Assembly: GCF_964204645.1 (NCBI RefSeq)
Contig: NC_134034.1
Location: forward strand, 8,444,962 to 8,508,961
Source of the DNA: Tubulanus polymorphus
Lineage: Eukaryota; Animalia; Nemertea
Length of the DNA: 64,000 nucleotides
Direction: 5' to 3'
Under the pieces are notes generated by a model that saw only the letters and a list, made by a program, of their open reading frames with translations, was not told the origin of the DNA and did not search any database. Below are positions 1 through 64,000 of the stretch, in pieces. The position numbers were made by a program, and so were the translations under genes. How positions within the stretch are numbered: the stretch's first letter is position 1; each line of letters begins with the position of its first letter.

Positions 1-112
1 ACATTAAAAGTGTCAGTAAAGTGTGATTGAAATAATTCATATATATATGAATAACATATAAATGAATAACTTTTAAAATCAATTTTAATAAAAAATTTAG
101 TATTAAAATGGA
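1..112 (+). repeat. Inner part of left TIR of copy A, including the ATGGA start of pPolB
   Basis: Reverse complement of 14878-14989. Confidence 0.93.
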
Positions 113-3100
113 AGCAAATAAGTACTACTGTTCAACATGCCAAATCAATATAGATAAATCTCAAAAAGCAAGACACAATAAAACTAAAACACGTTTAGAG
201 AATAAATTAAAGTTAAAATATAAAGATGATATATTAGAAACTAAATTAGATGAATTAAAGAATGAAAAAGAAATATATAAATGTGATACGTGTAATCAAT
301 CATTCAGTGATAAAAGATATTATAAAGAACATTTAAAATCTAAAAGTCATATTAGAAATAAGAATAATGATATTTTAGGTGAGGATCATTTTGATAAAGA
401 TAATAATAAGAAACAGAAGACAATTAAAAGAATAAAAAATAAATTAAACAATAAAAGACCATATATGGAAGATGTAAGAAATTATATTAATTCATTAGAT
501 AATAAAAAAGAAATAGAAATAACCGAAGCATTTAAAAGTGATATTGGTCCAGCAGCTATTGAGTTTAAAATTCATAAAGGAAAAACATTAGGAGAAAATA
601 AAAAACATTTAGAAAATATGAAAAATATTATAAAAATAATTACATATGTTGAATACCCTAAAATTAGTATATCTTCTAAAGTAAAGTTTATAAAATCTGA
701 AGATAAACAAATATATAATGTAAATTCTCATTCACAACATATTATTTCAAAACAACATATAGATGATAAATTAGATAAATGTTATAAAATAGAAGAGAAA
801 TATTTTGAAGGATCAGGTTTAATATTTGATGTAATAATATTTATGACTTACATGTTTATAACACAAAATATAATAAGTTAACTAAATCAAAACCAATTGA
901 TGAAAATAATTTATCATATTATAAAGATGATAGTATAAATGGATCAAGTTATATCCAATTACCATTTAGAACTAATGCTGTTATAAATGTACAAAATTCT
1001 GATGATAAATGTTTTCTATGGTCAATTATTAGTTGCTTACATCCTGCAACTGATAATTTTTGTAGAGTATCAAAGTATAAACCATTTGAAAACAATTATA
1101 AGATAGACAATTATCCTGTTAGAATTAAAAATATGCCAAAAATAGAAAGAGATAATAATATAAAGATAAATGTGTTAAAATGTGTTAAATGTGATAAATT
1201 TAGTCAAATTGCCAAAAACAAAAGGTAATAATATTAAACATCATACATTAGAACCTCTATACTTATCAAAAGATTATGATTCAAATGATGTTATAGATAT
1301 ATTATATTATGAGAATCATTATATGTGGATTAAAAGAATTGATTTATCTTTTAAATCAGAAAATGATTTTGATAATAAAATATACCTATGTAGAAAATGT
1401 TTACATAAATTCATAACTGAAAGTGCATTATTAAATCATAAACAATTATGTGATAATCATGATTATTGTAAAATAGTTTTACCAAATGAAAAGGATAAAA
1501 TATTAGAATTCAAAAAATATGATTACAAGAATAAAATACCATTTGTAATATATGGAGATTTTGAATCATTAAATAAAGAATTAACTGATCAAGATAGAAA
1601 AGAAATATATTATAAAAGAAAGAAATTCTAATGAAAATGATATAATTGATTATTGAAATCCCCTAATAACAAATACAATTAAAAAGATTCATCAATCAGC
1701 TGCAGCTTTTGGATTATATATCAAATCTGATTATCCAGAACTAATTAAAAGTGAATATCATTATAGAAATGAAAATGTTATCAATCATTTTTGTGACTTA
1801 TTAATTGAGTATGAAATCAAATTTAGTAAACTATTAGATACAAAAATAGAAATTATAATGACGGAAGAAGATAAAGAAGAATTTGAGTTTGCAGATAAAT
1901 GTTTTTATTGCGAAAAGATATTTAATTTTAGAGATGAAAAAGTAAGAGACCATAATCATTTGAATGGAAAGTTTAGAGGCGCAGCGCATGAGAATTGTAA
2001 CTTATAAGCTAAGAAAATTAACTTTGTTCCAATAATATTTCATAATTTATCAGGATATGACGCACATTTATTTATCAAACAGTTATGCCATAAAATAGAA
2101 GAAATCAATAATGAAAAAGAAAGATTAAATTAAGATAGATCAAAAGATAAAATACCAACTTATAAATTTAGAATGTTAGCTAAAACATCTGAGAATTATA
2201 TATCATTCCAATTTGGGTGTCTAAGATTTATAGATTCATATAGATTTTTAAGTAGTTCATTAGATAACTTATCAAAATCATTAGTTGATGATTAATTAAG
2301 AATATCAAAACAACACTATCCAAATAATGATGATTTTCAATTAATGAGATATAACGGTGCAATTCCATATTCTTTTTATAAATCACATAATGATTTTAAC
2401 ATAACTGAATTATTAAAAGAACAATTTTATGATGAATTAAACAATGAATATGTTGAAAATGAAGTCTATAATAGAACATTGAATATTTGGAATCATTTTA
2501 AAATGAAAAATCATGGACAATTAGCAGATTTATATTTAAAATCAGATGTATTATTATTATCGGATATATTTGAAAGGTTTAGAGATGTAAACCTAAAATA
2601 TTTTAATATTGATCCTTGCCATTGTTATTCTAGCCCAGGTCTAACTTGGGATTGTGGTTTAAAATTTACAGATATAAAAATGGATTTGTTAACAAATATA
2701 GATCAATTATTATTTGAAAAATCTATAAGAGGAGGAGTTTCAGGTGTATTAGGTGATAGATATTTCAATGTAAATGATAATCCTGGATATAAGTTATTAT
2801 ATATAGATGCAAATAATCTATATGGTTGGGCAATGATGGAACCACAACCTTATGGAGTATTTGAAATAAGTGAAGTTTTACAACATGAAAATAATGATAA
2901 ATTTGATTGGAAGAAAAGAATTCTAGATATAGCAGATGATTCAGAGACTGGTTACTTTTTTGTTGTAGATTTAGAATATCCTGAAAACATTAAATTTAAA
3001 TCTAGAAATCTAGCATACTGTCCAGAACATAAAACTGTGACACATGAAGAATTATCAAATTATAAAAAAGAATTAAACCCGAAAATCATATTCATACAGA

Positions 3101-4416
3101 AAAGTTAATGGTAACTCAGGAAGATAAATATAATTATGTAGTACATTATAGAATGTTAAAGATTTATCTAAAACAAGGAATGATCCTTAAAAAAGTACAT
3201 AGATATATTTCATTTAGTCAATCTAAATGGTTAGAAAAATATATAGATTTTAACACCAAACAGAGAACTAAAGCTAGAGAAAGATTTCTTCAAGTTAATG
3301 AATAATGCATTCTATGGTAAGACTTGTGAAAATATTAGAAATAGAAATGATATTGAGTTAGTAATGGTAAAAGCATTAGCCATTTACAAACATATCCTAA
3401 ATTTATGGGCAACAAAATATTTGATGAAAATTTAGCTGCAGTTAAAATGAGGAGAACATCAATGAAATTTAATAAACCAATTTATGTTGGTGCGTCAGTT
3501 TTAGAATTATCAAAGTTATTATTGTATAAATTTTACTATAACGTATTACAACCTCATTTTGGAGAAAAACATATAGAAATCTTATATTTCGATACTGATT
3601 CTTACATATTAACCCTTTCAGTGCGTCTACACCGCAGTGCGGTGTATAAATCGGTGATGGATTTTGCTAGTACACCGCACTGCGGTGTATTGATGTAATT
3701 AGTAATTTGTAATTATCTCTATTGAAAAATGGCAGCAAGTGTCAAACATAGTGAAATACTAGTAACTAACGATACACCGCACTGCGGTGTAGACGCACTA
3801 TAGTGGTATTCCCATTGTTCAACACACTAGGGTGGAATTTTTTAGAATTTTCAAATTTTCTCCAGCACTATAGGGTATTAATTAGTCAGCACTGAAAGGG
3901 TTAAAGATAAAAACTAATAACATAACTGATGATTTAAAAACATTAAAACATCATTTTGATTTCAGTAACTATCCTAAAGATCATGAATTGTTTAGCAATG
4001 ATAATAAAAAAGTTCCCGGGAAGTTTAAGGATGAATTAGGTGGTGAAGAAATGATAGAGTTCATTGGTATTAGATCTAAAATGTATTCATATAAAACTAA
4101 AGAACATGAAGCTAAAAAGTTAAAAGGAATAACCAAAAGTGTAGTAGAAAAGAATATTCATTTCAAAGATTACATCAATTGTATATTCAATGAAGAAGTT
4201 AGAAAACATAAGATGAGATGTTTTAGATCTGAAGATTATGAAATGTTTATTGAAGAGATAGAAAAGATAAGTCTAAACCCATTTGATGATAAAAGATATA
4301 TTTTAGATGATGGAATTCATACAGTTGCATATGGTTGCAATTTAGATGTATACTTAAAATTTAAAAGAGAAGAAACAAAAGAGAAGGAAATAATGAAAAG
4401 GATTCTAGCGTGTTAA
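108..4416 (+). pseudogene. pPolB: Protein-primed family B DNA polymerase (pPolB), fragmented
   Basis: ORF pieces 108-881, 1182-1631, 2344-3108, 3108-3305, 3405-3698 and 3988-4416 are colinear with 42513-46555. Motifs YGDFES, YIDANNLYG and YFDTDS are present. Interrupted by a MITE. Confidence 0.93.
3613..3900. mobile_element. piggyBac-type MITE (288 bp) inserted in pPolB
   Basis: TTAA TSD at 3609-3612 and 3901-3904; TIR CCCTTTCAGTGC...GCACTGAAAGGG; the empty site CATATTAAAGATAAA is present in copy B near 46036-46050. Confidence 0.92.
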
Positions 4417-4468
4417 TCAAATTTTAATAAAAATATGAATTATAATTTAGTAAAAATATGTATAATAA

Positions 4469-5137
4469 ATGGAACCAGAACAACCACAAACTATCAATAT
4501 TACAAATAACACTGGTGTCATAAACATATACTACAAGAAGTGTTCTAAATGTGAATTAGATGAAGTAGCTATAACAGAATTTAATAAGCGTAAGATTAGC
4601 AAAGATGGTTTTCAATATTGCTGTAAAACTTGTATTAAACTATATACCAAACAATATCGAGAAGATAATAGAGAAGCTTATAATGATTATATGACAGAAT
4701 ATATGAGAGAAAGATATAAAACATATCTTAATTTTAGATTGAAACAATGCTTAAGATCTAGATTAACACAATTATTCAACAAAGAAACACATTCAGAAAC
4801 ACTATCTAATTTATTGGGTTGTTCAGATGAATTTCTAAAATCCTGGATTGTTCATCAATTTGATGATGAAATGAATATTAATAATTATGGGGATTATTTT
4901 CATATTGATCACGTGTTACCGATATCTAAATTTAACATGAGTGATGAATACAATAAAAAACTAATTTGGAATTGGAAGAATTTAAGTCCTCTTGAAAAGA
5001 AAGAAAATAAAATAAAATTTAATAAACTAGATTTACAGTTATATTTGGATCAACTGGATAAAGCAAAGAAATTTATTGAATTATGGAATAATGATCCACA
5101 TAATGAACAATACGTTGAGTCTTTAATAAGTGGTTAA
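4469..5137 (+). CDS. HNH-type endonuclease with N-terminal CxxC..CxxC zinc finger (NCLDV-like family)
   Basis: CSKC/CKTC, LLGCS..FLKSWI..QF, HIDHVLPIS..WKNL.PLEKKEN motifs; intact ORF. Confidence 0.8.
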   Translation: MEPEQPQTINITNNTGVINIYYKKCSKCELDEVAITEFNKRKISKDGFQYCCKTCIKLYTKQYREDNREAYNDYMTEYMRERYKTYLNFRLKQCLRSRLTQLFNKETHSETLSNLLGCSDEFLKSWIVHQFDDEMNINNYGDYFHIDHVLPISKFNMSDEYNKKLIWNWKNLSPLEKKENKIKFNKLDLQLYLDQLDKAKKFIELWNNDPHNEQYVESLISG

Positions 5138-5345
5138 AGAATAATATAATTCAAATAAAAGATATTAAAAAAACAATAACTTCAACTAGCTAGTGAATTC
5201 TCTTATATTTTTAATATTTTCTTTGGCAATTCTTGTTAACACTAGATTAAATAGATTTTGATAAGATTAGTATCAATAACTTAACTAACTAGCATTATTT
5301 TATAATACTTATATTATTTTTTTCTCACTTTTTTCTCTAATATAA

Positions 5346-5950
5346 ATGTCAAAGAAATCTAATAAGAATAGTATTAATATTGAAAAAACGTTAGATGATT
5401 TAGGTATTAGTGATAATAAGGATATCCAACCAAAATTTGAAATAATATTAATTGTTATATTGATTATGAATACTACTTATATTGTAAACACCATCTTGAA
5501 TTACTAATTGCTAGCGGAAAGTGTAAGGAATTCCTAACTAAAATAATAACTTTTCAAGAATTAGACTCTATGAAACCAGATAAAGTAATAAAACATTTCA
5601 AAATATATGAAGAAGCTAGATTAGCCCGAATAAATGATTCTATTTCAGATAGTATTGTCAAATGTTATTCAAAATTATGTAACCGGTTAATGTCAATTGA
5701 TGATGAAAATGAATTATATAGTGATTTGAAAAATGACTACTTAGTTATGACTGAATTACAAAAATGGGTTGGTTACGCTTCATTTCAATTAGGATCGGTT
5801 ATGACATTAATTTCTACTGGTGTCATAACATTTTAGAATATCAAACCTATAGAATATAAATCAGGTAAGAACGAAACAGATGGCGCCGTACGACCAAACG
5901 GTGAAACAGAAAATGAATCAGAACAAAAATTAACTAAAATAAATGAGTGA
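5346..5950 (+). pseudogene. Conserved Polinton hypothetical protein (homolog of 57263-57865), disrupted
   Basis: Starts MSKKSNKNSI at TAAATG; frameshift and stop relative to copies B and C. Confidence 0.85.
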
Positions 5951-6341
5951 TGGTATTGCCGTACGGCACCCACACAGTGATGTTAAGAAAAAGCCTAGAT
6001 CAGAGAAACAAATTAAATGGGCAAGAGAATTAGGTAAAAGATCTGCAGAATTAAAAAAAGCTAAGAAAAAGAAATTAACTGATATAAATGAATCACAGAC
6101 TTTATCTGATATTGATTCAAATAATGATCGATCTAATAGATTCAGCACAGCTGCATCTCATAATAAATTATGTATTACAATTGGATTAGTAACAGTTATT
6201 ATATTCTCTGGTGTAATATATAAATATAAGTATAGATCTGATGATAAAGATGATTCCAATGATAATAAACCTATTATACCAGAAAATAAGTCAAATCATA
6301 AAGTCATTGAAACTAAATCTAAATTATTATTAATGGATTAA
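5943..6341 (+). CDS. Small basic protein with one TM helix (homolog of 56884-57270)
   Basis: RSEKQIKWARELGKRS motif; hydrophobic ITIGLVTVIIFSGVIY. Confidence 0.8.
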   Translation: MSDGIAVRHPHSDVKKKPRSEKQIKWARELGKRSAELKKAKKKKLTDINESQTLSDIDSNNDRSNRFSTAASHNKLCITIGLVTVIIFSGVIYKYKYRSDDKDDSNDNKPIIPENKSNHKVIETKSKLLLMD

Positions 6342-6347
6342 AATAAG

Positions 6348-7438
6348 ATGAAAAAAGAGCAATATTTAAGAGATTTATATTATAACCCAGAAAGTGAAGT
6401 ATCATATTCTAGCGTTACAGAATTATGGGATAAAATTAAATCTGATAAAGAAATAGGTGATATAAAATATAGTGAATTAAGATTATGGTTACAAAATCAA
6501 CCAACATATCAAATACACAAGAAAATGGATAAACTTATTTAACAAGAAAAGTTATGGTTTCATATATCGATCAACAATGGCAAGCTGATTTAATTGATAT
6601 GAATTACTTAGAAGAACACAACAAAGGATATTTCTGGATACTGAATGTTATAGACATATTCAGTAGATACGCATGGTCAATTCCAATCAAAAATAAAACT
6701 GGTATAGAAGTGACAAATGCTTTTTAATCAATATTTAAAGAAGCTATTCCAGATAAGATACAATTTGATGAAGGTAAAGAATTCTATAACAAACATTTTA
6801 AAAAACTATTATCTGATAACGATGTAGATTATTTTTCAACACACTCAGATAAAAAAGCATCTATTATAGAAAGATTTAATAAAACATTGAAAACTAGAAT
6901 GTGGAAATATTTTACTGCTAATGAAACATATAAATATATCGATATATTAGATGATTTGGTGAAAGGTTATAATAATATTAAACATAGTTCTATAAATATG
7001 AAACCTATACAAGCTAGAAAAGAAGATAATTCAGAAATAGTTTGGAATAATTTATATGGTGCGTTTCTTACATATGATTTCGGTGAACCTAGATTTAGAA
7101 TAGGGCAACACGTAAGAATAATTATATATAGAAAAACATTTTATAAAGGTTATACCCCAAATTTTACTGAAGAAATATTTAAGATTAAAAAGATAATATT
7201 AACTAAACCTTTTGTTTATAAATTAGAAGATATAAAAGATGAAGAAATATTAGGTTATTTCTATGAACAAGAATTATCACTTGTACCAAACCCAGATGAA
7301 ATAGAATACAAAATAGAAAAAGTATTGAAAACAAAAACTCTTAAAGGAAAAAAGTATTCTTTGGTGAAATATAAAGGGTACGATGATAAATTTAATGAAT
7401 GGATTTTATGTAGTAAGATTAAAAGAATAAATGAATAA
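6348..7438 (+). pseudogene. INT: Retroviral-like (rve) integrase with C-terminal chromodomain, disrupted
   Basis: WQADLIDM, QFDEGKEF and IERFNKTLK DDE motifs across a frameshift and a stop; YKIEKVLK...VKYKGYDDKFNEWI chromodomain. Confidence 0.92.
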
Positions 7439-7986
7439 AGATTTATTTATATTTGAACCGCAATATGTTAGTTACTGGAGTAACCAACTGTGGTAAAACA
7501 CATTTCATATTAGACTTGTTAGAAACTGTTTATAAGAATCATTTTGATAATATAATATTATTCTGTCCTACTTATGAAATGAATAAAACATATAATAGAG
7601 ATATAGTTAAGATAAAAAAGTTTATTATATTAGATCCTAAAACAGTAAAAGATTATTAAAACATTATTCATTATAGATGATTGCGCAAATTTACATGATT
7701 CAAAAGTGATTTATGTTTTCTAGCTTTCTCTGGGAGACATTTTGGGATAACAACATGGGTTTTAAATCAAAAATATAATTCAATTGTTAAAGACTTTAGG
7801 GAGAATATAAGGTTTCTAGTTTTATTCTACAATAAAGATAGAAAATCAATGCAACAATCTCTGGAAGAAAATCAAATTATACCTACTGAATTACATGATG
7901 AATATATGAATAAATTAAAGAATAATAAAGGTTCCAAATTACTTCTGAGACTACAATTTCCATATGAATATAAGTATATAAAATAA
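7431..7986 (+). pseudogene. A32/FtsK-like packaging ATPase, disrupted
   Basis: GVTNCGKT Walker A; IIDDCA and SGRH in shifted frames; homolog of 55185-55799. Confidence 0.9.
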
Positions 7987-7987
7987 G

Positions 7988-8551
7988 ATATTTTAAGTAT
8001 TAATGTATTAGATACGTATTAAGTACGTATTAAGTACGTATCAAATACGTATTAAGTACGTATTAAGTACGTATCAAATACCTGAATTCTTAAAACCCCC
8101 TTTTTTATTTACTATTATTTTATAAAATTTTCAACCAATTTATTTTTATTTTTCAACATATATATGAATAAGTTTGAAAATAATAAAGGTTATTTATTAT
8201 TATTGAGGTTTCAATATAAATTTTAAAAAAAATTATTATATAAGGTATTTTAAGTATTAATGTATTAGGTATGTTTTAGATACGTATTAAATACGTATTA
8301 AATACGTACTAAATACGTATTAAATACCTTAATACTTAAAACCTTTTTTATTTACTATTATTTTATACAATTTTCATCCATTTTAAATTGGTTGAAAATA
8401 ATAAAGGTTATTTATTATTACTGAGGTTTCAATTTAAATTTTTAAAAAAATTATAATTTAAGGTATTTTCAAATAATATGTATTAGATACGTACTAAATA
8501 CCTTAATACTTAAAACCCCTTTTTTATTTACTATTATTTTATACAATTTTC
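7988..8551. repeat. Central array of about 3 palindromic units (~220-250 bp) with TACGTATTAA(G/A) subrepeats, at the convergence point of copy A
   Basis: Units begin near 7988, 8243 and 8461; GGTATTTTAAGTATTAA...TTAATACTTAAAA(A)CC arms enclose the TACGTA repeats. Confidence 0.85.
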
Positions 8552-9673
8552 GTGTTTTGTAGTTTTTTTCCCAGAACCATGTAATGAAATATCCTCTGTG
8601 GTTCTAAAATCTAACCATAGTGCGTATTTATTACCGGTATGATAATCAATTTGATTAATATTACAATTTTCAGATGATTTTACTTTTTCATTCATAAAAT
8701 GTTTTCTAATTTCTGGCCATTGATCTATCATTCTCATTCCTTGACAAAATATTTTATTTGCTATTCCTTCGATAGTTATTTATACTTTTGTTATTTCAGG
8801 ATTATAATATTTATCAACCTGTATTGCACCATTAGAATATGTTGCAATAGTAAAAAATATTAATCTACCTTTAATAGATCTTCTTGGGAAGTTAATATTC
8901 TCATTAATTATTTCATCATTTGCATTTATAGTTACAGTTTTAAATTTATCAATATAATCATATAATAATGAAAATCCTTGATTGTATTGAGTTTGAATTG
9001 TGTTAGCAATATTTTCATCAGTTACTGTATCATATTCTAAACATATATTCGATAAATTATAACCCATATCTTTAACAACGCTAGATAATACAATTTCATT
9101 TACAGGAGCAAATGTTATCTCGAATATAACATCTTCTTGAATTGCGTATTTATATAAAGGTGCATTATTATTTATCAATTCAAAATCTAATGGAATTTTA
9201 TATTTGCTTCCATAAATCTTTTTTATCAAATTATCTGCGGTACGAGTTATTATTGCGTCATTAGCTCCTGATCTTAATTTATTTTGGTTTTCTGATTGGA
9301 TGCCTTGAAATATCATATTATTTCTATTTTCTTTTGTTAACCATAAATCTTTATAATGCATAAATAGATTATAATCATCTAATGAGAAAACTGTTTCTGG
9401 ACCAATCTTTATAGATAATTTTTTAATCAAATATCTTCCAACATTATCGACCACATAATTATTATCATGACCAGTGACTTTTATATCGGCTGATAAATAA
9501 ATACTATTTGGAACATAAAAAGTATTTTGTGTTGATCTAGGGATTCTAACATATAAAGTTTCATCAGGATTACTATTAGAAGGATTATGAGTAATTATAT
9601 GATGTGATCTTTCTGCTTTAATAGCATTAGATATTCTAGAATTCTTAGAAGGACTTATATAACTCCCACTCAT
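8552..9673 (-). pseudogene. MCP: Major capsid protein, frameshifted and 3'-truncated
   Basis: Highly similar to 52016-53263; the C-terminus after KKLQNT is replaced by the central repeat. Confidence 0.8.
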
Positions 9674-9758
9674 TTATTTAAGAAAAAAAATTAATTATCT
9701 ATTTTTTATCATGTTTATTTTTTATTATGTTTTCTTGATATTTTTTTATTAATATACA

Positions 9759-11166
9759 CTAACCCATATTCACTAACCCAAAAATAATAGCACTTACAGC
9801 TGTAATATAAAATAAAATAATATGTTCAGCAGCAAAGTTAATTATGTTTCCTGCAGATTTCAATATAAAACCAATAATTGATGCAATAACTCCGGGTAAT
9901 GCTGCAGCAGATTTTTTAGATAGTTTCCTTAAATATTTTGCTAATTTTTTTAAACCATCCTTAACTTTATCTTGTATAGAATTATTATCATTCGGGGGTT
10001 TATCTGGTTTATTGGGAGTAGGTGTAGATTTCAGTGAATTTGATATAGCTAAACCTATTGTTGTGAATACCATAGTTACAGCTGTTAGAATTGAAAGAAT
10101 TGTTATACCTTCTTATTTAAATAATAATTTTATTCTATCTTTCAATGATATTTAAGAATTTGGTTTTATCAACAAATCTTTAAAAATAACTTTAAATCCA
10201 TCGTTCTAAATCAGACTTTTATTGTTCTATTTCTTCATTTGCATTAGTTAATTCTTTTTCTAAAAATCTAATTTTAATATCCCTTTTACTTTTTTCATGC
10301 GCAATTTTATCAACTGATTCTTGCATACCTTTAATTTCTCTACGTGTTTGTTCAGGAAATGCTTCTAATTCATCATCAGTTAAATCAAATAATCCTTTTT
10401 CTAGTAAAGATTGTATTCGATTTATTCCAGTTTCAGTACCGGGTGTATCTAAAACACTATTCATCTCTTCTTCAAAAGAATTCGTTGTATCCAGTAAGTT
10501 ATCTAAACGTTTTCCTAATTGTAATCGACTTGAATCATTATCAATTTGTTGAATATCTCTTCTCGATGTTTCTGTTCTAAATTATTATTGATTGTTTCAA
10601 ATAAGTCATTAATTCTTTGTTTAAATACTCTTTTATTTTGATTTATTTCTTCTTGTGTTACATCTTCTGGTTCATTACTATTAAAACTTATTCTTTTAAT
10701 TCTAGATGATTCTAAATTACTCAAAGTTGATTCCGCTAATATTTTGTTTTCACGTTTATAAGTGATATTAATATAATAATCATCTTTCGAATGATAATAA
10801 TATTCACCATTATCTAAAAGTTTTAATTAATTCTCTTACTAAAAGTCTAGCACCTCTATCATTGATATTATATCCAGATATTTCAAATACAGGTTGTAAT
10901 TTTAGAATAAATTTATTATATTCTTAATTTTTTTAAAATAAATATGAATCTTCATTTTCAGGATTTATTCTCGATCTAGTTCTTCTATCATATTCATCTG
11001 TTGATGGGGCTTTAGAACCACTATCTGCTAAATTAGAATTATACGCGGATGAATTATCATCATAAATATCAGTTTCACTAAATTTGGGTTGTGGTTTATC
11101 AGGTATAAATCCTTCATTATCATTTCCCATGACTTTCATTGGAATATCTTCTACAACTTCTGTCAT
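9759..11166 (-). pseudogene. Coiled-coil/membrane protein (homolog of 50534-51995), fragmented
   Basis: Fragments share AYNSNLADSGSKAPSTDE and KSAAALPGVIASI with copy B. Confidence 0.82.
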
Positions 11167-11188
11167 TTACATAATAAAAAAATTAAAA

Positions 11189-12414
11189 TTAAAAATATAA
11201 TATTCCTCCGATTACAATTCCTATGCAAGTTATAGCTAATTTAGCATTTTCATGGGATTTATTATCATTATCAGTTTTAATTATTTCATGTTGAATAATA
11301 TCAGTTTTACCATTTTCTGTAGTATTATAATCGTTTATTTTAGAATCATTATTTAATTTTATATTCTTAGTTTTAGTTTCTGTTGATTGAATATGTTTTT
11401 TATTTTTTTCACCTTCCATTAATTTTGGAGCAGTAATAATCTTTTTATTTATATCATTTAATCCAAATGAATTATTGATTGTTGCAGTCTTAATAAAATT
11501 TTTATTACCAATCATATTTCCCATCTTTAATACTAAATCATTAGAAATAATTAATAGATTAGGGCCTATACAATAATTTAATCTAATATGTGATTTATCT
11601 AAATAATTTTGATATCTTACTATATTTTCTGGAATCGATCTATTTTTATCATTATGAATTGAATTTTCAAATAATACTTTGAATTGTTTCTGCACATCGA
11701 ATGAAGTATTATCATTTCCAACTATTGGGGATCTTGTTTCAACTTGAGCACCTAAAATACATATCAAATAAGTTCTAATTGATTGATTTATTCTTTGTAT
11801 ACCTGATTTTGTAAAACCTTCACTATTTTCTGAAATAAAATTAATCCAACCATTATTATTATCAATTTTATAATTATGATAAGCTCCAATTCTATGCATA
11901 TAATCAATTCTTTTTATTTCATACTGTTCACCAATACCTTGTAATTTACCATGCGCTCTAAAATGGGATTTAATATTTATATCCGGGTAAAGGACATTCT
12001 AATTCATTTAATATTATTCTGATTTGAAAATATGTGTGAAATCTAAATATTGTGTGAATTAATTTTAAATCAGAATAATTCAAATTTTCATCTAAGTTAT
12101 TTAAATGATCATTCCAACTTATACCACAACCAGTTGTTGCACAATAAACAGCAAAATTTAATTGATTCTGCCAATATTTCATATTAGATTTTATTTTATA
12201 TATTTGATATTCATCCCGAGTAAAAGTAACTTCATATGCATTAAATATATTTTCCATTTTAGAAATAAAAAACTGTGTTTCAGTAACATAAATTTCTAAA
12301 TTAGTTAATGAATTTAAAACTAAATTTTTATATGTAATATTTTTTTTTAAAATCTATTGCAGGAATATTATATTTAATTGATTTATTATATTGGAAAGCT
12401 TTTGGAAACCCCAT
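11189..12414 (-). pseudogene. Conserved Polinton protein with WQNQLNFAVYCATTGCG motif and C-terminal TM, frameshifted
   Basis: Homolog of 49216-50517. Confidence 0.85.
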
Positions 12415-12430
12415 TTATATAATAAAAAAA

Positions 12431-12864
12431 TTAATAATTTATTAATTCTTTTAATAATTTATCTTGTTCTTCAACTGTTATATGACCAATTAAACTCATT
12501 ATATAATCTAGTGTATTCTTTAATTTATTAATTTCTTTTATATAAGTTTTAATTTTTCCTTTATTACTTTTTATATTTAATTTTGAACTTAAAGCGGTTA
12601 AAACACTTGATGATAATCCTAACACACCAATTGATATAACTAAAGGTGTTAATGGACTGAATATTGCTAGAAATGTTATTACAGAACTAATTGTAACCGA
12701 ACCACTGATAATAAAATAATATATAATTTTACGTTTTAAATATTTTTTCTTTTTATCTTTAAGTCACTTTCAAATTCTAATATTTGTTTTTCTAAATATA
12801 TTTTTAATTTAGTTTTATTTATATCATGAGGAATAATATCAATATTATCAAATTTATCATCCAT
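12431..12864 (-). pseudogene. Two-TM protein (homolog of 48765-49199), frameshifted
   Basis: Nucleotide colinearity with copy B. Confidence 0.82.
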
Positions 12865-12884
12865 TTATTTAACAAAAAAAATTA

Positions 12885-13307
12885 TTAATTAGTAAATTTA
12901 TATGCTACAAATATTACAATAACTGTGTCACCTAAAATCCAAATTATTTCATATTTCTGTTGTTCTTTACTTGGGGTATGATAATCTGATAATTTAGGTT
13001 TGTATAGATGTAATTTTTCTTTATTGGTTACTGCGTTATATAAACTCATTGCATCATCAACTGATTGAAAATCTCTATGTGAAATCTTCTGATCATATAA
13101 TTCTTTGTTAATATAATCCATATTGTTTTGCCTCTTTTCTCTGTATTCCTCTGCAGCTTTATTATATTTCTCTAATGCTAAGTTATGTCTTTTTTGTTCT
13201 GATAATGATCCATTTTTATCAATGTGCTTAAATAAATAACCACCACCAGTAAATGCTAAAGCGTTAACAATTGCTGAACCTATTATAGTTATAACTGCAG
13301 AAGCCAT
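12885..13307 (-). CDS. Conserved small protein with hydrophobic N-terminus and C-terminal TM
   Basis: Intact homolog of 48323-48745; GSAIVNALAFTGGGYLF, KRHNLALEK. Confidence 0.85.
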   Translation of the reverse strand: MASAVITIIGSAIVNALAFTGGGYLFKHIDKNGSLSEQKRHNLALEKYNKAAEEYREKRQNNMDYINKELYDQKISHRDFQSVDDAMSLYNAVTNKEKLHLYKPKLSDYHTPSKEQQKYEIIWILGDTVIVIFVAYKFTN

Positions 13308-13310
13308 TTA

Positions 13311-13559
13311 TTAAGTAATAAAAAAATTATACACTTCTTTTAAGGGAGGAATATATTTTTGTTTTTCCAAATAATCAATAGCTAAATTAGATAAAGTAAC
13401 TGCTAATGTTAATTCTAAAATATCATTTATATCAAATCTATCAACATTAACACTTCTCATTTTAAATAATTTTTTTAATACCATTGAATACCCAACAGTT
13501 CCAACTGATAGTAAGGCTTCATTATATAATCCAGTTATTATCCACTTATTATCACTCAT
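13311..13559 (-). CDS. Small hydrophobic protein (homolog of 48076-48297)
   Basis: Near-identical protein; TAAATG start. Confidence 0.78.
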   Translation of the reverse strand: MSDNKWIITGLYNEALLSVGTVGYSMVLKKLFKMRSVNVDRFDINDILELTLAVTLSNLAIDYLEKQKYIPPLKEVYNFFIT

Positions 13560-13566
13560 TTATTTA

Positions 13567-13894
13567 TCAAAAAAATTACCATCATCATTACATTTAGTTA
13601 TCTTTTTTATGATTAATTCAACATTTATTTCATTACTACTTTTATGATTATCATATATTTTGGATAATATGTTTTTAATATCATCGATAATTCCATTTTT
13701 ATTTAATATTCTAAAGGTGTTTTAATGAAATCAATTACTTTTTCTATATTATAATTTTCTTTATTAATCATTGATGCATTGTTAAATGATTTACGTTTAA
13801 TATCAGTAATTACATCATTTAGTTTAATTCTCATTTCTTTACCATGTTTAAAATCAAACCCAAAACATATACTCGGTCCAACAGTTATATTCAT
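13567..13894 (-). pseudogene. Hypothetical protein MNITVGPSICFG (homolog of 47715-48068), truncated
   Basis: N-terminus matches copy B; homology continues past the stop at 13703. Confidence 0.75.
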
Positions 13895-13911
13895 TTATAT
13901 AGTGAAAAAAA

Positions 13912-14520
13912 TTACTCTGTACATCTTATAACTAATTCATGAATTACAGGGAAATTATTTAAATCAATTAAATATCCATTATGATTGGATCTTATCTAAA
14001 ACTATTAAATTGAGGAATACAAGGTTTAAAATCACATTCTGTTAAATTATAATTTATTTGCGTTCCGAATTCTTTAACATTCTTCAATGGTAAAAATATT
14101 TAATAAACCAGAATTACAAGTTATATCTTTAGTTGCTTCGAATGTTTTGTAGGATCGATTAAATTGCAATAAATGTAAAAATGTGTGTAAGGTATTAAGT
14201 TTGGTATAGCAACATCAATATTTTTAAAAGATCTATCTGGAGGAATTCCTAACAGTTTAGATATAGGTTTTTTTACCATAAATTTATGTTTTTCACTATT
14301 AGACAACCTTATCTTTATTCTATCAGAACTATTATACACTATTATATATACTATTATAAACTCAGATATTGTAAAATGAGTTACATAAACTTATATTTAC
14401 TAATTTCAAATCTACACAATTCTTAAATTCTCTATCTAATTGTACTAGTAAATTATGTGATTTATAATTTGTAAGTCTTCAAGAATCAACAAATAGTCTG
14501 TATTCTTTTAATTCTACCAT
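13912..14520 (-). pseudogene. mCP: Minor capsid (penton) protein, deleted and frameshifted
   Basis: Homolog of 46943-47698; THFYIYCNLIDP. Confidence 0.8.
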
Positions 14521-14534
14521 TTATTTTACATATT

Positions 14535-14882
14535 TTTTTCGAAATCTATTTCATGGTGCCCTTTTTCATTCTTACCTTTGTACATGAAATAGAAATCTCC
14601 CGAACATAATTCTTCTAAATCTTCACTTGATAATCTATGAAATCTATCTGGTAAATATGTTCTGAATTTATGTGCATTTCCTTTTAATCCTTCATATTTT
14701 AAGTGGATAACTAATTTATCTCCATATTTGTTAGTATGAATGCTGTATCAATATTTGTAATTAGATATTTCTTATGGAATTGTTAATTCTTTTAACTTCT
14801 TAAACTAATAATCTACAGATTTGATGTTTGAAGTATCTTTTATTCTGTTTAAGAATTCACTGTTTACTTGTTTACTCTCCAT
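14535..14882 (-). pseudogene. MESKQV protein (homolog of 46584-46925), frameshifted; starts inside the right TIR
   Basis: Nucleotide colinearity with 41373-41726 and 46584-46925. Confidence 0.82.
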
Positions 14883-15107
14883 TTTAATACTAAATTTTTT
14901 ATTAAAATTGATTTTAAAAGTTATTCATTTATATGTTATTCATATATATATGAATTATTTCAATCACACTTTACTGACACTTTTAATGTTTAAAAATCTA
15001 ACTCATACAAATATAAATATTGAAATATGTTTAAAATATATCTATCCATCTATCTATAATAGCTCGACCTCCGACCTCTGGCTTGAACCCCTACTTTTCC
15101 TATTACT
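14878..15107 (-). repeat. Right TIR of copy A, inner part, ending in a half terminal hairpin ...CCTATTACT
   Basis: 14878-14989 is the reverse complement of 1-112; 15061-15107 resembles the outer arm 60692-60739. Confidence 0.85.
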
Positions 15108-15211
15108 AAAAAATATGACTTCATAATTTATTTTATTTTATTTTATTTTATTTTTAATCTAATAATAATATGAATATTATTTATTTATAAAAATATATTT
15201 CATTATTTATT

Positions 15212-15212
<1 letters not shown>

Positions 15213-15277
<65 letters not shown>
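15213..15277. repeat. (AAT)n microsatellite within an AT-rich stretch
   Basis: Direct reading. Confidence 0.95.
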
Positions 15278-15278
<1 letters not shown>

Positions 15279-15481
15279 TCACTCTTTTATTTTATTCATT
15301 CATAAAAATATATTTCATATAATATATATTTTATTTATAATAATAATAATATCTCTGTATTATTCTATTTTATTTTATTTTATTTATTTATAAAAATATA
15401 TTTCATTATTTATTTATAATAATAATAATAATGATATGAAATTCATGTAAATTATGTTCATATATATATGAATATTTTAAG

Positions 15482-15630
15482 AGTATATAGGAATTAGTTG
15501 TTTCATATCAAAGGTTGAAGGGGTTCATAAAAAATGAAAAAATAAATTCGAGCGTGCGAGAATTTTTTTTTTCATTTTCATGAGCTCGACCTTTCGACCT
15601 TTGATTTGAAACAACTAATTTCTATGTACT
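15482..15630. repeat. Terminal imperfect palindrome (149 bp) of copy A
   Basis: AGTATATAGGAATTAGTTGTTTCA...TGAAACAACTAATTTCTATGTACT; loop TTCGAGCGTGCGAGAA; preceded by AATATTTTAAG as in B and D. Confidence 0.88.
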
Positions 15631-15636
15631 GAGATA

Positions 15637-15723
15637 TATATACGATCCAGAGACAAAGAGACTGATTCAAGTAATCAGAGATGATACAAACTAATTAGTC
15701 TCTTGGTCTCTGGATTGTATATA
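15637..15723. mobile_element. Short foldback/MITE-like element
   Basis: TATATACGATCCAGAGACAAAGAGACTGATT pairs with AATTAGTCTCTTGGTCTCTGGATTGTATATA. Confidence 0.55.
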
Positions 15724-15757
15724 ATAATTTTCTCATAATTTGTGTAGTATCTCATTA

Positions 15758-15800
15758 TTCCTGAAGATGACTATTAGGATATAGTCGAAGCGTTGAAATA
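15758..15800 (+). ncRNA. Degenerate minimal hammerhead ribozyme motif (Penelope-like element remnant)
   Basis: CTGAAGA, stem GACTAT/ATAGTC, then GAAGCGTT (canonical GAAACGT with one substitution), followed by AATAAA. Confidence 0.55.
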
Positions 15801-16029
15801 AACTACTATCTCGAAGTTTCGGACTATTTCGTTATAATTGTCGGATTCTCTCTACATCGCGTCAACACGGATATAGTGTTCTGCCAATCGTGAATAAAGT
15901 GACGGTTTGAGACCATTTATTTATACAGTTCAGATCGGCACCTGCGTGACGGCACTGATCTCGATAATTTTCCTCTAAAATTCTTAATCAACAAAATTTA
16001 ATCAGTATTAAGTGATAATGTTCACTTAC

Positions 16030-16093
16030 CTTGAGAATTCTCGACGTATGAAAATACAGCGACCACAAACAAACTCTTCATCATCAACTCCAT
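16030..16093 (-). CDS. Probable first coding exon of a host secreted protein (signal peptide MELMMKSLFVVAVFSYVENSQ-G)
   Basis: ATG at 16093, 64 nt long, ends at an AAG|GTAAGT phase-1 donor; basic residue followed by a hydrophobic core. Confidence 0.55.
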
Positions 16094-16180
16094 ATTCAAA
16101 CAGACACCCGCGATAAATACTAAACTGAACTGTGAACCACAACCAAAAAACTGCGCCTTTTCACACAGACTGATATGATC

Positions 16181-16214
16181 AACTGAATCAGAAAACTGAG
16201 TTGGTCTTTAAATA
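16181..16214 (-). promoter_or_regulatory. Pol II core promoter: TATTTAAA box plus TCAGTT initiator
   Basis: TATTTAAA at 16214-16207; the A of TCAGTT at 16184 lies 30 nt downstream. Confidence 0.5.
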
Positions 16215-18158
16215 GTAATTTTATTTCCTTCTTTTAATCTTGAAAACGATTAGGATCGTTGTCACTCCGCCATCATCATCATTTATCATCAGTAATCATC
16301 ATTCTTTGTTCATGTAAATATATCTATTTAGAGAATTATTAAGGATTATATTGTCTCTCCATCATCACACTCAGTGTAACTATCAAAGCACAAATAGATA
16401 AAGCCAAAAAACCACATAAACAGGATCTTCCTTATGTACATTTAATAAAATAATTGGACGATGAATAGAATGAAAACTTCGAAGTAAAGAAAACTGCATT
16501 TTAGATAATAGTTTAATTTCCTCAATTACCTCTCTGATTTATAGTATAATAAGGAAACACTGACTCTGGTGATCAGGGATATTGACTTTAACTGATGTAT
16601 CAAACTATGAATAAAACTTTAAATAAAAACCAATATTTCGACGACTTCGCTATCATAGGACGCGTGTAAATCTCACAATAAAAAAACCGAAATAAAACAA
16701 GGAAACGAAAGTCTAAATTACTCCGAACGTTCAGTTTTACATTGTGGCTTTGACATATGTTCGTTTTATTTCTATGATACGTTAAGACAATAATCCGGTT
16801 TTCCACTATAGATACGATTCAGTCAGTTGTTATACACACAGTAATTATCGTTTGAAGTTTCGGAGTGTTATTGTGCGTTTTTGATACTTTTCAATTTTTC
16901 ATTGTCTTTAACATTGTTTTATTCCTATAAACGTTAAGACAAAAATAGTTAACTGATTTATTCTGGCTGGTTAGTAGGAGTTTTCACGTATAGTTCCGAC
17001 TAACGGACATTCGTTTCCACCTGGCCCGAAACCGTGAAGCATTTTCATTCACCGGTCAAAGGATTCGAACTCACTTTGCCAGCGCCGTCGTTCCCCATGA
17101 CACCGCGAGTCGTTACTAGCCGACCTGAATCCGGTCGTACCAATCACAGCGCTTGTAACGAATAACACGAGGTGTCCGACCAATCAGCGCTCGCTTTAGG
17201 GTTTGCGGAAGCGCGTTCGGAACCCCCGGCAAGCGAGGATGACCGCGAAGTAGAATATTTTGTCAACGGTAGTTCGAACCCGCAGTTCGCCACCAATACA
17301 CCGGAACCAGTCCATCTGACATTGGATAGTTTGGACACGGAACCGGAACAAACGACGGCAATAACTGAGGGTTGGGACTTACAGAAAACACGTGCAAAAC
17401 CTCTTCATCGTGTTCTAAAACCTGTCCAAAGCTAAAACTTGACTGGTTTTGTTTGCGATGGAAGAGTTTTGAACGGGTTTAATTGAAATCAGAATGTCTG
17501 CGGCTGGGAATCACAGTGGTTGAAACTCACCACGGATCCCGCGATAAACAAGCAACACGATAATACATATATTTATTCGTGATCATTCAAGATTAATACA
17601 AGAATTTCATTATCTGGTGGAATTATTCCAACAGGTTTAGCATCATCACAGATTACTACAAATTATACATATACATCTATAACATTTATACAAATACATA
17701 CAAACTCAGATACAACGATTCATCGGTTTTCAATAAATAGAGAATTTTGTCCCAAGTAAAACAATTTGATTAATTTCACACTTACATCGGTTATAACTAA
17801 GAGATTTTCACGGTCCCGTGAAAGTTTGGTTGATTTAGCCTATTGTCCAAAATAACTATCTATAACAACCACCTTTTAACCGTAAAGGTTTAGTTAGGTT
17901 AAATGATAATTAGTACTTATTTATGTTAGGTTTAACGGAAATCAAAAGGTGGCTGTAATTGATAGGATTGAAGACACGTGGCGGATGATTAAAGCCAAGA
18001 ATACATGAGAAGTTTTGGTTGAGGGGATGAGTTGAGGTGGGGGGATGAGTTGAGGTGGGGAAGAGGGAGGAGAGGGGATAAATGGAAGATTATTGAGTAA
18101 TTACATACACAAATTTACACAATGACAGTTTAATAGAAAGTTCTCATTTCATGGATGG

Positions 18159-18516
18159 GATGTTGAGTTCACCAGACAGTGTCTCACTGGGGGTAGATCC
18201 TGCAGCACTTGAATGTTGAGTTCACCAGACAGTGTCTCACTGGAGGTAGATTCTGCAGAACTTGGATGTTGAGTTCACCACACAGTGTCTCACTTGGGGT
18301 AGATTCTGCAGAACTTGGATGTTGAGTTCACCAGACAGTGTCTCACTGGGGGTAGATTCTGCAGAACTTGGATGGTGAGTTCACCAAACAGTGTCTCACT
18401 GGAGGTAAATTCTGCAGCACTTGGATGTTGAGTTCACCAGACAGTGTCTCACTGGAGGTAGATTCTGCAGCACTTGGATGTTGAGTTCACCAGACAGCAT
18501 CTCACTGGGAGTAGAT
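18159..18516. repeat. 53-bp minisatellite, about 6.7 copies; further copies at 20826-20920
   Basis: Unit GATGTTGAGTTCACCAGACAGTGTCTCACTGG(G/A)GGTAGATTCTGCAG(C/A)ACTTG. Confidence 0.93.
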
Positions 18517-21217
18517 GATCTCGGCGTGAATGATAGAAAAATAATGAAAAGAAATACATGTTAGAATATATTCATACAGTAGACAGAGTAAGGACAAAGG
18601 TTCAACTGCTTTGTGGTAAAAACATGTCCTTCAAATCAGGAATTGTCAATGTTCCTGAATCTATTGTGTCAAATGATACATGTATTTCTAAGTGTGACAT
18701 TCCAGCACGCATGTTCGAGTTCATTTCAATAAAATAAATTACATGATGAGGCTGCAATTGAATTAAAATTGAATCACATAAAATACTCAAATATTGCACC
18801 AGCTGATTTGTCCATTCAAACCTAAGAATTTCGAATATATTTTTAAGATTCTAAATTCCTCGCCTAAGCTAAACTAGCCCCTAGTGGTTTATAAAGACGA
18901 CCGACACCTCTTTCTCTTTCTTTCTTTCTTTCTTTTTTTGCGCCCGTGAATTATGCTTAAACATGTTCGAGGTGGTTTTTTCAAACTGTTTTAAGGTGCG
19001 TCCCCGCAGACAACTGAGGCTAGGATAGAAATACCCGTATCTCTTGACGCACATGTCTAACCTATCGAGTAATTGACTTTCGGGCCTCGGAGTCCGCGGT
19101 TCAGTAAAGGAGCGTCCGATGCCCTGATGCTATCGTCCTCCCCGGGCGGCCTTTCGCCATCCCTGTCACCGAGCATACTGATACACCGGTCACAATCCTC
19201 TCTTTAATCGTTATCTATAAAATACTTGAGTAAGGCCCTGGCGAGAGAACGTGTCCGTGCACAAATCCGAATGAATAAATTGAAATACCGGATGATAATA
19301 TTGAAGATAATATATTTTATTTACCTTGAACAAAGAATGATTTTCCTAATCCCTATTGTATATGAATCCCTATCGTTCCGAAGCTTCTCCTATCCTGCTG
19401 TCGACACTCGTCTTACTAAGGTACAGATTCTCTCGAGTGACTGCTCTCTCAAGATGCGGGTCCCTTTTATAGAAAGAATCGGCATTCTTAAAATACCGAC
19501 TCTCCCACTCGACTTTTGGCAAGGAGCAGCAACCTTACGGTCATGACTGTTTTGGTCATATAGAATTTGGCCTTAATGATTCGCTGATCTAAAATTATTT
19601 TCAAAACTGATTTGCTAAACTAACTTTTTCCTTCCAACCCTCTTGTCATGACGCGTTGTGATTTACTCACTCCTTGCTAGTCGTTGTTGAGAGAGCAGCT
19701 ATTGTCTGTGAATTACCAACGAGCGCATACAGACAACAGAAACTTCAGACAGCTAGTTTTAACATTTAACACAAATTAATTTTTCTAAAACATTAGCGAT
19801 TATTAACAATTTGTTCTTAAACAACATCTAGATTACTCAAATTAAATATCTTTTCAAAACTTTGTTTTCTTTTCTAATTACAGTACAAATTCATTGTTTC
19901 TTTTTTTAATTATCATAATCAACTACGATTCGGAATACATTGTGATTGATTATCAATTCTTAAATTATTTGAAATACTCATACTAATCATTTTATCTACA
20001 ATTTAACTAATTCTATTTTAATACAGGATAAGCAAAACAACCACATCTTCCTAAACTTCCGGTTTTTCCTTTTACGGAAAGTAGCCGGGAATATCATCAA
20101 GTATCAGCGTGATCCCTTCACGAGCCTCATTATAAATACACTCCATTGTTCCGACCCAACCAGATATGGTTCCAACTATTTAAAAGTTTTATATAAAGAT
20201 TTTCTGAATGTTTGCCAGATCTCACAACAGAAGAACCGAGAAAGAATTGTTGTTTATAGACTGATTTATGGTTTGCGTTGGTAGATGAAAGCATCAAACA
20301 AGAACTTTCGTAATTCTTACTACTAGTACGTTCTTGTCTGACGGCTTTTAACGTAACCCCCACGCATACGGAAACAACATTAAGAACATTTCTAAATACT
20401 ACGAAACATTTTCAAATACTACGAAAATCTAGCTATGGATCAATACTCACTTTAAGGGCTACCACCCCTTACCGTCACCGCTATTTTTCTTCCCGCCATC
20501 TCGCAACCACAGAAATGAGTTTAACTCAGAAAAGGAAGAACCCGAATGGATTCAATTGGATTTATACGTGTGGTCAGATTTGGGTTCGGATCCCGAGGCA
20601 CCGAGCACAGCGTATTTCAATGTGACCAGTTTATCACCTTCCGTCGCTGACTCAGAATAAATTCCCAAAGTGAGATTAGAAATAAATCAGCGATTTCAAA
20701 TAATTTAGAAATGAACAAATAAAATATCTGGATTTCATAAATCCAATGAAAACTATTTCTAGACCACGTGATTGAACAAATGAATTTTGAATTTTGACAG
20801 TAATTACATAAGAAAAAATTTATCAGTTCACCAGACAGCATCTCACTGGGGGTAGATTCTAGGATGTTGAGTTCACCAGACAGTGTCTCTGCACTGGGGG
20901 TAGATTCTGCAGCACTTGGATAGTTTAACCTCGGGCTGAAGGCTGTAAAGGTAAAATTCCACGATTGAAATATCTAGAAAATCTCCTGATTTTATCCAAT
21001 TTCCCAGCATACATACTCACCAGATCTGGAGTCAGCTAATACGTCTTGGCTGTGGATTAGCGACTAGTTCAGGCAATATAAACCACTGAAATGTGAAAAC
21101 AGACATTGCTTAAATTCTAATACATGTATTTCTCAAGATTTAAAGATGATTTCTATCCTGCACTCAGCACTCATGCTGCATTAGAAAATATTTTTGGCTA
21201 AGGTAAAAATGGTTTCT

Positions 21218-21805
21218 GACACAGTCTGATTTGTGTCAGATTGTAACTGTAGAAGTTTCACTCATTGCTTCAGTCTAATAGAGATATAACTGATGTACAT
21301 GTAACATTGACTGTGTAACACTGCAGTGATTTGTTCACTTATTCCTCCTCAGTTTGTTCTCTCATCTTCATTAGCGATAAGATTCATTCTCATCCGTCTA
21401 ACTACAACATCGTAACATTTCTACTTATTAAATCATAGAGGGAATGAGTATTATGGCGTTTTGGTATGGAATGGGGCAGGGCATGGTGTGGTTGACATGT
21501 TAGGGGAGGATAGGACATTGTGGTAAGGTAAGGTCAGGTTGAATGATGCAGGGTTGTTTGATGTGGCTGGATTCGATGATCAGTTTAATATAGAACTGGT
21601 CGAGGTTGATGTATGTGGTAGTGTACGGTGTGTATGTTCAGGAGGATATATGATAGCGGATTGAAAGGTTACTGGTTGGGGCGGTACCATAGTGATGCCG
21701 ATATAGTTTATGTAGGGTAGGGGCTGGTGTACAGGGTTAAGGATAGGGTAATGCATGGTCAGAGTGATGGTAGAGGAAAAGTGTGGGTAATGTGAGGAAG
21801 GGTAT
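21218..21805 (+). repeat. ~590-bp inverted repeat, left copy (pairs with 25083-25689)
   Basis: For example CAGTCTAATAGAGATATAACTGATGTACATGTAACA occurs reverse-complemented at ~25602-25637. Confidence 0.88.
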
Positions 21806-22846
21806 TTTGGTGTTGTTGAGGTGAGGGTGATTTTGGTAGAATTGTTCAGATATCTGCACAGATGTTGGGGTGAGGCTAGGACAGTTGAGGTACGATGAGT
21901 AGTGCTTCCCTTTAGACATCTCAATGTCTCTAATCCTTTCAAATCAATCCCTTATTCCTTACAGCTATTCACATTTTGAAATAAGATAATAATTACTGGC
22001 TTTCGATTGAAATCAGCCAGATTTTCAAGATTTACCTGAGGATGAAAATATATCGACATCTACTTTGACACATTCCATCATAAACACCATCATTGAATAG
22101 GATTGGATTGCACATTCACGAGTAGTGGAAGGAGCTATGGATGTGACGTCTAAGGCCTATAAATGAACTACTAGTTGAAAAGAAGTTGAGGATGTAAATA
22201 CCACTAGAATCAGATGATCCAGAATAAGCTATGAATGTGATTCATTTGAGATAAAATCTATAGGAACAACAGACAAAAAGAATTATAGACTAAAATCAAT
22301 CAGATGATCTCAAACTAAAGCTAAAACAAGTTAGATATTTTAGTCCTATCTCTCCATGCCTCCCATTCACTCAAACTAACTCCTCCATTCCATGAAATAC
22401 TAGGAGACGATACCTGGAAGATATTGAATATCACCCTTAAAACAATGACAAAAAAATCAGTAACAATATTTTGAATGTGTGTCACATTTTAACAAGTGAA
22501 TGATTCATGAAGCGAATGACAACAAATCTCCAGGGATGGGTTTCATAGTTGTGGAACATTAAAATAATCCCTGGGAAAATTTTTAACCATGGTTTTAACT
22601 ATGTCTTCTTAGTCAATAAAACTGAGCCCAAATCTCAGATAGAATAGTTTTTACCCTACTACCAGCTTGGAAACAGCAAACTGTTGAAAAATAAACTCTG
22701 AACCCACAATAGTTTGTAAATTCAAGGTTTACCGTAAAATATTTCTTATATTTATCACTTTACGTCCAGTGGTACTTGAAACTCAGCGCCTCCTATCTCT
22801 GTCTCTCTCTCTCACTAGCCATTTTTTGTGAACATTTATAAGCACA

Positions 22847-23098
22847 TGAGGTAGTTATAGACCACTGCCCGCTCTCTAAGCCAGCAGGGGACTACCCTTC
22901 GGACCCCACTTTTGTGCTTGGTGGCTATAACATCACCTTTTCGTGAGTTGAGGTAGGAATAGACCACTGCCTCTGCTAGGCGGACAGTGGACTAAACCTT
23001 CGAATTGCTCTCGGACCCCACTCCTTATATTTTTTTGAGTTGAGGTAGGGATAGACCACTGCCTACCCGCCAGGCGGACAGTGGACTAAACCCCTCAC
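22847..23098. repeat. Three dispersed ~60-bp hairpin-forming repeats
   Basis: TGAGGTAGxxATAGACCACTGCC...GGACAGTGGACTA; copies near 22847, 22949 and 23041. Confidence 0.7.
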
Positions 23099-23541
23099 TC
23101 TTCATGTTCTTTCTTTTTCTTATGGCTGTCTCCCTTTGCTATGGTATCAGTACCACCCGGCAGTAAGTGTATATATAGGAAATATAGTAATTGAACTAGA
23201 TTTGAATCCATCTCAATCAGTGCTTTTAAAACCAGTAGTAGGGCAGCAGTTCACTATATACTTAATCAGAATCATTGTTTGATGATATTGTTTATTTGCA
23301 GCACCATTTGTTCCATGACACAAGTTTAAATTCTTAAATGAATCGATGAATTCAATCTTCAATTGCATCAGTCTCGAAGTATCTCATATAGAGATTTTGG
23401 AATAGCTAGCGAGGGAAGGAGGTAGAGAAGGTAAGGCTAGGCACGATACTGAAACCTGGCATTAACCTAAAGAATGTTTTTAATTATCCTTGTGTCCTGA
23501 CCAAGGATATGTAAGGATTAAGAGGTAGCATTGAAATTACG

Positions 23542-23613
23542 CGCACTCACCGGGGATCGAACCCATGTCTCGTACATAGAAAGCAAATGTGCTAACCAGT
23601 AGACCAATAGTCC
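23542..23613 (-). pseudogene. tRNA-derived sequence (tRNA pseudogene or SINE head)
   Basis: A box TGGTCTACTGG, B box GGTTCGATCC and T-arm are present; acceptor and anticodon stems are mismatched. Confidence 0.7.
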
Positions 23614-25082
23614 ACTTGACCAGCGTTTTTTTATATCTCATTTGTCTTATACACATAACACTGGTACTTCGAAGCGCAACAGAACTGCTGAATATGCATA
23701 TATTTTCTAATAAGACCTGTGCAGTCAACAGGACAGGCTGTCTATACGGGCTTAGAAACATTTAAATATCGAAATTTGAAATATGTCAGAAATGTGTGCT
23801 AATTAAATGAGATCAAAATCCTAGTTCAACTAAGGAAATACAAATACAAGAGAGTATTTTCAGTATACATGTATTTTGAGTAAGACCAATTTCAAAAATA
23901 CCTTATCAATAAAAATGATGGGCTTGTATTGAATAAAATACCTGTGTCACTCCAACTACAACTCCAACTACTCGTGAACTTTAAATAGATGAATCTTTAC
24001 AACTATTTATATCAGAAATGTGTCCGTAATTTGTCTCAATTTTCTCATCTTGTCCGCAATAGTCCACAATAGATTTCGCCTATTCGAAAGTAAAAAATCA
24101 CTGGCCCCAACTTGTGAAATCCTTTAATACCCAAATATCTCATATAGTGTATGAAAAAGGTAACAATGGTTGAAAATGTTACACGTGACATTGCTGCATC
24201 AAACGACCTGTGATACAACAGCACCAGGCTATAGACTCAGTATATAAACTCACAGGACCGGCGGAATTGGTCAGACAAACTTCGCTCATTAAGTTCTGTG
24301 TTAAAATCGATTTCACAATTTCAAAAAACGATGTAAAAAATACAAAAGTGATGAGAAACTATCGGGTTGAAAATCAACATAAATCTGTTCAGTGTGCCAT
24401 CTGGTGATATTTAACAAAATCAATCAATCATCTCAATTTTCAATATCAAATTGAAGCTGTTTGTTACAGATATGAATTGATGTCATATTTGCTTTGCTGA
24501 ACTGTATTTTATACTCTTGGTTTTATTTGCTTCTCTGCGCATCAAATCTATCAGGCGTTACTTGGCTAAATTATGAGCTTTCAAAATCCAGTTCCACTTC
24601 GTAGGATGGTCTGCAGAATGACCAATAGTAACAATAATAGATCCACCAGACCGAAACACATGCCCTAAAAATCCCATCAGCAGCCAATATAAACCCTGTC
24701 TTGTCCTACCACCACCTGCGCCATCACATCCAGACAAATCAGAAATAGATTCACTGTCCACAGTGACAGCTACAACGTCTGTTCTTACTTTCGTATTCAA
24801 TATTTTAAGCACAGAATTCCCATTTAATGATGCCCATTTAACCAATCATTAGAATTCTACCAAATTCACCAAAATCTCAAAACTAAGGGTCCATGGACAC
24901 CATGCTAACTGTGAAATTCTTGACATTCTGACAATTCAATATCATACGCATCACGAATTTCTAAAACTTCAAAACTTTATCAGACGGATAACTGTATTCC
25001 GTTTGTGAACAGATTGACAATGGATGAGAAGTGAACCCAACAGCCCGCTGGGACTTAAATCCCAAGTGGACTAAAAAAAAAA

Positions 25083-25689
25083 CACCCTTCTCCACATTAC
25101 CCACACTTTTCCTCTCCCATCACTCCGACCATGCCTTACCCTATCTTTAACCGTGTACACCAGCCCCTACCCTACATAAACCAAACCAGCATCACTATGG
25201 TACCGCCCTCTACCAGCAACCTTTTAATCCGTTATCATCATACATCCTCCCTAACATACACACCGTACACTAGCACATACATCACTTAGCCCCAAACAGT
25301 TCTATATTAAACTGATCATCGAACCCAACCACATCAAATAACCCTGCATCATCCAACTGACCTTACCTCATCACATTACTCTATCCTACCCTAACTGTCC
25401 AAGACACCATACCCTGCCCCATTCCATACCCAAACCTCATACTACTCATTCCCTCTATGATTGAATAAGTAGAAATGTTATGATGCTATAGTTGGACGGA
25501 TGGCAATGATTCTTATAATTGCTAATGAAGATGAGAGAACAGACATTCTTCAAACTGATGAGGAACAAGTGAACAAATGACTGCAGTGTTACACAGTCAG
25601 TGTTACATGTACATCAGTTATATCTCTATTAGACTGAAACAATGAGTGAAACTTTGACAGTAACAATCTGACACAAATCAGATTGTGTC
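25083..25689 (-). repeat. ~600-bp inverted repeat, right copy (pairs with 21218-21805)
   Basis: Reverse-complement similarity throughout. Confidence 0.88.
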
Positions 25690-25779
25690 GTAGGCCAAAA
25701 ACATTTTTACAATAGAAAACATTCTACAGCTTTTCTATTTTCTATGTTTATACAAATCTACTTATCTTGGTTTTTCTGC

Positions 25780-25995
25780 TACTCATACGATGCTGCTCCT
25801 GAATTACTCCTATGATGCTACTTCTATGATGCTGCTCTTTCTGCTCCTATGATGCTGCTCTTGCTGCTCCTATGATGCTGCTCTTGCTGCTCCTATGATG
25901 CTGCTCTTGTTACTCCTATGATGCTGCTCTTGTTACTCCTATGATGCTGCTCTTGTTACTCCTATGATGCTGCTCTTGCTACTCCTATGATGCTC
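25780..25995. repeat. 23-bp minisatellite, about 9 copies
   Basis: CTCCTATGATGCTGCTCTTG(T/C)T(A/G). Confidence 0.92.
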
Positions 25996-26147
25996 TCGCT
26001 TCTCCTGCACAACTCATGCCGCTCCTAAATGCTCCACCATTGCCCGAATAGTATTTCAAGCCGAGATGATAGAACTACATTACGCCTGAAACAGAGAATA
26101 TAATTTGATTTCACATCTGTTGATTGTAGACTCTTCACACATCAAGG

Positions 26148-26492
26148 ACACAAGGTATTTCTGTGATATTTTGAATTTATTGACTGTTCATATTTTAGCG
26201 CGATCGATTAGCTACGAAAGTTGGCCCAGGCCGCAAACCCCACATTGGTCTATATCATTGCCCACAATTTCCGTTCAGCGCCCACTAGTCTATTTATCTA
26301 GCCAATCAGAAATCATAGGTGATGTAATAGACCAATGAAGGGTTTGTGTTGGCGTGAGCTTCAGCGGGAGGAAATTCACAGGAGCTCGTAAACTGGCTTG
26401 GATTCTATTTCCGGGTTGTTGATAATCTCGCAAGGATGGCGCTAAAATATGAACAGTCAATAAATTCAAAATATAACAGAAATACCTTGTGT
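26148..26492. mobile_element. MITE-like element with ~54-bp TIRs
   Basis: ACACAAGGTATTTCTGT.ATATTTTGAATTTATTGACTGTTCATATTTTAGCGC is inverted at 26439-26492. Confidence 0.75.
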
Positions 26493-26573
26493 TGATATTG
26501 TTTGTTTATCCACTATGTCCGACGTTTCGATAAACAATTAGTAGTTAAGGATCAGTATCAGTCGGGCGTGACG

Positions 26574-26825
26574 CCTTACTTAATAGAAATAACAAGGGAT
26601 GAAAGGGATTCGTTTTTGCAGCCAATTTCTGAAGTTAAATTCAGCTTCAATTTATTTCTCTCAAAAACATCTGTCAATTGACACAGACATACTGTAGTAT
26701 GTGCTCTGATTGACAGCTCACTGGCGCTCAGAATTAGCCGCGCATGTGCAGTGGTCTCCACCGCATCAATACGGTCACAGGCAAAAAACGATGCCGTTTT
26801 ATCCCTTGTTATTTCTATAGTAAGG
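26574..26825. mobile_element. MITE-like element nested in a second, older inverted repeat (~26530-26546 / 26879-26905)
   Basis: CCTTACT..ATAGAAATAACAAGGGAT / ATCCCTTGTTATTTCTATAGTAAGG. Confidence 0.7.
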
Positions 26826-28642
26826 CTGATTAGCTGGAACTTTTGAATAAACAAGTTACTACAGGATTGAAAATGTAAACTGATACTTGACAACTAATTG
26901 TTTATAGGAACTTTAGACCATAGCGGATGCGGGCAATCAAACAGCAAGGATGCCTCTACTTGGATTAAAGTTAGGCCAGTTTGCTGATTAAATCTATTTT
27001 TGTTTCGCTTTTAACAGATTTTCATTTTTTATGTATCTCTTGGTGGACAGATCGACTTCCACGATCTCCACACAACAGTCCGTCGAGAGTAAGGGTACGA
27101 GATTTCATTTTTGAATTGAAATTGCTCGAATGAAAGATTTGAACCACGGCTTTAATTTCTATTTTCGAGTAGATTTGATAAACAAACCGTAACTAAAACA
27201 GACTTTTTTTCACTTACAGTTGCAATTGTGTTCAGAAATCTCAAATTGAACTTGAGAAAGCGCTGATGTGGTCCAAAATAGTTGGTTATTTATTCATTTA
27301 TTTATTTACGGTCGATCAATCAATAGTCGCCATCTTGAAAATATATGCAAATGAACAGAATCGGAATGAGGCATATAAAGGCGGATCCGGGCGTATATTC
27401 GGACGATCTGTCTCCCTCGAAGAAAACCCGCACAAAGTCTAAGATTTCTTCTCCAGCGTTGTGCCAAATTTATATTGAACTTTTTACAATGTGCTAAATC
27501 TGATCAACCATCGAACCCCAGACTGGACATCAGAAAACTAGGTCCACTACATCTTAACACGTCAAGGGATTCGAACTCACTAGGCTAAAGCCGTTCCCCC
27601 TGATGTAGACTGGTTGCCGGTCTCTGACTGCGAATGCAGGTGGCGCAGAATTGGACAGGCGACCAGTCTACCCCTGGTGGAGAGCAAGTTCGGGAGCGAT
27701 ACCGAGCCCCTGGCAAGCGAGGATGCGTCCACCAGCGATCGTAACCGTCAAGTGGTTCGAACTCACTAGGATAAAAGCCGTTCAAGCAACTTCGGGAGCG
27801 ATACCGGACCCCCTGCAACCTGGGCCAAATTCGGTTTTCGTAATTATTCGACCTATAGTCGGAACTAATAACCGAATGCACTTATTTCCAAATTATTTCC
27901 GGACTATAGTTCCGACTAACCTTGGAGTAATCAGTCTGATTATTCCAAGGACTAACTGACATGCGACCAACTCCGATAACCGTAGTTGGCCCTGGCAAGC
28001 GAGGATGGCCAATCATAATGAGGGTTAGATAATTATAGAGGTCCTAGATATGGAGTATAGTAAAATGAACGTTTATTAAAAAAGCCCACTTAAATTCCTG
28101 ATATCCCACTGTCATTTAGAAAAATAGGTCGATAGTATATAACCACTTAGGCGTCTGCTTCATCTGTCAAAGATATTGTGATGAAAAGGTACCGGGTATG
28201 TCACGAGGGAAAGAGTATGTCATCCTACTTAAGTGAAGGGCCAGGATTTTGGGCCAGGTTCCAGTAAAGCTTGTGACTGGATCTTGAACTGTGGAAGTAA
28301 TTGCAGGGTTCCTGAAACTGTGTTTCCAAAGAAATGAGTGTGGAACTGTGCGCTGAAAGTGAAATTCTCAAAAGCCGGAACCTAAAAAATCCCTTCATCG
28401 AAAACAAAACATTTAAGAAATTCAATAATCAATTATTCAAGAACCTTTTACAACATTTTTTCACTGAGGTATTTTCACTCAGATAAGAATTGAGACATGA
28501 CATTCTTTACAATAAACTATTGTTTTGTATATTTAACATAAATTAATTCAACTTATGCACAGAAACATATTACTGCACTGATCAATTGAACATGTCACCT
28601 AAAATCAGAAATCCTACTAATTCATGAATTAAAACAACTTGT

Positions 28643-29325
28643 AACTTACCTAAACCTGATTCAGAAGTAAAAACCTATTGATTTAATCTCTGAAACCCAG
28701 AAATTAAAACATCAGATTTATACTTGTGAATCACCCTAAAACAGTTCTTAATAATCGTGGATTAAGTTCAACAGTTATGAATTATAACTATTGAACCTGA
28801 TCAGAGATTATCAATGAAAAACTTGATTCAAATTATCAATCAAGTTTTTCCAATCTTTAATCAGTCTTAACAGAACACAATAGCAACAACTTACAACTTA
28901 TCAAAACCCAAAAGTGACCCAGAAGTAAAAACCTATTGATTTGATCTATGAAACCCAGAGATTAAAACATCAGATTTATACTTGTGAATCACCTTAAAAA
29001 GAATTCTCAAAAATCTCTGACCGAGTTCAACAGTTATGAATTATTACTGTCGAACCTGATCAGAGATTATCAATGGAAAACTTGATTCAAATTATTAATT
29101 TGAATCAAGTTTTTCCACCCTTTAATCAGTCTTAATAGAACACAATAGGAACCACTTTTAACTTACCTAAACCTAAAGTGATTCAGAAATAAAAACCTAA
29201 TGATTTGATCTCTGGAACCCAGAGATTAAAACATCAGATTTTCACTTGTGAATCACCTTCAACTCTTAAAAATCTCTGACCGAGTTCAACAGTTATGAAT
29301 TATAACTATCGAACTTGATCAGTAA
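28643..29325. repeat. Tandem repeat, ~260-bp unit, about 2.6 copies
   Basis: AAAAACCTA.TGATTT.ATCT.TG.AACCCAGA.ATTAAAACATCAGATTT recurs near 28670, 28927 and 29192. Confidence 0.85.
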
Positions 29326-29727
29326 ATCAGTCCAAACACAACATTAAACCTTACAAACTTTTTTTTCTATTTTCCATCCATTAATCATAAATTACACGCA
29401 TCTCGTTATTTCTCATTACAACCTAAACTCAATTCATTTACATTCAATCATTTTTTTAGTTTTTTTTCTAATATGTTTGTTGATTCTGTTGGATGCGAAC
29501 GAACGAAAGTCACCAATTATACTTAAACAGTTTCAACACTTTTAAACTACTTCCACTTGATCCATTACGCGAATACACAACACTATTACAACTTCGGATC
29601 ATTACGAAATTATTATTTTGTGGTTCTTTAACAACACTAAATATCACTGATAATTGTTATACATATTTCATCTATATTACGTATTCCTTTATTGTTTTAT
29701 TTCTCCATCTTATTACTCATTGTTATC

Positions 29728-30690
29728 GAATTACACTGGTCCGGTTCATCGTTTAATTGTGGTTCTCGACACTGAATTACGCTGGTCCGGTTCATGGTTT
29801 AATTGCAGTTCTCGACACTGAATTACACTGGTCCGGTTCATCGTTTAATTACTGTTCTTGACACTGAATTACACTGGTCCGGTTCATCGTTTAATTGCGG
29901 TTCTCGACACCGAATTACACTGGTCTGGTTCATGGTTTAATTGCGGTTCTCGACACTGAATTACACTGGTCCGGTTCATCGTTTAATTACTGTTCTTGAC
30001 ACTGAATTACACTGGTCCGGTTCATCGTTTAATTGCGGTTCTCGACACCGAATTACACTGGTCCGCTTCATCGTTTAATCGCGGTTCTCGATACTGATTT
30101 ACACTAGTCCAGTTCATCGTTTAATTGCGGTTCTCGACACTGAATTACACTGGTCAAGTTCATCGTTTAATTGCGGTTCTCGACACTGAATTACACTGGT
30201 CCAGTTCATCGTTTAATTGCGGTTCTCGACACTGAATTACACTGGTCCGGTTCATCGTTTAATTGCGGTTCTCGACACTGAATTACACTGGTCCGGTTCA
30301 TCGTTTCATTGCGGTTCTCGACACTGAATTACACTGGTCCAGTTCATCGTTTAATTGCGGTTCTCGACCCTGAATTACACTGGTCCGGTTCATCGTTTAA
30401 TTGCGGTTCTCGACACTGAATTACACTGGTCCGGTTCATCGTTTTATTACGGTTCTCGACACTGATTTACACTGGTCCAGTTCATCGTTTCATTGCGGTT
30501 CTCGACACTGAATTACACTGGTCCGCTTCATCGTTTAATTGCGGTTCTCGACACAGAATTACACTGGTCCGGTTCATCGTTTAATTGCGGTTCTCGACAC
30601 TGAATTACACTGGTCCAGTTCATCGTTTAATTGCGGTTCTCAACACTGAATTACACTGGTCCGGTTAATTGCGGTTCTCGGCACTGAATA
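29728..30690. repeat. 46-bp minisatellite, about 21 copies
   Basis: GAATTACACTGGTCCGGTTCATCGTTTAATTGCGGTTCTCGACACT head-to-tail, no spacers. Confidence 0.96.
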
Positions 30691-30919
30691 ACGTGAACTT
30701 CAGCCGAGTAATCACTGCGCATTGGTTTGCATAGAACCAAATTGTTTTAACATAACTGCACTGCATTGGTTTACACGGAATTCTACTGTTGTGAACAGAA
30801 CTGTTTTTAAGGTTTCAATCGCATTGGCTCGATCTCAATCACTATCCTATAGATGCAAAGTGTTGGTTCAATGAAATAGCAGACTCTCAATTTCTACTGC
30901 ATGTGAATCTCAACAAACG

Positions 30920-32145
30920 GAAAACTGAAAAGACAAAATAAAAACAACAAATAAATTAAGATGTCAAAGTCAACTCACTTATTTAAAAAAAAAAGATTTT
31001 AGAATTTCATAGAAAAACATGAGATAATTACCTGATTTTTTTGAGTGATGATTTCTAAGCAGCAACTTGCAAACAATTCGTATCTGGTTATATCAGGAAG
31101 TCGCAATGAGATTTTCTTCAATCTACGCCGAATAAAGTCTTCAATATCTTAAGTAACATTGTAACAGTTTCTGACTATAACTGATTACAGTTAATTGAAA
31201 ACTGAAAAGATAAAAAATAAACAACAAATGGATAAGATTTCAAAGTTAACTCATTTAATCGGAAAAACAACAGATAAATTATAGGCGATTTCATACAGAA
31301 ATATAAGATAATTACCTGATTTGCTTGTCAGATGAATTCCATGTTGTCAGTTGTACGGACAATTTGTGAATAAATCTCTTTATATCAAAAAACCGCAATA
31401 AGATTTCTAACATCTACCGCCGAGTAATGTATTCGTTATCTTAACTACCGGTACCATTGTAACAGAAAATTGAAAACTAAAAAGACAAAAAACCATCAAA
31501 TAATTAAAGATGTCAAAGTCAACTCAATTATTTTAAAAAAAGTATAAAATGTTTTCAAGAATTCCATAGACAAATATTAGATAATTACCTGATTTGTTTG
31601 AGTGATGATTTCTAAGCTGCAACTTGCAAATAATTCGTATCTGGTTATATCAGGAAGTCGCAATGAGATTTTCTTCAATCTATGCCGAATTAAGTCTTCA
31701 ATATCTTAAGTAACATTGTAACAGTTTCTGACTATAACTGATCACAGCTAATTGAAAACTGAAAAGACAAAAAATAAATAACAAATGGATAAGATTTCAC
31801 AGTAAACTCATTTAATCGGAACAACAACAGATAAATTATAGGCGATTTCATACAGAAATATAAGATAATTACCTGATTTGCTTGTCAGATGAATTCTATG
31901 TTGTCAGTTGTACGGACAATTTGTGAATATATCAAAAAACCGCAATAAGATTTCTAACATCTACCACCGAGTAATGTATTCGTTATCTTAACTACCATTG
32001 TAACAGCAAATTGAGAACTAAAAAGACAAAAATAATTGACAAATGAATAAAGATTTCAGAGTAAACTCATTAAATTTTAAAAACAAACGGGTAAAATAAG
32101 CATCTCATACTAAAACATAAGATAATTACCTGATTTGCTTGTGAG
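30920..32145. repeat. Higher-order tandem repeat (~280-bp monomers alternating in a ~550-bp dimer)
   Basis: AGATAATTACCTGATTT recurs near 31022, 31306, 31579, 31863 and 32120. Confidence 0.85.
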
Positions 32146-32484
32146 ATGAACTGCAAGTCACCAGATGTTTTAAGTCTGCTGAAGCTGAGTTTGGTTGGTA
32201 TGTGAGTAGTGGATTTCATTCAGGAGCTGATTAATTACTGATTACTGCTTCCTCTGATGTTATTGTTGTTGTCGCTGGTTCTGTCGTCTTTCTGTTGTCT
32301 TGTTGATTTACAATATGTTTTTTCTTACAATATTTGTTTTTTTCTTACATCATTTTTTTTTCTTTCAAACAATAATTATTCTTCCTTTTAAATTTAAACA
32401 ATACCTTTTTTGATCAAACAAGACATCAATATTTTGATTATTTAGAAACTAGGAATTACTGAATTGAGACAATCAAATTTCGAC

Positions 32485-32825
32485 AATTAGAGGTTTGGTC
32501 CATGATATTCAAATCAAAGATTTTCTAATCTTCACAATTAACAGGTTTGATTCGTGATATTCAAATCAAAGATTTTCTAATCTTCACAATTAACAGGTTT
32601 GGTTCCTGATATTAGAATCAAAGATTTTCTAATCTTCATAATTAACAGGTTTGATTCCTGATATTCAAATCAAAGGTTTTCTAATCTTCATAATTAACAG
32701 GTTTGATTCGTGATATTCAAATCAAAGATTTTCTAATCTTCACAATTAACAGGTTTGGTTCCTGATATTCAAATCAAAGATTTTCTAATCTTCATAATTA
32801 ACAGGTTTGATTCCTGATATTCAAA
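32485..32825. repeat. 52-bp minisatellite, about 6.5 copies
   Basis: GATATTCAAATCAAAGATTTTCTAATCTTCA(C/T)AATTAACAGGTTTG(A/G)TTC(G/C)T. Confidence 0.93.
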
Positions 32826-32979
32826 AAACTTTTCATTCAAAATTCCTTTAATGTTCATAATTAGAAGTTTAGCTCCTGATTTTTTAATCAAGACATGAAA
32901 ATCTTGACAATTGACAGGCTTTATTCAGGTTTGATTTTTAACCGACGCAGTTTTTTCAAATGTGTCTTGAGACAAATTA

Positions 32980-33725
32980 GAGCTTTAAGAAGTTCTTTCA
33001 AATCTGCCTTGAGTAAAAGTGGATTTAACTGCAGCCTCGAGTCAAATGATGAACTTTGGTAAGTTCTTTCAAAAACGTCTTACGATGAACAAAGAACTTT
33101 GAGAAGTTCTTTTAATTACGTCTTGCGATGAACCAAGAACTTTGAGAAGTTCTTTCAAATACATCTTACGATGAACGAAGAACTTTGAGAAGTTCTTTTA
33201 AATACGGCTCTAGTTGACGTAGATTAAACTATGGCTTGAGTCAAATCAAAACCTTCATACGAATACATCTTATGATGAACAAAGAACTTTGAGAAGTTCA
33301 TACAAATATGTCTTATGACAAATGAAGAACTTTGAGAAGTTCTTTCGAATCTGACTTTAGTCGAAGTAGATTTAAATGTGGCGCGAGTCAAATAATGAAC
33401 TTTGGGAAGTTCATTCATGTCTTATGACAAAGAACTTTGAGAAGGTCTATCAAATCAGACTTTAGTCGAAGTAGATTTAAATGCAGGCGCGAGTCAAATA
33501 ATGAACTTTAAGTTCATTCCACTTTATCTTACAACAACTTTCAGAAGTTATTTCAAATCCAACTGCAGATCGACTTCAGTAATAAACTTTGAGAAGTTCA
33601 TTCAAGTATGTTGTGGGCTGCTCGAGTCAAATAAAGAACTTTCAGGTGTTCATCTTTTAAGAATTTCTTCCAAATCAACGAACTAAGAACTTACGCGAGT
33701 CAAATTTTGACTCTAAGAAGTTCTT
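32980..33725. repeat. Degenerate ~43-bp tandem repeats built on the palindrome GAACTTTGAGAAGTTC
   Basis: Motif recurs roughly ten times or more. Confidence 0.8.
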
Positions 33726-36148
33726 CCCAAATAACGCAGTCTCAAATGTTTTGTGACTTTCTCAAAATGTATCAAAAATTTAAGTAATTTTTAGTTCATA
33801 AGTCTTCAAATATTCATAAATGAACAGTTAAAAATTGTTGAAACATGTCGACTCAGCCGTAAATCACCCATTCACAGTCCCGAATGTGGGATAATGTCGG
33901 GCTTTAGAGAACATAATGCCCCCGAGGTCTTCACATTTACAAAAAAGATTATGTAAGCGTGTCGCGCGTTACACCGGATAGGCACACAATAGAAATATGA
34001 GCCGCACGTTCATTTGATCATCACCAATTAAGAGGACCGCTATTGTGAAAATTGACTGCGGGAGGAATATTCCTCCCAAAGTCAATCGATGGAAACTTGA
34101 CCAAGGGGTCTGATATTCAAACAATTGACTTTGGGAGGAATATTCCTCCCAAGGTCAAACGAAGAGAATTTGACCTTCAGTTCTGATATTCAAAGTATCG
34201 ACTTCGGGAGGAATATTCCTCCGACTGTCAAACGAAGAAAAATGGACCTAGGTCTGATATTCGAAATATTGACTTTGGGATGAATATTCGTCCAAACCTC
34301 TAACGCTAAAAACCTGAGCTTTTAGAATGATAGGTCTACATAAATTATATTGATGTAATTGATTTTAATAAATAGTATACTATAGCGACGAAACCAGACA
34401 TATTTAGGCAATTTGATTGTTAATATACACTGTATTTGAGGGTCTGCGACAAATAATGTTAGAAAGTTAAATAGCTGTAGTTCAGGTTCTAATAATGAGC
34501 CTAATATAGTCTTCACATCGCAATCAGTTGTTAGAATGCATCTTCCTTTTTCTTGTTTTGATCTGAGACGACTAGTTAAATTTTTTTCTTGATTGATTCA
34601 CGCTGGGAGGTCTACATCAAATTATATTGTTGATCAAATCAATTATGTTTCAACTGCGAATTCACATTTGATATTGATATTAATAATCAATATTACTCGT
34701 CATTATATAGCGCAGTGCTGCAAATTGTAACCAGTGTGCTTTTCACGGGTATAAAATTAACACAAGTTGAAGAAATCGAATTTGAAATACGAGGATAATA
34801 AAAAATAAGTTGAAGGTAGGGCGGAGAGATCTGACGAAAAGAAACAACAAACGATATGGGCGCCAAATTGACCCATGCCTAATTGCCCGACCAAATAGTC
34901 CGACCTGACCTGAGTCAAATTAAGCCGAGTCAAATTAGAGCGTGTTAATTTAAACTGGTTCTGGAAGTCAGTCACTTCGCTTTGCTTAAGTATGGACTCG
35001 TTTTAGAGTCTCTTCAAGTATTGTTTAGTATCGAATGAATGGGTTTGCATTTGAATGTGAAATAAATTTGAACATGAAAATCAGCGCGCTCTTTGGTAAG
35101 CCATGAAAACAATTAAAGTCGGACCCTGATTCGAGCCAATTTTTTTGCAAATTAGCCATTGTCCTAGTTTTAACTTCTGATTTGTACCCTGTATAGGCCG
35201 GTTAATATTTCTGTTTGTACTCTTTCATACAAATTCGACAGATATCAAATGGCATCTTTGATTACAGACACTGTTGACCGGTACACACCAATATGTCCAT
35301 CCATCCAACATACGAGCAATCATCTCATTAATGAGATAATTGCTCGTAGATCCGACAGCTACGTTTTACAACTAAGAGTGCATAAAATCAGATTCCTAAT
35401 GATATTACATGTATTACTATTAAGAATAAGCTATTAATATATGAATAAATTCAAAAAGAATTTAGAAAATATCTTGCTTTGAATGGCTTTTAATTAAATA
35501 TTGGAAAGGGCGATTTTGAAGGGGGAATTTTATCTGCGGTGTCACTGCTAATCGAGTAATCAAGAAGCACAAACTCCCTAAGGTGATAACGTGTTTTAAG
35601 CAGATTCCTTTCCGATTGTGATCCCAATATATGAATTGCACATGGAACTATTATGTATAAACACCTCTCACAATTTACGTAACGACTGAGTGGCGTCCTT
35701 TTGCACAAGCTATATTACACCATGATGAAAAGCCTTTTATAGTTTAGAGTTGGATTTCTCGATGTATAAATGCAAGGAGGGTCAGAAGCTTTATGCTCAA
35801 TAACATTAGGTTCCTATAAATGTTTGCTATGGATTTCAAAATAAAAGAAAAATCTACGTTTAAATGAGATATCTGTTTCATTACTCGTGATATATCGAGG
35901 AATCTCTGCAATAAAATTTGACGATTTCAAAATTATTACAAAATGAGCAAACTTTGTGATATCTGCTAACAGTATAAATTCAAGCGTACATGCGGATTTG
36001 AGTGATATGTAATAAATATCGTAGCGAATAATCAAAGTGAGAAAAGTATCTACCGTAGCTAGAGATGATAATGAGTCCCATATCCAGAATATCTGAACCA
36101 AAATATCTCCCTAAAAAACCTTCAACCATTCAAAAAAAGATAGGAATA

Positions 36149-36911
36149 TGGTTGTAGGTAAAAATCTCCCTGGTAAAAATCCCCTAGGTAAATATCCCCT
36201 GTGTAAAAACCCAAAATATTCAAAGTAGGTAAAACACCCCACTCGGTGATTTTCAAAGACATTTCAAAGCAAAATGTTTCTCCAATTTTATTAATTTGCT
36301 ATGAGACTGAAATATGTTAGAACTGTGCATTGAAATCTTTCGTTGCGGTAAATCCTTAAGTAAAACTCTTAGCATAAAATAAATTGTTAGAATTGATAAG
36401 AATAATACATTTTTATTTGTAATATCTAAAGATTCGAACAGGAGTATTTTTGAACTGCGGACTCTTGTTAACTGTGGTATATTTCAGCTGTGCGATGCCA
36501 AAAATTATTAGAAATAATGTTCTTTTGATTTGAAATATTTTAGATTCAAGCTAGTGTAATATATTTGAAATGTGCGATGAACCCTTTCATTAAGCTGTGC
36601 GATCACTTTATTTACCAATTTAGTAGTAATGAACAATGTTAATTTTGTAGTTTGTTTTAATTCAAATAGTATATACTATAGTTTGTATACTCATGATATC
36701 ATTATGGTGTTTCACAGTAAAATATGAATAAATTGGATATATGTAACAATAATATGAATTAATTGACCTTAAGATTGTATCTACAATCCATTCAAAAGGA
36801 GGGGGATTTCTACCTACACTAAAGAATCGGGGATTTATACCGAGAGGATTTTAACCTAGGGGATTGTTACCTAGGGTATTTTTTACCCAGATGATTTTTG
36901 CCGCTAACCAT
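36149..36911. mobile_element. MITE-like element with subterminal GGTAAAAATCCCC repeats
   Basis: Left ATGGTT..GGTAAAAATC(T/C)CC repeats, right GGGGATT..TACC repeats ending AACCAT. Confidence 0.6.
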
Positions 36912-38435
36912 AGATGTAGTTTGTAATTTTGAATAATGGTCTTGGCAATGCACTAATTATGAACAATTTACTTTGTTTTGTTGAATTAACTACGTAATCA
37001 ATTCACTATAGAACTATGGTGGATCCTAACAATGAGTCTGGCCTGCTATTCCAAATTCTTTCCGAAAATTATATTGCTAAGATATTCCTAGTCTTCATCA
37101 TTTAGCATGAACTCTAGATGTTGGGCCTGGATGTATTTCGGATTTATTAAATGGTATCATGGGCGTGGAATGTTTGGGCGGAGGTATTATGCTCCAGTTT
37201 CACGCGTAAAACAAAAAAAAATATATATCCATACCTAGGTCATTGCATTATAGAAATTAAACTGTTGACAAGTTGTAATAAATCTCTATAGATGAAACAA
37301 TTTTAAAGAAAATGCATTATATATGTTTGTAGTTTCTATTCAACTACTATTGACTGTGCGCCTCGGGCTCAATCAACTCGTCATCTCCATGATTTCTATC
37401 ACACATCATCAGCTGCCATTGAAATATTTGATTTGGCAGTCCTATCAAAAGTAGCGTAAATTGATACATGCGAATAATTGATGTTTCCAAAGGGTTTTTG
37501 TTACTGGCTCATTTACATGGGAAATTCCCCGTTCAGATTCCCCCGAGAAATCCCATTGAAGAGGTTATGATTTGCTGCTGTTGGCCTGTTTTTTTCGTTT
37601 GTATTGCAAAATTTAGTCCAAACTAACTGGAATCGTTTTAAATTGATTTCTGTGAAAATTTTCAATTTTTCCCCACATGTCAACAAGTGCCTTTCAAATC
37701 AGGATAGATTCCGATTGCGAAATAATAATTGTAGCAATTTTTTTAGTATTATTTATCTATGGTTTGATACATCAAGATTTCAGTAAAAATGACAACTTTA
37801 TCGTTTATGTTAGCGAAGCTTGGTATACAAGCAGGCTGACAATAACAAGCCACTGAATTTTATGGGGTTAGTCTTTGTATAGCTCTTTATCTATAGAAAG
37901 TCAGTGATTAAGCCCTAAGTAAATATTGCTCAATTAAAGAGAATTCATTATGACAATGTACAAGCGATGACAGGCCTATGAGGCACCCGTAAATCAAAAA
38001 AATATTTCGCTGTGCGATGCGAAAATTATTGAAAATAATAAAACTTTTAATTTGAAATTGCTTAAATCAAAGCTAGTGTAATATATTTGAACGTCCTAGC
38101 GATATATTTGTCCTGTGCGATAACTTTTAGTATTAATTTAGTATTAATGAAGTATATTAATCTTTGGGTGAACGGAAAAAATGGCGTAGGGAAAAATTGG
38201 GAAAAATTGCCGCTAAATAAATATTAGAATTTGCTCCTTTTGTAATAACTTTGAATTGTCAAATTCAACTGGACATTGGTGTATGCTGAATATCACGAAC
38301 AACGAAACATTTATCCTTAAAAACGTTGATTTTCTTTTTCATCTTTCTTTATTTCAATAATAATCAATCGTTTTTCAACCCATGGTATGTCAATCAAGAC
38401 AGATCTTCGTCTAGAAAAAGTAGGATGCATTCTAT

Positions 38436-38474
38436 CATGGACTCTAAAACGATTGATTCGTTTTAGAGTCCATG
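38436..38474. mobile_element. 39-bp collapsed MITE with CATGG termini and 7-bp TSD (P-element-like)
   Basis: CATGGACTCTAAAACGA-TTGAT-TCGTTTTAGAGTCCATG flanked by ATTCTAT on both sides. Confidence 0.7.
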
Positions 38475-40759
38475 ATTCTATCCACTAATTTCAATGTAAG
38501 GACTATATAAGGCTACATGAATCAATACGAAAGTATGTATACCGCAGGTCACTTAATCTTAAGCTTGATTGTGAGAGTTGTTTAAACACAATGGTCACAT
38601 GAGTAATTATTGGTTGTGCGACAATGGGAGAAATCTGCCTTAGACATCTCATCCCGATATCCGGAGTCCTGGGCTTAGTAACTTATGTTTAGAATAAATT
38701 TTATCCGATATTTTTATAACAATGTTTTTCTCTCTCTCTCTCTCCGTAAATTCCGGACGTTTTCTGGGTGCTAACGTTCAGTGGCCAGTAGGCTGGATTG
38801 TGTTTTCTCTTATTTCATAAATCACAATGCATATAAACTAAAACTGAACTGAATTGAAACTGAGTTCGGTTAGCAGTATAAACCTCCTAACTTTCGGAAT
38901 TATTTATAAATAGAGTGAAGAGTGAAACATCAACCCTTATACAGAATACACTTGTATAAATGAGAAAATGCACACTAGGACAATGGCTAATTTGCGACCT
39001 TAAAATGAAAGAAAGACTCGAATTTCTTTTATCACACTCGACACGCGAATCTCCTAATTACTCTAATAATGAGAGAAAACTTCAGACGAATTAAATGTAT
39101 CAGCTTTATAATTGAATGATGATTATGTACGCGTAACTTCAATGATTTGTATCGATCGGTAAATGAAATTTCCATCGTAACATTTGAAATTCCTAAATCT
39201 ACCTGGCTTCATTGGGTACTGTTTTTTAAAAAGAAAAACAAATAACACCCAACGCACCAATACCTATAATTCTAAAAGTTCAGGTTATAACGTTTAGAAT
39301 ATTCCTCCCTAAGTCAATACTTTGAATATAAGACCAGAAGGTAAAATTCTCTTCGTTGGACTTTTGGAGGAATCGTTTGAATATCGGACCTCTTGGTCGA
39401 GTTTCCATCGATTGACATTGGGAGGAATGTTCCTCCCGAAGTCGATACTTTGAATATCAGAACTGAAGGTCAAATTCTCTTCGTTTGACCTTGGGAGGAA
39501 TATTCCTCCCAAAGTCAATTGTTTGAATATCAGACCCCTTGGTCAAGTTTCCATCGATTGACTTTGGGAGGAATATTCCTCCCGCAGTCAATTTTCACAA
39601 TAGCGGTCCTCTTAATTGGTGATGATCAAATGAACGTGCGGCTCATATTTCTATTGTGTGCCTAGCCGGTGTAACGCGCGACACGCTTACATAATCTTTT
39701 CTGTAAATGTGAACACCTCGGGGGCATTATGTTCTCTAAAGCCCGACATTATCCCACATTCGGGACTGTGAATGGGTTGATTTTACGGCTGAGTCGACAT
39801 TTTTCAACAAATTTTAGCTGTTCATTTATGAATATTTGAAGACTTATGAGCTAAAAATTACTTAAATTTTTGATACATTTTGAGAAAGTCACAAAACATT
39901 TGAGACTGCGTTAAATGTAGTCCGAGACAATTTTCTCCCAAGATTTTCAAACACTTGGTAATATGACTTTTTTTCCCTATATGTATGGCTTCAATTAAAT
40001 GATCCAATAATTTATTTGTGATCAAATATTTCATCTTATATCATATCATCCTCAGGTGGAATAACTGTTGCAAGGTTCCCAAAATCTCATCTACATCTAT
40101 CATCTGGACATATGGCTGACATATGCCAGAAAACGCTTCTTAAGAAAAGTCAAACATGGCTTCCAGTAAACTTTTGAGTTTCAGATTCAACAGATCGATG
40201 TTTAAGTTTCATATTCAACAGATCGATGTTTAAGTTTCAGATTCAACAGCTCGAAGTTAATCAGATTCAACAGCTCGATTCAGAACAAATGTTTAATTAA
40301 TTTTCAATTTTCAAACAGATGCCAGAATTAATTGATAAAGATGCAGAAGTGGTGAAGTGTGAATGGTGTAGTGCAGGTGCAAGTCGGCGCCTTGTGCAAT
40401 AAATGTGCAAAGTGAAGATGTGCATGAATCAACTTTCTTCTGGCATCTTTCCAACAGCAGTATCTACCAAATTATAGATCACCTAATCAATAGTAAGAGG
40501 ACGAGCAATTTCTAACACAAAAATCTCTTTCAAGATTTTAAATCGCTTTTAAACCCTTGAAATTCATAATAAGTAATAATCTCTTTATGTCGTGGTAACG
40601 ATAATGAATCCTAACTTTCCTTGCAACAGTTATATTCCTAGAATAATTGAATTGAATTTGATGTATATACCAATAGATATGCAATTGATTCAAGGTGGAA
40701 ACAATTGATCTCGTTTAACACCAATGGGGTGTAGGTTTTCACCAGCTAAAAGCTGTTTT

Positions 40760-40990
40760 GTAGCAGCACTTGAGTTGATATTTGGCAGTCTCGGAGCAGC
40801 ATTTGGGAGTTGATATTTGGCAGTCTCGGAGGAGCATTTTGAGATCTGATATTTGACAGTCTCGGAGCAGCATTTTTAGAGTTGATCTTTGGCAGTCTCG
40901 TAGCGGTATTTTAAGAGTTGATATTTTGCAGTCTCGGAACAGCATTTTGAGAGTTGATATTTGGCAGTCTCGTAGCAGCATTTTGAGAGA
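40760..40990. repeat. ~39-bp minisatellite, about 6 copies
   Basis: GAGTTGATATTTGGCAGTCTCGGAGCAGCATTTT; accounts for the repetitive ORF 40739-40981. Confidence 0.9.
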
Positions 40991-41019
40991 GCATTAACAA
41001 AACCGACCCTTGCCCACGT

Positions 41020-41329
41020 GTCTTCAGTTTCTTATCATTATCTTTGTCAAAATAATCTTCACCTAAAATTCATATTTCTAATATAACTTTTAGATTTTAA
41101 ATGTTCTTTATAATATCTTTTATCACTGAATGATTGATTACATGACTGTTTCACATTTGTATGTTTCTTTTTCATTCTTTAATTCATCTAATTTAGTTTC
41201 TAATATATCATCTTTATATTCTAATTTCAATTTATTTTCTAAATGTGTTCTAGTTTCATTGTGTCTTGCTTTTTGAGATTTATCTATATCAATTTTACAT
41301 GTTGAACAGTAGTACTTATTTGCTTCCAT
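41020..41329 (-). pseudogene. pPolB: pPolB N-terminal fragment (zinc fingers)
   Basis: MEANKYYCSTCKIDIDKSQKARH; homology continues to ~41020. Confidence 0.88.
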
Positions 41330-41372
41330 TTTAATATCCAATTTTTTATTAAAATTGATTTTACATATTTTC

Positions 41373-41726
41373 TTATTCGAAATCTATTTCATGGTGCCCT
41401 TTTTCATACTTACCTTTGTATATGAAATAGAAATCACCAGAACATAATTCTTCTAAATCTTCACTTGATAATCTATGAAATCTATCTGGTAAATATGTTC
41501 TGAATTTATATGTATTTCCTTTTAATCCTTCATATTCTAAGTGGATAACTAATTTATCTCCATATTTGTTAGTAACTGTATCAATATTTGTAATTAGATA
41601 TTTCTTATGAATTGTTAATTCTGTAAACTTCTTAAATTTATAATCTACAGATTTTACATTTGTGATATCTTTAATTCTATCTAGAAATGATTTGTTGTTC
41701 TCACTGTGTACTTGTTTACTCTCCAT
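41373..41726 (-). CDS. MESKQV protein, possible OB-fold ssDNA-binding protein
   Basis: Intact homolog of 46584-46925; the function is inference only. Confidence 0.75.
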   Translation of the reverse strand: MESKQVHSENNKSFLDRIKDITNVKSVDYKFKKFTELTIHKKYLITNIDTVTNKYGDKLVIHLEYEGLKGNTYKFRTYLPDRFHRLSSEDLEELCSGDFYFIYKGKYEKGHHEIDFE

Positions 41727-42380
41727 TTTAATAACATATTTTTGATTAAAATAAATTATGGAAGTTATTAGATTAATATTTTAAGAGTAATAGGGAATAA
41801 GTTGTTCTAGATTAAAGGTTGAGAGGTTGAGTGAGTAGAAAATGAAAAATAAATTCGAGTGTGCGAGAATTTATTTACTCACATGTAAACTTACTTACAT
41901 GTAAATGCAGAATTAAATCAGAAATATATTTAAAGCCGAGGTATTCAACTAGACTCCAGTAGACAGAACCAGCAAGGCAGGCATTTTTCTTTTCTATCAA
42001 AATGATTTAACCTGAAATCATAAGATAGTAGAAGTCATCTGCATCTATATTCTACTGTAACTCTTTCGGCAACCACATACAATGTCCTTGGACGATTTGT
42101 GGATAATTTGTTATGTTATTTTGTATGATTATGTATACAGAATGTAAGATATATATATGGTTAAAAAAACAAACAACATCATCGGCACCAGTAGATTGTG
42201 TCAATCGCCGAGCGAGATCTCAGGGCTAGTTTAGTACCCCAATTTAGTCTCTTTTTTCGTTGTGTGATTGATGGCGGGTTCGCATCACACGCGCGCGGCA
42301 CCGGTATATTGCGCGATTCCCGGCGGAACCGCGCCATAGTGGGACACCGACAATACGTGCATGCAGTGCGGATAGCTATT

Positions 42381-42626
42381 AGTAATAGGGATAATGGGCT
42401 TTTTAGCTTGAAAGCCCATTATCCCTATTACTCTTAAAATATTCACATAAATGAATAACATTTAAATCATTGAACTTCTAAAATCAATTTTAATAAAAAA
42501 TATAGTATTAAAATGGAAGCAAATAAGTACTACTGCCCAACATGTAAGATAAGTATAGATAAATCCCAAAAAGCAAGACACAATAAAACTAAAACACATT
42601 TAGAGAATAAATTGAAACTAGAGTAT
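42381..42626 (+). repeat. Left TIR of copy B with a collapsed 52-bp hairpin (42381-42432)
   Basis: Reverse complement of 60278-60739 apart from the deleted hairpin centre. Confidence 0.92.
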
Positions 42627-45600
42627 AAAGATGATATATTAGAAACTAAATTAGATGAATTAAAGAATGAAAAAGAAACATACAAATGTGATACATGTAA
42701 TCAATCATTCAGTGATAAAAGATATTATAAAGAACATTTAAAATCTATAAGTCATATTAGAAATAAGAATAATGATATTTTAGGTGAAGATTATTTTGAT
42801 AATGATAACGATAAGAAACAGAAGACAATTAAAAGAATAAAAAATAAATTAAACAATAAAAGACCATACATGGAAGATGTAAGAAATTATATTAATTCAT
42901 TAGATAATAAAAAAGATATAGAGATAACCGAAGCATTTAAAAGTGATATTGGTCCAGCAGCTATCGAGTTTAAATTTCATAAAGGTAAAACAATAGAAGA
43001 AAATAAAAAACATTTAGAAAATATGAAAGAAATAATAAAAATAATTACAAACGTAGAATATCCAAAAATTAGTATATCAGTTAAAGTAAAAATAAAATCT
43101 GAAGATAAACCAATATATAATATAAATTCTCATTCACAACATATTATATCTAAACAACATATAGATGATAAATTAAATAAATGTTATAATGAAATAAAAA
43201 CTAAAATAGAAGAGAAATATTTTGAAGGATCTGGTTTAATATTTGATGAGATAATATTTATAACTTTACATGTTTATAACACAAAATATAATAAGTTAAC
43301 TAAATCAAAACCAATTGATGAAAATAATTTATCATATTATAAAGAACCAGATATTGAAGCATCAAGTTATATTAAACTACCATTTAAAACTAATGCTGTA
43401 ATAAATGTACAAAATGAAGATGATAAATGTTTTCTATGGACAATTATAAGTTGCTTACACCCAGTTGAAGATTATAAACAACATAGTTTTAGATTAACTC
43501 ATTATAAACAATTTGAAAATAATTATAAGATAGATAAGTATCCTGTTAGAATTAAAAATATTCCAAAAATAGAAAGAGATAATAATCTAAAAATAAATGT
43601 ATTTGATTTAATCAAATTACCAAATACAAAAGGAAATAATATTAAACATTATACATTAGAACCTTTATACCTATCAAAAGATTATGATTCAAATGATGTT
43701 ATAGATATACTATATTATGAGAATCATTATATGTGGATTAAACAAATAGATTTATTTTTTAGAACAGAAAATGATCACCATAAAATATATCTTTGTAGAA
43801 AATGTTTACATAGATTCAGTAATGAAAGTACATTATTAAATCATAAACAACTATGTGATAATCATGATTATTGTAAATTAGTTTTACCAAATGAAAAAGA
43901 TAAAATATTAGAATTCAAAAAATATGATTACAAAAATAAAGTACCATTTGTAATATATGGAGATTTTGAATCATTAAATAAAGAACTAACTGATCAAGAT
44001 AGAAAAGATATATATTATAAAAGAAAGAAATTAAATTCTAATGAAAATGATATAATTGATTATTCAGATCCTATAATAACAAATACTATTAAAAAGATCT
44101 ATCAAAGTGCTGCAGCTTTCGGGTTATATATTAAATCTAATTATCCAGAACTAATTGAAAGTGAATATTATAATTACAGAAATGAAAATGTTATCAATCA
44201 TTTTTGTGACTTATTAATTGAATATGAAATAAGATTTAGTAAATTATTGAATACAAATAAAGAAATACTTATGACAGAAGAAGATAAAGAAGAATTTGAG
44301 TTTGCAGATAAATGTTATTATTGTGAAAAGATATTTAATTATAAAGATAAAAAAGTAAGAGACCATGATCATTTGAATGGAAAGTTTAGAGGCGCTGCAC
44401 ATGAGAATTGTAACTTACAAGCTAAGAAAATTAACTTTGTACCAGTTATATTTCATAATCTATCAGGATATGATGCGCATTTATTCATCAAACAGTTATG
44501 TCATAAAATAGAAGAAATCAATAATGAAATAGAAATATTAAATTCAAATAGATCAAAAGATAAAATACCAACTTATAAATTTAGAATGTTAGCTAAAACA
44601 TCTGAGAATTATATATCATTCCAATTTGGTTGTCTAAGATTTATAGATTCATATAGATTTTTAAATAGTTCATTAGATAACTTATCAAAATCATTAGTTG
44701 ATGATGAATTAAAGATATTAAAAGAATATTACCCAAATAATGATGATTCTAAATTAATGAGATATAAAGGAGCGATTCCATATTCTTTCTATAAAAATCA
44801 TAATGATTTTAACATAACTGAATTATTAAAAGAACAATTCTATGACGAATTAAAAAATGAATATGTTAAAGATGAAGTCTATAATAGAACATTGAATATT
44901 TGGAATCATTTCAAAATAGAAAATCATGGGCAATTAGTAGATTTATATTTAAAATCAGATGTATTATTATTAACCGATATATTCGAAAGGTTTAGAGATG
45001 TAAACCTAAAATATTTCAATATTGATCCTTGTCATTGTTATTCATCACCAGGATTAACATGGGATTGTGGATTAAAATTTACAGATATAAAAATGGATTT
45101 GTTAACAAATATAGATCAATTACTATTATTTGAAAAATCTATAAGAGGAGGTGTTTCAGGTGTATTGGGTGATAGATATTTCAATGTAAATGATAATCCT
45201 GGATATAAATTATTATACATAGATGCAAATAATCTTTATGGTTGGGCAATGATGGAACCACAACCTTATGGGATGTTTGAAATAACTGAAGTTTTACAAC
45301 GTGAAAATAATGATGAATTTGATTGGAAGAAAAGAATTCTAGATATTGCAGATGATTCAGATATTGGTTACTTCTTTGTTGTAGACTTGGAATATCCTGA
45401 AAATATTAAATTCAAATCTAGAAATCTAGCTTACTGTCCCGAACATAAAACTGTAACTCATGAAGAATTATCAAATTACCAAAAAAGAATTAAACCCGAA
45501 AATCATATTCATACAGAAAAGTTAATGGTAACTCAAGAAGATAAATATAATTATGTAGTACATTATAGAATGTTGAAGTTTCATTTGAATCAAGGAATGG

Positions 45601-46555
45601 TATTAAAAAAAGTACATAGATATATTTCATTTAGTCAATCGAAGTGGTTAGAAAAATATATAGATTTTAACACCAAACAGAGAACTGAAGCTAAAACTGA
45701 TTTTGAGAAAGATTTCTTCAAGTTAATGAATAATGCATTCTATGGTAAGACTTGTGAAAATATTAGAAATAGAAATGATATTGAGTTAGTTAGTAATGGT
45801 AAAAGGATAAGGCATTTACAATCATATCCTAAGTTTATAGGTAACAGAATATTTGATGAAAATTTAGCTGCAGTTAAGATGAGAAGAACTTCAATGAAAT
45901 TTAATAAACCGATTTATGTTGGAGCTGCAGTTTTAGAATTATCAAAATTACTAATGTATAAATTTTACTATAATATACTACAACCCATCTTGGAGAAAAG
46001 AATATAGAAATCTTATATTTTGATACAGATTCTTACATATTAAAGATAAAAACTGATAACATAACAGATGATTTAAAAACATTAAAACATCATTTTGATT
46101 TCAGTAACTATCCTAAAAATCATGAATTGTTTAGCAATGATAATAAAAAAGTTCCTGGGAAGTTTAAGGATGAATTAGGTGGTGAAGAAATGATAGAGTT
46201 CATTGGTATTAGATCTAAAATGTGTTCATATAAAACCAAAACTCATGAAGCTAAAAAGTTAAAAGGAATTACCAAAAGCGTTGTTGAAAAGAATATTCAT
46301 TTTAAAGATTACATCAATTGTATATTTAATGAAGAAGTTAGAAAACATAAGATGAAATGTTTAAGATCTGAAGATCATGAAATGTATATTGAAGAGATAG
46401 AGAAGATAAGTTTGAATCCATTTGATGATAAAAGATATATTTTAGATGATGGAATTCATACAGTCGCCTATGGTTGCAATTTAGATGAATATATAAAATT
46501 CAAAAGAGAAGAAACAAAAGAAAATGAGATTATGAAAAGGATTCTAACGTGTTAA
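42513..46555 (+). pseudogene. pPolB: Protein-primed DNA polymerase B with N-terminal C2H2 fingers and an endonuclease VII-like insert; single frameshift near 45985
   Basis: 1164-aa ORF with Exo motifs YGDFES, FHNLSGYD and YLKSDV; CYYC..RDHDH..GKFRGAAH..CNL; motif A YIDANNLYG; motif B KLMNNAFYGK. Motif C YFDTDS lies in the next frame (~46015), continuing to 46555. Confidence 0.95.
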
Positions 46556-46583
46556 TCAATTTCAATAAAAATTTGTATAATAA

Positions 46584-46925
46584 ATGGAGAGTAAACAAGT
46601 ACACAGTGAATTCTTAGATAGAATTAAAGATACTTCAAGCGTCAAATCTGTAGATTATAAATTTAAAAAACTAACTGAGTTAACAATTCACAAGAAATAT
46701 TTAATTACTAACATTGAAACAATTACTAATAAATATGGAGATAAATTAGTAATTCATTTAGAATATGAAGGATTAAAAGGAAATACATATAAATTCAGAA
46801 CATATTTACCAGATAGATTTCATCGATTATCAAGTGAAGATCTAGAAGAATTATGTTCTGGAGATTTCTATTTCGTATACAAAGGTAAGAATGAAAAAGG
46901 GCACCATGAAATAGATTTCGAATAA
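46584..46925 (+). CDS. MESKQV protein, possible OB-fold ssDNA-binding protein
   Basis: Present in three copies; FKKL.EL...Y.I...NKYG...YLP.RF beta-rich pattern; adjacent to pPolB; function inferred. Confidence 0.75.
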   Translation: MESKQVHSEFLDRIKDTSSVKSVDYKFKKLTELTIHKKYLITNIETITNKYGDKLVIHLEYEGLKGNTYKFRTYLPDRFHRLSSEDLEELCSGDFYFVYKGKNEKGHHEIDFE

Positions 46926-46942
46926 GAAAATATGTAAAATAA

Positions 46943-47698
46943 ATGGTAGAATTAAAAGAATACAGAATATTTGTAGATTCTAGAAGGCTTACAAATTATA
47001 AATCACATAATTTACTAGTACAATTAGATAGAGAATTTAAGAATTGTGTAGATTTAAAATTAGTTAATATAAGTTTATGTAATTCTTTTTATAATATATC
47101 GGATAAAACTTTTGAACATAGAGGGTGTATGATTTATATGAGAAATAAAGATAAATGGTTTCATATATTTTTTAAACCAGGATTATATAATTTAGAATCA
47201 TTAGCGCAGGAAATTAATAGAAGAGCTCGGTTGAAAATCGGGGGCACTTCTGTATTTGAAATTAAATTTAATAAAATTGATAGTACTAATAAAATAAGAA
47301 TAAAGATATCTAATGAACAACATAAATTTATGGTAAACAAACCACTGGCTAAAATGTTAGGAATTAAACCGCTTACAGTTACTGGAAACGCAGAAGGCAG
47401 CTCAAATATAATACCTTTTACACACTTTTATATTTATTGCAATTTAATCGAGCCTACAAAAACTTTCGAAGCAACTAAAGAAACAATTTGTAGTTCTAGT
47501 ATACTAAATATTTTACCGCTAAAAAATGTTAAACAATTTGGAACTCAAATAAATTATTATTTAACAGAATGTGATTTTAAACCATGCATTCCTAAATTTA
47601 ATAATTTTAAATTAGAAATAAGAAATCATAATGGATACTTAATTGATTTAAATAACTTTCCTGTGATATATGAATTAGTTATAAGATGTAAAGAGTAA
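46943..47698 (+). CDS. mCP: Minor capsid (penton) protein, single jelly roll
   Basis: IFVDSR..., SFYNIS, PGLYN, FYIYCNLIEP, EIRNHNGYLIDLNN pattern typical of Polinton/virophage pentons. Confidence 0.8.
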   Translation: MVELKEYRIFVDSRRLTNYKSHNLLVQLDREFKNCVDLKLVNISLCNSFYNISDKTFEHRGCMIYMRNKDKWFHIFFKPGLYNLESLAQEINRRARLKIGGTSVFEIKFNKIDSTNKIRIKISNEQHKFMVNKPLAKMLGIKPLTVTGNAEGSSNIIPFTHFYIYCNLIEPTKTFEATKETICSSSILNILPLKNVKQFGTQINYYLTECDFKPCIPKFNNFKLEIRNHNGYLIDLNNFPVIYELVIRCKE

Positions 47699-47714
47699 TT
47701 TTTTCACTATATAA

Positions 47715-48068
47715 ATGAATATAACTGTCGGACCGAGTATATGTTTTGGATTTGATTTTAAACGTGAGAAAGAAATGAAATTTAACGTTAATGATGTAAT
47801 TACACATATTAAAAATATTGCATTTTCTAATGAAACAACATTTGAGTATGAAACAACAATTGATAAAGAAACTTTTAATGTAGAAAAGATTACTAATTTA
47901 ATTAGAGAATCTTTAAGATTTTATGAATTAGATGAAGATTTTATCATCGATGATATTAAAAAAATAATAATTGAAATATATGATAATCATAAAACTAGTA
48001 ATGAAATAAATGTTGAATTAATCATAAATAAGTTAACTAAATATTTTGAAGATAGTAATTTTTTTTGA
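47715..48068 (+). CDS. Hypothetical protein
   Basis: TAAATG start; homolog in copy A. Confidence 0.75.
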   Translation: MNITVGPSICFGFDFKREKEMKFNVNDVITHIKNIAFSNETTFEYETTIDKETFNVEKITNLIRESLRFYELDEDFIIDDIKKIIIEIYDNHKTSNEINVELIINKLTKYFEDSNFF

Positions 48069-48075
48069 TAAATAA

Positions 48076-48297
48076 ATGAGTGATAATAAGTGGATAATAA
48101 CTGGATTATATAATGGCGCATTACTATCAGTTGGAACTGTTGGTTATTCAATGGTATTAAAAAAAGTATTTAAAATGGGAAGTGTTAATGTTGATAGATT
48201 TGATATAAATGATATTTTAAAATTAACATTAGCAGTTACTTTATCTAATTTAACTATTGATTATTTAGAAAAACAAAAATATATTCCTCCCATATAA
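48076..48297 (+). CDS. Small hydrophobic protein
   Basis: TAAATG start; conserved in A; two hydrophobic segments. Confidence 0.8.
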   Translation: MSDNKWIITGLYNGALLSVGTVGYSMVLKKVFKMGSVNVDRFDINDILKLTLAVTLSNLTIDYLEKQKYIPPI

Positions 48298-48322
48298 ATG
48301 CATAATTTTTTTTGTTAAATAA

Positions 48323-48745
48323 ATGGCTTCTGCAATTATAACTATTATAGGATCGGCAATTGTTAACGCTTTAGCATTTACTGGTGGTGGTTATTTATTT
48401 AAACATATTGATAAAAATAGTTCATTAGGAGAACAAAGAAGACATAACTTAGCGTTAGAGAAATACAATAAAGCTGCAGAAGAATATAGAGAAAAGAGGC
48501 AAAACTATATGGATTACATCAATAAAGAATTATATGATCAGAAGATTTCACATAGAGATTTTCAATCAGTTGATGATGCAATGAGTTTATATAACACAGT
48601 AACAAATAAAGAAAAATTACATCTATACAAACCTAAATTATCAGATTATTATACCCCAAGTAAAGAACAACAGAAATATGAAATAATATGGATTTTAGGT
48701 GGAACTGTTATTGTTATATTTGTTGCTTATAAGTTTACTAATTAG
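48323..48745 (+). CDS. Conserved protein with Gly/Ala-rich hydrophobic N-terminus, coiled coil and C-terminal TM
   Basis: Intact in A and B. Confidence 0.85.
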   Translation: MASAIITIIGSAIVNALAFTGGGYLFKHIDKNSSLGEQRRHNLALEKYNKAAEEYREKRQNYMDYINKELYDQKISHRDFQSVDDAMSLYNTVTNKEKLHLYKPKLSDYYTPSKEQQKYEIIWILGGTVIVIFVAYKFTN

Positions 48746-48764
48746 TAATTTTTTTTCTAAATAA

Positions 48765-49199
48765 ATGGAAGTAAAAGTTGATAATATTGATATTATTCCT
48801 CATGATATAAATAAAACTAAATTAAAAACATATTTAGAAAAACAAATATTAGAATTTGAAAGTGACTTAAAGATAAAAAAGAAAAAATATTTAAAAAGTA
48901 AAATTATATATTATTTGATTATAAGTGGTTCGGTTACAATTAGTTCTGTAATAACATTTCTAGCAATATTCAGTCCATTAACACCTTTAGCTATATCAAT
49001 TGGTGTATTAGGATTAAGTTCAAGTGTTTTAACAGGTATAAGTTCAAAATTAAATATAAAAAGTAATAAAGAAAAAATTAAAACTAATATAAAAGAAATT
49101 AATAAATTAAAGAATACACTAGATTATATAATAAGTTTAAATGGTCATATAACAGTTGAAGAACAAGATAAATTATTAAAAGAATTAATAAATTATTAA
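48765..49199 (+). CDS. Two-TM membrane protein
   Basis: IIYYLIISGSVTISSVITFLAIF and LAISIGVLGLSSSVL helices. Confidence 0.82.
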   Translation: MEVKVDNIDIIPHDINKTKLKTYLEKQILEFESDLKIKKKKYLKSKIIYYLIISGSVTISSVITFLAIFSPLTPLAISIGVLGLSSSVLTGISSKLNIKSNKEKIKTNIKEINKLKNTLDYIISLNGHITVEEQDKLLKELINY

Positions 49200-49215
49200 T
49201 TTTTTAATTATATAA

Positions 49216-50517
49216 ATGGGGTTTCCAAAAGCTTTCCAATATAATAAATCAATTAAATATAATATTCCGGCAATAGATTTTAAGAAAAATATTACATATA
49301 AAAATATAGTTTTAAATTCATTAACTAATTTAGAAATTTATGTTAATGAATCACAGTTTTTTATTTCTAAAATGGAAAATATATTTAATACATATGAAGT
49401 TACTTTTACTCGAGATGAATATCATATATATAAAGTAAAATCTAATATGAAATATTGGCAGAATCAATTAAATTTTGCTGTTTATTGTGCAACAACAGGT
49501 TGTGGAATTAGTTGGAATGATCATTTAAATAACTTAGATAAAAATTTGAAGTATTCTGATTTAAAATTAATTCACACAATATTTAGATTTCACACATATT
49601 TTCAAATCAGAATAATATTAAATGAATTAGAATGTCCTTTACCCGGGTCTAAATATTTTAAAGAATTAGATAATAATATCAATATATCCAAGTTTTATAA
49701 AATATGTAATGAATTTAATATAAATATTAATTCCGATTTTAGAGCGCATGGTAAATTGCAAGGTGTTGTTGAAGAGTATGAAATAAAAAGAATTGATTAT
49801 ATGCATAGAATTTCAGCTTATCATAATTATAAAATTGATAATAATAATGGTTGGGTTAATTTCATTTTAGAAAATGGTGAAGGTTTTACAAAATCAGGTA
49901 TACAAAGAATAAATCAATCTATTAGAATTTATTTGATATGTATTTTAGGCGCTCAAGTTGAAACAAGATCCCCAATAATTGGAAATGATAACACTTCATT
50001 CGATGCGCAGAAACAGTTTAAAGTTTTATTTGAAGATTCCATACATGATGATAAAAATAGATAGATTCCAGAAAACATTATAAGATATCAAAATTATTTA
50101 GATAAATCACATATTAGATTAAATTATTGTATAGGCCCTAATCTATTAATTATTTCTAATGATTTAGTATTAAAGATGGGAAATATAATTGGTTATAATA
50201 ATCTAATTAAAACTGCAACAATAAATAATTCATTTGGATTAAATGATATAAATAAAAAGATTATTACTGCTCCAAAATTAATGGAAGGTGAAAAAAATAA
50301 AAAACACATTCAATCAACAGAAACTAAAACTAAGAATATTAAATTGGATAATGATTCTAAAATAAAAGATTACAATACATCAGAAAATAATAGAACTGAT
50401 AATATTCAACATGATATAATTAAACTAAATGATGATAATAAATCCCATGAAAATACTAAATTAGCTATAACTTGTATAGGAATTGTAATCGGAGGAATAT
50501 TATATTTTAAATTTTAA
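49216..50517 (+). pseudogene. Conserved ~430-aa Polinton protein with C-terminal TM; one in-frame TAG at 50062
   Basis: The 282-aa and 113-aa ORFs are in the same frame; copy A has TCG (Ser) at the stop position. Confidence 0.85.
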
Positions 50518-50533
50518 TTTTTTTATTATATAA

Positions 50534-51995
50534 ATGGATGAAGAAATTCCATTGGATGCTTTTGGTGACGCCCCTGGTATAAGTGATGAACCACAACCTG
50601 ATTTTAATGAAACTAATATTGATAATGATGATGAATCAGCATATAATTCTAATTTAGCAGATAGTGGTTCTAAAGCCCCATCAACAGATGAATTTGATAG
50701 AAGAACTAGATCGAGAATAAATCCTGAAAATGAAAATCAAGGTTTATCAAGACAAAATTTAGAAAATATTGGATTTATATATAAGTTTCAACATGTATTT
50801 AAAGATTCTGGATATAATATAAATAATAGAGGCGCCAGACTTTTAGTACAAGATTTAAAGTTTTTAGATGGTGAATATTATTATCGTGTGAAAGAAAAAT
50901 CGGATTATTATATTAATATCTCTAATAAAAATCAAGACAAAATAGTAGCAAAATCAACTTTGCTTAAGTCTGACTCATTACTATCTAGAATTAAAAGAAT
51001 AAGTAATAGTAATGAAATAAAAGATGTAACACAAGAAGAAATTATTAAAAATAGAAAATTATTTAAACAAAGAATTAATGAATTATTTGAAACAATCAAA
51101 GATAATCCAGAAACAGAAACAACTTCTGAACAGAATATAACTTCCAAAACTAGTAAACTTAAATCAAACACTGAAGTTCAAACTGAAAAACTTTTACCGA
51201 ATGGATTACTTGATGCAACAGATCAAGAAATAGAAGCTTTAAGTATGTTTTCTAAAAAAACAATTAGAGAAATAATAAGTATACGAAATGATGCCGATAA
51301 AATTGCTCGCGAAAAACATATTAGATATAATAAAATTAAACCTTTAGAAAATAAATTATTTGACACCAGAAAAGAAATAGAACAATTAAAATTAGATAGA
51401 GAATTTAAAGTTATTGAAGAAATTGAATTTAAAAAAAGAAATGCATATTTAGAAAAAGAAATTGATGATTTAGAATATAACATAGAATTTCAGAAAGAAA
51501 AAATGAAATTATTATTAAAATCATATGATTATTGTATTAATAGATTAAAAGTTGTTGTTAAAGAGTTAATACTAAAACCAAATTCTGACATATCACTAAA
51601 AGATAGAATAAAATTATTATTTAAGTTTGAAGGAATAACAGTTCTTTCAATTCTAACTAGCTGTAACTATGTTATTTACAACAATTGGTTTAGCAATATC
51701 AAATTCACTGAAATCTACTCCTATTCCTACTCCCAATAAACCAGATAAACCTCCAGGTAATAATTCTATACAAGATAAAGTTAAGGATGGTTTAAAGAAA
51801 TTAGCAAAATATTTATGGGAACTATCAAAGAAATCTGCTGCAGCATTGCCAGGAGTTATTGCATCAATTGTTGGTTTTATATTGAAATCTGCTGGGAATA
51901 TTCTTAACTTTGCTGCTGAACATATTATTTTATTTTTAATTACAGTTGTAAGTGCTATTATTTTTGGTTTAGTTAATATGATTAAAAATAAATAA
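50534..51995 (+). pseudogene. Acidic/coiled-coil protein with C-terminal TM helices; 1-nt insertion near 51657
   Basis: CTAACTAGCTGT versus CTAACAGCTGT in copy A joins the 401-aa and 108-aa ORFs. Confidence 0.82.
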
Positions 51996-52015
51996 TTAAT
52001 TTTTTTGTTAAATAA

Positions 52016-53263
52016 ATGAGTGGGAGTTATATAAGTCCTTCGAAGAATCATAGAATATCTAATGCTATTAAAGCAGAAAGATCACATCATATAATTACTC
52101 ATAACCCTTCAAATATTAATCCCGATGAAACTTTATATGTTAGAATTCCTAGATTAACACAAAATACTTTTTATGTTCCAAATAGTATTTATTTATCAGC
52201 TGATATAAAAGTAATCGGTAATAATAATAATTATGTTGTTGATAATGTTGGAAGATATTTGATTAAAAAGTTAACAATAAAGATTGGTCCGGAAACGGTT
52301 TTCTCATTAGATGATTATAATTTATTTATGCATTATAAAGATTTATGGTTAACTAAAGAAAATAGAAATAATATGATATTTCAGGGTATTCAATCAGAAA
52401 ACCAAAATAAATTAAGATCAGAAGCTAATAGCGCAATATTAACTAATGATGTAGATAAATTGATAAAAAGTATATATGGAAACAAATATAAAATTCCATT
52501 AGACTTTGAATTGATAAATAATAATGCACCTTTATATAAATACGCAATTCAAGAAGATATTATATTTGAGATAACATTTGCTCCTGTAAATGAAATTGTA
52601 TTATCTAGCGTTGTTAAAGATATGAGTTATAAATTATCGAATATATGTTTAGAATATGATACAGTAACTGATGAAAATATTTCAAGTATAATTCAAACTC
52701 AATACAATCAAGGATTTTCATTATTATATGATTATATTGATAAATTTAAAACTGTAACTATTAATGCAAATGATGAAATAATTAATGAGAATATTAACTT
52801 CCCTAGAAGATCTATTAAAGGTATATTAATATTTTTTACCATTGGAACGTATACTAATGGCGCAATAAATGTTGATAATTATTATAATCCAGAAATAACA
52901 AAAGTAGAAATAACTATCGAAGGAATAGCGAATAAAATATTCTGTCAAGGAATGAGAATGATTGATCAATGGGTAGAAATTAAAAAACATTTTATGAATG
53001 AAAAAGTGAAATCATCTGAAAATTGTAACATTAATCAAATTGATTATTATACCGGTAATAAATATGCATTATGGTTAGATTTTAGAACAACTGAATATAA
53101 TTCATTACATGGTTCTGGAAAAAAACTACAGAACACTAAAGATGGAATACAATTATTCATGACAAAGAATAAAGGAATCAAAAATTTTAAAATGCACATT
53201 TATATTATATCTGACGCGCAATTAAATATTGTAAATTCACAATTAGATAGTGTTATGTATTAA
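52016..53263 (+). CDS. MCP: Major capsid protein (probable double jelly roll)
   Basis: 415 aa, beta-rich; ITHNPS..P.ETLYVRIP, LSNICLEYD, INFPRRSIKGIL, YYNPEITKVEITIEG; size, position and high A/B conservation. Confidence 0.78.
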   Translation: MSGSYISPSKNHRISNAIKAERSHHIITHNPSNINPDETLYVRIPRLTQNTFYVPNSIYLSADIKVIGNNNNYVVDNVGRYLIKKLTIKIGPETVFSLDDYNLFMHYKDLWLTKENRNNMIFQGIQSENQNKLRSEANSAILTNDVDKLIKSIYGNKYKIPLDFELINNNAPLYKYAIQEDIIFEITFAPVNEIVLSSVVKDMSYKLSNICLEYDTVTDENISSIIQTQYNQGFSLLYDYIDKFKTVTINANDEIINENINFPRRSIKGILIFFTIGTYTNGAINVDNYYNPEITKVEITIEGIANKIFCQGMRMIDQWVEIKKHFMNEKVKSSENCNINQIDYYTGNKYALWLDFRTTEYNSLHGSGKKLQNTKDGIQLFMTKNKGIKNFKMHIYIISDAQLNIVNSQLDSVMY

Positions 53264-53295
53264 AATTTTAACTTTAATAAAAAATCTTATATTAA

Positions 53296-54534
53296 ATGGA
53301 AGGTGGAATATATGAAATACAAACTTCAAGTGAAATGATATCAGATATATATTATATATTACCTTATGATGAATACAGTAAGTATTTTGGAGATTACTTT
53401 AATCAATTCAAATATAGAATAAGTAAAATAGATAAGAATATTGAAACAAAAATAGAAGATAATATTGAACCTAAAATAGAAGATAAGAATGAAACTAAAA
53501 TAGAAGATAAGAATGATATTGAATATAAAATAGAAGATGATATTGAACCTAAAATAGAAGATAAGAATGATATTGAATATAAAATAGAAGATAAGAATGA
53601 TATTGAATATAAAATAGAAGATGTAACAGGATATGTATCTTATAATATACCCTCTACAACATATGATATTGAATCAAAAAAGACAAATGAAAAATATTGT
53701 GACGTATGTAAACAGTATAAAAGTTATAAGAATTGGGCAACTCATCTTAATTCACTCAAGCATAAGAAAAATAAGAATAAGATTTTAAATGAATTGAATA
53801 ATGATAGTGAAATTGATAATGATAATGTTAAAGAAGATAAATATTGTGAAGAATGTGATAAATATATAAGTCGTAGTAATTTTTCAAAGCATAAATTAAC
53901 ACAGATACATTTGGATAATATAGAAAGAAATATATGTGAAAAGTGTAATGTTGTTGTATTACCTAAAGATAGAATTAAACATGATAATTCTTTTGAACAT
54001 ACAATAAAAGCTGCTGATTTAAATATCCTTTATAGAGCACCAAGTGCATTTTTTGATATCGAAAATAATGATCATAGGAAATTATATAGATCAATTTTTA
54101 TCGATTATGTAAGAAATAATCCAAAACAAGTATTATCAGATCTAAAAACTCGTCGGACGATTATAAAAATTTATCTAAATAATTATTGGAGTATACATTA
54201 TTTCATAAAATTTAAAAATATAGATTTTTTAACAGAATTGAAAAAAGTTGCTGCTAATGATAATATAAGTGATAACTTTGATGAAATAATTCAATACTAA
54301 AGTTATGAAGATTTTTCACAGGATGTTATAAATAAAATAAGAAATGAAGCAAAAAATGAATATAAAAATATAAGTGAAGACAAATTAAACCAATATATTT
54401 ATTTAACTTATGAATTCTGGGTTAAGGGTTTGAATAGTAATGGTTATCATTTTAAACTGTTAGGTGAAAGAAGATCGCAAGAATTAAGAGATGCATGGAG
54501 CAAATTGTTTTCAGAATTAGAATCAGAAAAGTAA
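53296..54534 (+). pseudogene. Zinc-finger protein with KIEDKNDIEY repeats; TAA at 54298 followed by 77 more in-frame codons
   Basis: CDVC..H..H, CEEC..H..H and CEKC..H..H; the frame stays open to TAA at 54532-54534. Confidence 0.72.
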
Positions 54535-54554
54535 TTTAAAATATTAATATAATA

Positions 54555-55172
54555 CCCTTTGTGTCTTTATTGTCTTTAGTAGGTTTAGTACTTTTAGTAC
54601 ATAAAGAATAAATCTTTATTTTATAAGTAGTGAATAAAATTATTTTTAAAACTACTAAACTACTAAAGACAATAAAGACATAAATATATATATAACACTG
54701 TTTCAATAATTATATTTATTCATCTGATGGATTTTATATATTACTGTTTCAATAATTAAATCTATTTATCACACATATTTATTATATATATCATAGATTT
54801 ATCATTTATAAAAATTATTTATATATTTTATTTTTCTAAGTACTAATTAAATAAAGATTTATTCTTTATGTACTAAAAGTACTAAAAGTACTAAAGATAA
54901 TAAAGACATAACAAACACATATAGATGTAATAAATATCATAAATTTATTTATCTTACAGATTTATTATATATATTTGATTCAGTAATGATAAATCTATGT
55001 GTGTTTGTTGTGTCTTTATTATCTTTAGTAGTTTAGTAGTTCTATTTTATTTTATTCACTACTAATAAAATAAAGATTTATTCTTTATGTACTAAAAGTA
55101 CTAAACTACTAAAGATAATAAAGACATTAGGGGAGGTATATAATACATATCTAATACATATCTAATACATAG
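54555..55172. repeat. Central nested inverted repeats at the convergence point of copy B
   Basis: TGTCTTTATT.TCTTTAGTAG.TTTAGTAC arms at ~54562 and 55011; inverse arms at ~54651, 54851 and 55068; TAATACATATC repeats next to the ATPase stop. Confidence 0.85.
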
Positions 55173-55184
55173 GTATACAAATAG

Positions 55185-55799
55185 TTATTTTATAAATTTA
55201 TATTCATATGGAAATTGTAATCTCATAAGTAATTTGGAACCTTTATCATTCTTTAATTTATTCATATATTCATCATGTAATTCAGTAGGTATAATTTGAT
55301 TTTCTTCTAATGATTGTTGCATAGATTTTCTATCTTTGTTGTAGAATAAAACTAGAAATCTTATATTCTCTCTAAAGTCTTTCACAATTGAATTATATTT
55401 CTGATTTAAAACCCATGTTGTTATCCCAAAATGTCTACCAGAGAAAGCTAAATAACATAACTCACTTTCTCTAATTTTAGAATCATGTAAATTTGCGCAA
55501 TCATCAATAATAAATAATGTTTTAGATCCTTTATAAATATCTAATGCAATTTTTATACAATTATCTAAATTATCTTTTACTGTTTTAGAATTTAATATAA
55601 TAAACTTTTTATCTTTAAAAACTATATCTCTATTATACGTTTCATTCATTTCATAAGTTGGGCAGAATAATATTATATTATCGAAATGATTTTTATAAAT
55701 AGTTTCTAATAAATCTAATATGAAGTGTGTTTTACCACAATTTGTAACTCCAGTTATTAACATATTATGTGGTTCAAATATAAACAAATCTTTATTCAT
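55185..55799 (-). CDS. A32/FtsK-like genome packaging ATPase
   Basis: GVTNCGKT Walker A, LFIIDD Walker B, SGRH arginine finger, LNQ and FREN motifs. Confidence 0.92.
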   Translation of the reverse strand: MNKDLFIFEPHNMLITGVTNCGKTHFILDLLETIYKNHFDNIILFCPTYEMNETYNRDIVFKDKKFIILNSKTVKDNLDNCIKIALDIYKGSKTLFIIDDCANLHDSKIRESELCYLAFSGRHFGITTWVLNQKYNSIVKDFRENIRFLVLFYNKDRKSMQQSLEENQIIPTELHDEYMNKLKNDKGSKLLMRLQFPYEYKFIK

Positions 55800-56877
55800 T
55801 TATTCTTTTAATTTTACTAGATAAAATCCATTCATTAAATTTATCATCATATCCTTTATATTTCACCAAAGAATATTTCTTACCGCGTAATGTTTTTGTT
55901 TTCAATACTTTTTCTATTTTGTATTCTATTTCATCTGGATTTGGTACTAATGATAATTCTTGTTCATAAAAATAACCTAATATTTCTTCATCTTTTAAAT
56001 CAAACAATTTATAAACAAATGGTTTAGTTAATATTATCTTTTTAATTTTAAATATTTCTTCTGTAAAATTAGGGGTATAACCTTTATAAAATGTTTTTCG
56101 ATATTTAGAAATTCTAACATGTTGTCCTATTTTAAATTTAGGTTCTCCAAAATCATGTGTAACAAATGCTCCATATAAATTATTCCAAACTATTTCTGAA
56201 TTTTCTTCTTTTCTAGCTTGTATAGGTTTCATATTTATAGAACTATGTTTAGAATTATTATAACCTTTCACTAAATCATCTAACACATCGATATATTTAT
56301 ATGTTTCATTAGCGGTGAAATATTTCCACATTCTAGTTTTCAATGTTTTATTAAATCTTTCTATAACAGATGCTTTTTTATCTGAATGTGTTGAAAAATA
56401 TTCTACATCGTTATCAATTAATAGTTTTTTGAAATGTTTGTTATAAAATTCTTTACCTTCATCAAATTGTATTTTATCTCGGATAGCTTCTTTAAATATT
56501 AATTTGAAAGAATTTGTAACTTCTATACCAGTTTAATTTTTAATCGGGATACTCCATGCGTATCTACTGAATATATCTATAACATTTAGTATCCAAAAAT
56601 ATCCTTTGTTATATTCTTCTAAGTTTTTCATATCAATTAAATCAGCTTGCCATTGTTGGTCAATATATGAAACCATTACTTTTCTTGTTAAATATTTTTT
56701 ATCCATCTTTTTATGAATTTGATATGTGGGTTGATTTTGTAACCATGATTTTAATTCACTATATTTCATATTGCTATTATCAGATTTAATTTTATTCCAT
56801 AATTCCGAAACACTTGAATATGACACTTCACTTTCTGGGTTGTAATATAACGCTCTTAAATATTGTTCTTTTTTCAT
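55792..56877 (-). pseudogene. INT: rve integrase with chromodomain; single frameshift near 56535
   Basis: DDE motifs QADLID, FDEGKEF and IERFN; C-terminal chromodomain. Confidence 0.93.
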
Positions 56878-56883
56878 CTTATT

Positions 56884-57270
56884 TTAATCCATTAATAATA
56901 TTTTAGATTTATTTTCATTTGATTTATGATTTGACTTATTTTCTGGTATGATAGGTTTATTGTCATTGGAATCATCTTTATCATCAGATTTGAATTTATG
57001 TTTATATATTACACCGGATAATATAATAACTGTTACTAATCCAATTGTAATATATAATTTATAATTACTTCCAGCATTAGAAGAATTAGATGGATTATTA
57101 TTTGAATCAATACCACCGTGTGGGTGCTGTACGGCACCATCAGGTGATTCATTTATATCAGTTAATTTCTTTTTCTTAGCTTTTTTTAATTCTGATGATC
57201 TTTTACCTAATTCTCTTGCCCATTTAATTTGTTTCTCTGATCTAGCCTTTTTCTTAACTCCATCACTCAT
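56884..57270 (-). CDS. Small basic TM protein
   Basis: Homologs in A and C. Confidence 0.8.
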   Translation of the reverse strand: MSDGVKKKARSEKQIKWARELGKRSSELKKAKKKKLTDINESPDGAVQHPHGGIDSNNNPSNSSNAGSNYKLYITIGLVTVIILSGVIYKHKFKSDDKDDSNDNKPIIPENKSNHKSNENKSKILLMD

Positions 57271-57865
57271 TTATTTTAGTTAATTTTTGTTCTGATTCAT
57301 TTTCTGTTTCACTGTTTGGTTGTAGTACATCTGTTTCGTTCTTACCTGATTTATATTCCATAGGTTTGATGTTCGAAAATGTAATGACACCAGTAGAAAT
57401 TAATGTCATAACCGATCCTAATTGAAATGAAGCATATCCAACCCATTTTTGTAATTCAGTCATAACTAAATAGTCATTTTTCAAATCATTATATAATTTA
57501 TTTTCATCATCAATTGGTATTAACTGGTTACATAACTTAGAATAACATTTTACAATACCATCTGAAATAGAATCATTTATTCTAGCTAATCGAGCTTCTT
57601 CATAAATCTTAAAATATTTTATTACTTTTTCTTTATTCATATTATCTAATTCTTGAAAAGTTATTGTTTTACCAATAAACTCTTTAGTTTTTCCACTCGC
57701 AATCAATAGTTCTAGATGATGCTTACAATATAAATAGTATTCATAATCTATATTGTTATTAACTTGAATAGAATTAGAAACAACTGTATCTTTATTATCA
57801 CTAATACCTAAATCATCTAATGTCTTTTCAATATCAATACTATTCTTATTAGATTTCTTTGACAT
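57263..57865 (-). CDS. Conserved Polinton hypothetical protein
   Basis: 200 aa, intact in B and C. Confidence 0.85.
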   Translation of the reverse strand: MSKKSNKNSIDIEKTLDDLGISDNKDTVVSNSIQVNNNIDYEYYLYCKHHLELLIASGKTKEFIGKTITFQELDNMNKEKVIKYFKIYEEARLARINDSISDGIVKCYSKLCNQLIPIDDENKLYNDLKNDYLVMTELQKWVGYASFQLGSVMTLISTGVITFSNIKPMEYKSGKNETDVLQPNSETENESEQKLTKINE

Positions 57866-58140
57866 TTATATTAGAGAAAAAAAGCAAAAAGAATATTATA
57901 AGTATTCTTCAAATGATACTAGTATCTCTTTAGGTTAATACTAAATTGACTAGGTTAGTTAAAGTTAAAGAATTTCTATTCAAATCTATTCAAAATCTAT
58001 TCAATCTAATGTCAATTAGAATTACCAAAAGAAAATATTAAAAATATAACAGAATTCACTAGCTAGTTGAAGTTATTGTTTTTTTATTATATTTTATTTA
58101 AATTAGGATTTAGATTATCTCACTACTATTGTCTATCTAT

Positions 58141-59260
58141 TAGGAGCAGTAATTATAACTGTCCAGATAAGTCATTTCGGATCCTCGATAATAAATCCTT
58201 AACTGAAAATAAATTCAAAGAAACGACTGGTGGAATTACTATTTCATAAACACATATATTTATTATGTAAATTTTAGCGATCGATAATAGAACAATGGAG
58301 AACAATAGAAATGCGGTCCAATCGGACCGGTTATTGCGCAATACACAGTTATATTTTTATTCTGTAAACTACAACATTCACACATAGAAATGTAAACAAT
58401 ACAATACAGAACAACCGCCGCCATTAACATCGATCAATAATAGAACAATGGAGAACAATAGAAATGCGGTTCAATAGGACCGGTTATTGCGCAATACACA
58501 GTTAACAGTAAACAATATAATATTAAAACAGATATATACAATCGAGATTACATTTTTGATATCTATATTACAAAGACCTTCAGTGTTATAATTTATAATT
58601 TTGTCCAGAATTCTTTAATTACTGGATTGTTTCCAATCATTTCTTCAATTTCTAGTAAATATCTGACTACTTCACTAAATGCTAATCCTAATATTTTGAA
58701 TTTTTCATATTTTATTAATCTACCTACTCTTCTCAGTTTTCTTTCAAAACCGGCACTGATATCTCCACTCATTTTCTTAGTTTTCGATTATTTGAGTCCC
58801 AACAGCAATTTAAGTCGCGTTGCTGGTAATTTTGGTAATTGTAGTTCGCGCGGTAATTGTTTATTATGTATTACATCACTCAGAATTTTCACCATTTCTT
58901 GATGATAGTCCAAATGTTCTTATAATTTTGTGAAGTTTGTTCGTCAATTACGAGTTTCATCCTCCATTTCTATTGATTCCTGAGTTTCACTATCCAGTAG
59001 CATCGTTCCTCATCCGTTGGTTGGCTTAGAATTTCTGGTTGATCTCTGTATTCCATTTTAATCTAAAAGATGTCGTGAAAATGAATTACTGTACTTAAAT
59101 ATGTTTAAAGGTTTCCCTACTTCATAATATATGTACTTACATTTAGATCTAGAACTGTAAACTGTGTTTTGAGAGAGAATATCCAATACGTACTATGTAT
59201 GTGAAAGTTGATTTCTAACTGCCGACGTGGCGCACGTTCGACCAAACTAATTACTTCTGC
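58141..59260. other. Copy-B-specific ~1.1-kb insertion downstream of HNH
   Basis: Flanks CACT.CTATTGT and ACAGATGTTC are near-contiguous in copy C (~62163-62200); absent from A; contains a ~70-bp direct repeat (58279-58351, 58432-58504). Confidence 0.7.
58593..59056 (-). pseudogene. Decayed cargo gene of unknown function
   Basis: TAAAATGGAA start; MEYRDQPEILSQPTDEERCYW... then, after stops and a frameshift, ...FERKLRRVGRLIKYEKFKILGLAFSEVVRYLLEIEEMIGNNPVIKEFWTKL*. Confidence 0.55.
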
Positions 59261-59394
59261 ACAGATGTTCTTTATGATGAAGTTAATTAATTCTTTAGAA
59301 TTGAAAAAAAGATATATTTGGCAACATATGTTTTAGTAGTAAGCAAAAGCTATGTATTATATACATACAAAGCTCAAATAGAATTGCCAGCTTT

Positions 59395-60060
59395 CTAACC
59401 ACTGATCAAAACCTCAGAATGCGGTTGATTCTGTGAAATACTATTCCATAATTCAACAAATGTCTTTGCTTTATCCAGTTGATCTAAATATAACTGTAAA
59501 TCTAGTTTATTGGATTTAATTATGTTTTCCTTCTTTTCTAAAGGTCTTAGATTCTTCCAATTCCAAATAAGTTTTTTATTGTATTCATCATTCATGTCAA
59601 ATTTAGAAATCGGCAACACATGATCAATATGAAAGTATTCACCATAATTATCTATATTCATTTTATCGTCGAATTGATATATTATCCATGATTTTAAGAA
59701 TTCATGTGAACAACCCAATAAATTAGATAGTGTTTTTGAATGCGTTTCTTTGTTGAATAATTGTGTTAATCTAGACCGTAAACATTGTTTCAATCTAAAA
59801 TTAAGATCTGTTTGATATCTTTCTCTCATATATTCTGCCATATAATAATTATAATGTTCTATATTATATTCTCGGTATTGTTTGGTGTATAGTTTAAAAC
59901 AAGTTTTACAGCAATATTGAAAACCATCTTTGCTAATCTTACGCTTACTAAATTCTGTTAATGATTTATCTAATTCACATTTAGAACACTTCTTGTAGTA
60001 TATGTTTATAACGCCAGTGTTATTTGTAATATTGATAATTTGTGGTTGTTCTGGTTCCAT
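59395..60060 (-). CDS. HNH-type endonuclease with zinc finger
   Basis: HIDHVLPIS..WKNLRPLEKKEN..KSNK; intact. Confidence 0.82.
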   Translation of the reverse strand: MEPEQPQIINITNNTGVINIYYKKCSKCELDKSLTEFSKRKISKDGFQYCCKTCFKLYTKQYREYNIEHYNYYMAEYMRERYQTDLNFRLKQCLRSRLTQLFNKETHSKTLSNLLGCSHEFLKSWIIYQFDDKMNIDNYGEYFHIDHVLPISKFDMNDEYNKKLIWNWKNLRPLEKKENIIKSNKLDLQLYLDQLDKAKTFVELWNSISQNQPHSEVLISG

Positions 60061-60139
60061 TTATTATACGTATTTTTTTACTAAATTGGTTAATAATTTT
60101 AGAATCCTCTTCCATTTCTTCGACCAACGTCATCCTTTT

Positions 60140-60391
60140 TCATTCCTCGCTGCTTTTGATAAGTTGTTTCGATTCCTTGATATCAAATTCCTCAACGTAT
60201 TGTTCATTATTTGGATCATTATTCCATAATTCAATAAATTTCTTTCCCTTTGTTAACTGTTCTGAATATAACTGTAAATATTCTAGTTTCAATTTATTCT
60301 CTAAATGTGTTTTAGTTTTATTGTGTCTTGCTTTTTGGGATTTATCTATACTTATCTTACATGTTGGGCAGTAGTATTTATTTGCTTCCAT
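60140..60391 (-). CDS. Chimeric mini-ORF: pPolB first zinc finger fused to an HNH-like C-terminal tail
   Basis: First 38 aa identical to pPolB of B; LQLYSEQLTKGKKFIELWNNDPNNEQYVE matches the HNH C-terminus of A. Confidence 0.6.
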   Translation of the reverse strand: MEANKYYCPTCKISIDKSQKARHNKTKTHLENKLKLEYLQLYSEQLTKGKKFIELWNNDPNNEQYVEEFDIKESKQLIKSSEE

Positions 60392-60739
60392 TTTAATACT
60401 ATATTTTTTATTAAAATTGATTTTAGAAGTTCAATGATTTAAATGTTATTCATTTATGTGAATATTTTAAGAGTAATAGGGATAATGGGCTTTCAAGCTA
60501 AAGGTTGAACGTGCGGGTGAGTAAAAATGAAAAAACATAAAAATAATTACAATTTCTACTTGAATTAGGAGTGAAACTCATAAAATGAAAAATTAATTCG
60601 AGCGTGTGAAAATTAATTTTTCATTTTTATGAGTTTTGCGAGTAATTCAAGTAGAAATTGTAATTATTTTTATGTTTTTTCATTTTTTACGAGCTCGACC
60701 GTTCGACCTTTGGCTTGAAAGCCCATTATCCCTATTACT
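60278..60739 (-). repeat. Right TIR of copy B, including a 268-bp terminal palindrome (60472-60739)
   Basis: AGTAATAGGGATAATGGGCTTTCAAG...CTTGAAAGCCCATTATCCCTATTACT. Confidence 0.93.
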
Positions 60740-60884
60740 GCTATTTATTCATTTATTTACTACAGGATAGTAACACGCTCGAAATTTCTATCAAACATTT
60801 TCTTTCATAAAACACGATCATGCATCTTTTTGCGGCCCTGCAACGAAAGTCGTATATATGCCTTTCGAACTTACGTATCGACAT

Positions 60885-60908
60885 CCTAACCCTAACCCTA
60901 ACTCTAAC
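60885..60908. repeat. Short interstitial (CCCTAA)n tract
   Basis: CCTAACCCTAACCCTAACTCTAAC. Confidence 0.7.
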
Positions 60909-61329
60909 AGTTAGATCTGTAAAAACAGTTCATTTTCCTTACAGTTCGAGGCTTTAACTAAGCCTCGTCATCAGAGGAACAACAAACAATATCTTCATGT
61001 TGAAACCGGCCATATATTCAATTACAATCAAAGCGAGTTAATATATATCCATGCAATGATCTTAAAAAAAATCACACACAACAGAAAATCCCAATGCTGT
61101 GAATCTCTACGCTTAGATTGATATCAGTTAATTGCAGACACATAATGTGGTGGCGATTTGATGGTGTTTTGAATAGGGAAGAGTGCGGTTTTAAGGAGGA
61201 GGACATCATAATTTTGAGGAATTCAAGATTTTTAAACATTAAAAGTGTAAGTAAAGTGCGATTGAAATAATACATGATATAAATCATTGAACTTCTAAAA
61301 TCAATTTAGTAAAAAAATATGTATAATAA

Positions 61330-61983
61330 ATGGAATCAGAACAACCACAAACTATCAATATTACAAATAACACTGGCGTCATAAATATATACTACAAGAA
61401 GTGTTCTAAATGTGAATTAGATAAATTAGCTTTAACAGAATTTAGTAAGCGTAAGATTAGCAAAGATGGTTTTCAATATTGCTGTAAAACTTGTACTAAA
61501 CTATATACCAAACAATATCGAGAAGATAATAGAGAAGCTTACAATGATTATATGACAGAATATATGAGAGAAAGATATCAAACAGATCTTAATTTTAGAT
61601 TGAAACAATGCTTAAGATCTAGATTAACACAATTATTCAACAAAGAAACGCATTCAGAAACACTATCTAATTTATTGGGTTGTTCAGGTGAATTTTTCAT
61701 ATCATGGATAATATATCAATTCGACGATAAAATGAATATAGATAATTATGGTGAATACTTTCATATTGATCACGTGTTGCCGATTTCTAAATTTGACATG
61801 AATGATGAATACAATAAAAAATTTATTTGGAATTGGAAGAATTTAAGACCTTTAGAAAAGAAGGAAAATATAATTAAATCTAACAAACTAGATATGAAAT
61901 TATATTTAGATCAACTGGATAAAGCAAAGACATTTGTTGAATTATGGAATTCAACACATAATGAAAAATACGTTGAAGCTTAA
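61330..61983 (+). CDS. HNH-type endonuclease with zinc finger
   Basis: Intact homolog of 4469-5137 and 59395-60060. Confidence 0.82.
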   Translation: MESEQPQTINITNNTGVINIYYKKCSKCELDKLALTEFSKRKISKDGFQYCCKTCTKLYTKQYREDNREAYNDYMTEYMRERYQTDLNFRLKQCLRSRLTQLFNKETHSETLSNLLGCSGEFFISWIIYQFDDKMNIDNYGEYFHIDHVLPISKFDMNDEYNKKFIWNWKNLRPLEKKENIIKSNKLDMKLYLDQLDKAKTFVELWNSTHNEKYVEA

Positions 61984-62445
61984 ACGCTTAGAAAACCGGT
62001 TACTCTCGATCTATGTCAAACCGCCTATATGTAATTGTATTAGGTTGTTTACAAAAACATCTGTGCCGTCTTTCATATTCAGTTGAATGGGGCGCAGCTC
62101 ATTTGAATATTGATCGAATGTGCTATTTCAGTTGAAAAGGATTAATCAATTACATCACAAAGGAACATCTGTTACAATCCAATAAACAATAGCAGTGAGA
62201 TATCAAATAGAATTTAAATAAAATATAATAAAAAAACAATAACTTCAACTAGCTAGTGAATTCTATTATATTTTTAATATTTTCTTTTCAAGAAGAGAAT
62301 ACTTTATATTTTGAATAGATTCAAATAGAAATTCTTTAAATTCAAATAGCTAGTATCAGTAGTCAATACTAGAATCCTTTAGCTTTAACTAGCTAGTATC
62401 ATTTGAAGAATACTTATATTTTTTTGCTTTTTTTCTCTAATATAA

Positions 62446-63048
62446 ATGTCAAAGAAATCTAATAAGAATAGTATTGATATTGAAAAAACATTAGATGATT
62501 TGGGTATAAGTGATAATAAAGATACAGTTGTAACTAGTTGTGCTCGAGTTAATTGTAATATAGATTATGAATACTATTTATATTGCAAGCATCATCTAGA
62601 ACTATTGATTGCCGGTGGAAAAACTAACGAGTTTTTAAATGGAATTATTACTTTTCAAGAATTAGACTCTATGAAACCAGATAAAGTAATAAAATATTTT
62701 AAGATTTATGAAGAAGCTAGATTAGCTAGAATAAATGATTCTATTTCAGATGGTATTGGCAAATGTTATTCTAAGTTATGTAACCGGTTAATACCAATTG
62801 ATGATGAAAATAAATTATATAGTGATTCGAAAAATGACTACTTAGTTATGACTGAATTACAAAAATGGGTTGGATATGCTTCATTTCAATTAGGATCGGT
62901 TATGACATTAATTTCTACCGGTGTCATAACATTTTCGAACATCAAACCTATGGAATATAAATCAGGTAAGAACGAAACAGATGTACTACAACCAAACGTC
63001 GAAACAGAAAATGAATCAGAACAAAAATTAACTAAAATAAATGAGTGA
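62446..63048 (+). CDS. Conserved Polinton hypothetical protein
   Basis: Homolog of 57263-57865. Confidence 0.85.
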   Translation: MSKKSNKNSIDIEKTLDDLGISDNKDTVVTSCARVNCNIDYEYYLYCKHHLELLIAGGKTNEFLNGIITFQELDSMKPDKVIKYFKIYEEARLARINDSISDGIGKCYSKLCNRLIPIDDENKLYSDSKNDYLVMTELQKWVGYASFQLGSVMTLISTGVITFSNIKPMEYKSGKNETDVLQPNVETENESEQKLTKINE

Positions 63049-63409
63049 TAGCGTTAAGAAAAAGGATTGATCTGAAAAACAAATTAAATGGGCAAGAGAA
63101 TTAGGTGAAAGATCTTCAGAATTAAAAAAAGCTAAGAAAAAGAAATTAACTGATATAAATGAATCACAGACTTTATCTGATATTGATTCAAATAACAATC
63201 CATCTGATTCTTCTAATGCTGGAAGTAATTATAAATTATATATTACAATTGGATTAGTAACAGTTATTATATTATCCGGTGTAATATATAAATCAAAATT
63301 CAAATCTGATGATAAAGATGATTCCAATGACAATAAACCTATCATACCAGAAAATAAATCAAATCATAAAGCCATTGAAACTAAATCTAAATTATTATTA
63401 ATGGATTAA
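63041..63409 (+). pseudogene. Small basic TM protein with premature TGA at 63068
   Basis: Homolog of 56884-57270. Confidence 0.8.
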
Positions 63410-63415
63410 AAGAAG

Positions 63416-64000
63416 ATGAAAAAAGAACAATATTTAAGAGAGTTATATTATAACCCAGAAAGTGAAGTATCATGTTCTAACGTTTCAGAATTATGGGGTA
63501 AAATTAAATCTGATAATGAAAATATAAAATATAGTGAATTGAAATCATGGTTACAAAATCAACCAACATATCAAATCCATAAGAAAATGGATAAAACTTA
63601 TTTAACAAGAAAAGTTATGGTTTCATATATTGATCAACAATGGCAAGCAGATTTAATTTACATGAAGAGCTTAGAAGAATACAACAAAGGATATTTCTGG
63701 ATATTAAATGTTATAGACATATTCAGTAGATACGCATGGTCAATTCCAAAAATAAAACTTGTATAGAAGCAACAAATGCTTTTAAATCAATATTTAAAGA
63801 AGCTATACCAGATAAGATACAATTTGATGAAGGTAAGGAATTTTATAACAAACATTTTAAAAAACTATTATCTGATAACGATGTAAATTATTTTTCAACA
63901 CTCTCAGATAAAAAAGCATCTATTATAGAAAGATTTAATAAAACATTGAAAACTAGAATGTGGAAATATTTTATTGCTAATGAAACATATAAATATATCG
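63416..64000 (+). pseudogene. INT: rve integrase, frameshifted, partial
   Basis: WQADL motif; FDEGKEF and IERFNKTLK in shifted frames. Confidence 0.9.

Follow-up and report, generated by a model that had tools for sequence, protein, structure and literature searches.

Alternative end-gene orders meeting at a recurrent upstream motif in a high-copy Polinton family of Tubulanus polymorphus

Element family and gene content

The window, a 64,000-nt stretch of Tubulanus polymorphus DNA (GCF_964204645.1, NC_134034.1, positions 8,444,962-8,508,961, forward strand), contains four pieces, designated A, B, C, and D, which all belong to a single high-copy Polinton family and are 85-93% identical (Table 1). 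B is complete, A is cut by the window start, and C and D are remnants. Terminal inverted repeats (TIRs) of the Polinton/Maverick type, with AG(T)..(A)CT ends and a 6-bp target duplication, are present, as are two further hallmarks of that group, namely a double-jelly-roll major capsid protein (MCP) and an A32 ATPase. The preliminary description had drawn the element ends short of their true positions; AGT...ACT palindromes located further out form the actual termini. An empty-site joint for B, with six shared letters, was found in 274 reads. Separately, 89,605 reads aligned to B, indicating a very high copy number for the family. The coding regions of A contain many stops and frameshifts, and D retains an intact MESKQV frame (117 aa) and a frameshifted pPolB 5′ end of ~310 nt.

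Table 1. Positions of the Polinton copies and their features in the window.
Feature	Position	Strand	Remarks
Copy A	1..15107	+	Left end outside window; right terminus ..CCTATTACT at 15107
A-run promoter motif of A	77..112	+	Inner edge of left repeat, before pPolB
A pPolB/HNH spacer	4417..4473	+	One partial and one HNH-type motif copy
A right repeat	14878..14989	-	Identical to 1-112; ends at ATGGA of MESKQV
Second terminal-repeat piece	15445..15630	.	149-bp palindrome, beyond first right terminus of A
Terminal AGT...ACT palindromes	42381-42432, 60472-60739, 15482-15630
Remnant D, 0.85 kb	41019..41876	-	TIR (half palindrome)>MESKQV>pPolB 5′ end
D MESKQV/pPolB spacer	41326..41372	-	MESKQV 3′ spacer, then pPolB motif; switch at TAAAAT
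Target-site duplication GCTATT	42375..42380 (left), 60740-60745 (right)	+
Copy B, complete, 18,359 bp	42381..60739	+	Matching repeats, 6-bp target duplication
Protein-primed DNA polymerase B (pPolB)	42513..46555	+	1164-aa and 121-aa frames, broken near 46007
B pPolB/MESKQV motif	46554..46588	+
MESKQV gene	46584..46925	+
Minor capsid protein (mCP), putative	46943..47698	+
Double-jelly-roll MCP	52016..53263	+	PBCV-1 capsid, E 7e-17
o334, zinc-finger ORF	53296..54300	+	A-run promoter; missing from A
A32-like packaging ATPase	55185..55799	-	PF04665, E 6e-13
rve integrase with chromodomain (INT)	55792..56877	-	Split in B; rve E 0.007
"HNH" gene and A-run promoter	59395..60091	-
First 38 pPolB codons fused to HNH-3′-like piece	60140..60391	-	Terminal-repeat extension; edge outside motif
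268-bp imperfect terminal palindrome	60472..60739	.	Left end keeps only 52 bp (42381-42432)
Copy C	61226..64000	+	TIR>HNH>o200>o128>INT; cut by window end

The pPolB of B carries an endonuclease VII-like insert and shows DANNLY and KxxxNxxYG motifs, which we take to be patterns of protein-primed polymerase B; intact relatives are 1363-1365 aa long. Many pPolB relatives carry PF03175, for which B's own pPolB gave no match, and a PDB sequence search with a pPolB profile returned only weak zinc-finger matches. The MESKQV product, for which searches gave no match at E<=0.001, is likely, if weakly so, a small OB-fold single-strand DNA-binding protein; the top rows were mostly OB or ssDNA binders, including PRD1 P12. 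The product of the putative mCP gene is likely a minor capsid protein, as suggested by feature-based matches of 0.97-0.98 to Preplasmiviricota clusters, in one of which Sputnik V18/19 occurs in 26% of members. The INT orthologue of the metagenomic relative L003, 81-90% identical, matches PF00665 above the cut-off. The "HNH" gene, which would encode a putative nuclease, has no Pfam match; its name comes from the preliminary description and from a sequence motif. Low read depth over o334 indicates that few copies contain it.

An adenain-like cysteine protease is a usual Polinton gene and part of the adintovirus description. Since none was found by Pfam among the 19 ORFs of B, which may nevertheless include a remote homologue, the element is not filed as an adintovirus. 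The same 19 ORFs contain no recombinase besides the rve integrase, and an Rfam search gave no match. Scanning viral contigs with the MCP, an MCP alignment, the ATPase, and a MESKQV alignment yielded no relatives, and a scan of prokaryotic genomes yielded one distant locus.

Gene orders and their junctions

Protein mapping gives A the order TIR>pPolB>HNH>o200>o128>INT>ATPase><MCP..mCP<MESKQV<TIR, and the order in B is TIR>pPolB>MESKQV>mCP..MCP>o334><ATPase<INT<o128<o200<HNH<pPolB 5′ piece<TIR. The inversion after pPolB that had been reported between them is borne out: B 42447-46583 aligns with A 43-3612 and 3901-4445 in the same orientation, and B 60087-46554 aligns with A 4444-14913 in the opposite orientation, in seven blocks of 69-90% identity. 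The arrangements TIR>HNH in C and TIR>MESKQV>pPolB 5′ in D are likewise as first described. Of the four orders then counted, however, three are distinguishable, as that of C is indistinguishable from the right arm of B, and D is a 0.85-kb remnant. D matches an order seen in relatives, MESKQV>pPolB>HNH (order X), which is likely older than the other orders; the outgroup contigs end at or before INT, and the capsid arm of order X lies outside them. A pair of single inversions suffices to link the three orders, and both inversions have one of their ends at a terminal repeat (inversion distances X-A = 1, A-B = 1, and X-B = 2). The three represent 3/6 of the possible inward-pointing orders, one of them being inferred from relatives.

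A 35-bp motif recurs, as had been noted, at the inner edge of the TIR and after the pPolB stop, with the A repeats ending at ATGGA and a further copy behind pPolB in B. It has eight matches in the window, all at the starts of pPolB, MESKQV, or HNH, and a stricter pattern has six, three of them in B, whereas none occurred in any of 200 Markov resamples generated from B. The motif copy of A HNH is a split variant missed by the eight-match pattern. The motif is likely the promoter of the end genes.

The further claim that every breakpoint lies in this motif stands for the four gene-order junctions, but several other breakpoints lie outside it: the edge of the B right repeat falls 114 nt inside pPolB, the MESKQV/mCP junction is outside the full motif, and so are the large A/B indels (289, 1291, and 1985 nt vs 501, 125, and 183 nt), except for the start of the B-only o334, which begins with a motif-like promoter. 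At least one breakpoint lies in coding sequence at an 8-nt match, which is not above chance (128/500 shuffles).

At the gene-order joints, hybrid promoters are found whose switch points lie in shared letters—ATGGA, AATCAATTT, and TAAAAT—so that the proposed exchange at a repeated promoter is supported by four junction types inside the motif. In the B pPolB/MESKQV motif, the last 11 nt agree at 10/11 positions with the HNH motifs of A and C and at 4/11 with that of A MESKQV, placing the switch at ATGGA; the C junction is TIR-type as far as AATCAATTT and HNH-type beyond. The D spacer resembles that of L005, with a score reached by 1/500 shuffles. The A pPolB/HNH spacer is the inversion breakpoint relative to B, and its adjacency also occurs in L002, L003, and L004. 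The joints are non-reciprocal, pPolB>MESKQV in B switching at ATGGA and TIR>HNH in C at AATCAATTT (one joint each). Both keep an HNH-type core. A single crossover would not produce this, and copy-choice is therefore favored. A pPolB 3′ remnant, considered for the tail preceding HNH in B, was rejected, its score being reached by 49/500 and 63/500 shuffles.

The terminal repeats of A differ at 0/112 nt, identity stopping exactly at ATGGA; three differences lie beyond, in the coding starts. Those of B (42402-42626 and 60278-60502) are identical at 223/225 positions, extend 114 nt into pPolB, and then adjoin the HNH-3′-like piece. The copying of 114 nt of pPolB into the right repeat supports growth of terminal repeats into the first gene.

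Origin of the orders

The orders had been interpreted as interconverting genome isomers, and herpesvirus genome segments do invert. Routine isomerization of this kind, with all orders made by motif recombination in each replicating population and then sampled by the genome, would account for the coexistence of several orders in one genome and in the reads of a second sample, for the representation of 3/6 orders, and for conflict among informative sites in o200-INT (BC 34, AC 31, AB 9), which fits recombination among copies. However, whereas herpesvirus-type isomerization yields otherwise identical genomes with alternative orders and reciprocal junctions, the copies of different order here are 7-15% apart, and the B and C joints, of which one each was examined, both have the HNH-type core. 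All 10 gene pairs compared gave pS of 0.15-0.36 and dN/dS of 0.05-0.37, as against 0/112 and 2/225 differences between the paired repeats of A and B. Such synonymous divergence under purifying selection indicates lineages rather than isomers of one genome. In addition, two of the supposedly scrambled junctions are common to relatives at 76% pPolB identity, B and C, which have the same order, share most derived HNH sites (15-17 vs 6-9), and the rve integrase is the only recombinase found. Trees of pPolB 5′, MESKQV, HNH, and o200-INT leave A, B, C, and D without resolved branching (A/B/D support 24-51). Terminal palindromes show no sign of flip-flop, four right-type ends compared by eye having the same arm inside. 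Isomerization is rather improbable, and the different orders probably represent infrequent rearrangements that became fixed in distinct lineages.

Relatives and reads bear on two other explanations. Mis-joining of a collapsed repeat family at the motif during assembly might be suspected from the very high copy number and from the absence of the exact D joint among the joints listed from reads. Against such an artefact, which is scarcely credible, two contigs (263 and 283 nt; X2 and X3) span the B joint with two differences, the C joint occurs in X1 and X3 contigs, and each copy has its own substitutions. Moreover, the MESKQV>pPolB junction of D is found in the metagenomic relatives L002, L004, and L005, the pPolB>HNH junction of A in L002 as well as two others, and TIR>pPolB in L006; the presence of the first two in intact relatives means that they are not assembly errors. 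Ectopic recombination between neighboring copies after insertion into the host chromosome could be read from four pieces in 64 kb of repeat-rich DNA, the truncation of C and D, and the compound right end of A. Overall it is very unlikely, and for A and B it is largely refuted: the B repeats match and its 6-bp duplication is intact, other samples contain joints of the B and C types in abundance, and joints of the A and D types are present in intact relatives that come from unrelated samples. In favor of the model proposed below, read depth in the second sample stays at 432-460 across pPolB/MESKQV, with a terminal-type promoter before MESKQV in 102 reads and a different, T-run upstream sequence before mCP in 81. 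Counting against that model, the A pPolB>HNH joint is absent among the six X5 loose ends listed, and 606 X5 reads diverge ~95 nt upstream of the HNH motif, indicating more structures than it covers.

The reading favored here, with moderate confidence, is that the three end-gene orders were joined at the repeated upstream motif by occasional copy-choice during replication and later fixed in separate lineages. The steps X to A and A to B would each take a single inversion, running from the inner edge of a TIR to the point behind the first gene, so that one terminal gene changes ends. During strand-displacement synthesis, the new strand would copy the first gene and jump between motif copies to the other terminal repeat, so that both repeats come to contain that gene. 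One gene copy would then be lost by deletion between two motif copies in direct orientation. In L002, a 17-nt copy of its own terminus lies between MESKQV and pPolB, which speaks for this reading. Which products survive probably depends on expression class, since the A-run promoter of an A-run gene is retained.

Selection could also suffice by itself, with illegitimate breakpoints arising anywhere and survivors keeping a promoter of their own class, in which case the motif marks the junctions without causing them. This is judged unlikely, though the non-motif breakpoints (60278, MESKQV/mCP, and the A/B indels), the TAAATG-type start needed by all viable genes (14/15), and the poor conservation of gene order between virophage types in the available text of one study (PMC8547959) speak for it. 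As no more than two or three events have to be assumed, selection at gene boundaries, and not homology, may explain why the junctions coincide with the motif. Switches inside shared letters that make hybrid promoters count against a pure filter, which would allow any point in the spacer. The spacers are merely 30-50 nt long and mostly motif, which weakens that argument.

Promoter classes and related systems

In B, 14/15 genes start in TAA(A)ATG, with two upstream classes, A-run for replication genes and T-run for the capsid arm, and the 35-bp motif is one class. The mCP promoter is the MESKQV 3′ spacer, unlike the T-run type of neighboring genes. The notion that any gene can occupy the terminal promoter holds for pPolB, MESKQV, and HNH, each found there in some copy, but only the A-run class is seen. 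The TAAATG-type motif is lineage-restricted (7/65 loci). In vaccinia promoters, TAAAT(G) overlaps the start codon, and T at -10 occurs in late but not intermediate promoters, as far as the available text describes (PMC11980589); the same start and T split recur in B's A-run and T-run classes, a likeness of sequence alone within a very AT-rich element. By analogy, the two classes hint that a cytoplasmic large DNA virus may transcribe the element. More tentatively, a poxvirus-like helper might do so through intermediate-type replication and late-type capsid promoters, the repeated promoter serving as a template-switch site that rotates polymerase, SSB, and nuclease through the ends. Among the literature titles and abstract openings listed by searches, neither promoter-anchored gene-order change nor TAAATG promoters in Polintons were found.

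Polintons/Mavericks (Polintoviricetes) are likewise 15-20 kb long, with pPolB, rve integrase, A32 ATPase, double-jelly-roll capsid, AGT..ACT ends, a 6-bp target duplication, and two convergent gene arms (PMC8097293). In vertebrate Mavericks, as far as the available account goes, order is kept and only module orientation varies between species, unlike the order change here among closely similar copies within a single genome. Endogenous mavirus-like elements of Cafeteria (EMALEs) likewise have upstream motifs that are specific to each type and are interpreted as promoters of giant viruses, repeats that regenerate after truncation, and gene orders that differ between types; however, they are syntenic within type, have another capsid lineage and another motif, and the available text describes no promoter-motif breakpoints (PMC8547959). 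In butterfly polintons, 2-kb terminal repeats have grown over genes, giving the two-copy intermediate needed here, but the duplicated genes are hexon and protease, and the portion available describes no resolution into new orders (10.1101/2025.02.07.637071). Entomopoxvirus-associated Polinton-like viruses (PLVs) provide a precedent for ties between PLVs and poxviruses in animals, although "promoter" does not occur in the main text of that paper (PMC11296320), and together with Halocafeteria elements they are precedents for genes invading terminal repeats and for terminal palindromes (PMC11296320; 10.64898/2026.07.28.741278). In the available Halocafeteria text, palindromes go mostly with non-pPolB elements (10.64898/2026.07.28.741278), whereas here they go with pPolB.

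The steps of reshuffling are readable here at base resolution among close copies. Polinton-like viruses are mosaic, and gene-order change in them has been argued mostly from distant genomes. The family also offers a testable route, in which a repeated promoter provides homology, the terminal repeat extends across a gene, and one of the two copies then disappears. The two-class TAAATG promoters, if true, would give a direct handle on the transcriptional dependence of Polintons on a large DNA virus.

A high-copy Polinton family

The four pieces A, B, C and D belong to one AT-rich family (20–29% GC) within repeat-rich DNA of 30–44% GC, as seen by self-comparison of the window. The element is a Polinton; its host would be a eukaryote, probably an invertebrate animal. 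The complete copy, B, encodes the polymerase pPolB, a split rve integrase with a chromodomain, an A32 ATPase, and a double-jelly-roll capsid protein, and likely carries a minor capsid protein (mCP); no protease was found among its 19 ORFs. The product of the small gene MESKQV likely binds single-stranded DNA through a small OB fold: none of its fold matches reached E 0.001, the top fold rows were mostly ssDNA binders, and the nearest named feature cluster, phi29 SSB (0.85), is a lead only. "HNH" is a label from the preliminary description, the gene being without a Pfam match. Reads of another sequencing sample, X5, on B number 89,605, so the family is high-copy, with depths of ~30–80 inside the B-specific centre and ~240–1100 outside. 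The empty target site occurs in 274 X5 reads, so the host sequence into which B inserted is a repeat with many copies. B is flanked by D and C, each back to back with it at a distance of ~500 bp.

Features of the elements (window positions unless the metagenome locus L002 is named)
Feature	Position	Detail
Copy B, complete	42381–60739	target duplication GCTATT; termini AGT..ACT
Empty target site of B	42374/60740	6 shared letters
ORF of 80 aa	48075–48317	behind T-run promoter
1.3-kb insertion in B	58136–59396	behind HNH
289-nt palindromic insertion	3612–3901	within pPolB of A
Arm-convergence centre	A 7902–8551; B 54542–55145	tandem and palindromic AT-rich repeats, differing between A and B
Short telomere-like (CCCTAA)n run	60887–60905	between B and C
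Imperfect terminal palindromes	60472–60739; 42381–42432; 15482–15630; L002 190–446	carry inverted copy of AGT terminus
17-nt copy of own terminus	L002 948–964	between MESKQV and pPolB

Terminal palindromes have already been described elsewhere (10.64898/2026.07.28.741278). The window holds four AAAAATGAAAAA words, every one inside these palindromes; the words resemble poxvirus early promoters, which are A-rich with TG.

Gene orders and their joints

A and B are collinear across pPolB and inverted beyond it, and a shared motif, a 35-bp A-run sequence ending in ATGGA, stands at the pPolB, MESKQV, and HNH starts (eight matches in the window; a stricter pattern gave 0 in 200 resamples). The repeats of A are identical over 112 nt, stopping at ATGGA. 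Four orders had been proposed, but only three are distinguishable, since C shares the right-arm order of B and is cut by the window. Nor does every breakpoint fall in the motif, as had been claimed: the right repeat of B enters pPolB by 114 nt and is followed by an HNH-3′-like piece, and A/B indels, except at the o334 promoter, also fall outside it.

The pPolB>MESKQV joint of B was covered at an X5 depth of 432–460 across four bins (46483 to 46630) and spanned by X2 and X3 contigs with 2 differences; the joint between terminal repeat and HNH (60422>60096) was present in X1 and X3 contigs, and 102 X5 reads carried a terminal-type promoter ahead of MESKQV. A motif after the MESKQV stop, a weakly represented variant of the D joint, was found in 4 X5 reads with 3 starts. 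The A joint, pPolB>HNH, was absent from the 6 X5 loose ends listed (345 further rows lie beyond these), and the reads neither show nor exclude it. Relatives give independent support. Among the 80 metagenome loci retained out of 130, four (L002–L005) have 76% pPolB identity: MESKQV>pPolB was seen in L002, L004, and L005 (L003 begins within pPolB), pPolB>HNH in L002, L003, and L004 (L005 stops within pPolB), and a terminal palindrome precedes MESKQV in L002 and L004. In L006 (61% identity), the terminal repeat leads into pPolB. Thus, the D and A adjacencies exist in intact elements elsewhere.

The X5 sample also contains ~170 reads with a diverged pPolB C-terminus at 46409–46452, representing a second subfamily in the species. 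In 606 X5 reads, similarity to B breaks off at 60184, on the upstream side of the HNH motif and ~95 nt from it; the copies in this sample mostly have other sequence there. The records that contain the relatives P0046, P0133, and L001 bear bacterial or archaeal labels; contamination by eukaryotic DNA is probable there.

A likely two-class promoter system

TAA(A)ATG starts were found in 14 of 15 B genes (gene starts within 42513–60060), compared with 72 of all 719 ATGs (10%; P about 1e-13). Two upstream classes were distinguished: capsid-arm genes with a T-run and T at −10, and pPolB, MESKQV, HNH, and o334 with an A-run and A at −10. By the −10 position alone, T was found in o200, o128, and each of the 6 genes of the capsid arm that were scored, and A in pPolB, MESKQV, HNH, o334, mCP, and ATPase. 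The observation also takes in A, C, and D. L002–L004 show the same classes, save that MESKQV of L004 has A at −10 without the A-run; both genes of L006 have T at −10. TAAATG-type starts occur in at least half of the ORFs in 7 of 65 pPolB loci (those with at least three ORFs among 104 fetched), and the equally AT-rich L028, L100, and L048 are not among these; the feature is lineage-restricted. Vaccinia late promoters are described as having TAAAT(G) and T at −10, and intermediate ones as having TAAA without that T (PMC11980589); the resemblance of the motif classes is a likeness only. In virophages, shared promoters are an accepted sign of helper dependence (PMC8547959; 10.1101/2022.07.28.501842), and PLVs are reported to travel with entomopoxviruses (PMC11296320).

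The two-class system itself supplies the main rival explanation, namely that rearrangements, whatever their cause, survive only where each gene retains a promoter of its own class.

Lineages and the relocation of terminal genes

The copies had been regarded as isomers of one genome, but a pS of 0.15–0.36 in 10/10 gene pairs compared marks separate lineages. With dN/dS at 0.05–0.37 in the same pairs (approximate counting) and repeat differences at 0/112 sites in A and 2/225 in B, the divergence predates insertion and accumulated while the lineages were replicating. Derived HNH sites are mostly common to B and C (15–17 vs 6–9), site sharing across o200–INT conflicts (BC 34, AC 31), and trees leave A, B, and D unresolved; recurrence of a single order can be neither shown nor excluded.

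Order distances were computed from gene labels only, the capsid arm of order X being inferred. From X, the proposed older order (MESKQV>pPolB>HNH arm meeting the capsid arm), A would be reached by one inversion and B from A by another, each reaching a terminal repeat and transferring one terminal gene to the opposite end; X to B would take two. The end of the MESKQV promoter in B matches the HNH promoters of A and C at 10/11 nt and the MESKQV promoter of A at 4/11, so that B derives from a pPolB>HNH junction, in support of the proposed polarity. In A and B, mCP is the one scored gene of the capsid arm that lacks a T-run promoter, and 81 X5 reads place it behind another, T-run upstream sequence, as a derived MESKQV>mCP junction would predict.

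The switch points are AATCAATTT in the C joint and ATGGA in the B joint; since both keep the HNH core, they are, judged by these points, not two products of one crossover. Elements with pPolB are established to replicate via strand displacement. The non-reciprocal joints favour copy choice in a duplicate-then-delete form, of which the pPolB piece in the B repeat and the internal terminus copy of L002 are local signs. Butterfly polintons with gene-containing repeats are a reported precedent (10.1101/2025.02.07.637071). The HNH gene of L002 (5129) begins MESKQ, like the MESKQV gene of the window (46584), and the L002 orthologue of the latter begins MGGN; the first codons may perhaps have been swapped too.

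Module orientation is reported to vary between amphibian Mavericks (PMC8097293), and mosaicism of replication and capsid modules to be general (10.64898/2026.10.13.758929). Among the papers listed in literature searches, judged by title and opening of the abstract, none dealt with gene-order change anchored at promoters between closely related copies of a Polinton, or with Polinton promoters of the TAAATG type. The movement of terminal genes at a repeated promoter is real here and resolved to the base, on a smaller scale than originally claimed: three orders, two or three events, and at the level of lineages. Overall, an unexpected poxvirus-style promoter system accompanies terminal-gene relocation in this family.

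Follow-up and report, generated by a model that had tools for sequence, protein, structure and literature searches.

Promoter mimicry is a molecular signature that ties virophages and polinton-like viruses to a given giant-virus helper, and the helpers concerned have so far been mimivirids in protists. Mavirus carries the late motif of CroV, Sputnik carries the late motif of mimivirus, and the polinton-like virus PgVV-14T has the early motif of its helper, AAAATTGA, before its replication genes. Among the endogenous virophages of Cafeteria, only those with CroV-type promoters were reactivated by CroV, according to the published account. Polinton-like viruses have also been found inside the occlusion bodies of entomopoxviruses (Barth et al. 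2024, PMC11296320). As described there, AHEV_PLV1, AHEV_PLV2, CBEV_PLV1 and Ca_PLV1 are small dsDNA elements of insects that have PolB or a helicase, an A32 ATPase, a jelly-roll capsid and terminal repeats, and one of the entomopoxvirus-associated polinton-like viruses is integrated in a beetle genome (PMC11296320). The word "promoter" is absent from PMC11296320.

The promoters of vaccinia virus fall into three described classes. In poxviruses, late promoters are served by the viral RNA polymerase with late factors and give mRNAs that bear 5' poly(A) leaders, intermediate promoters depend on VITF-3 and capping enzyme and are active on naked DNA once it has replicated, and early genes are followed by TTTTTNT terminators. 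In vaccinia late promoters, a T-containing core is separated by a 5–7 bp spacer from TAAAT(G/A), which lies on the start codon (PMC5294985); another account lists TAAATG, an upstream region that favours T and a T that is conserved 10 nt before TAAAT (PMC11980589). It describes intermediate promoters as TAAA preceded by a region that favours A and that has no T at the −10 position (PMC11980589). In a further description, these consist of an AT-rich core from −26 to −13, for which no consensus is defined, followed after a spacer of about 12 bp (one helical turn) by TAAA at −1 to +3 (PMC12917281). The early core is A-rich and interrupted by TG (PMC11980589). Entomopoxvirus late genes are described as using TAAATG (PMC3061580), and plasmid assays imply that the post-replicative machinery of poxviruses transcribes transfected plasmids (PMC11980589). 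In this study, we characterized two classes of motif at the gene starts of an integrated Maverick-like virus and compared them with these systems.

The window, i.e., the whole 64-kb stretch of DNA that was analysed, has a GC content of 21–29% in bases 1–16000 and 42000–64000 and of 31–42% in the 16–42 kb stretch between them. The AT-rich parts are four copies or fragments, 87–96% alike, of one Maverick-like element family of about 18 kb: copy A (1 to ~15000), which is degraded, a fragment in inverted orientation (41131 to ~41730) that carries a 5' fragment of the DNA polymerase gene, element B (42402..60502, +) and the start of a further copy C (60503 to the window end). The family is multi-copy, with a read depth of ~100–500 as against ~8–11 in bins unique to copy B. 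We delimited element B as an 18.1-kb Maverick/Polinton-like integrated virus on the basis of its terminal inverted repeats (TIRs), gene content and composition (GC ~22–29%). Its TIRs (left, 42402..42626, +; right, 60278..60502, −) are 225 nt long and 99% complementary. The left one includes an A-type promoter, as predicted below, and the first 38 codons of the polymerase gene, and the right one has the same predicted promoter before an 83-aa chimeric frame (60391–60140).

Element B encodes a protein-primed family B DNA polymerase (pPolB, 42513..46007, +) of 1164 aa that is interrupted, its 121-aa C-terminal piece lying at 46190–46555; intact relatives have ~1363 aa. More than 4900 relatives of pPolB were found, several with a precomputed PF03175 domain and some (P0136–P0138) with 76–80% identity; among them, only a spider and a soft coral (37% identity) provided informative names. 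The next gene, MESKQV (46584–46925, +), encodes 113 aa; the look-alike clusters of its product are mostly arthropod hypothetical proteins, and a faint likeness to the phi29 SSB (0.85) was also seen, both of which we treat as leads only. The product of p251 (46943..47698, +) is likely the penton (minor capsid) protein, as its low-confidence model (pLDDT 57.6) has the mavirus penton as the best Foldseek match (E 5e-6) and PBCV-1 and Sputnik capsid entries as the next ones. The major capsid gene (52016..53263, +) encodes a 415-aa double jelly-roll protein, the model of which (pLDDT 83.5) has the capsid fold and matches the capsid proteins of PBCV-1, SGIV and mavirus in Foldseek (E 4e-17 to 1e-11). 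A profile of the capsid protein gave no match against PDB sequences, and the fold search was needed. This protein has 768 relatives; a search of IMG/VR returned no capsid relatives, with either the single protein or the alignment as the query.

Directly after the capsid gene lies a C2H2 zinc-finger gene (ZnF, 53296–54300, +); its product resembles Nucleocytoviricota C2H2 proteins (0.83–0.86), which is again a lead only. The minus strand encodes an A32-type packaging ATPase (55185..55799; Pfam Pox_A32, E 6.2e-13), an rve integrase with a C-terminal chromodomain (55792..56877) and an HNH/endonuclease VII-like protein (60060–59395; PHROG 1035, E 7e-18). The integrase of copy B is split into two reading frames, and the pieces show a weak rve match and a chromodomain match in Pfam and are 87% identical to intact genes of 359–362 aa in the relatives L001 and L005. 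A series of small membrane proteins, including p140 and p144, and larger uncharacterised proteins are also encoded, and element B has neither RNA polymerase nor transcription-factor genes.

Because of this gene set (pPolB, integrase, ATPase, capsid and likely penton), element B is, as judged from its sequence, a Maverick/Polinton-type virus. Together with the TIRs, the same features (pPolB, rve integrase, A32-type ATPase, double jelly-roll capsid and likely penton) are shared with animal Mavericks, Polintons and adintoviruses. Element B differs from these in its very low GC content. Scans of 21 of its proteins with Pfam and of 9 with PHROGs recognised no adenain-type maturation protease. Compared by published description, the polinton-like viruses associated with entomopoxviruses are smaller (~12 kb), and those that bear PolB have no detectable integrase in that account (PMC11296320), whereas element B is 18 kb long and has an rve integrase with a chromodomain.

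The motif that drew attention to this locus lies directly upstream of pPolB in element B (predicted A-type promoter, 42481..42512, +), within the left TIR. The preliminary description of this DNA had listed nine such sites. Their downstream frames start at 108, 42513, 46584, 4469, 61330 and 53296 on the plus strand and at 41329, 14882 and 60060 on the minus strand, and all nine have A[AG]TAAAAA, 8–14 nt and [AT]AAATGGA directly before the ATG, which confirms the observation. In element B, the other predicted A-type promoters precede MESKQV (46552..46583, +), ZnF (53264..53295, +) and HNH (60061..60092, −). Those of the degraded copy A precede pPolB (76..107, +), MESKQV (14883..14914, −; a terminal-repeat promoter) and HNH (4437..4468, +; with a second A-run core just upstream), and the remaining ones precede the pPolB 5' fragment of the inverted fragment (41330..41361, −) and HNH of copy C (61298..61329, +). 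A tenth copy, at 60391 (−), is that of the right TIR. When both strands of the 64-kb window were searched for A[AG]TAAAAA N8-14 [AT]AAATG, there were 10 matches, every one at the start of a pPolB, MESKQV, HNH or ZnF frame, and all 10 frames begin with Met-Glu, in agreement with the earlier observation. All five A-type sites of element B are at ORF starts, compared with a mean of 0.44 in 100 dinucleotide shuffles (0.05 when GGA was required). The 25-kb non-element stretch between the copies contains no match to this pattern or to the T-type pattern given below. As the search patterns were drawn up after inspecting element B, the relatives L001, L003 and L005 served as the independent test.

The 10 sites in the window are paralogous or terminal-repeat copies and represent at most four distinct genes. 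A 70-nt stretch upstream of 108 (+) recurs without change upstream of 14882 (−); the terminal repeat of copy A stands before pPolB on one side of the copy and before MESKQV on the opposite side. The upstream regions of MESKQV and HNH both hold a remnant of the 3' end of pPolB, and their promoters are thus not mutually independent. These identities, along with the 87–96% likeness of the copies, are what would be expected if one terminal-repeat-derived segment had been copied and pasted among paralogous copies and the motif had no function. We consider this explanation highly implausible, since the A-type core persists in L001, L002, L005 and L003, where its flanks are unrelated and the downstream genes are highly diverged or different, and since all 10 matches in the window and four in relatives lie exactly before an ORF start.

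A second motif marks other genes. The pattern T6+ N3-9 TAAATG has 17 matches in the window, 17/17 at the points where genes of eight further families (the capsid gene among them) begin, and none elsewhere in the window; in element B, all eight T-type matches are at ORF starts, compared with a shuffle mean of 0.57. Both motifs are thus placed exclusively at gene starts in the window. The predicted T-type promoters of element B precede p117 (47690..47714), p73 (48051..48075), the membrane protein genes p140 (48298..48322) and p144 (48740..48764), p282 (49191..49215), p401 (50509..50533) and the major capsid gene (51991..52015) on the plus strand, and p200 (57866..57890) on the minus strand. The possibility that the T-run is the terminator of a preceding gene was also considered. 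The T-run of p200 (57865, −) follows 1.5 kb of non-coding DNA and therefore does not mark the end of an upstream gene, which rules this out.

The two classes share an initiator at the start codon. TAAATG is found at 14 of the 18 curated gene starts of element B, compared with 56 of 709 ATGs overall (Fisher P 1.7e-13), and no 7-mer is more enriched upstream of ORFs than ATAAATG (37 of 57 windows). Upstream of this initiator, the position-wise base counts of 20 T-type and 8 A-type sites from element B and its relatives are opposite, which bears out the proposal of two distinct upstream classes. T-type sites have T at −16 to −12 in 19–20 of 20 and T at −3 in 20 of 20, with a spacer of 5–8 nt (mode 6) between the run and TAAA, and the ATG of TAAATG is the start codon in 20/20. 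A-type sites have A at −17 to −13 in 7–8 of 8 and T at −23 in 8 of 8, with a spacer of 7–11 nt (mode 9), and TAAA or TAAAA directly precedes or overlaps the ATG in 8/8. Spacing is thus fixed within narrow limits in each class.

The geometry of the T-type sites closely matches that of the published vaccinia late promoters, at the level of sequence: the initiator lies on the start codon, the core is T-rich, the spacer is of corresponding length, and all 20 sites have a T at −13, which is the 10th nt counted upstream from TAAAT. The differences are that the T-run of the element is a tighter homopolymer (T6–T9) than the loosely T-rich vaccinia core and that the setting here is an 18-kb Maverick-like element without RNA polymerase genes. 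The A-type sites share with vaccinia intermediate promoters the bipartite layout, the preference for A, TAAA at the start codon and the lack of T at the 10th nt upstream. However, their spacer (7–11 nt, mode 9) is shorter than the ~12 bp of the vaccinia promoters, and their core is a defined sequence, whereas the vaccinia core has no consensus in the description cited above. For these two reasons, the likeness to intermediate promoters that the preliminary description had proposed stands for base preference and layout and fails for the spacer; we regard it as a loose resemblance, not as membership in that class.

The A-type sites also precede a DNA polymerase gene, and in poxviruses the DNA polymerase gene is an early gene, not an intermediate one. 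This, together with the A-rich core before that gene and the precedent of PgVV-14T, in which the helper's early motif precedes replication genes, would fit a reading of the A-type motif as an early-type promoter, akin either to the A-rich poxvirus early core or to an early motif like that of PgVV-14T. We regard such a reading as very unlikely. The TG of the vaccinia early core is missing from the A-type core, and TAAA directly on the ATG is a feature of post-replicative promoters. Moreover, the early terminator TTTTTNT is neither avoided inside the A-type genes (one occurrence inside pPolB and one inside ZnF) nor placed after them (none in the first 80 nt that follow any A-type gene), and gives no signal either way.

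To follow the motifs in relatives, we used the 80 loci obtained by a metagenome scan with the capsid alignment. In L001, L003, L004 and L005, which are AT-rich and have 70–77% capsid identity, TAAATG is present at 27/36 ORF starts, and 13 of the 14 T-type matches and all four A-type matches lie at ORF starts. L001, L002 and L005 retain the A-type core before the syntenic post-capsid gene, as element B does before ZnF, with differing flanks and with post-capsid proteins that are 29% identical to ZnF or have no detectable similarity to it. Eight relatives with ~50–56% capsid identity have TAAATG at 22/38 ORF starts. In contrast, 62 distant relatives have TAAATG at only 14/829 ORF starts and not a single pattern match at an ORF start. 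The motifs are thus conserved in diverged relatives and absent in distant ones, with a clade boundary between ~50% capsid identity, down to which they are present, and 41% or less, where they are absent. A separate scan of IMG/VR for the A-type pattern yielded 65 loci, which we treated as chance matches because none of them shows the system and none of their 21 T-type matches lies at an ORF start.

We next consider which genes carry which class. In a count pooled across genomes, the capsid-block genes and p200 had 20 T-type starts and one A-type start, and the other genes had 11 A-type starts, one T-type start and seven starts of neither type; the filter used for this count dropped the integrase and HNH starts of L001, both of which are T-type. 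Gene family and promoter type were associated (Fisher P 7e-7, for groups chosen post hoc and orthologues that are not independent). The capsid gene is T-type in all five AT-rich genomes and p200 in 4/4; the post-capsid gene is A-type in 3/3 genomes and p128 in 4/4. The type is constant across genomes in nine families, namely, capsid, p200, p73, p140, p144, p282 and p401 (T-type) and ZnF and p128 (A-type), and switches between relatives in three, namely, MESKQV (in L003), HNH (in L001 and L015) and p117 (in L003). The likely penton gene is canonical A-type in L003, T-type in L008 and neither in element B, where its upstream region is A-rich and fits neither pattern. The ATPase, integrase and p113 genes have neither run; the ATPase gene nonetheless has TAAATG. 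It had been claimed earlier that the A-type motif marks replication-type genes. This agrees with its presence before pPolB (replication) and HNH (a nuclease), but only pPolB is demonstrably a replication gene, and both the A-type penton gene of L003 and the three switching families go against so strict a division.

These exceptions bear on whether there are two promoter systems or one. In L008, L009 and L016, the capsid gene and the opposite gene diverge from an intergenic region of 27–35 nt in which one tract forms the T-run of the former and the A-run of the latter; in L009 and L016 it is a single dA:dT tract. Since one tract serves both directions there, the distinction of A from T may partly reflect orientation. 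Along with the class switches in three families and the genes that have neither run, including the ATPase gene with its TAAATG, this would suit a single promoter system without a cascade, in which TAAATG works alone and the run is a dA:dT tract, usable in either orientation, that serves strength or divergent genes. Against such a system, no A-type site of element B or of its close relatives belongs to a divergent pair, the A-type has a longer conserved block (T at −23 in 8/8 and A at −17 to −13) with a spacing unlike that of the T-type, and the type is constant per family in nine families. We therefore judge a single system to be unlikely.

If the A-run and T-run motifs are promoters, transcription would start in the A's of TAAATG, and the two classes may differ in timing, which would give a two-stage transcription. 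Because the element has no polymerase of its own, a poxvirus-like post-replicative machinery, possibly of entomopoxvirus type, would be the best-fitting reader. The explanation that we favour, and hold tentatively, is that both motifs are compact promoters that a poxvirus-like helper, when co-infecting, would read with its RNA polymerase, with the A-type being intermediate-like and the T-type late-like.

The motifs could also be real promoters with another reader, either the nuclear machinery of the host or some other large DNA virus rich in AT, their vaccinia likeness being convergence in AT-rich DNA. The rve integrase with its chromodomain and the many integrated copies are consistent with this, as they also fit a nuclear life cycle. 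The motif is missing from the distant relatives, which lie in contigs of Mb scale, and an autonomous Maverick lifestyle is therefore the default of the family. The A-type spacer is unlike that of vaccinia, and asfarviruses also have TATA-containing late initiators, as described in PMC5294985. On the other hand, T-type sites equal vaccinia late promoters on three counts, namely, the T at −10 from TAAAT, the 5–8-nt spacer and TAAATG. With a TATA box abutting the ATG, Pol II would start ~30 nt into the reading frame, and T at −3 is a poor context for translation. The abutment of the motifs to the ATG and the invariant T at −3 therefore argue against both a Pol II TATA box and a translation context. 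On this evidence, we consider a different reader unlikely.

A poxvirus-like helper, the reading that we favour, would place element B beside the known cases of mimicry. Like virophages and polinton-like viruses, it is a small dsDNA virus that integrates and in which almost every gene has a short, lineage-specific motif immediately upstream, and its base composition is unlike that of the neighbouring DNA between element copies. The differences are that the motifs are of poxvirus and not mimivirid type and that two separate classes occur within one element; unlike element B, the distant members of the Maverick family that we examined lack the TAAATG gene-start system. Our literature search found no paper that ties TAAATG or poxvirus-type promoters to Polintons, Mavericks or polinton-like viruses. 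Mimicry of helper promoters is thus already known, and on comparison with the published systems its poxvirus type and its two classes are likely to be new here.

A wider proposal, which we put forward with more doubt, is that an animal Maverick lineage is a poxvirus virophage that has copied both post-replicative promoter classes from an entomopoxvirus-like helper, is transcribed as naked DNA in two waves in the helper's factory and persists as integrated copies that act as a helper-inducible, mavirus-like defence against poxviruses in an arthropod. Integrated copies would then be reactivated upon infection by the helper, as mavirus is by CroV. If a poxvirus polymerase does read the motifs, virophage-style parasitism would extend to poxviruses, and TAAATG with a T-run or A-run at gene starts could flag poxvirus-dependent Mavericks in animal genomes. 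The clade boundary in capsid identity would suggest the point of a switch from an autonomous to a hyperparasitic lifestyle, and the idea would arise that endogenous copies defend arthropods against poxviruses.

The rest of the window was also surveyed. Rfam gave no match anywhere in the 64 kb. The middle stretch between the copies contains numerous tandem repeats, and inspection by eye of the 38 stop-to-stop frames that overlap 15000–41200 and reach 70 aa or more revealed no recognisable gene. One of these frames, at 41138–41383 (−), is an N-terminal pPolB fragment of the element.

A near-perfect palindrome spans the left terminus of element B, the Maverick/Polinton-like integrated virus, at window positions 42378–42432. 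Immediately beyond this end of the element lie 22 nt that repeat, in inverted orientation, the bases with which the terminal repeat begins on the inside; such an extension is absent at the right end. Behind the predicted promoter of the right terminal repeat lies a chimeric frame of 83 aa (60140–60391, minus strand). Its residues 1–38 are identical to the N-terminal zinc finger of the protein-primed family B DNA polymerase (pPolB), and the remainder is similar to the C-terminal end of the HNH/endonuclease VII-like protein. In pPolB itself (42513–46007), the N-terminal residues 1–38 form a U1-type zinc finger, and residues 588–636 constitute an internal endonuclease VII-like segment that scores slightly below the Pfam cut-off. 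According to precomputed Pfam entries, intein domains are present in some pPolB relatives (P0147, P0171, and P0222).

The degraded copy of the element family, copy A, carries a predicted terminal-repeat promoter upstream of pPolB at its left end (1–120) and an identical predicted promoter upstream of MESKQV, a 113-aa protein, at its right end (14880–15010). The outer repeat sequence of copy A is unlike that of element B and extends past the window start. Among GC-rich, distant relatives, TTCAAAATGGC recurs at some gene starts in five metagenomic loci (L018, L024, L029, L031, and L055), a recurrence that hints at a separate, lineage-specific start signal.

The stretch between the element copies contains long tandem arrays with units of 53 nt (18105–18581), 46 nt (29590–30763), and 52 nt (32439–32854). 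Genomic reads with the same species label connect 42374 with 60740 (113 reads) and 41876 with 60695 (55 reads), and both joins bypass the entire element B and part of the flank. These reads could derive from related loci that lack the element B insertion, or from the flanking repeat being arranged otherwise.

Two non-coding stretches were observed inside element B. The first (54550–55130), located between the convergent arrays of the C2H2 zinc-finger gene and the ATPase gene, is dense in nested inverted and direct repeats, including arms of 58 nt that are 98% complementary, and the lowest read depth of the element falls here. The second (57866–59394), a 1.5-kb stretch with higher GC content, contains two direct repeats of 74 nt and is possibly a nested insertion.

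Follow-up and report, generated by a model that had tools for sequence, protein, structure and literature searches.

An integrated Polinton-type virus of Tubulanus polymorphus with gene starts that resemble poxvirus post-replicative promoters

The locus described here raises the question of whether Polintons integrated in multicellular hosts live autonomously as nuclear viruses or depend, as satellites, on large cytoplasmic ones. The window, by which we mean the whole stretch of 64,000 nt that was analyzed (Tubulanus polymorphus, GCF_964204645.1 NC_134034.1:8444962-8508961, one strand), holds one whole element, copy B, and two further copies (Table 1); all three are damaged or partial, and four copy B genes are broken. 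WGS reads include an empty-site joint that runs from 42374 to 60740 and shares 6 letters, which is the pre-insertion site of copy B, and they give the element a high copy number and many insertion sites. AG...CT ends and a 6-bp target-site duplication are hallmarks of Polintons, and the element has both. With its pPolB, RVE integrase, A32 ATPase, jelly-roll MCP and penton, it is an integrated Polinton-type provirus. It had been put forward as a candidate endogenous virophage; what stands is a Polinton-type virus that may act in a virophage-like way, and it probably does not belong to the virophage class.

The pPolB is 33-43% identical to proteins of two related loci (L032 and L037) that are themselves PF03175-positive; the broken window ORF alone is without a PF03175 match, and the catalytic motifs DANNLY, KLMNNAFYG and YFDTDS are present. 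When the MCP model was ranked by Foldseek, mavirus and Sputnik MCPs came at 46-50, after NCLDV capsids. The penton is predicted from Atlas matches of 0.97-0.98, the Sputnik V18/19 cluster among them, which are the sole basis of the call; a PDB profile search with it gave nothing, and ORF 47715-48068 gave no usable Atlas match. The predicted F5 fold (AF2 pLDDT 75, L001 protein) had no Foldseek match under E 0.001 and a best VIA Z of 3.9. Matches of the integrase to rve and chromo profiles are weak, and it is 82-84% identical over its full length to intact relatives. Read depth is low over the zinc-finger ORF, which is therefore present in only part of the copies. The core ORFs align colinearly with those of intact relatives and are free of introns, as the original prediction held, and its statement that the element encodes no RNA polymerase agrees with our scans of the element ORFs, in which no such family was matched (Pfam and NCBIfam; several small ORFs have no family). 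Neither TBP/TFIIB (Pfam/NCBIfam, element and relatives) nor the Maveriviricetes cysteine protease (Pfam and NCBIfam, element ORFs) was found, and there was no maturation protease among 21 element ORFs (Pfam) or 17 (NCBIfam), where a highly diverged one may be missed. For the dNK of L001, 22 matches included no named viral donor, and Rfam gave 0 matches in 41-64 kb of the window.

Table 1. Copies, termini, genes and start signals in the window (T and N with a number, length of T-run and of spacer before TAAATG)
Feature	Position	Strand	Remarks
Copy A, degenerate and rearranged	1..15630		85-94% identical to copy B
Left target-site duplication GCTATT	42375..42380	+	WGS empty-site joint and sequence
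Whole element, copy B	42381..60739		18,359 bp; ends 5'-AG...CT-3', read in sequence
Left terminal palindrome, short, outer portion only	42381..42432		DNA fold
pPolB with Endonuclease VII-like domain	42513..46555	+	broken near 46.0 kb; start A-tract and TAAAATG
113-aa ORF	46584..46925	+	A-tract and TAAATG; one relative, L001
Predicted minor capsid protein (penton)	46943..47698	+	A-tract and TAAATG; family F8, 21 loci
Late-like promoter (T6, N7, TAAATG)	47699..47717	+	serves ORF 47715-48068
Late-like promoter (T8, N6)	48059..48078	+	serves conserved 73-aa ORF 48076-48297 (F9)
Late-like promoter (T8, N6)	48306..48325	+	serves conserved hydrophobic ORF 48323-48745 (F4)
Late-like promoter (T8, N5)	48749..48767	+	serves predicted membrane ORF 48765-49199
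Late-like promoter (T6, N7)	49200..49218	+	serves F5, 49216-50517, conserved, tail-anchored, broken near 50.06 kb
Late-like promoter (T7, N6)	50518..50536	+	serves conserved F2, 50534-51995, broken near 51.66 kb
MCP late-like promoter (T7, N6, TAAATG)	52000..52018	+	retained in L001-L010
MCP (DJR)	52016..53263	+	AF2 pLDDT 84; Foldseek vs iridovirus/PBCV-1 capsids, E about 1e-17
Zinc-finger ORF, variable slot	53296..54300	+	A-tract and TAAATG
Imperfect palindrome, non-coding, at convergence of two gene arms	54542..55145		DNA fold
A32-like packaging ATPase	55185..55799	-	PF04665, E=6e-13; TAAATG, no T-run
RVE integrase with chromodomain, interrupted	55792..56877	-	start in copy B without TAAATG
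128-aa ORF, hydrophobic segment	56884..57270	-	TAAATG
Late-like promoter (T7, N8)	57863..57883	-	serves conserved ORF 57263-57865 (F3)
Cys-rich/HNH-like ORF (F14)	59395..60060	-	A-tract and TAAATG; weak HNH match in relative L004
Right TIR arm	60278..60502	-	99% complementary to 42402-42626; repeats pPolB promoter and 5' end
Terminal palindrome, imperfect, 268 nt	60472..60739		90% paired; DNA fold
Right target-site duplication GCTATT	60740..60745	+	WGS empty-site joint and sequence
Copy C, partial	61236..64000	+	with promoter 62428-62448

Palindromes after the ATPase gene recur in five relatives (L001, L003, L004, L013 and L014). The 268-nt terminal palindrome contains four AAAATGAAAA words, which resemble the poxvirus early promoter core, described as A-rich and broken by TG. 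Terminal palindromes were rejected as a correlate of promoter type, to which they are not tied because the motif-less L080 and L083-L085 have them too.

Nine starts had been described as T6-8, N5-8, TAAATG, and all nine read so (47715, 48076, 48323, 48765, 49216, 50534 and 52016 on the plus strand, 57865 on the minus strand, and 62446, plus strand, in partial copy C), each with a T ten bases 5' of TAAAT; the starts at 46943, 57270 and 55799, as had also been stated, have TAAATG and no T-run. TAAATG is found at 14 of 17 curated element starts, 60391, where the TIR repeats the start of pPolB, being one of the 17, compared with 42 of 700 other ATGs (6%; p=4.5e-15), and two further curated starts read TAAAATG. 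The T6 form occurs at 8/17 starts and at 0/700 other ATGs; under a first-order Markov model 0.4 would be expected in each element, with a maximum of 3 in 200 resamples, and the host DNA at 16.5-41 kb of the window contains no match. Structural genes do carry the late-like motif as proposed, but it is not restricted to them, and a second, A-tract promoter class, which resembles poxvirus intermediate promoters, precedes pPolB and penton. Retention of the motif in copy A was likewise borne out, but not the divergence of the spacers around it: they are mostly near-identical and the copies are 85-94% alike, so copy A counts for little as evidence of conservation, and it is distant relatives that give the motif its real support.

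Among 87 related loci TAAATG is all-or-none per clade: two clades have it at 45/52 and 31/32 of their starts, the others at 4/282; these counts amount to few independent events, since loci of one clade are kin, and the clade lists were drawn up once the motif had been seen. The two motif-bearing MCP clades have 32-77% identity to the window MCP and 20-44% GC, and the motif-less relatives share gene families with them. Where GC overlaps, the motif is at 40/41 starts in relatives of 33-44% GC and at 0/42 in motif-less, equally AT-rich ones. Both motif clades have their T-tract maximum 9-11 bases 5' of TAAAT, and position -3 is T in 73/79 motif-clade starts, where other clades have a purine (35/39 and 168/219). 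Head-to-head genes that overlap by 22 nt retain TAAATG on both strands, and the TAA is the stop of an upstream gene in only 5/101 cases. Short head-to-head spacing was discarded as evidence because it occurs in motif-less clades too, as was the T at -10 alone as a discriminator (24/39 in AT-rich motif-less clades). The MCP tree has two changes of promoter type and weakly rejects a single motif origin (AU p=0.03, from 30 rows of 68 loci with groups named after the tree had been seen); one gain followed by losses may also account for the pattern, and single and repeated origin are not told apart by the ATPase tree. Three scans of IMG/VR, for which the MCP, F5 and the ATPase supplied the alignments, returned 0 relatives, and no prior report of the promoter pattern came up in the literature searched.

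We consider it probable, at about 0.62, that the free form of the element is a satellite and that a poxvirus-like virus infecting the same cell provides the RNA polymerase for its transcription, in the cytoplasm. A-tract/TAAA(A)TG promoters would act as the intermediate type, with pPolB, small DNA-handling ORFs and penton on first, and T-tract/TAAATG promoters would act as the late type, serving the MCP and a number of predicted membrane proteins. Initiation on AAA would give the transcript a poly(A) leader by slippage, which would keep the unfavourable T at -3 out of the mRNA. The element would replicate by its own pPolB, package by its own ATPase and enter chromosomes by its own integrase, perhaps spreading chiefly through particles that co-infect with the helper. 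In both motif clades the T-tract lies where it does in vaccinia late promoters, as these are set out in PMC11980589, and pPolB, which starts at TAAAATG behind an A-tract, is in this respect similar to the intermediate scaffold of vaccinia G8R in PMC12917281. Poxviruses are described as expressing foreign DNA in trans, and mavirus-like EMALEs as having a promoter motif matched to their helper's, and PLVs occur in entomopoxvirus occlusion bodies (PMC11296320). The likeness to poxvirus post-replicative promoters that was originally predicted is upheld: it is clade-specific, independent of GC and counter to Kozak at -3, and neither stop-start coupling nor splice acceptors, poly(A) signals or the UCS of yeast plasmids account for it. 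The following were counted against the poxvirus-type reading: neither the element nor its motif-bearing relatives have a gene of clear poxvirus origin; the integrase start has no TAAATG; the tract class, T or A, of a gene family varies among relatives; and T5NT, the early terminator, is not specifically avoided. Avoidance of T5NT in coding strands had been tried as evidence (25 vs 52 expected in the window's clade) and was dropped, as T5N[ACG], T4 and A5 runs are equally depleted.

Nuclear reporter genes are reported in PMC13527445 not to be inducible through poxvirus infection; the promoters are thus more likely to serve the free cytoplasmic form than the integrated copy, and reactivation from the chromosome would need an additional step. 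A wider picture, tentative and unlikely, is that of a widespread, protease-less Polinton lineage that repeatedly changed its promoter "dialect", some clades, that of the window element among them, parasitising undiscovered poxvirus-type viruses through a full intermediate-to-late cascade, possibly with early cores in terminal hairpins, and with chromosomal copies mobilised on infection as an inherited defence; if true, promoter type would be a readable tag for a host's unseen helper virus. Unlikely too is the extension of satellite transcription that was originally proposed, in which chromosomal copies would stay silent until a helper activates them and would serve as inherited antiviral defence. 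It has precedent in Cafeteria EMALEs and Tetraselmis PLVs, and would fit the high copy number, but it is at odds with the damage to the window's three copies and with the reported failure of poxvirus machinery to induce nuclear genes.

The promoters might instead be read in trans by a non-poxvirus relative, either another Pokkesviricetes-like virus (egovirus-like or of a new lineage) or a cytoplasmic linear-plasmid-like helper. The missing gene link to poxviruses would be in keeping with this, yeast VLE promoters share the TAAAN initiator and slippage leaders (PMC6211774), transcription of the yeast pGKL elements relies on a polymerase that they encode themselves, and egoviruses, with basal branches from marine sediments according to a preprint, imply that more poxvirus relatives are to be found. 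We nevertheless think such a reader quite unlikely: ATNTGA, the upstream element of VLEs, precedes no more than 3/49 and 0/30 starts (-40..-15), ASFV initiators (early TA+1NA, late TATA) have 5' UTRs with a median of 9-14 nt and are not fused to the ATG, and what the vaccinia late description does fit is the pairing of a T-tract at -10 with a fused TAAATG. The poxvirus likeness would be convergent if host Pol II read these starts as compact nuclear promoters, perhaps aided by a factor that the element encodes and that went unrecognised. The element must traverse the nucleus and occupies many sites, transcripts of coral polintoviruses appear in RNA data from their hosts according to PMC11131425, and the small ORFs of no family leave room for a factor. 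This reading is nonetheless quite unlikely, since the invariant T at -3 is a poor translation context unless outside the mRNA and a purine stands there in sister clades that share the core genes, a TATA box is found at -45..-15 in only 3/49 and 1/30 starts, TBP/TFIIB was not matched in the scans, and AATAAA comes about every 200 nt of coding strand (68 in 13.3 kb, intronless, with no avoidance), which was counted for the poxvirus-type reading. Finally, there is very little chance that the pattern is a by-product of AT-bias, stop-start coupling, splice acceptors or upstream-gene poly(A) signals, since the element's GC of about 24%, T-runs that often directly follow the upstream stop and the overlap of AATAAA with 19/49 starts in the window's clade are set against the GC-overlap control above, by which this idea is largely refuted, the rarity of stop-start coupling, AG within the last 15 nt at 6/49 starts only, and the motif at head-to-head starts, where no upstream 3' end exists.

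Poxvirus parasites known so far are three contigs from entomopoxvirus occlusion bodies. If the element is indeed transcribed by a poxvirus-like helper, poxvirus-like viruses would exist in hosts with no record of any, and helpers would be predictable from sequence; a single family split into clades with and without the poxvirus-type start signal also supplies positive promoters, together with negative ones to match, for a reporter assay.

The element has pPolB, RVE integrase, A32 ATPase, DJR MCP, penton, TIRs and a length of about 18 kb in common with Polintons/Mavericks (Polintoviricetes; adintoviruses, Starrett et al., PMC8502044). Unlike them it has no detected maturation protease, an Ulp1/adenain enzyme being present in nearly all Polintons, and it has conserved hydrophobic or membrane-anchored ORFs of no known family (F2, F4, F5 and F9), poxvirus-style starts and a long terminal palindrome. 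AHEV_PLV1/2 and CBEV_PLV1 (Barth et al. 2024, PMC11296320) are likewise small DJR viruses and proposed poxvirus parasites, but by their description they measure about 12 kb, have a protease gene, lack an RVE integrase and come from occlusion bodies; the words "promoter" and "motif" are absent from the main text of that paper. Mavirus and the Cafeteria EMALEs share with the element pPolB, RVE integrase and chromosomal copies, and their promoters are described as matching the helper's late motif and differing in type among clades; they differ in a mimivirus-relative helper with a TCTA late motif, a protist host, a virophage-type capsid and a protease, and their reactivation has been demonstrated. 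The yeast plasmids pGKL1/2 are also linear, AT-rich, pPolB-replicated DNA with a TAAAN initiator, but ATNTGA is their upstream element and the RNAP is one of their own; they are not known to have a capsid or an integrase. Vaccinia intermediate promoters, like the A-tract class here, combine an A-preferring upstream tract with TAAA, the tract of the element lying about 9-17 nt 5' of TAAA, nearer than the G8R core at -26..-13. Vaccinia late promoters, by the published description against which our counts were set, share with the element both a start-codon-fused TAAAT(G) and a T-rich tract about 10 nt upstream.

The original prediction read nine starts, one of them (62446) in a partial third copy and the others in the Polinton-type element (copy B), as a run of six to eight Ts, a spacer of 5-8 nt and TAAATG; the ORF map and upstream windows bear this out at every one, and T at -10 from TAAAT is found in 9/9. 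Among the 17 curated starts of copy B, from which ATGs opening downstream pieces of broken genes were excluded, 14 have TAAATG, two (pPolB and its TIR duplicate) have TAAAATG, and the integrase alone has neither. TAAATG is present at 42/700 other ATGs in the element (p=4.5e-15), and the form with the T-tract is found at 8/17 starts versus 0/700 other ATGs (Markov expectation 0.4), with no match in the host DNA at 16.5-41 kb of the window. Copy A, a degenerate relative, retains the motif as predicted, but its spacers are mostly not divergent; since most spacer letters are kept too and the copies are 85-94% identical overall, it is not independent support.

MCP homologues numbered 768 and 1,517 in two databases. 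From 244 confirmed metagenome loci the best 80 were taken, together with all 7 loci from genomes, and their ORFs were called and clustered. Starts were counted in the 15 largest families, using ORFs that reached 75% or more of the median length or were truncated by the contig, and that had at least 20 nt upstream. For a small number of loci whose MCPs are short, placement relied on identity; the groups were given their names only once the motif had been seen. The motif is all-or-none across the MCP tree: it is present at 45/52 starts in the window's clade (15 loci including the window), 31/32 in a second clade (11 loci) and 3/3 in one further locus (L079), and at 4/282 in the remaining 61 loci. 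In the first clade the T-tract is most frequent at -9 (91%), and in the second at -11 to -9 (81/72/69%). Because the tree requires two changes of motif and gives a weak rejection of monophyly (p-AU 0.03), the number of independent events is small. Homologues P0046 and P0392 and loci L081-L087 are filed under bacterial or archaeal MAG names (Bartonella sp., Anaerolineae and others) and are likely misbinned eukaryotic DNA.

We favor, at a probability of about 0.62, transcription of the element by a poxvirus-type polymerase supplied in trans. Of 79 motif-clade starts 73 have T at -3, a position occupied by a purine in 35/39 and 168/219 starts of other clades. By the Kozak rule T at -3 of an mRNA is unfavorable, and this T is therefore hard to explain if it lies within the message, whereas initiation on the AAA with slippage would predict it. 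Such slippage is described for both vaccinia and yeast VLEs (PMC6211774), and some other related polymerase might read these promoters; we consider this improbable, the yeast VLE UCS being found at 3/49 and 0/30 starts, and ASFV initiators, which come with short templated UTRs, being unlike those of the element (PMC7163114, PMC5294985). Reading by host Pol II seems no more probable, an upstream TATA box being present at 3/49 and 1/30 starts. A splice acceptor (AG in the last 15 nt) is found at 6/49 and 11/30, below other clades. AATAAA overlaps the start in 19/49 and 4/30, and stop-start coupling was seen at 5/101. An artefact is hardly credible, as motif-clade loci of 33-44% GC have the motif at 40/41 starts versus 0/42 in other loci of at most 39% GC.

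Several other features were discarded as evidence for a poxvirus connection: T5NT depletion is generic, short head-to-head gaps and terminal palindromes also occur in clades without the motif, and a T at -10, taken by itself, is frequent in AT-rich clades (24/39). In the element and its motif-bearing relatives, no gene could be traced clearly to a poxvirus. In several clades lacking TAAATG, TATA lies no more than 12 nt from the ATG (e.g. 11/39, 6/11, 6/11, 5/11), reminiscent of ASFV late initiators. This is only a lead: the background was not matched for intergenic AT-richness, and enrichment is also seen in the TAAATG clade and in one GC-rich group.

At pPolB, ORF 46584, the penton gene, ORF 53296 (the variable slot) and an HNH-like ORF, an A-tract replaces the T-tract before TAAA(A)TG. 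Late poxvirus promoters have TAAAT plus G across the start and T at -10, and intermediate promoters have TAAA and an A-preferring upstream tract without T at -10 (PMC11980589); the G8R scaffold (PMC12917281) begins with TAAAATG, as does pPolB here. The A-class is retained at the penton in one relative (L001) and at the variable slot in two (L003, L004). For other families the class differs among relatives, so an intermediate-to-late type cascade is suggested, not fixed.

The limits of copy B are set by WGS reads that span the empty site with six shared letters; the element is flanked by a GCTATT duplication and has AG...CT ends. Over the element, reads of 88% likeness mostly reach depths of 290-960, compared with around 10 at 92% in the host bins of lowest depth, and some 2,000 reads leave the element's right end into unlike flanks. 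On both counts the element should be present in tens of copies or more. Its host flank is gene-poor, repeat-rich and of 30-44% GC, suggesting an animal genome. pPolB is 33-43% identical to relatives matching PF03175 and has its catalytic motifs; an RVE-chromo integrase, an A32 ATPase and a double jelly-roll MCP are also encoded, a penton is predicted, and several conserved proteins with hydrophobic segments match no known family. Four genes (pPolB, integrase, F5 and F2) are broken. Protease, RNA polymerase and transcription-factor families gave no match among 21 ORFs searched against Pfam and 17 against NCBIfam, and accessory ORFs from copy A and from the relatives were equally blank, a TBP/TFIIB check there included. 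This agrees with the predicted lack of an RNA polymerase, although several small ORFs match no family.

Positions of features in the window and in related loci
Feature	Sequence	Position	Remarks
Copy B	window	42381-60739	
Empty site	window	42374->60740	
Insertion site	window	42179-42380; 60740 onward	high-depth repeat; 274 reads across empty site
Inverted fragment of element ends	window	41019-41876	adjoins copy B; pPolB 5' end, copy of ORF 46584, part of terminal palindrome
Terminal palindromes	window	60472-60739; 15482-15630; 41835-41880	AAAATGAAAA words resembling poxvirus early core (four in copy B right end, two in copy A end); could be early promoter or origin element
Locus start	L001	1-75	similar AATGAAAAA..CATAAAAAT word
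Palindromes/repeats, long, AT-rich, imperfect	window	54542-55145; 7902-8551	convergence of two gene arms; possible terminator or processing site
F5	window	49216-50517	31 loci; ~430 aa, C-terminal anchor, invariant C-x4-C-G; no match in fold search; candidate virion membrane protein
Deoxynucleoside kinase	L001	10340-10981	carried by a close relative; PF01712, E=2e-31; behind T-tract TAAATG promoter
TATA near ATG	L013, L014, L016-L018, L022, L038, L039, L058, L083-L085		
Host minisatellites	window	18105-33586; 40802-41025	periods 46, 53, 52, 23, 43, 36 bp
Mobile repeat, high-copy, non-coding	window	19170-20465	roughly 1.3 kb

Under the best-supported model, that of a satellite, free element DNA would be transcribed by a poxvirus-type polymerase in a cytoplasmic factory, replicated by the element's own pPolB and packaged by its ATPase, and would enter the chromosome via its integrase. 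Poxvirus machinery is reported to express foreign cytosolic DNA in trans, but infection is stated not to induce reporter genes in the nucleus (PMC13527445). Poxvirus-like transcription, as first proposed, thus gains support for promoters on free DNA, whereas activation from the genome is weakened and would need an escape route. That integrated copies might act as an inherited antiviral defence, an extension of this model, is doubtful.

Apart from a protease, which is present in almost every Polinton (PMC4642659, PMC11161782) and was not detected here, the element shows the hallmarks of that group. It is not classed here as a virophage in the taxonomic sense, although it may live like one. An adintovirus survey was seeded on the protease (PMC8502044) and may have missed this lineage. 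Literature searches outside subscription journals turned up no report of poxvirus-type promoters in a Polinton. Coral polintoviruses are transcribed, the word "promoter" being absent from that paper (PMC11131425); poxvirus-associated PLVs are already known, with "promoter" and "motif" likewise absent from the main text (PMC11296320). Poxvirus relatives that are still uncharacterised exist (egovirus preprint), and promoters matched to those of a helper are known from EMALEs (two preprints).

Follow-up and report, generated by a model that had tools for sequence, protein, structure and literature searches.

Do the long palindromes at the ends of an integrated Polinton/Maverick act as folded single strands, and what would such a fold do in an element whose polymerase is related to protein-primed enzymes? 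The question is raised by a stretch of 64,000 nucleotides of contig NC_134034.1 of Tubulanus polymorphus (the window), in which a host stretch of 31-42% GC is surrounded by several copies of a very AT-rich element (21-29% GC). When set against this host region, the element was put at 23% GC. A previous sequence-only reading had described AGT...ACT palindromes in the outermost parts of the terminal inverted repeats (268 bp in copy B, 149 bp in copy A, partial in D) and had proposed a selected single-stranded DNA or RNA structure, possibly related to the hairpin telomeres of poxviruses or parvoviruses. To our knowledge, replication of a Polinton/Maverick has never been shown experimentally, and the model generally accepted derives from gene content and plain inverted repeats.

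Copy B and its terminal palindromes

The copies, the repeats and the genes of copy B have the following positions in the window.

42381-60739: Polinton copy B, starting with AGTA and ending with TACT
42375-42380: left copy of the target-site duplication GCTATT, from the sequence
60740-60745: right copy of the target-site duplication GCTATT, from the sequence
60192-60471, - strand: body part of the right terminal inverted repeat of B, mirroring 42433-42715
42513-46007, + strand: frame of 1164 aa related to protein-primed PolB, with homologues that carry PF03175
55185-55799, - strand: A32-like packaging ATPase (PF04665, E 6e-13)
55792-56883, - strand: integrase with C-terminal chromodomain and one in-frame stop in its core
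59395-60060, - strand: stand-alone HNH nuclease of 221 aa (PHROG 1035, E 7e-18) with conserved DH...N...N motif
Up to 15630: copy A, degraded, with a 13.5-kb middle segment inverted relative to B
41019-41882: D, a deletion derivative
61299 onward: C, truncated at its 5' end

Copy B shows all the end features of Polintons/Mavericks: inverted repeats at its termini, tips of the form 5'-AG...CT-3' and a target-site duplication of 6 bp. Its repeats match at 99% over 225 nt and at 86.6% over 314 nt, and the part at 60192-60471 holds an inverted copy of the start of the polymerase gene. The empty site was found as well: in a contig of run X1, another run from the same species, the left flank is joined to 60740 onward with a single GCTATT.

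The polymerase frame contains an HNH-like insert and had 3505 homologues at E ≤ 0.001 among 7988 scored; PF03175 occurs in several of the 120 homologues listed. In the protein itself Pfam gave no match to PF03175, and the match to PF02945 was just under the curated cut-off (23.1 vs 23.6 bits). The integrase frame matched rve (E 0.0069) and rve_3 (E 0.037) weakly and in addition Chromo in Pfam; its chromodomain was also matched in PDB. Capsid proteins and a protease were not recognised in copy B by Pfam or PHROGs. Because PolB homologues, an A32-type ATPase and a chromodomain integrase are encoded, copy B is, judged by these matches, an integrated PolB-encoding Polinton/Maverick, an identity that had previously been assumed. 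Pfam scans that covered 10 and 13 frames of copy B (frames of at least 70 aa, one frame common to both scans) returned no Rep/HUH family. The genes adjoining both ends of B read inward, and there is no outward gene.

The HNH nuclease gene, for which PDB gave no match, is the last gene before the right end of B; in copy A and in L003 it lies after the polymerase gene instead. A connection of the hairpin with this adjoining gene as an "endonuclease VII" was dropped, as the protein is a generic HNH nuclease that stands beside the polymerase in these two.

The palindromes and their parts are located as follows.

60472-60739, + strand: right terminal palindrome of B, 268 nt, AGTA...TACT, from a single-strand DNA fold
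60574-60637, + strand: nested apical palindromic unit of 64 nt, replaced by three letters in a minority of members
60597-60614, + strand: apical loop of 18 nt, CpG-rich, common to A (15547-15564) and D (41854-41871) in the same orientation
60695-60708, - strand: outer-arm tandem motif GGTCGA-AC-GGTCGA, from a pattern search
60691-60699: "bulge" GAGCTCGAC, overlapping the inner copy of the tandem motif
60503-60508, + strand: inner-arm motif copy GGTTGA, in T.G wobble with the outer-arm TCGACC on the + strand
42381-42432, + strand: left terminus of B, a remnant palindrome of 52 nt with 22 pairs (−22.3 kcal/mol, z −10.9)
15482-15630, + strand: right terminal palindrome of copy A, 149 nt (fold −43.7 kcal/mol, z −12.1)
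15586-15599, - strand: motif of copy A
41786-41882, + strand: truncated terminal palindrome of D, with inner arm, loop and ~15 nt of outer arm, then unrelated DNA
41817-41830: inner-arm motif of D, both copies GGTTGA

Folded as single-stranded DNA, 60472-60739 forms one hairpin of 120 pairs including 6 G.T (−106.3 kcal/mol, z −25.4), and none of 200 shuffles was as good. The palindromes of A, B and D were confirmed, that of B at exactly the coordinates first given for it. On the + strand of the right end of B the order is inner arm, loop, outer arm, with the 3' end as the terminus, and the palindrome is covered without a gap by reads from X6, a run with the same species label of which 12% was read. 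In A, in D and at both ends of B, the palindrome adjoins the same element sequence on its inner side, and no separate target duplication was found around it.

Length differences concern the apex and whole palindromic units. The 60 nt that both arms of B seem to have in excess are one nested unit, the loop of which repeats the loop motif of the level below. Its replacement was seen as the joint 60573>60638 in 94 reads, 92 of them with the identical three letters, and also in contigs of runs X1 and X2.

At the left end of B the inner arm from 42402 onward matches that from 60502 onward at 99%, the interior including motif and loop is gone, and the junction has a CTTT microhomology. This remnant looks like the product of a central deletion of a full palindrome, and the loss may have occurred by deletion after insertion. 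It had been overlooked before. Complete palindromes were available in three cases, at the right ends of B and A and in the related contig L001; no left end with a full palindrome is present in the window.

Constant and variable parts of the palindrome

Relatives were sought by scanning metagenome contigs with a polymerase alignment, which gave 220 confirmed stretches, 80 of them kept and 6 of them close (58-76% identity). In L001, with a polymerase 76% identical, a palindrome of 257 nt (AGTAATGG...CCATTACT, positions 190-446, −69.5 kcal/mol, z −13.7) lies between GC-richer flank DNA and the element; its stems are unlike those of B and its loop is a GC-rich mini-palindrome. The contig of L002 (76%) starts inside such a palindrome, which ends ...CTATTACT. 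L005 (61%) has the AGTA tip, the tandem motif and an A-rich stretch but a single arm, which does not fold (z −1.8). A foldback of 381 nt (z −6.5) lies about 1 kb upstream of the polymerase match in L007 (42%), and no tip palindrome was found in the distant elements L084 and L100, whose terminal repeats are complete.

Further afield, polymerase relatives in IMG/VR (22 loci, at most 37% identical) and in contigs of prokaryote MAGs (21 loci, at most 36%) were too distant for homologous ends. A self-palindrome scan of 102 loci and the window returned mostly AT-rich noise. Two candidates for terminal palindromes were rejected, L051 as an inverted coding duplication and L055 as an insertion inside the polymerase gene. 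Rfam and tRNA scans found nothing. As far as these relatives can tell, the terminal palindrome is a feature of a subclade, kept through sequence turnover, and not universal. Its loss in the left end of B and in L005 argues that it is helpful and not essential, or that those ends are crippled. The left end of B, with 52 nt left and no motif, shows that at least one integration, or else persistence, can do without the palindrome.

Two short parts stay constant. The loop pattern had three matches in 64 kb, all on the + strand, against 0.00 expected, in line with the conservation claimed for it; position 60610 is G in 98% of the reads, as in A and D. The bulge GAGCTCGAC had likewise been called conserved. 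Taken alone it is not significant (three matches at ≤1 mismatch, a result equalled or bettered by 30 of 100 shuffles), and the claim stands for the bulge as part of the tandem motif GGTYGA-NN-GGTYGA, which had four matches in 64 kb at ≤1 mismatch, three of them at these termini, against 0.27 expected. In IMG/VR the loop pattern had no match, and the 88 matches to the motif pattern were single, scattered and attributed to chance.

The tandem motif lies ~30 nt from the tip and is also present in A, D, L001, L002 and L005. Alignment of the arms (both arms of B, A and L001, the inner arms of D and L002, the single arm of L005) revealed a common plan: the AGTA tip, ~16 variable bases, a T-rich block, GGTYGA-NN-GGTYGA(G) and an A-rich stretch. 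The variable tract between the AGTA tip and the tandem motif measures about 25 bp. Outer arms carry GGTCGA (GGGCGA in L001) and inner arms mostly GGTTGA (A, B, D, L001 and L002), and in all three complete palindromes a T.G wobble of the motif occurs at alignment columns 44/243 on the 3'-ending strand. Among the polymorphism rows listed, the 12 hexamer positions are invariant and only 60701 in the spacer varies, while the flanking stem varies. The tandem motif is predicted to be a candidate binding site of an element protein, possibly of the zinc-finger N-terminus of the polymerase.

The stems, on the other hand, vary in a paired manner. In alignment A2, 37 pairs could be placed without gaps, 28 basal pairs and 9 motif pairs. 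Pairing was retained in 90.2% of the cells, some of the unpaired ones stemming from the partial row of L002, which is misaligned in the outer columns, and 17 of the 28 basal pairs change on both sides. Neither value was reached in 500 shuffles, and sliding of the partners gave 2-4 both-side changes. The motif pairs hardly vary (seven of nine never, none of the nine on both sides). The covariation is significant, and the stems of A and B indeed differ and still pair, as the sequence-only reading had it. The changes between A and B are mostly transversions plus two mirrored 1-nt indels, without wobble intermediates, which points to templated copying from arm to arm. From the deep covariation between A and B it therefore follows that pairing was kept; stepwise compensation does not follow, since templated copying fits at least as well.

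Variation within the family was visible in the X6 reads, in which seven stem pairs have matching complementary polymorphisms. In one of these pairs, A>G at 60482 (61%) is matched by T>C at 60729 (53%), and in another T>A at 60594 (91%) is matched by A>T at 60615 (89%); these values are frequencies among the rows listed and not haplotypes, and the outer arm collects reads from more subfamilies. All five one-sided transitions (the excess at 60498, and 60530, 60550, 60690 and 60714) give G.T on the + strand. The fixed T.G of the motif shows that copying between the arms stops short of the motif, and that repair, if real, is restricted to the tip.

Most single mismatches had been described as G-T pairs on the outward-reading strand. 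On the 3'-ending strand, outside the loops, 18 transition mismatches are indeed G.T/T.G and 1 is A.C (two-sided p 7.6e-05), with ratios of 6:0 in the right palindrome of B, 5:1 in that of A and 7:0 in the left one of L001. Restriction to isolated mismatches gave 10 G.T vs 1 A.C (p 0.012), or 9:1 with the shared motif site counted once (p 0.021). With DNA parameters the 3'-ending strand had an advantage in stability of 7.2, 6.6 and 0.1 kcal/mol over its complement; with RNA parameters the advantage was 22, 20 and 14 kcal/mol. Over the whole stretch of 401 nt, read variation favours neither strand (9 C>T vs 7 G>A, 8 A>G vs 7 T>C), which ties the G.T bias to pairing. Hence, the mismatch pattern points to one folding strand, the one with its 3' end at the terminus, and a selected single-strand structure appears to be the best reading of it.

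Copy number, boundaries and orientation in the reads

X6 reads were mapped at the following depths, with both orientations summed.

Element body: about 780-1135
Repeat adjoining the palindrome: about 1600
Inner tip: about 1600
Palindrome interior: 415-940
Outer 56 nt: 2220-2920
Least-covered flank bins: 9-18

These depths correspond to dozens of copies at a likeness of at least 90%, a rough figure given the uncertain single-copy depth. At 60739/60740, 1366 + 427 reads leave into unlike flanks (agreement 0.35), which indicates that ...TACT is the exact end of many insertions. That the palindrome belongs to the mobile unit follows from the target duplication and the empty-site contig, which bracket it. 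The excess depth of the outer arm comes from other subfamilies that share the tip and motif and diverge inside, with 311 reads behind 60509 and 798 before 60683.

Independent MITEs with their own target duplications had been named as the alternative to element termini. Short AGT...ACT units that consist almost wholly of two inverted termini resemble foldback elements and MITEs. Unlike those, the palindromes lack a target duplication of their own and are always joined to the same element sequence, and the depth at the inner tip is that of the adjacent repeat. No class of reads leaving at the inner edge, 60472, was among the six classes listed, each of at least 311 reads, and solo palindromes were bounded at about one end in six (about 16% of the ends).

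Poxvirus and asfarvirus telomeres occur in two inverted forms and are resolved from concatemer junctions. The palindromes resemble them as AT-rich, incompletely paired terminal hairpins with extrahelical bases. Flip and flop forms, as predicted for telomeres of the pox- or parvovirus type, were not found: the loop and its strand are the same in 3/3 right ends, and A, B, D, L001 and L002 share one arm asymmetry. An inversion class was likewise absent among the X6 classes listed, which sets a loose bound, and neither read layout listed a pile of molecule ends as expected of free forms. Poxvirus and asfarvirus telomeres are covalently closed hairpins (PMC11296320); the palindrome here differs in that it ends openly at the target duplication, in one orientation, and only integrated copies were seen. 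What is left of the structure first proposed is the single-stranded fold, to which the wobbles on one strand point; its likeness to pox- or parvovirus-type telomeres was not supported.

What the fold would do at the terminus

We propose, with a probability of roughly 40%, that the end of B is a local panhandle, in which the folded 3' strand would restore a duplex origin for protein-primed synthesis and would template repair of the tip. Strand displacement by the element's protein-primed polymerase would free a single strand, whose 3' end would snap back onto the inner arm, so that the 3'-ending strand would fold into a blunt hairpin. The duplex of the terminus, motif included, would thereby be rebuilt locally, and synthesis of the complementary strand could start at the fold by protein priming without a need for the distant repeats to meet. 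In case of an eroded tip, the recessed 3' end would be refilled from the inner arm, which would serve as a spare copy. Such refilling would let the outermost ~27 bp of both arms change together and fast, and its limitation to the tip would let the asymmetry persist further in. The constant asymmetry and loop orientation fit a fold that is never inverted.

Precedents exist for the individual parts of this scheme. Adenoviruses have a protein-primed PolB and terminal inverted repeats, and their displaced strand regains a duplex origin by forming a panhandle; these panhandles also allow a damaged end to be repaired from the other copy. The polymerase type and the repeats of copy B fit an origin of the adenovirus type, with the fold of the 3' strand being a prediction. 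The adenovirus duplex forms between distant repeats, in contrast to the palindromes here, where each end could act alone within 150-270 nt. Linear replicons of Streptomyces are protein-capped, and their 3' terminal strand has to fold through palindromes so that the ends can be patched, which makes them a precedent for the combination of protein priming with foldable ends. They differ in being bacterial, in having several short palindromes and other proteins, and in lacking integration with target duplication. By analogy, the view that protein-primed replicons need only inverted repeats is probably too simple.

A wider proposal is that, in this lineage of PolB Polintons, the ends are self-folding and self-repairing single-strand origins, that the one-strand wobbles reflect selection and that GGTCGA is read by the zinc fingers of the polymerase. 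We put this forward tentatively, as a doubtful extension of the local panhandle.

It is unlikely, in our judgement, that the palindromes are instead functionless by-products, the inner arm originating from snap-back synthesis or from joining of termini and the arms being homogenised by slippage or gene conversion, with trimming by the host. The transversions and mirrored 1-nt indels between A and B would be expected from such a process, as would apex length changes in whole palindromic units, the centre-deleted left remnant of B with its CTTT microhomology and the ends of L005, L084 and L100 without a palindrome. G.T mispairs are the commonest polymerase error, and errors in fold-back copying could give the same strand bias in the absence of selection. 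Accidental annealing is also named as an alternative in a preprint on related elements (bioRxiv 10.64898/2026.07.28.741278). However, the architecture persists in lineages whose stems and loops share no sequence, and the constancy of the arm asymmetry and of the T.G in the motif shows that simple re-copying of the arms does not occur. Moreover, subfamily polymorphisms appear as compensated pairs with wobble intermediates on one strand only, and loop and motif are conserved while the stems vary.

Improbable, though it invokes the same fold as the local panhandle, is direct extension of the folded 3' end in a rolling hairpin of the parvovirus type, beside or instead of protein priming. Parvoviruses need an HUH nickase and show flip and flop forms. 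As in parvoviruses and AAV, the terminal palindromes here are imperfect, in the range of 100-250 nt and bulged, and the whole palindrome at an open end would fold back at its 3' side; unlike in these viruses, neither an HUH nickase nor flip and flop forms were found. In its favour, the strand that bears the wobbles is the very one whose 3'-terminal base is paired in a blunt hairpin, and the two HNH-type nuclease domains of the element might nick. Hairpin transfer would, however, invert the palindrome, and loop and asymmetry have one orientation in 3/3 copies; against a depth of roughly 650-2,800, joints with a change of strand inside the palindrome were seen in only 5, 5 and 6 reads. The scanned frames contain no HUH Rep, and the element has kept its protein-primed polymerase. 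Bidnaviruses, with a Polinton-derived PolB, have repeats that form no hairpins (PMC4061559).

The closest comparison comes from endogenous virophages and Polinton-like viruses of Halocafeteria seosinensis, for which the preprint describes 52-nt palindromes at the extremity of the repeats, adjoining the target duplication, mostly in elements without PolB, and proposes hairpin priming (bioRxiv 10.64898/2026.07.28.741278). That proposal favours self-priming here, whereas the association of those palindromes mainly with non-PolB replicons disfavours it. The Tubulanus element is alike in having a palindrome at the repeat tip beside the target duplication, in bearing an integrase and in belonging to the same virus supergroup; it differs in palindromes of 149-268 nt that are imperfect and have a constant asymmetry, a tandem motif and one-strand wobbles, and in encoding PolB.

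We consider it quite improbable that the palindrome works as double-stranded DNA, the inverted duplication merely doubling sites for the integrase, the packaging ATPase or an origin-binding protein without folding. Subterminal repeated binding sites are usual in DNA transposons, and the motif is conserved and specific to termini; wobbles on one strand only and the continued pairing at stem positions outside the motif would nevertheless go unexplained, and the inner motif copy is the degenerate one. An RNA hairpin processed into small RNAs (suggested by the larger energy gain of the wobble strand with RNA parameters) or mimicry of the telomere of a helper large DNA virus (suggested by an AT-rich element, 23% GC, in a 31-42% GC host region) is very improbable, as the genes at both ends read inward with none outward and no Rfam family was matched, and as the loop pattern had 0 matches in viral contigs and the flip and flop forms predicted by pox-type telomeres were not seen.

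In literature searches that covered the main text of articles, the Halocafeteria preprint was the one relevant paper on end palindromes to turn up, and terminal palindromes that are long and imperfect and have wobbles on one strand were not found described for PolB-encoding Polintons. Assemblies from short reads break at palindromes of this kind, as in the contig of L002, which ends inside one, and ends of Polintons may often escape annotation. The Tubulanus copies belong to a young multi-copy family of the PolB type in which the fold of the tip is conserved in architecture and not in sequence, with a strand-specific signature. This signature tells which strand and which intermediate should be sought, a displaced 3' end, and together with the short candidate protein-binding motif makes the replication model testable with oligonucleotides and purified protein. 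The finding bears on the relation between hairpin-ended and protein-primed replicons: if the wider proposal of self-folding, self-repairing origins is true, these elements would be a half-way house between protein priming of the adenovirus type and hairpin ends of the parvovirus type.

Arrangement and age of copy B

The 13.5-kb middle of the element lies in opposite orientations in two Polinton copies, at 4428-14913 in the degraded copy A and at 46554-60101 in copy B (42381-60739). At L003, a contig locus with a polymerase relative, an HNH gene is located at most 3.6 kb past the polymerase gene, in agreement with the arrangement of copy A. Because of this shared gene order, copy B seems to represent the inverted form. 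The many joints between opposite strands in the reads are compatible with A-type and B-type arrangements both being common.

The protein-primed polymerase of copy B (42513-46007) has C2H2-like zinc fingers at its N-terminus and an HNH/endonuclease-VII-like insert at residues 588-636. Among the matches listed, PF02945 was annotated on many polymerase homologues and intein families on some. The 5′ coding part of the polymerase gene is also present as an inverted copy within the right-end repeat of copy B.

Copy B looks young: its terminal repeats agree at 99%, and its polymerase frame is long and intact. In contrast to this otherwise young appearance, its integrase frame (55792-56883, minus strand) is broken by an in-frame stop within the core. 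Any recent transposition of copy B would probably have been driven in trans.

Flank of copy B and other repeats

A telomere-like run, CCTAACCCTAACCCTAAC..., was observed at 60876-60905, 140 nt beyond the right end of copy B, and the 5′-truncated copy C begins just downstream of it. The flank holding this run is itself repetitive (read depth 200-800). At positions 60899 and 60903, C was found in ~98% of the reads, and hence the run is more regular in other copies.

Further repeats in the window
15637-15723: MITE-like palindromic unit of ~87 bp with inverted ends of ~27 bp, separate from copy A
18105-18581: tandem array, period 53 bp, host part of the window
29590-30763: tandem array, period 46 bp, host part of the window
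32439-32854: tandem array, period 52 bp, host part of the window
33866-34251 and 39392-39777: pair of 386-nt inverted repeats, 97% alike, 5.1 kb apart

The MITE-like unit directly adjoins the right terminus of copy A in TA-rich surroundings, and its sequence is unrelated to the Polinton tip, the outermost end of the terminal repeat. Both members of the inverted pair contain ~73-bp sub-repeats with the core GGGAGGAATATTCCTCCC; the pair probably belongs to another transposon with structured ends.

Palindromes in polymerase relatives

A 181-nt palindrome of the distant relative L055 (2286-2466, 93% self-complementary) is located within the polymerase coding region and looks like a foldback insertion. 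The IMG/VR contig L090 encodes a distant PolB (32%) and contains a 184-nt palindrome (4657-4840) composed of two 51-nt direct sub-repeats, which is intergenic, lies mid-contig ~140 nt upstream of a long polymerase frame and may be a joined terminus. In L007 (polymerase identity 42%), a 381-nt foldback at 645-1025 precedes the polymerase match by ~1 kb, and its basal stem of ~30 bp starts with AGTGA... and consists of tandem GACGAAC-type repeats. L007 may represent a second lineage in which the tip has been duplicated in inverted form.
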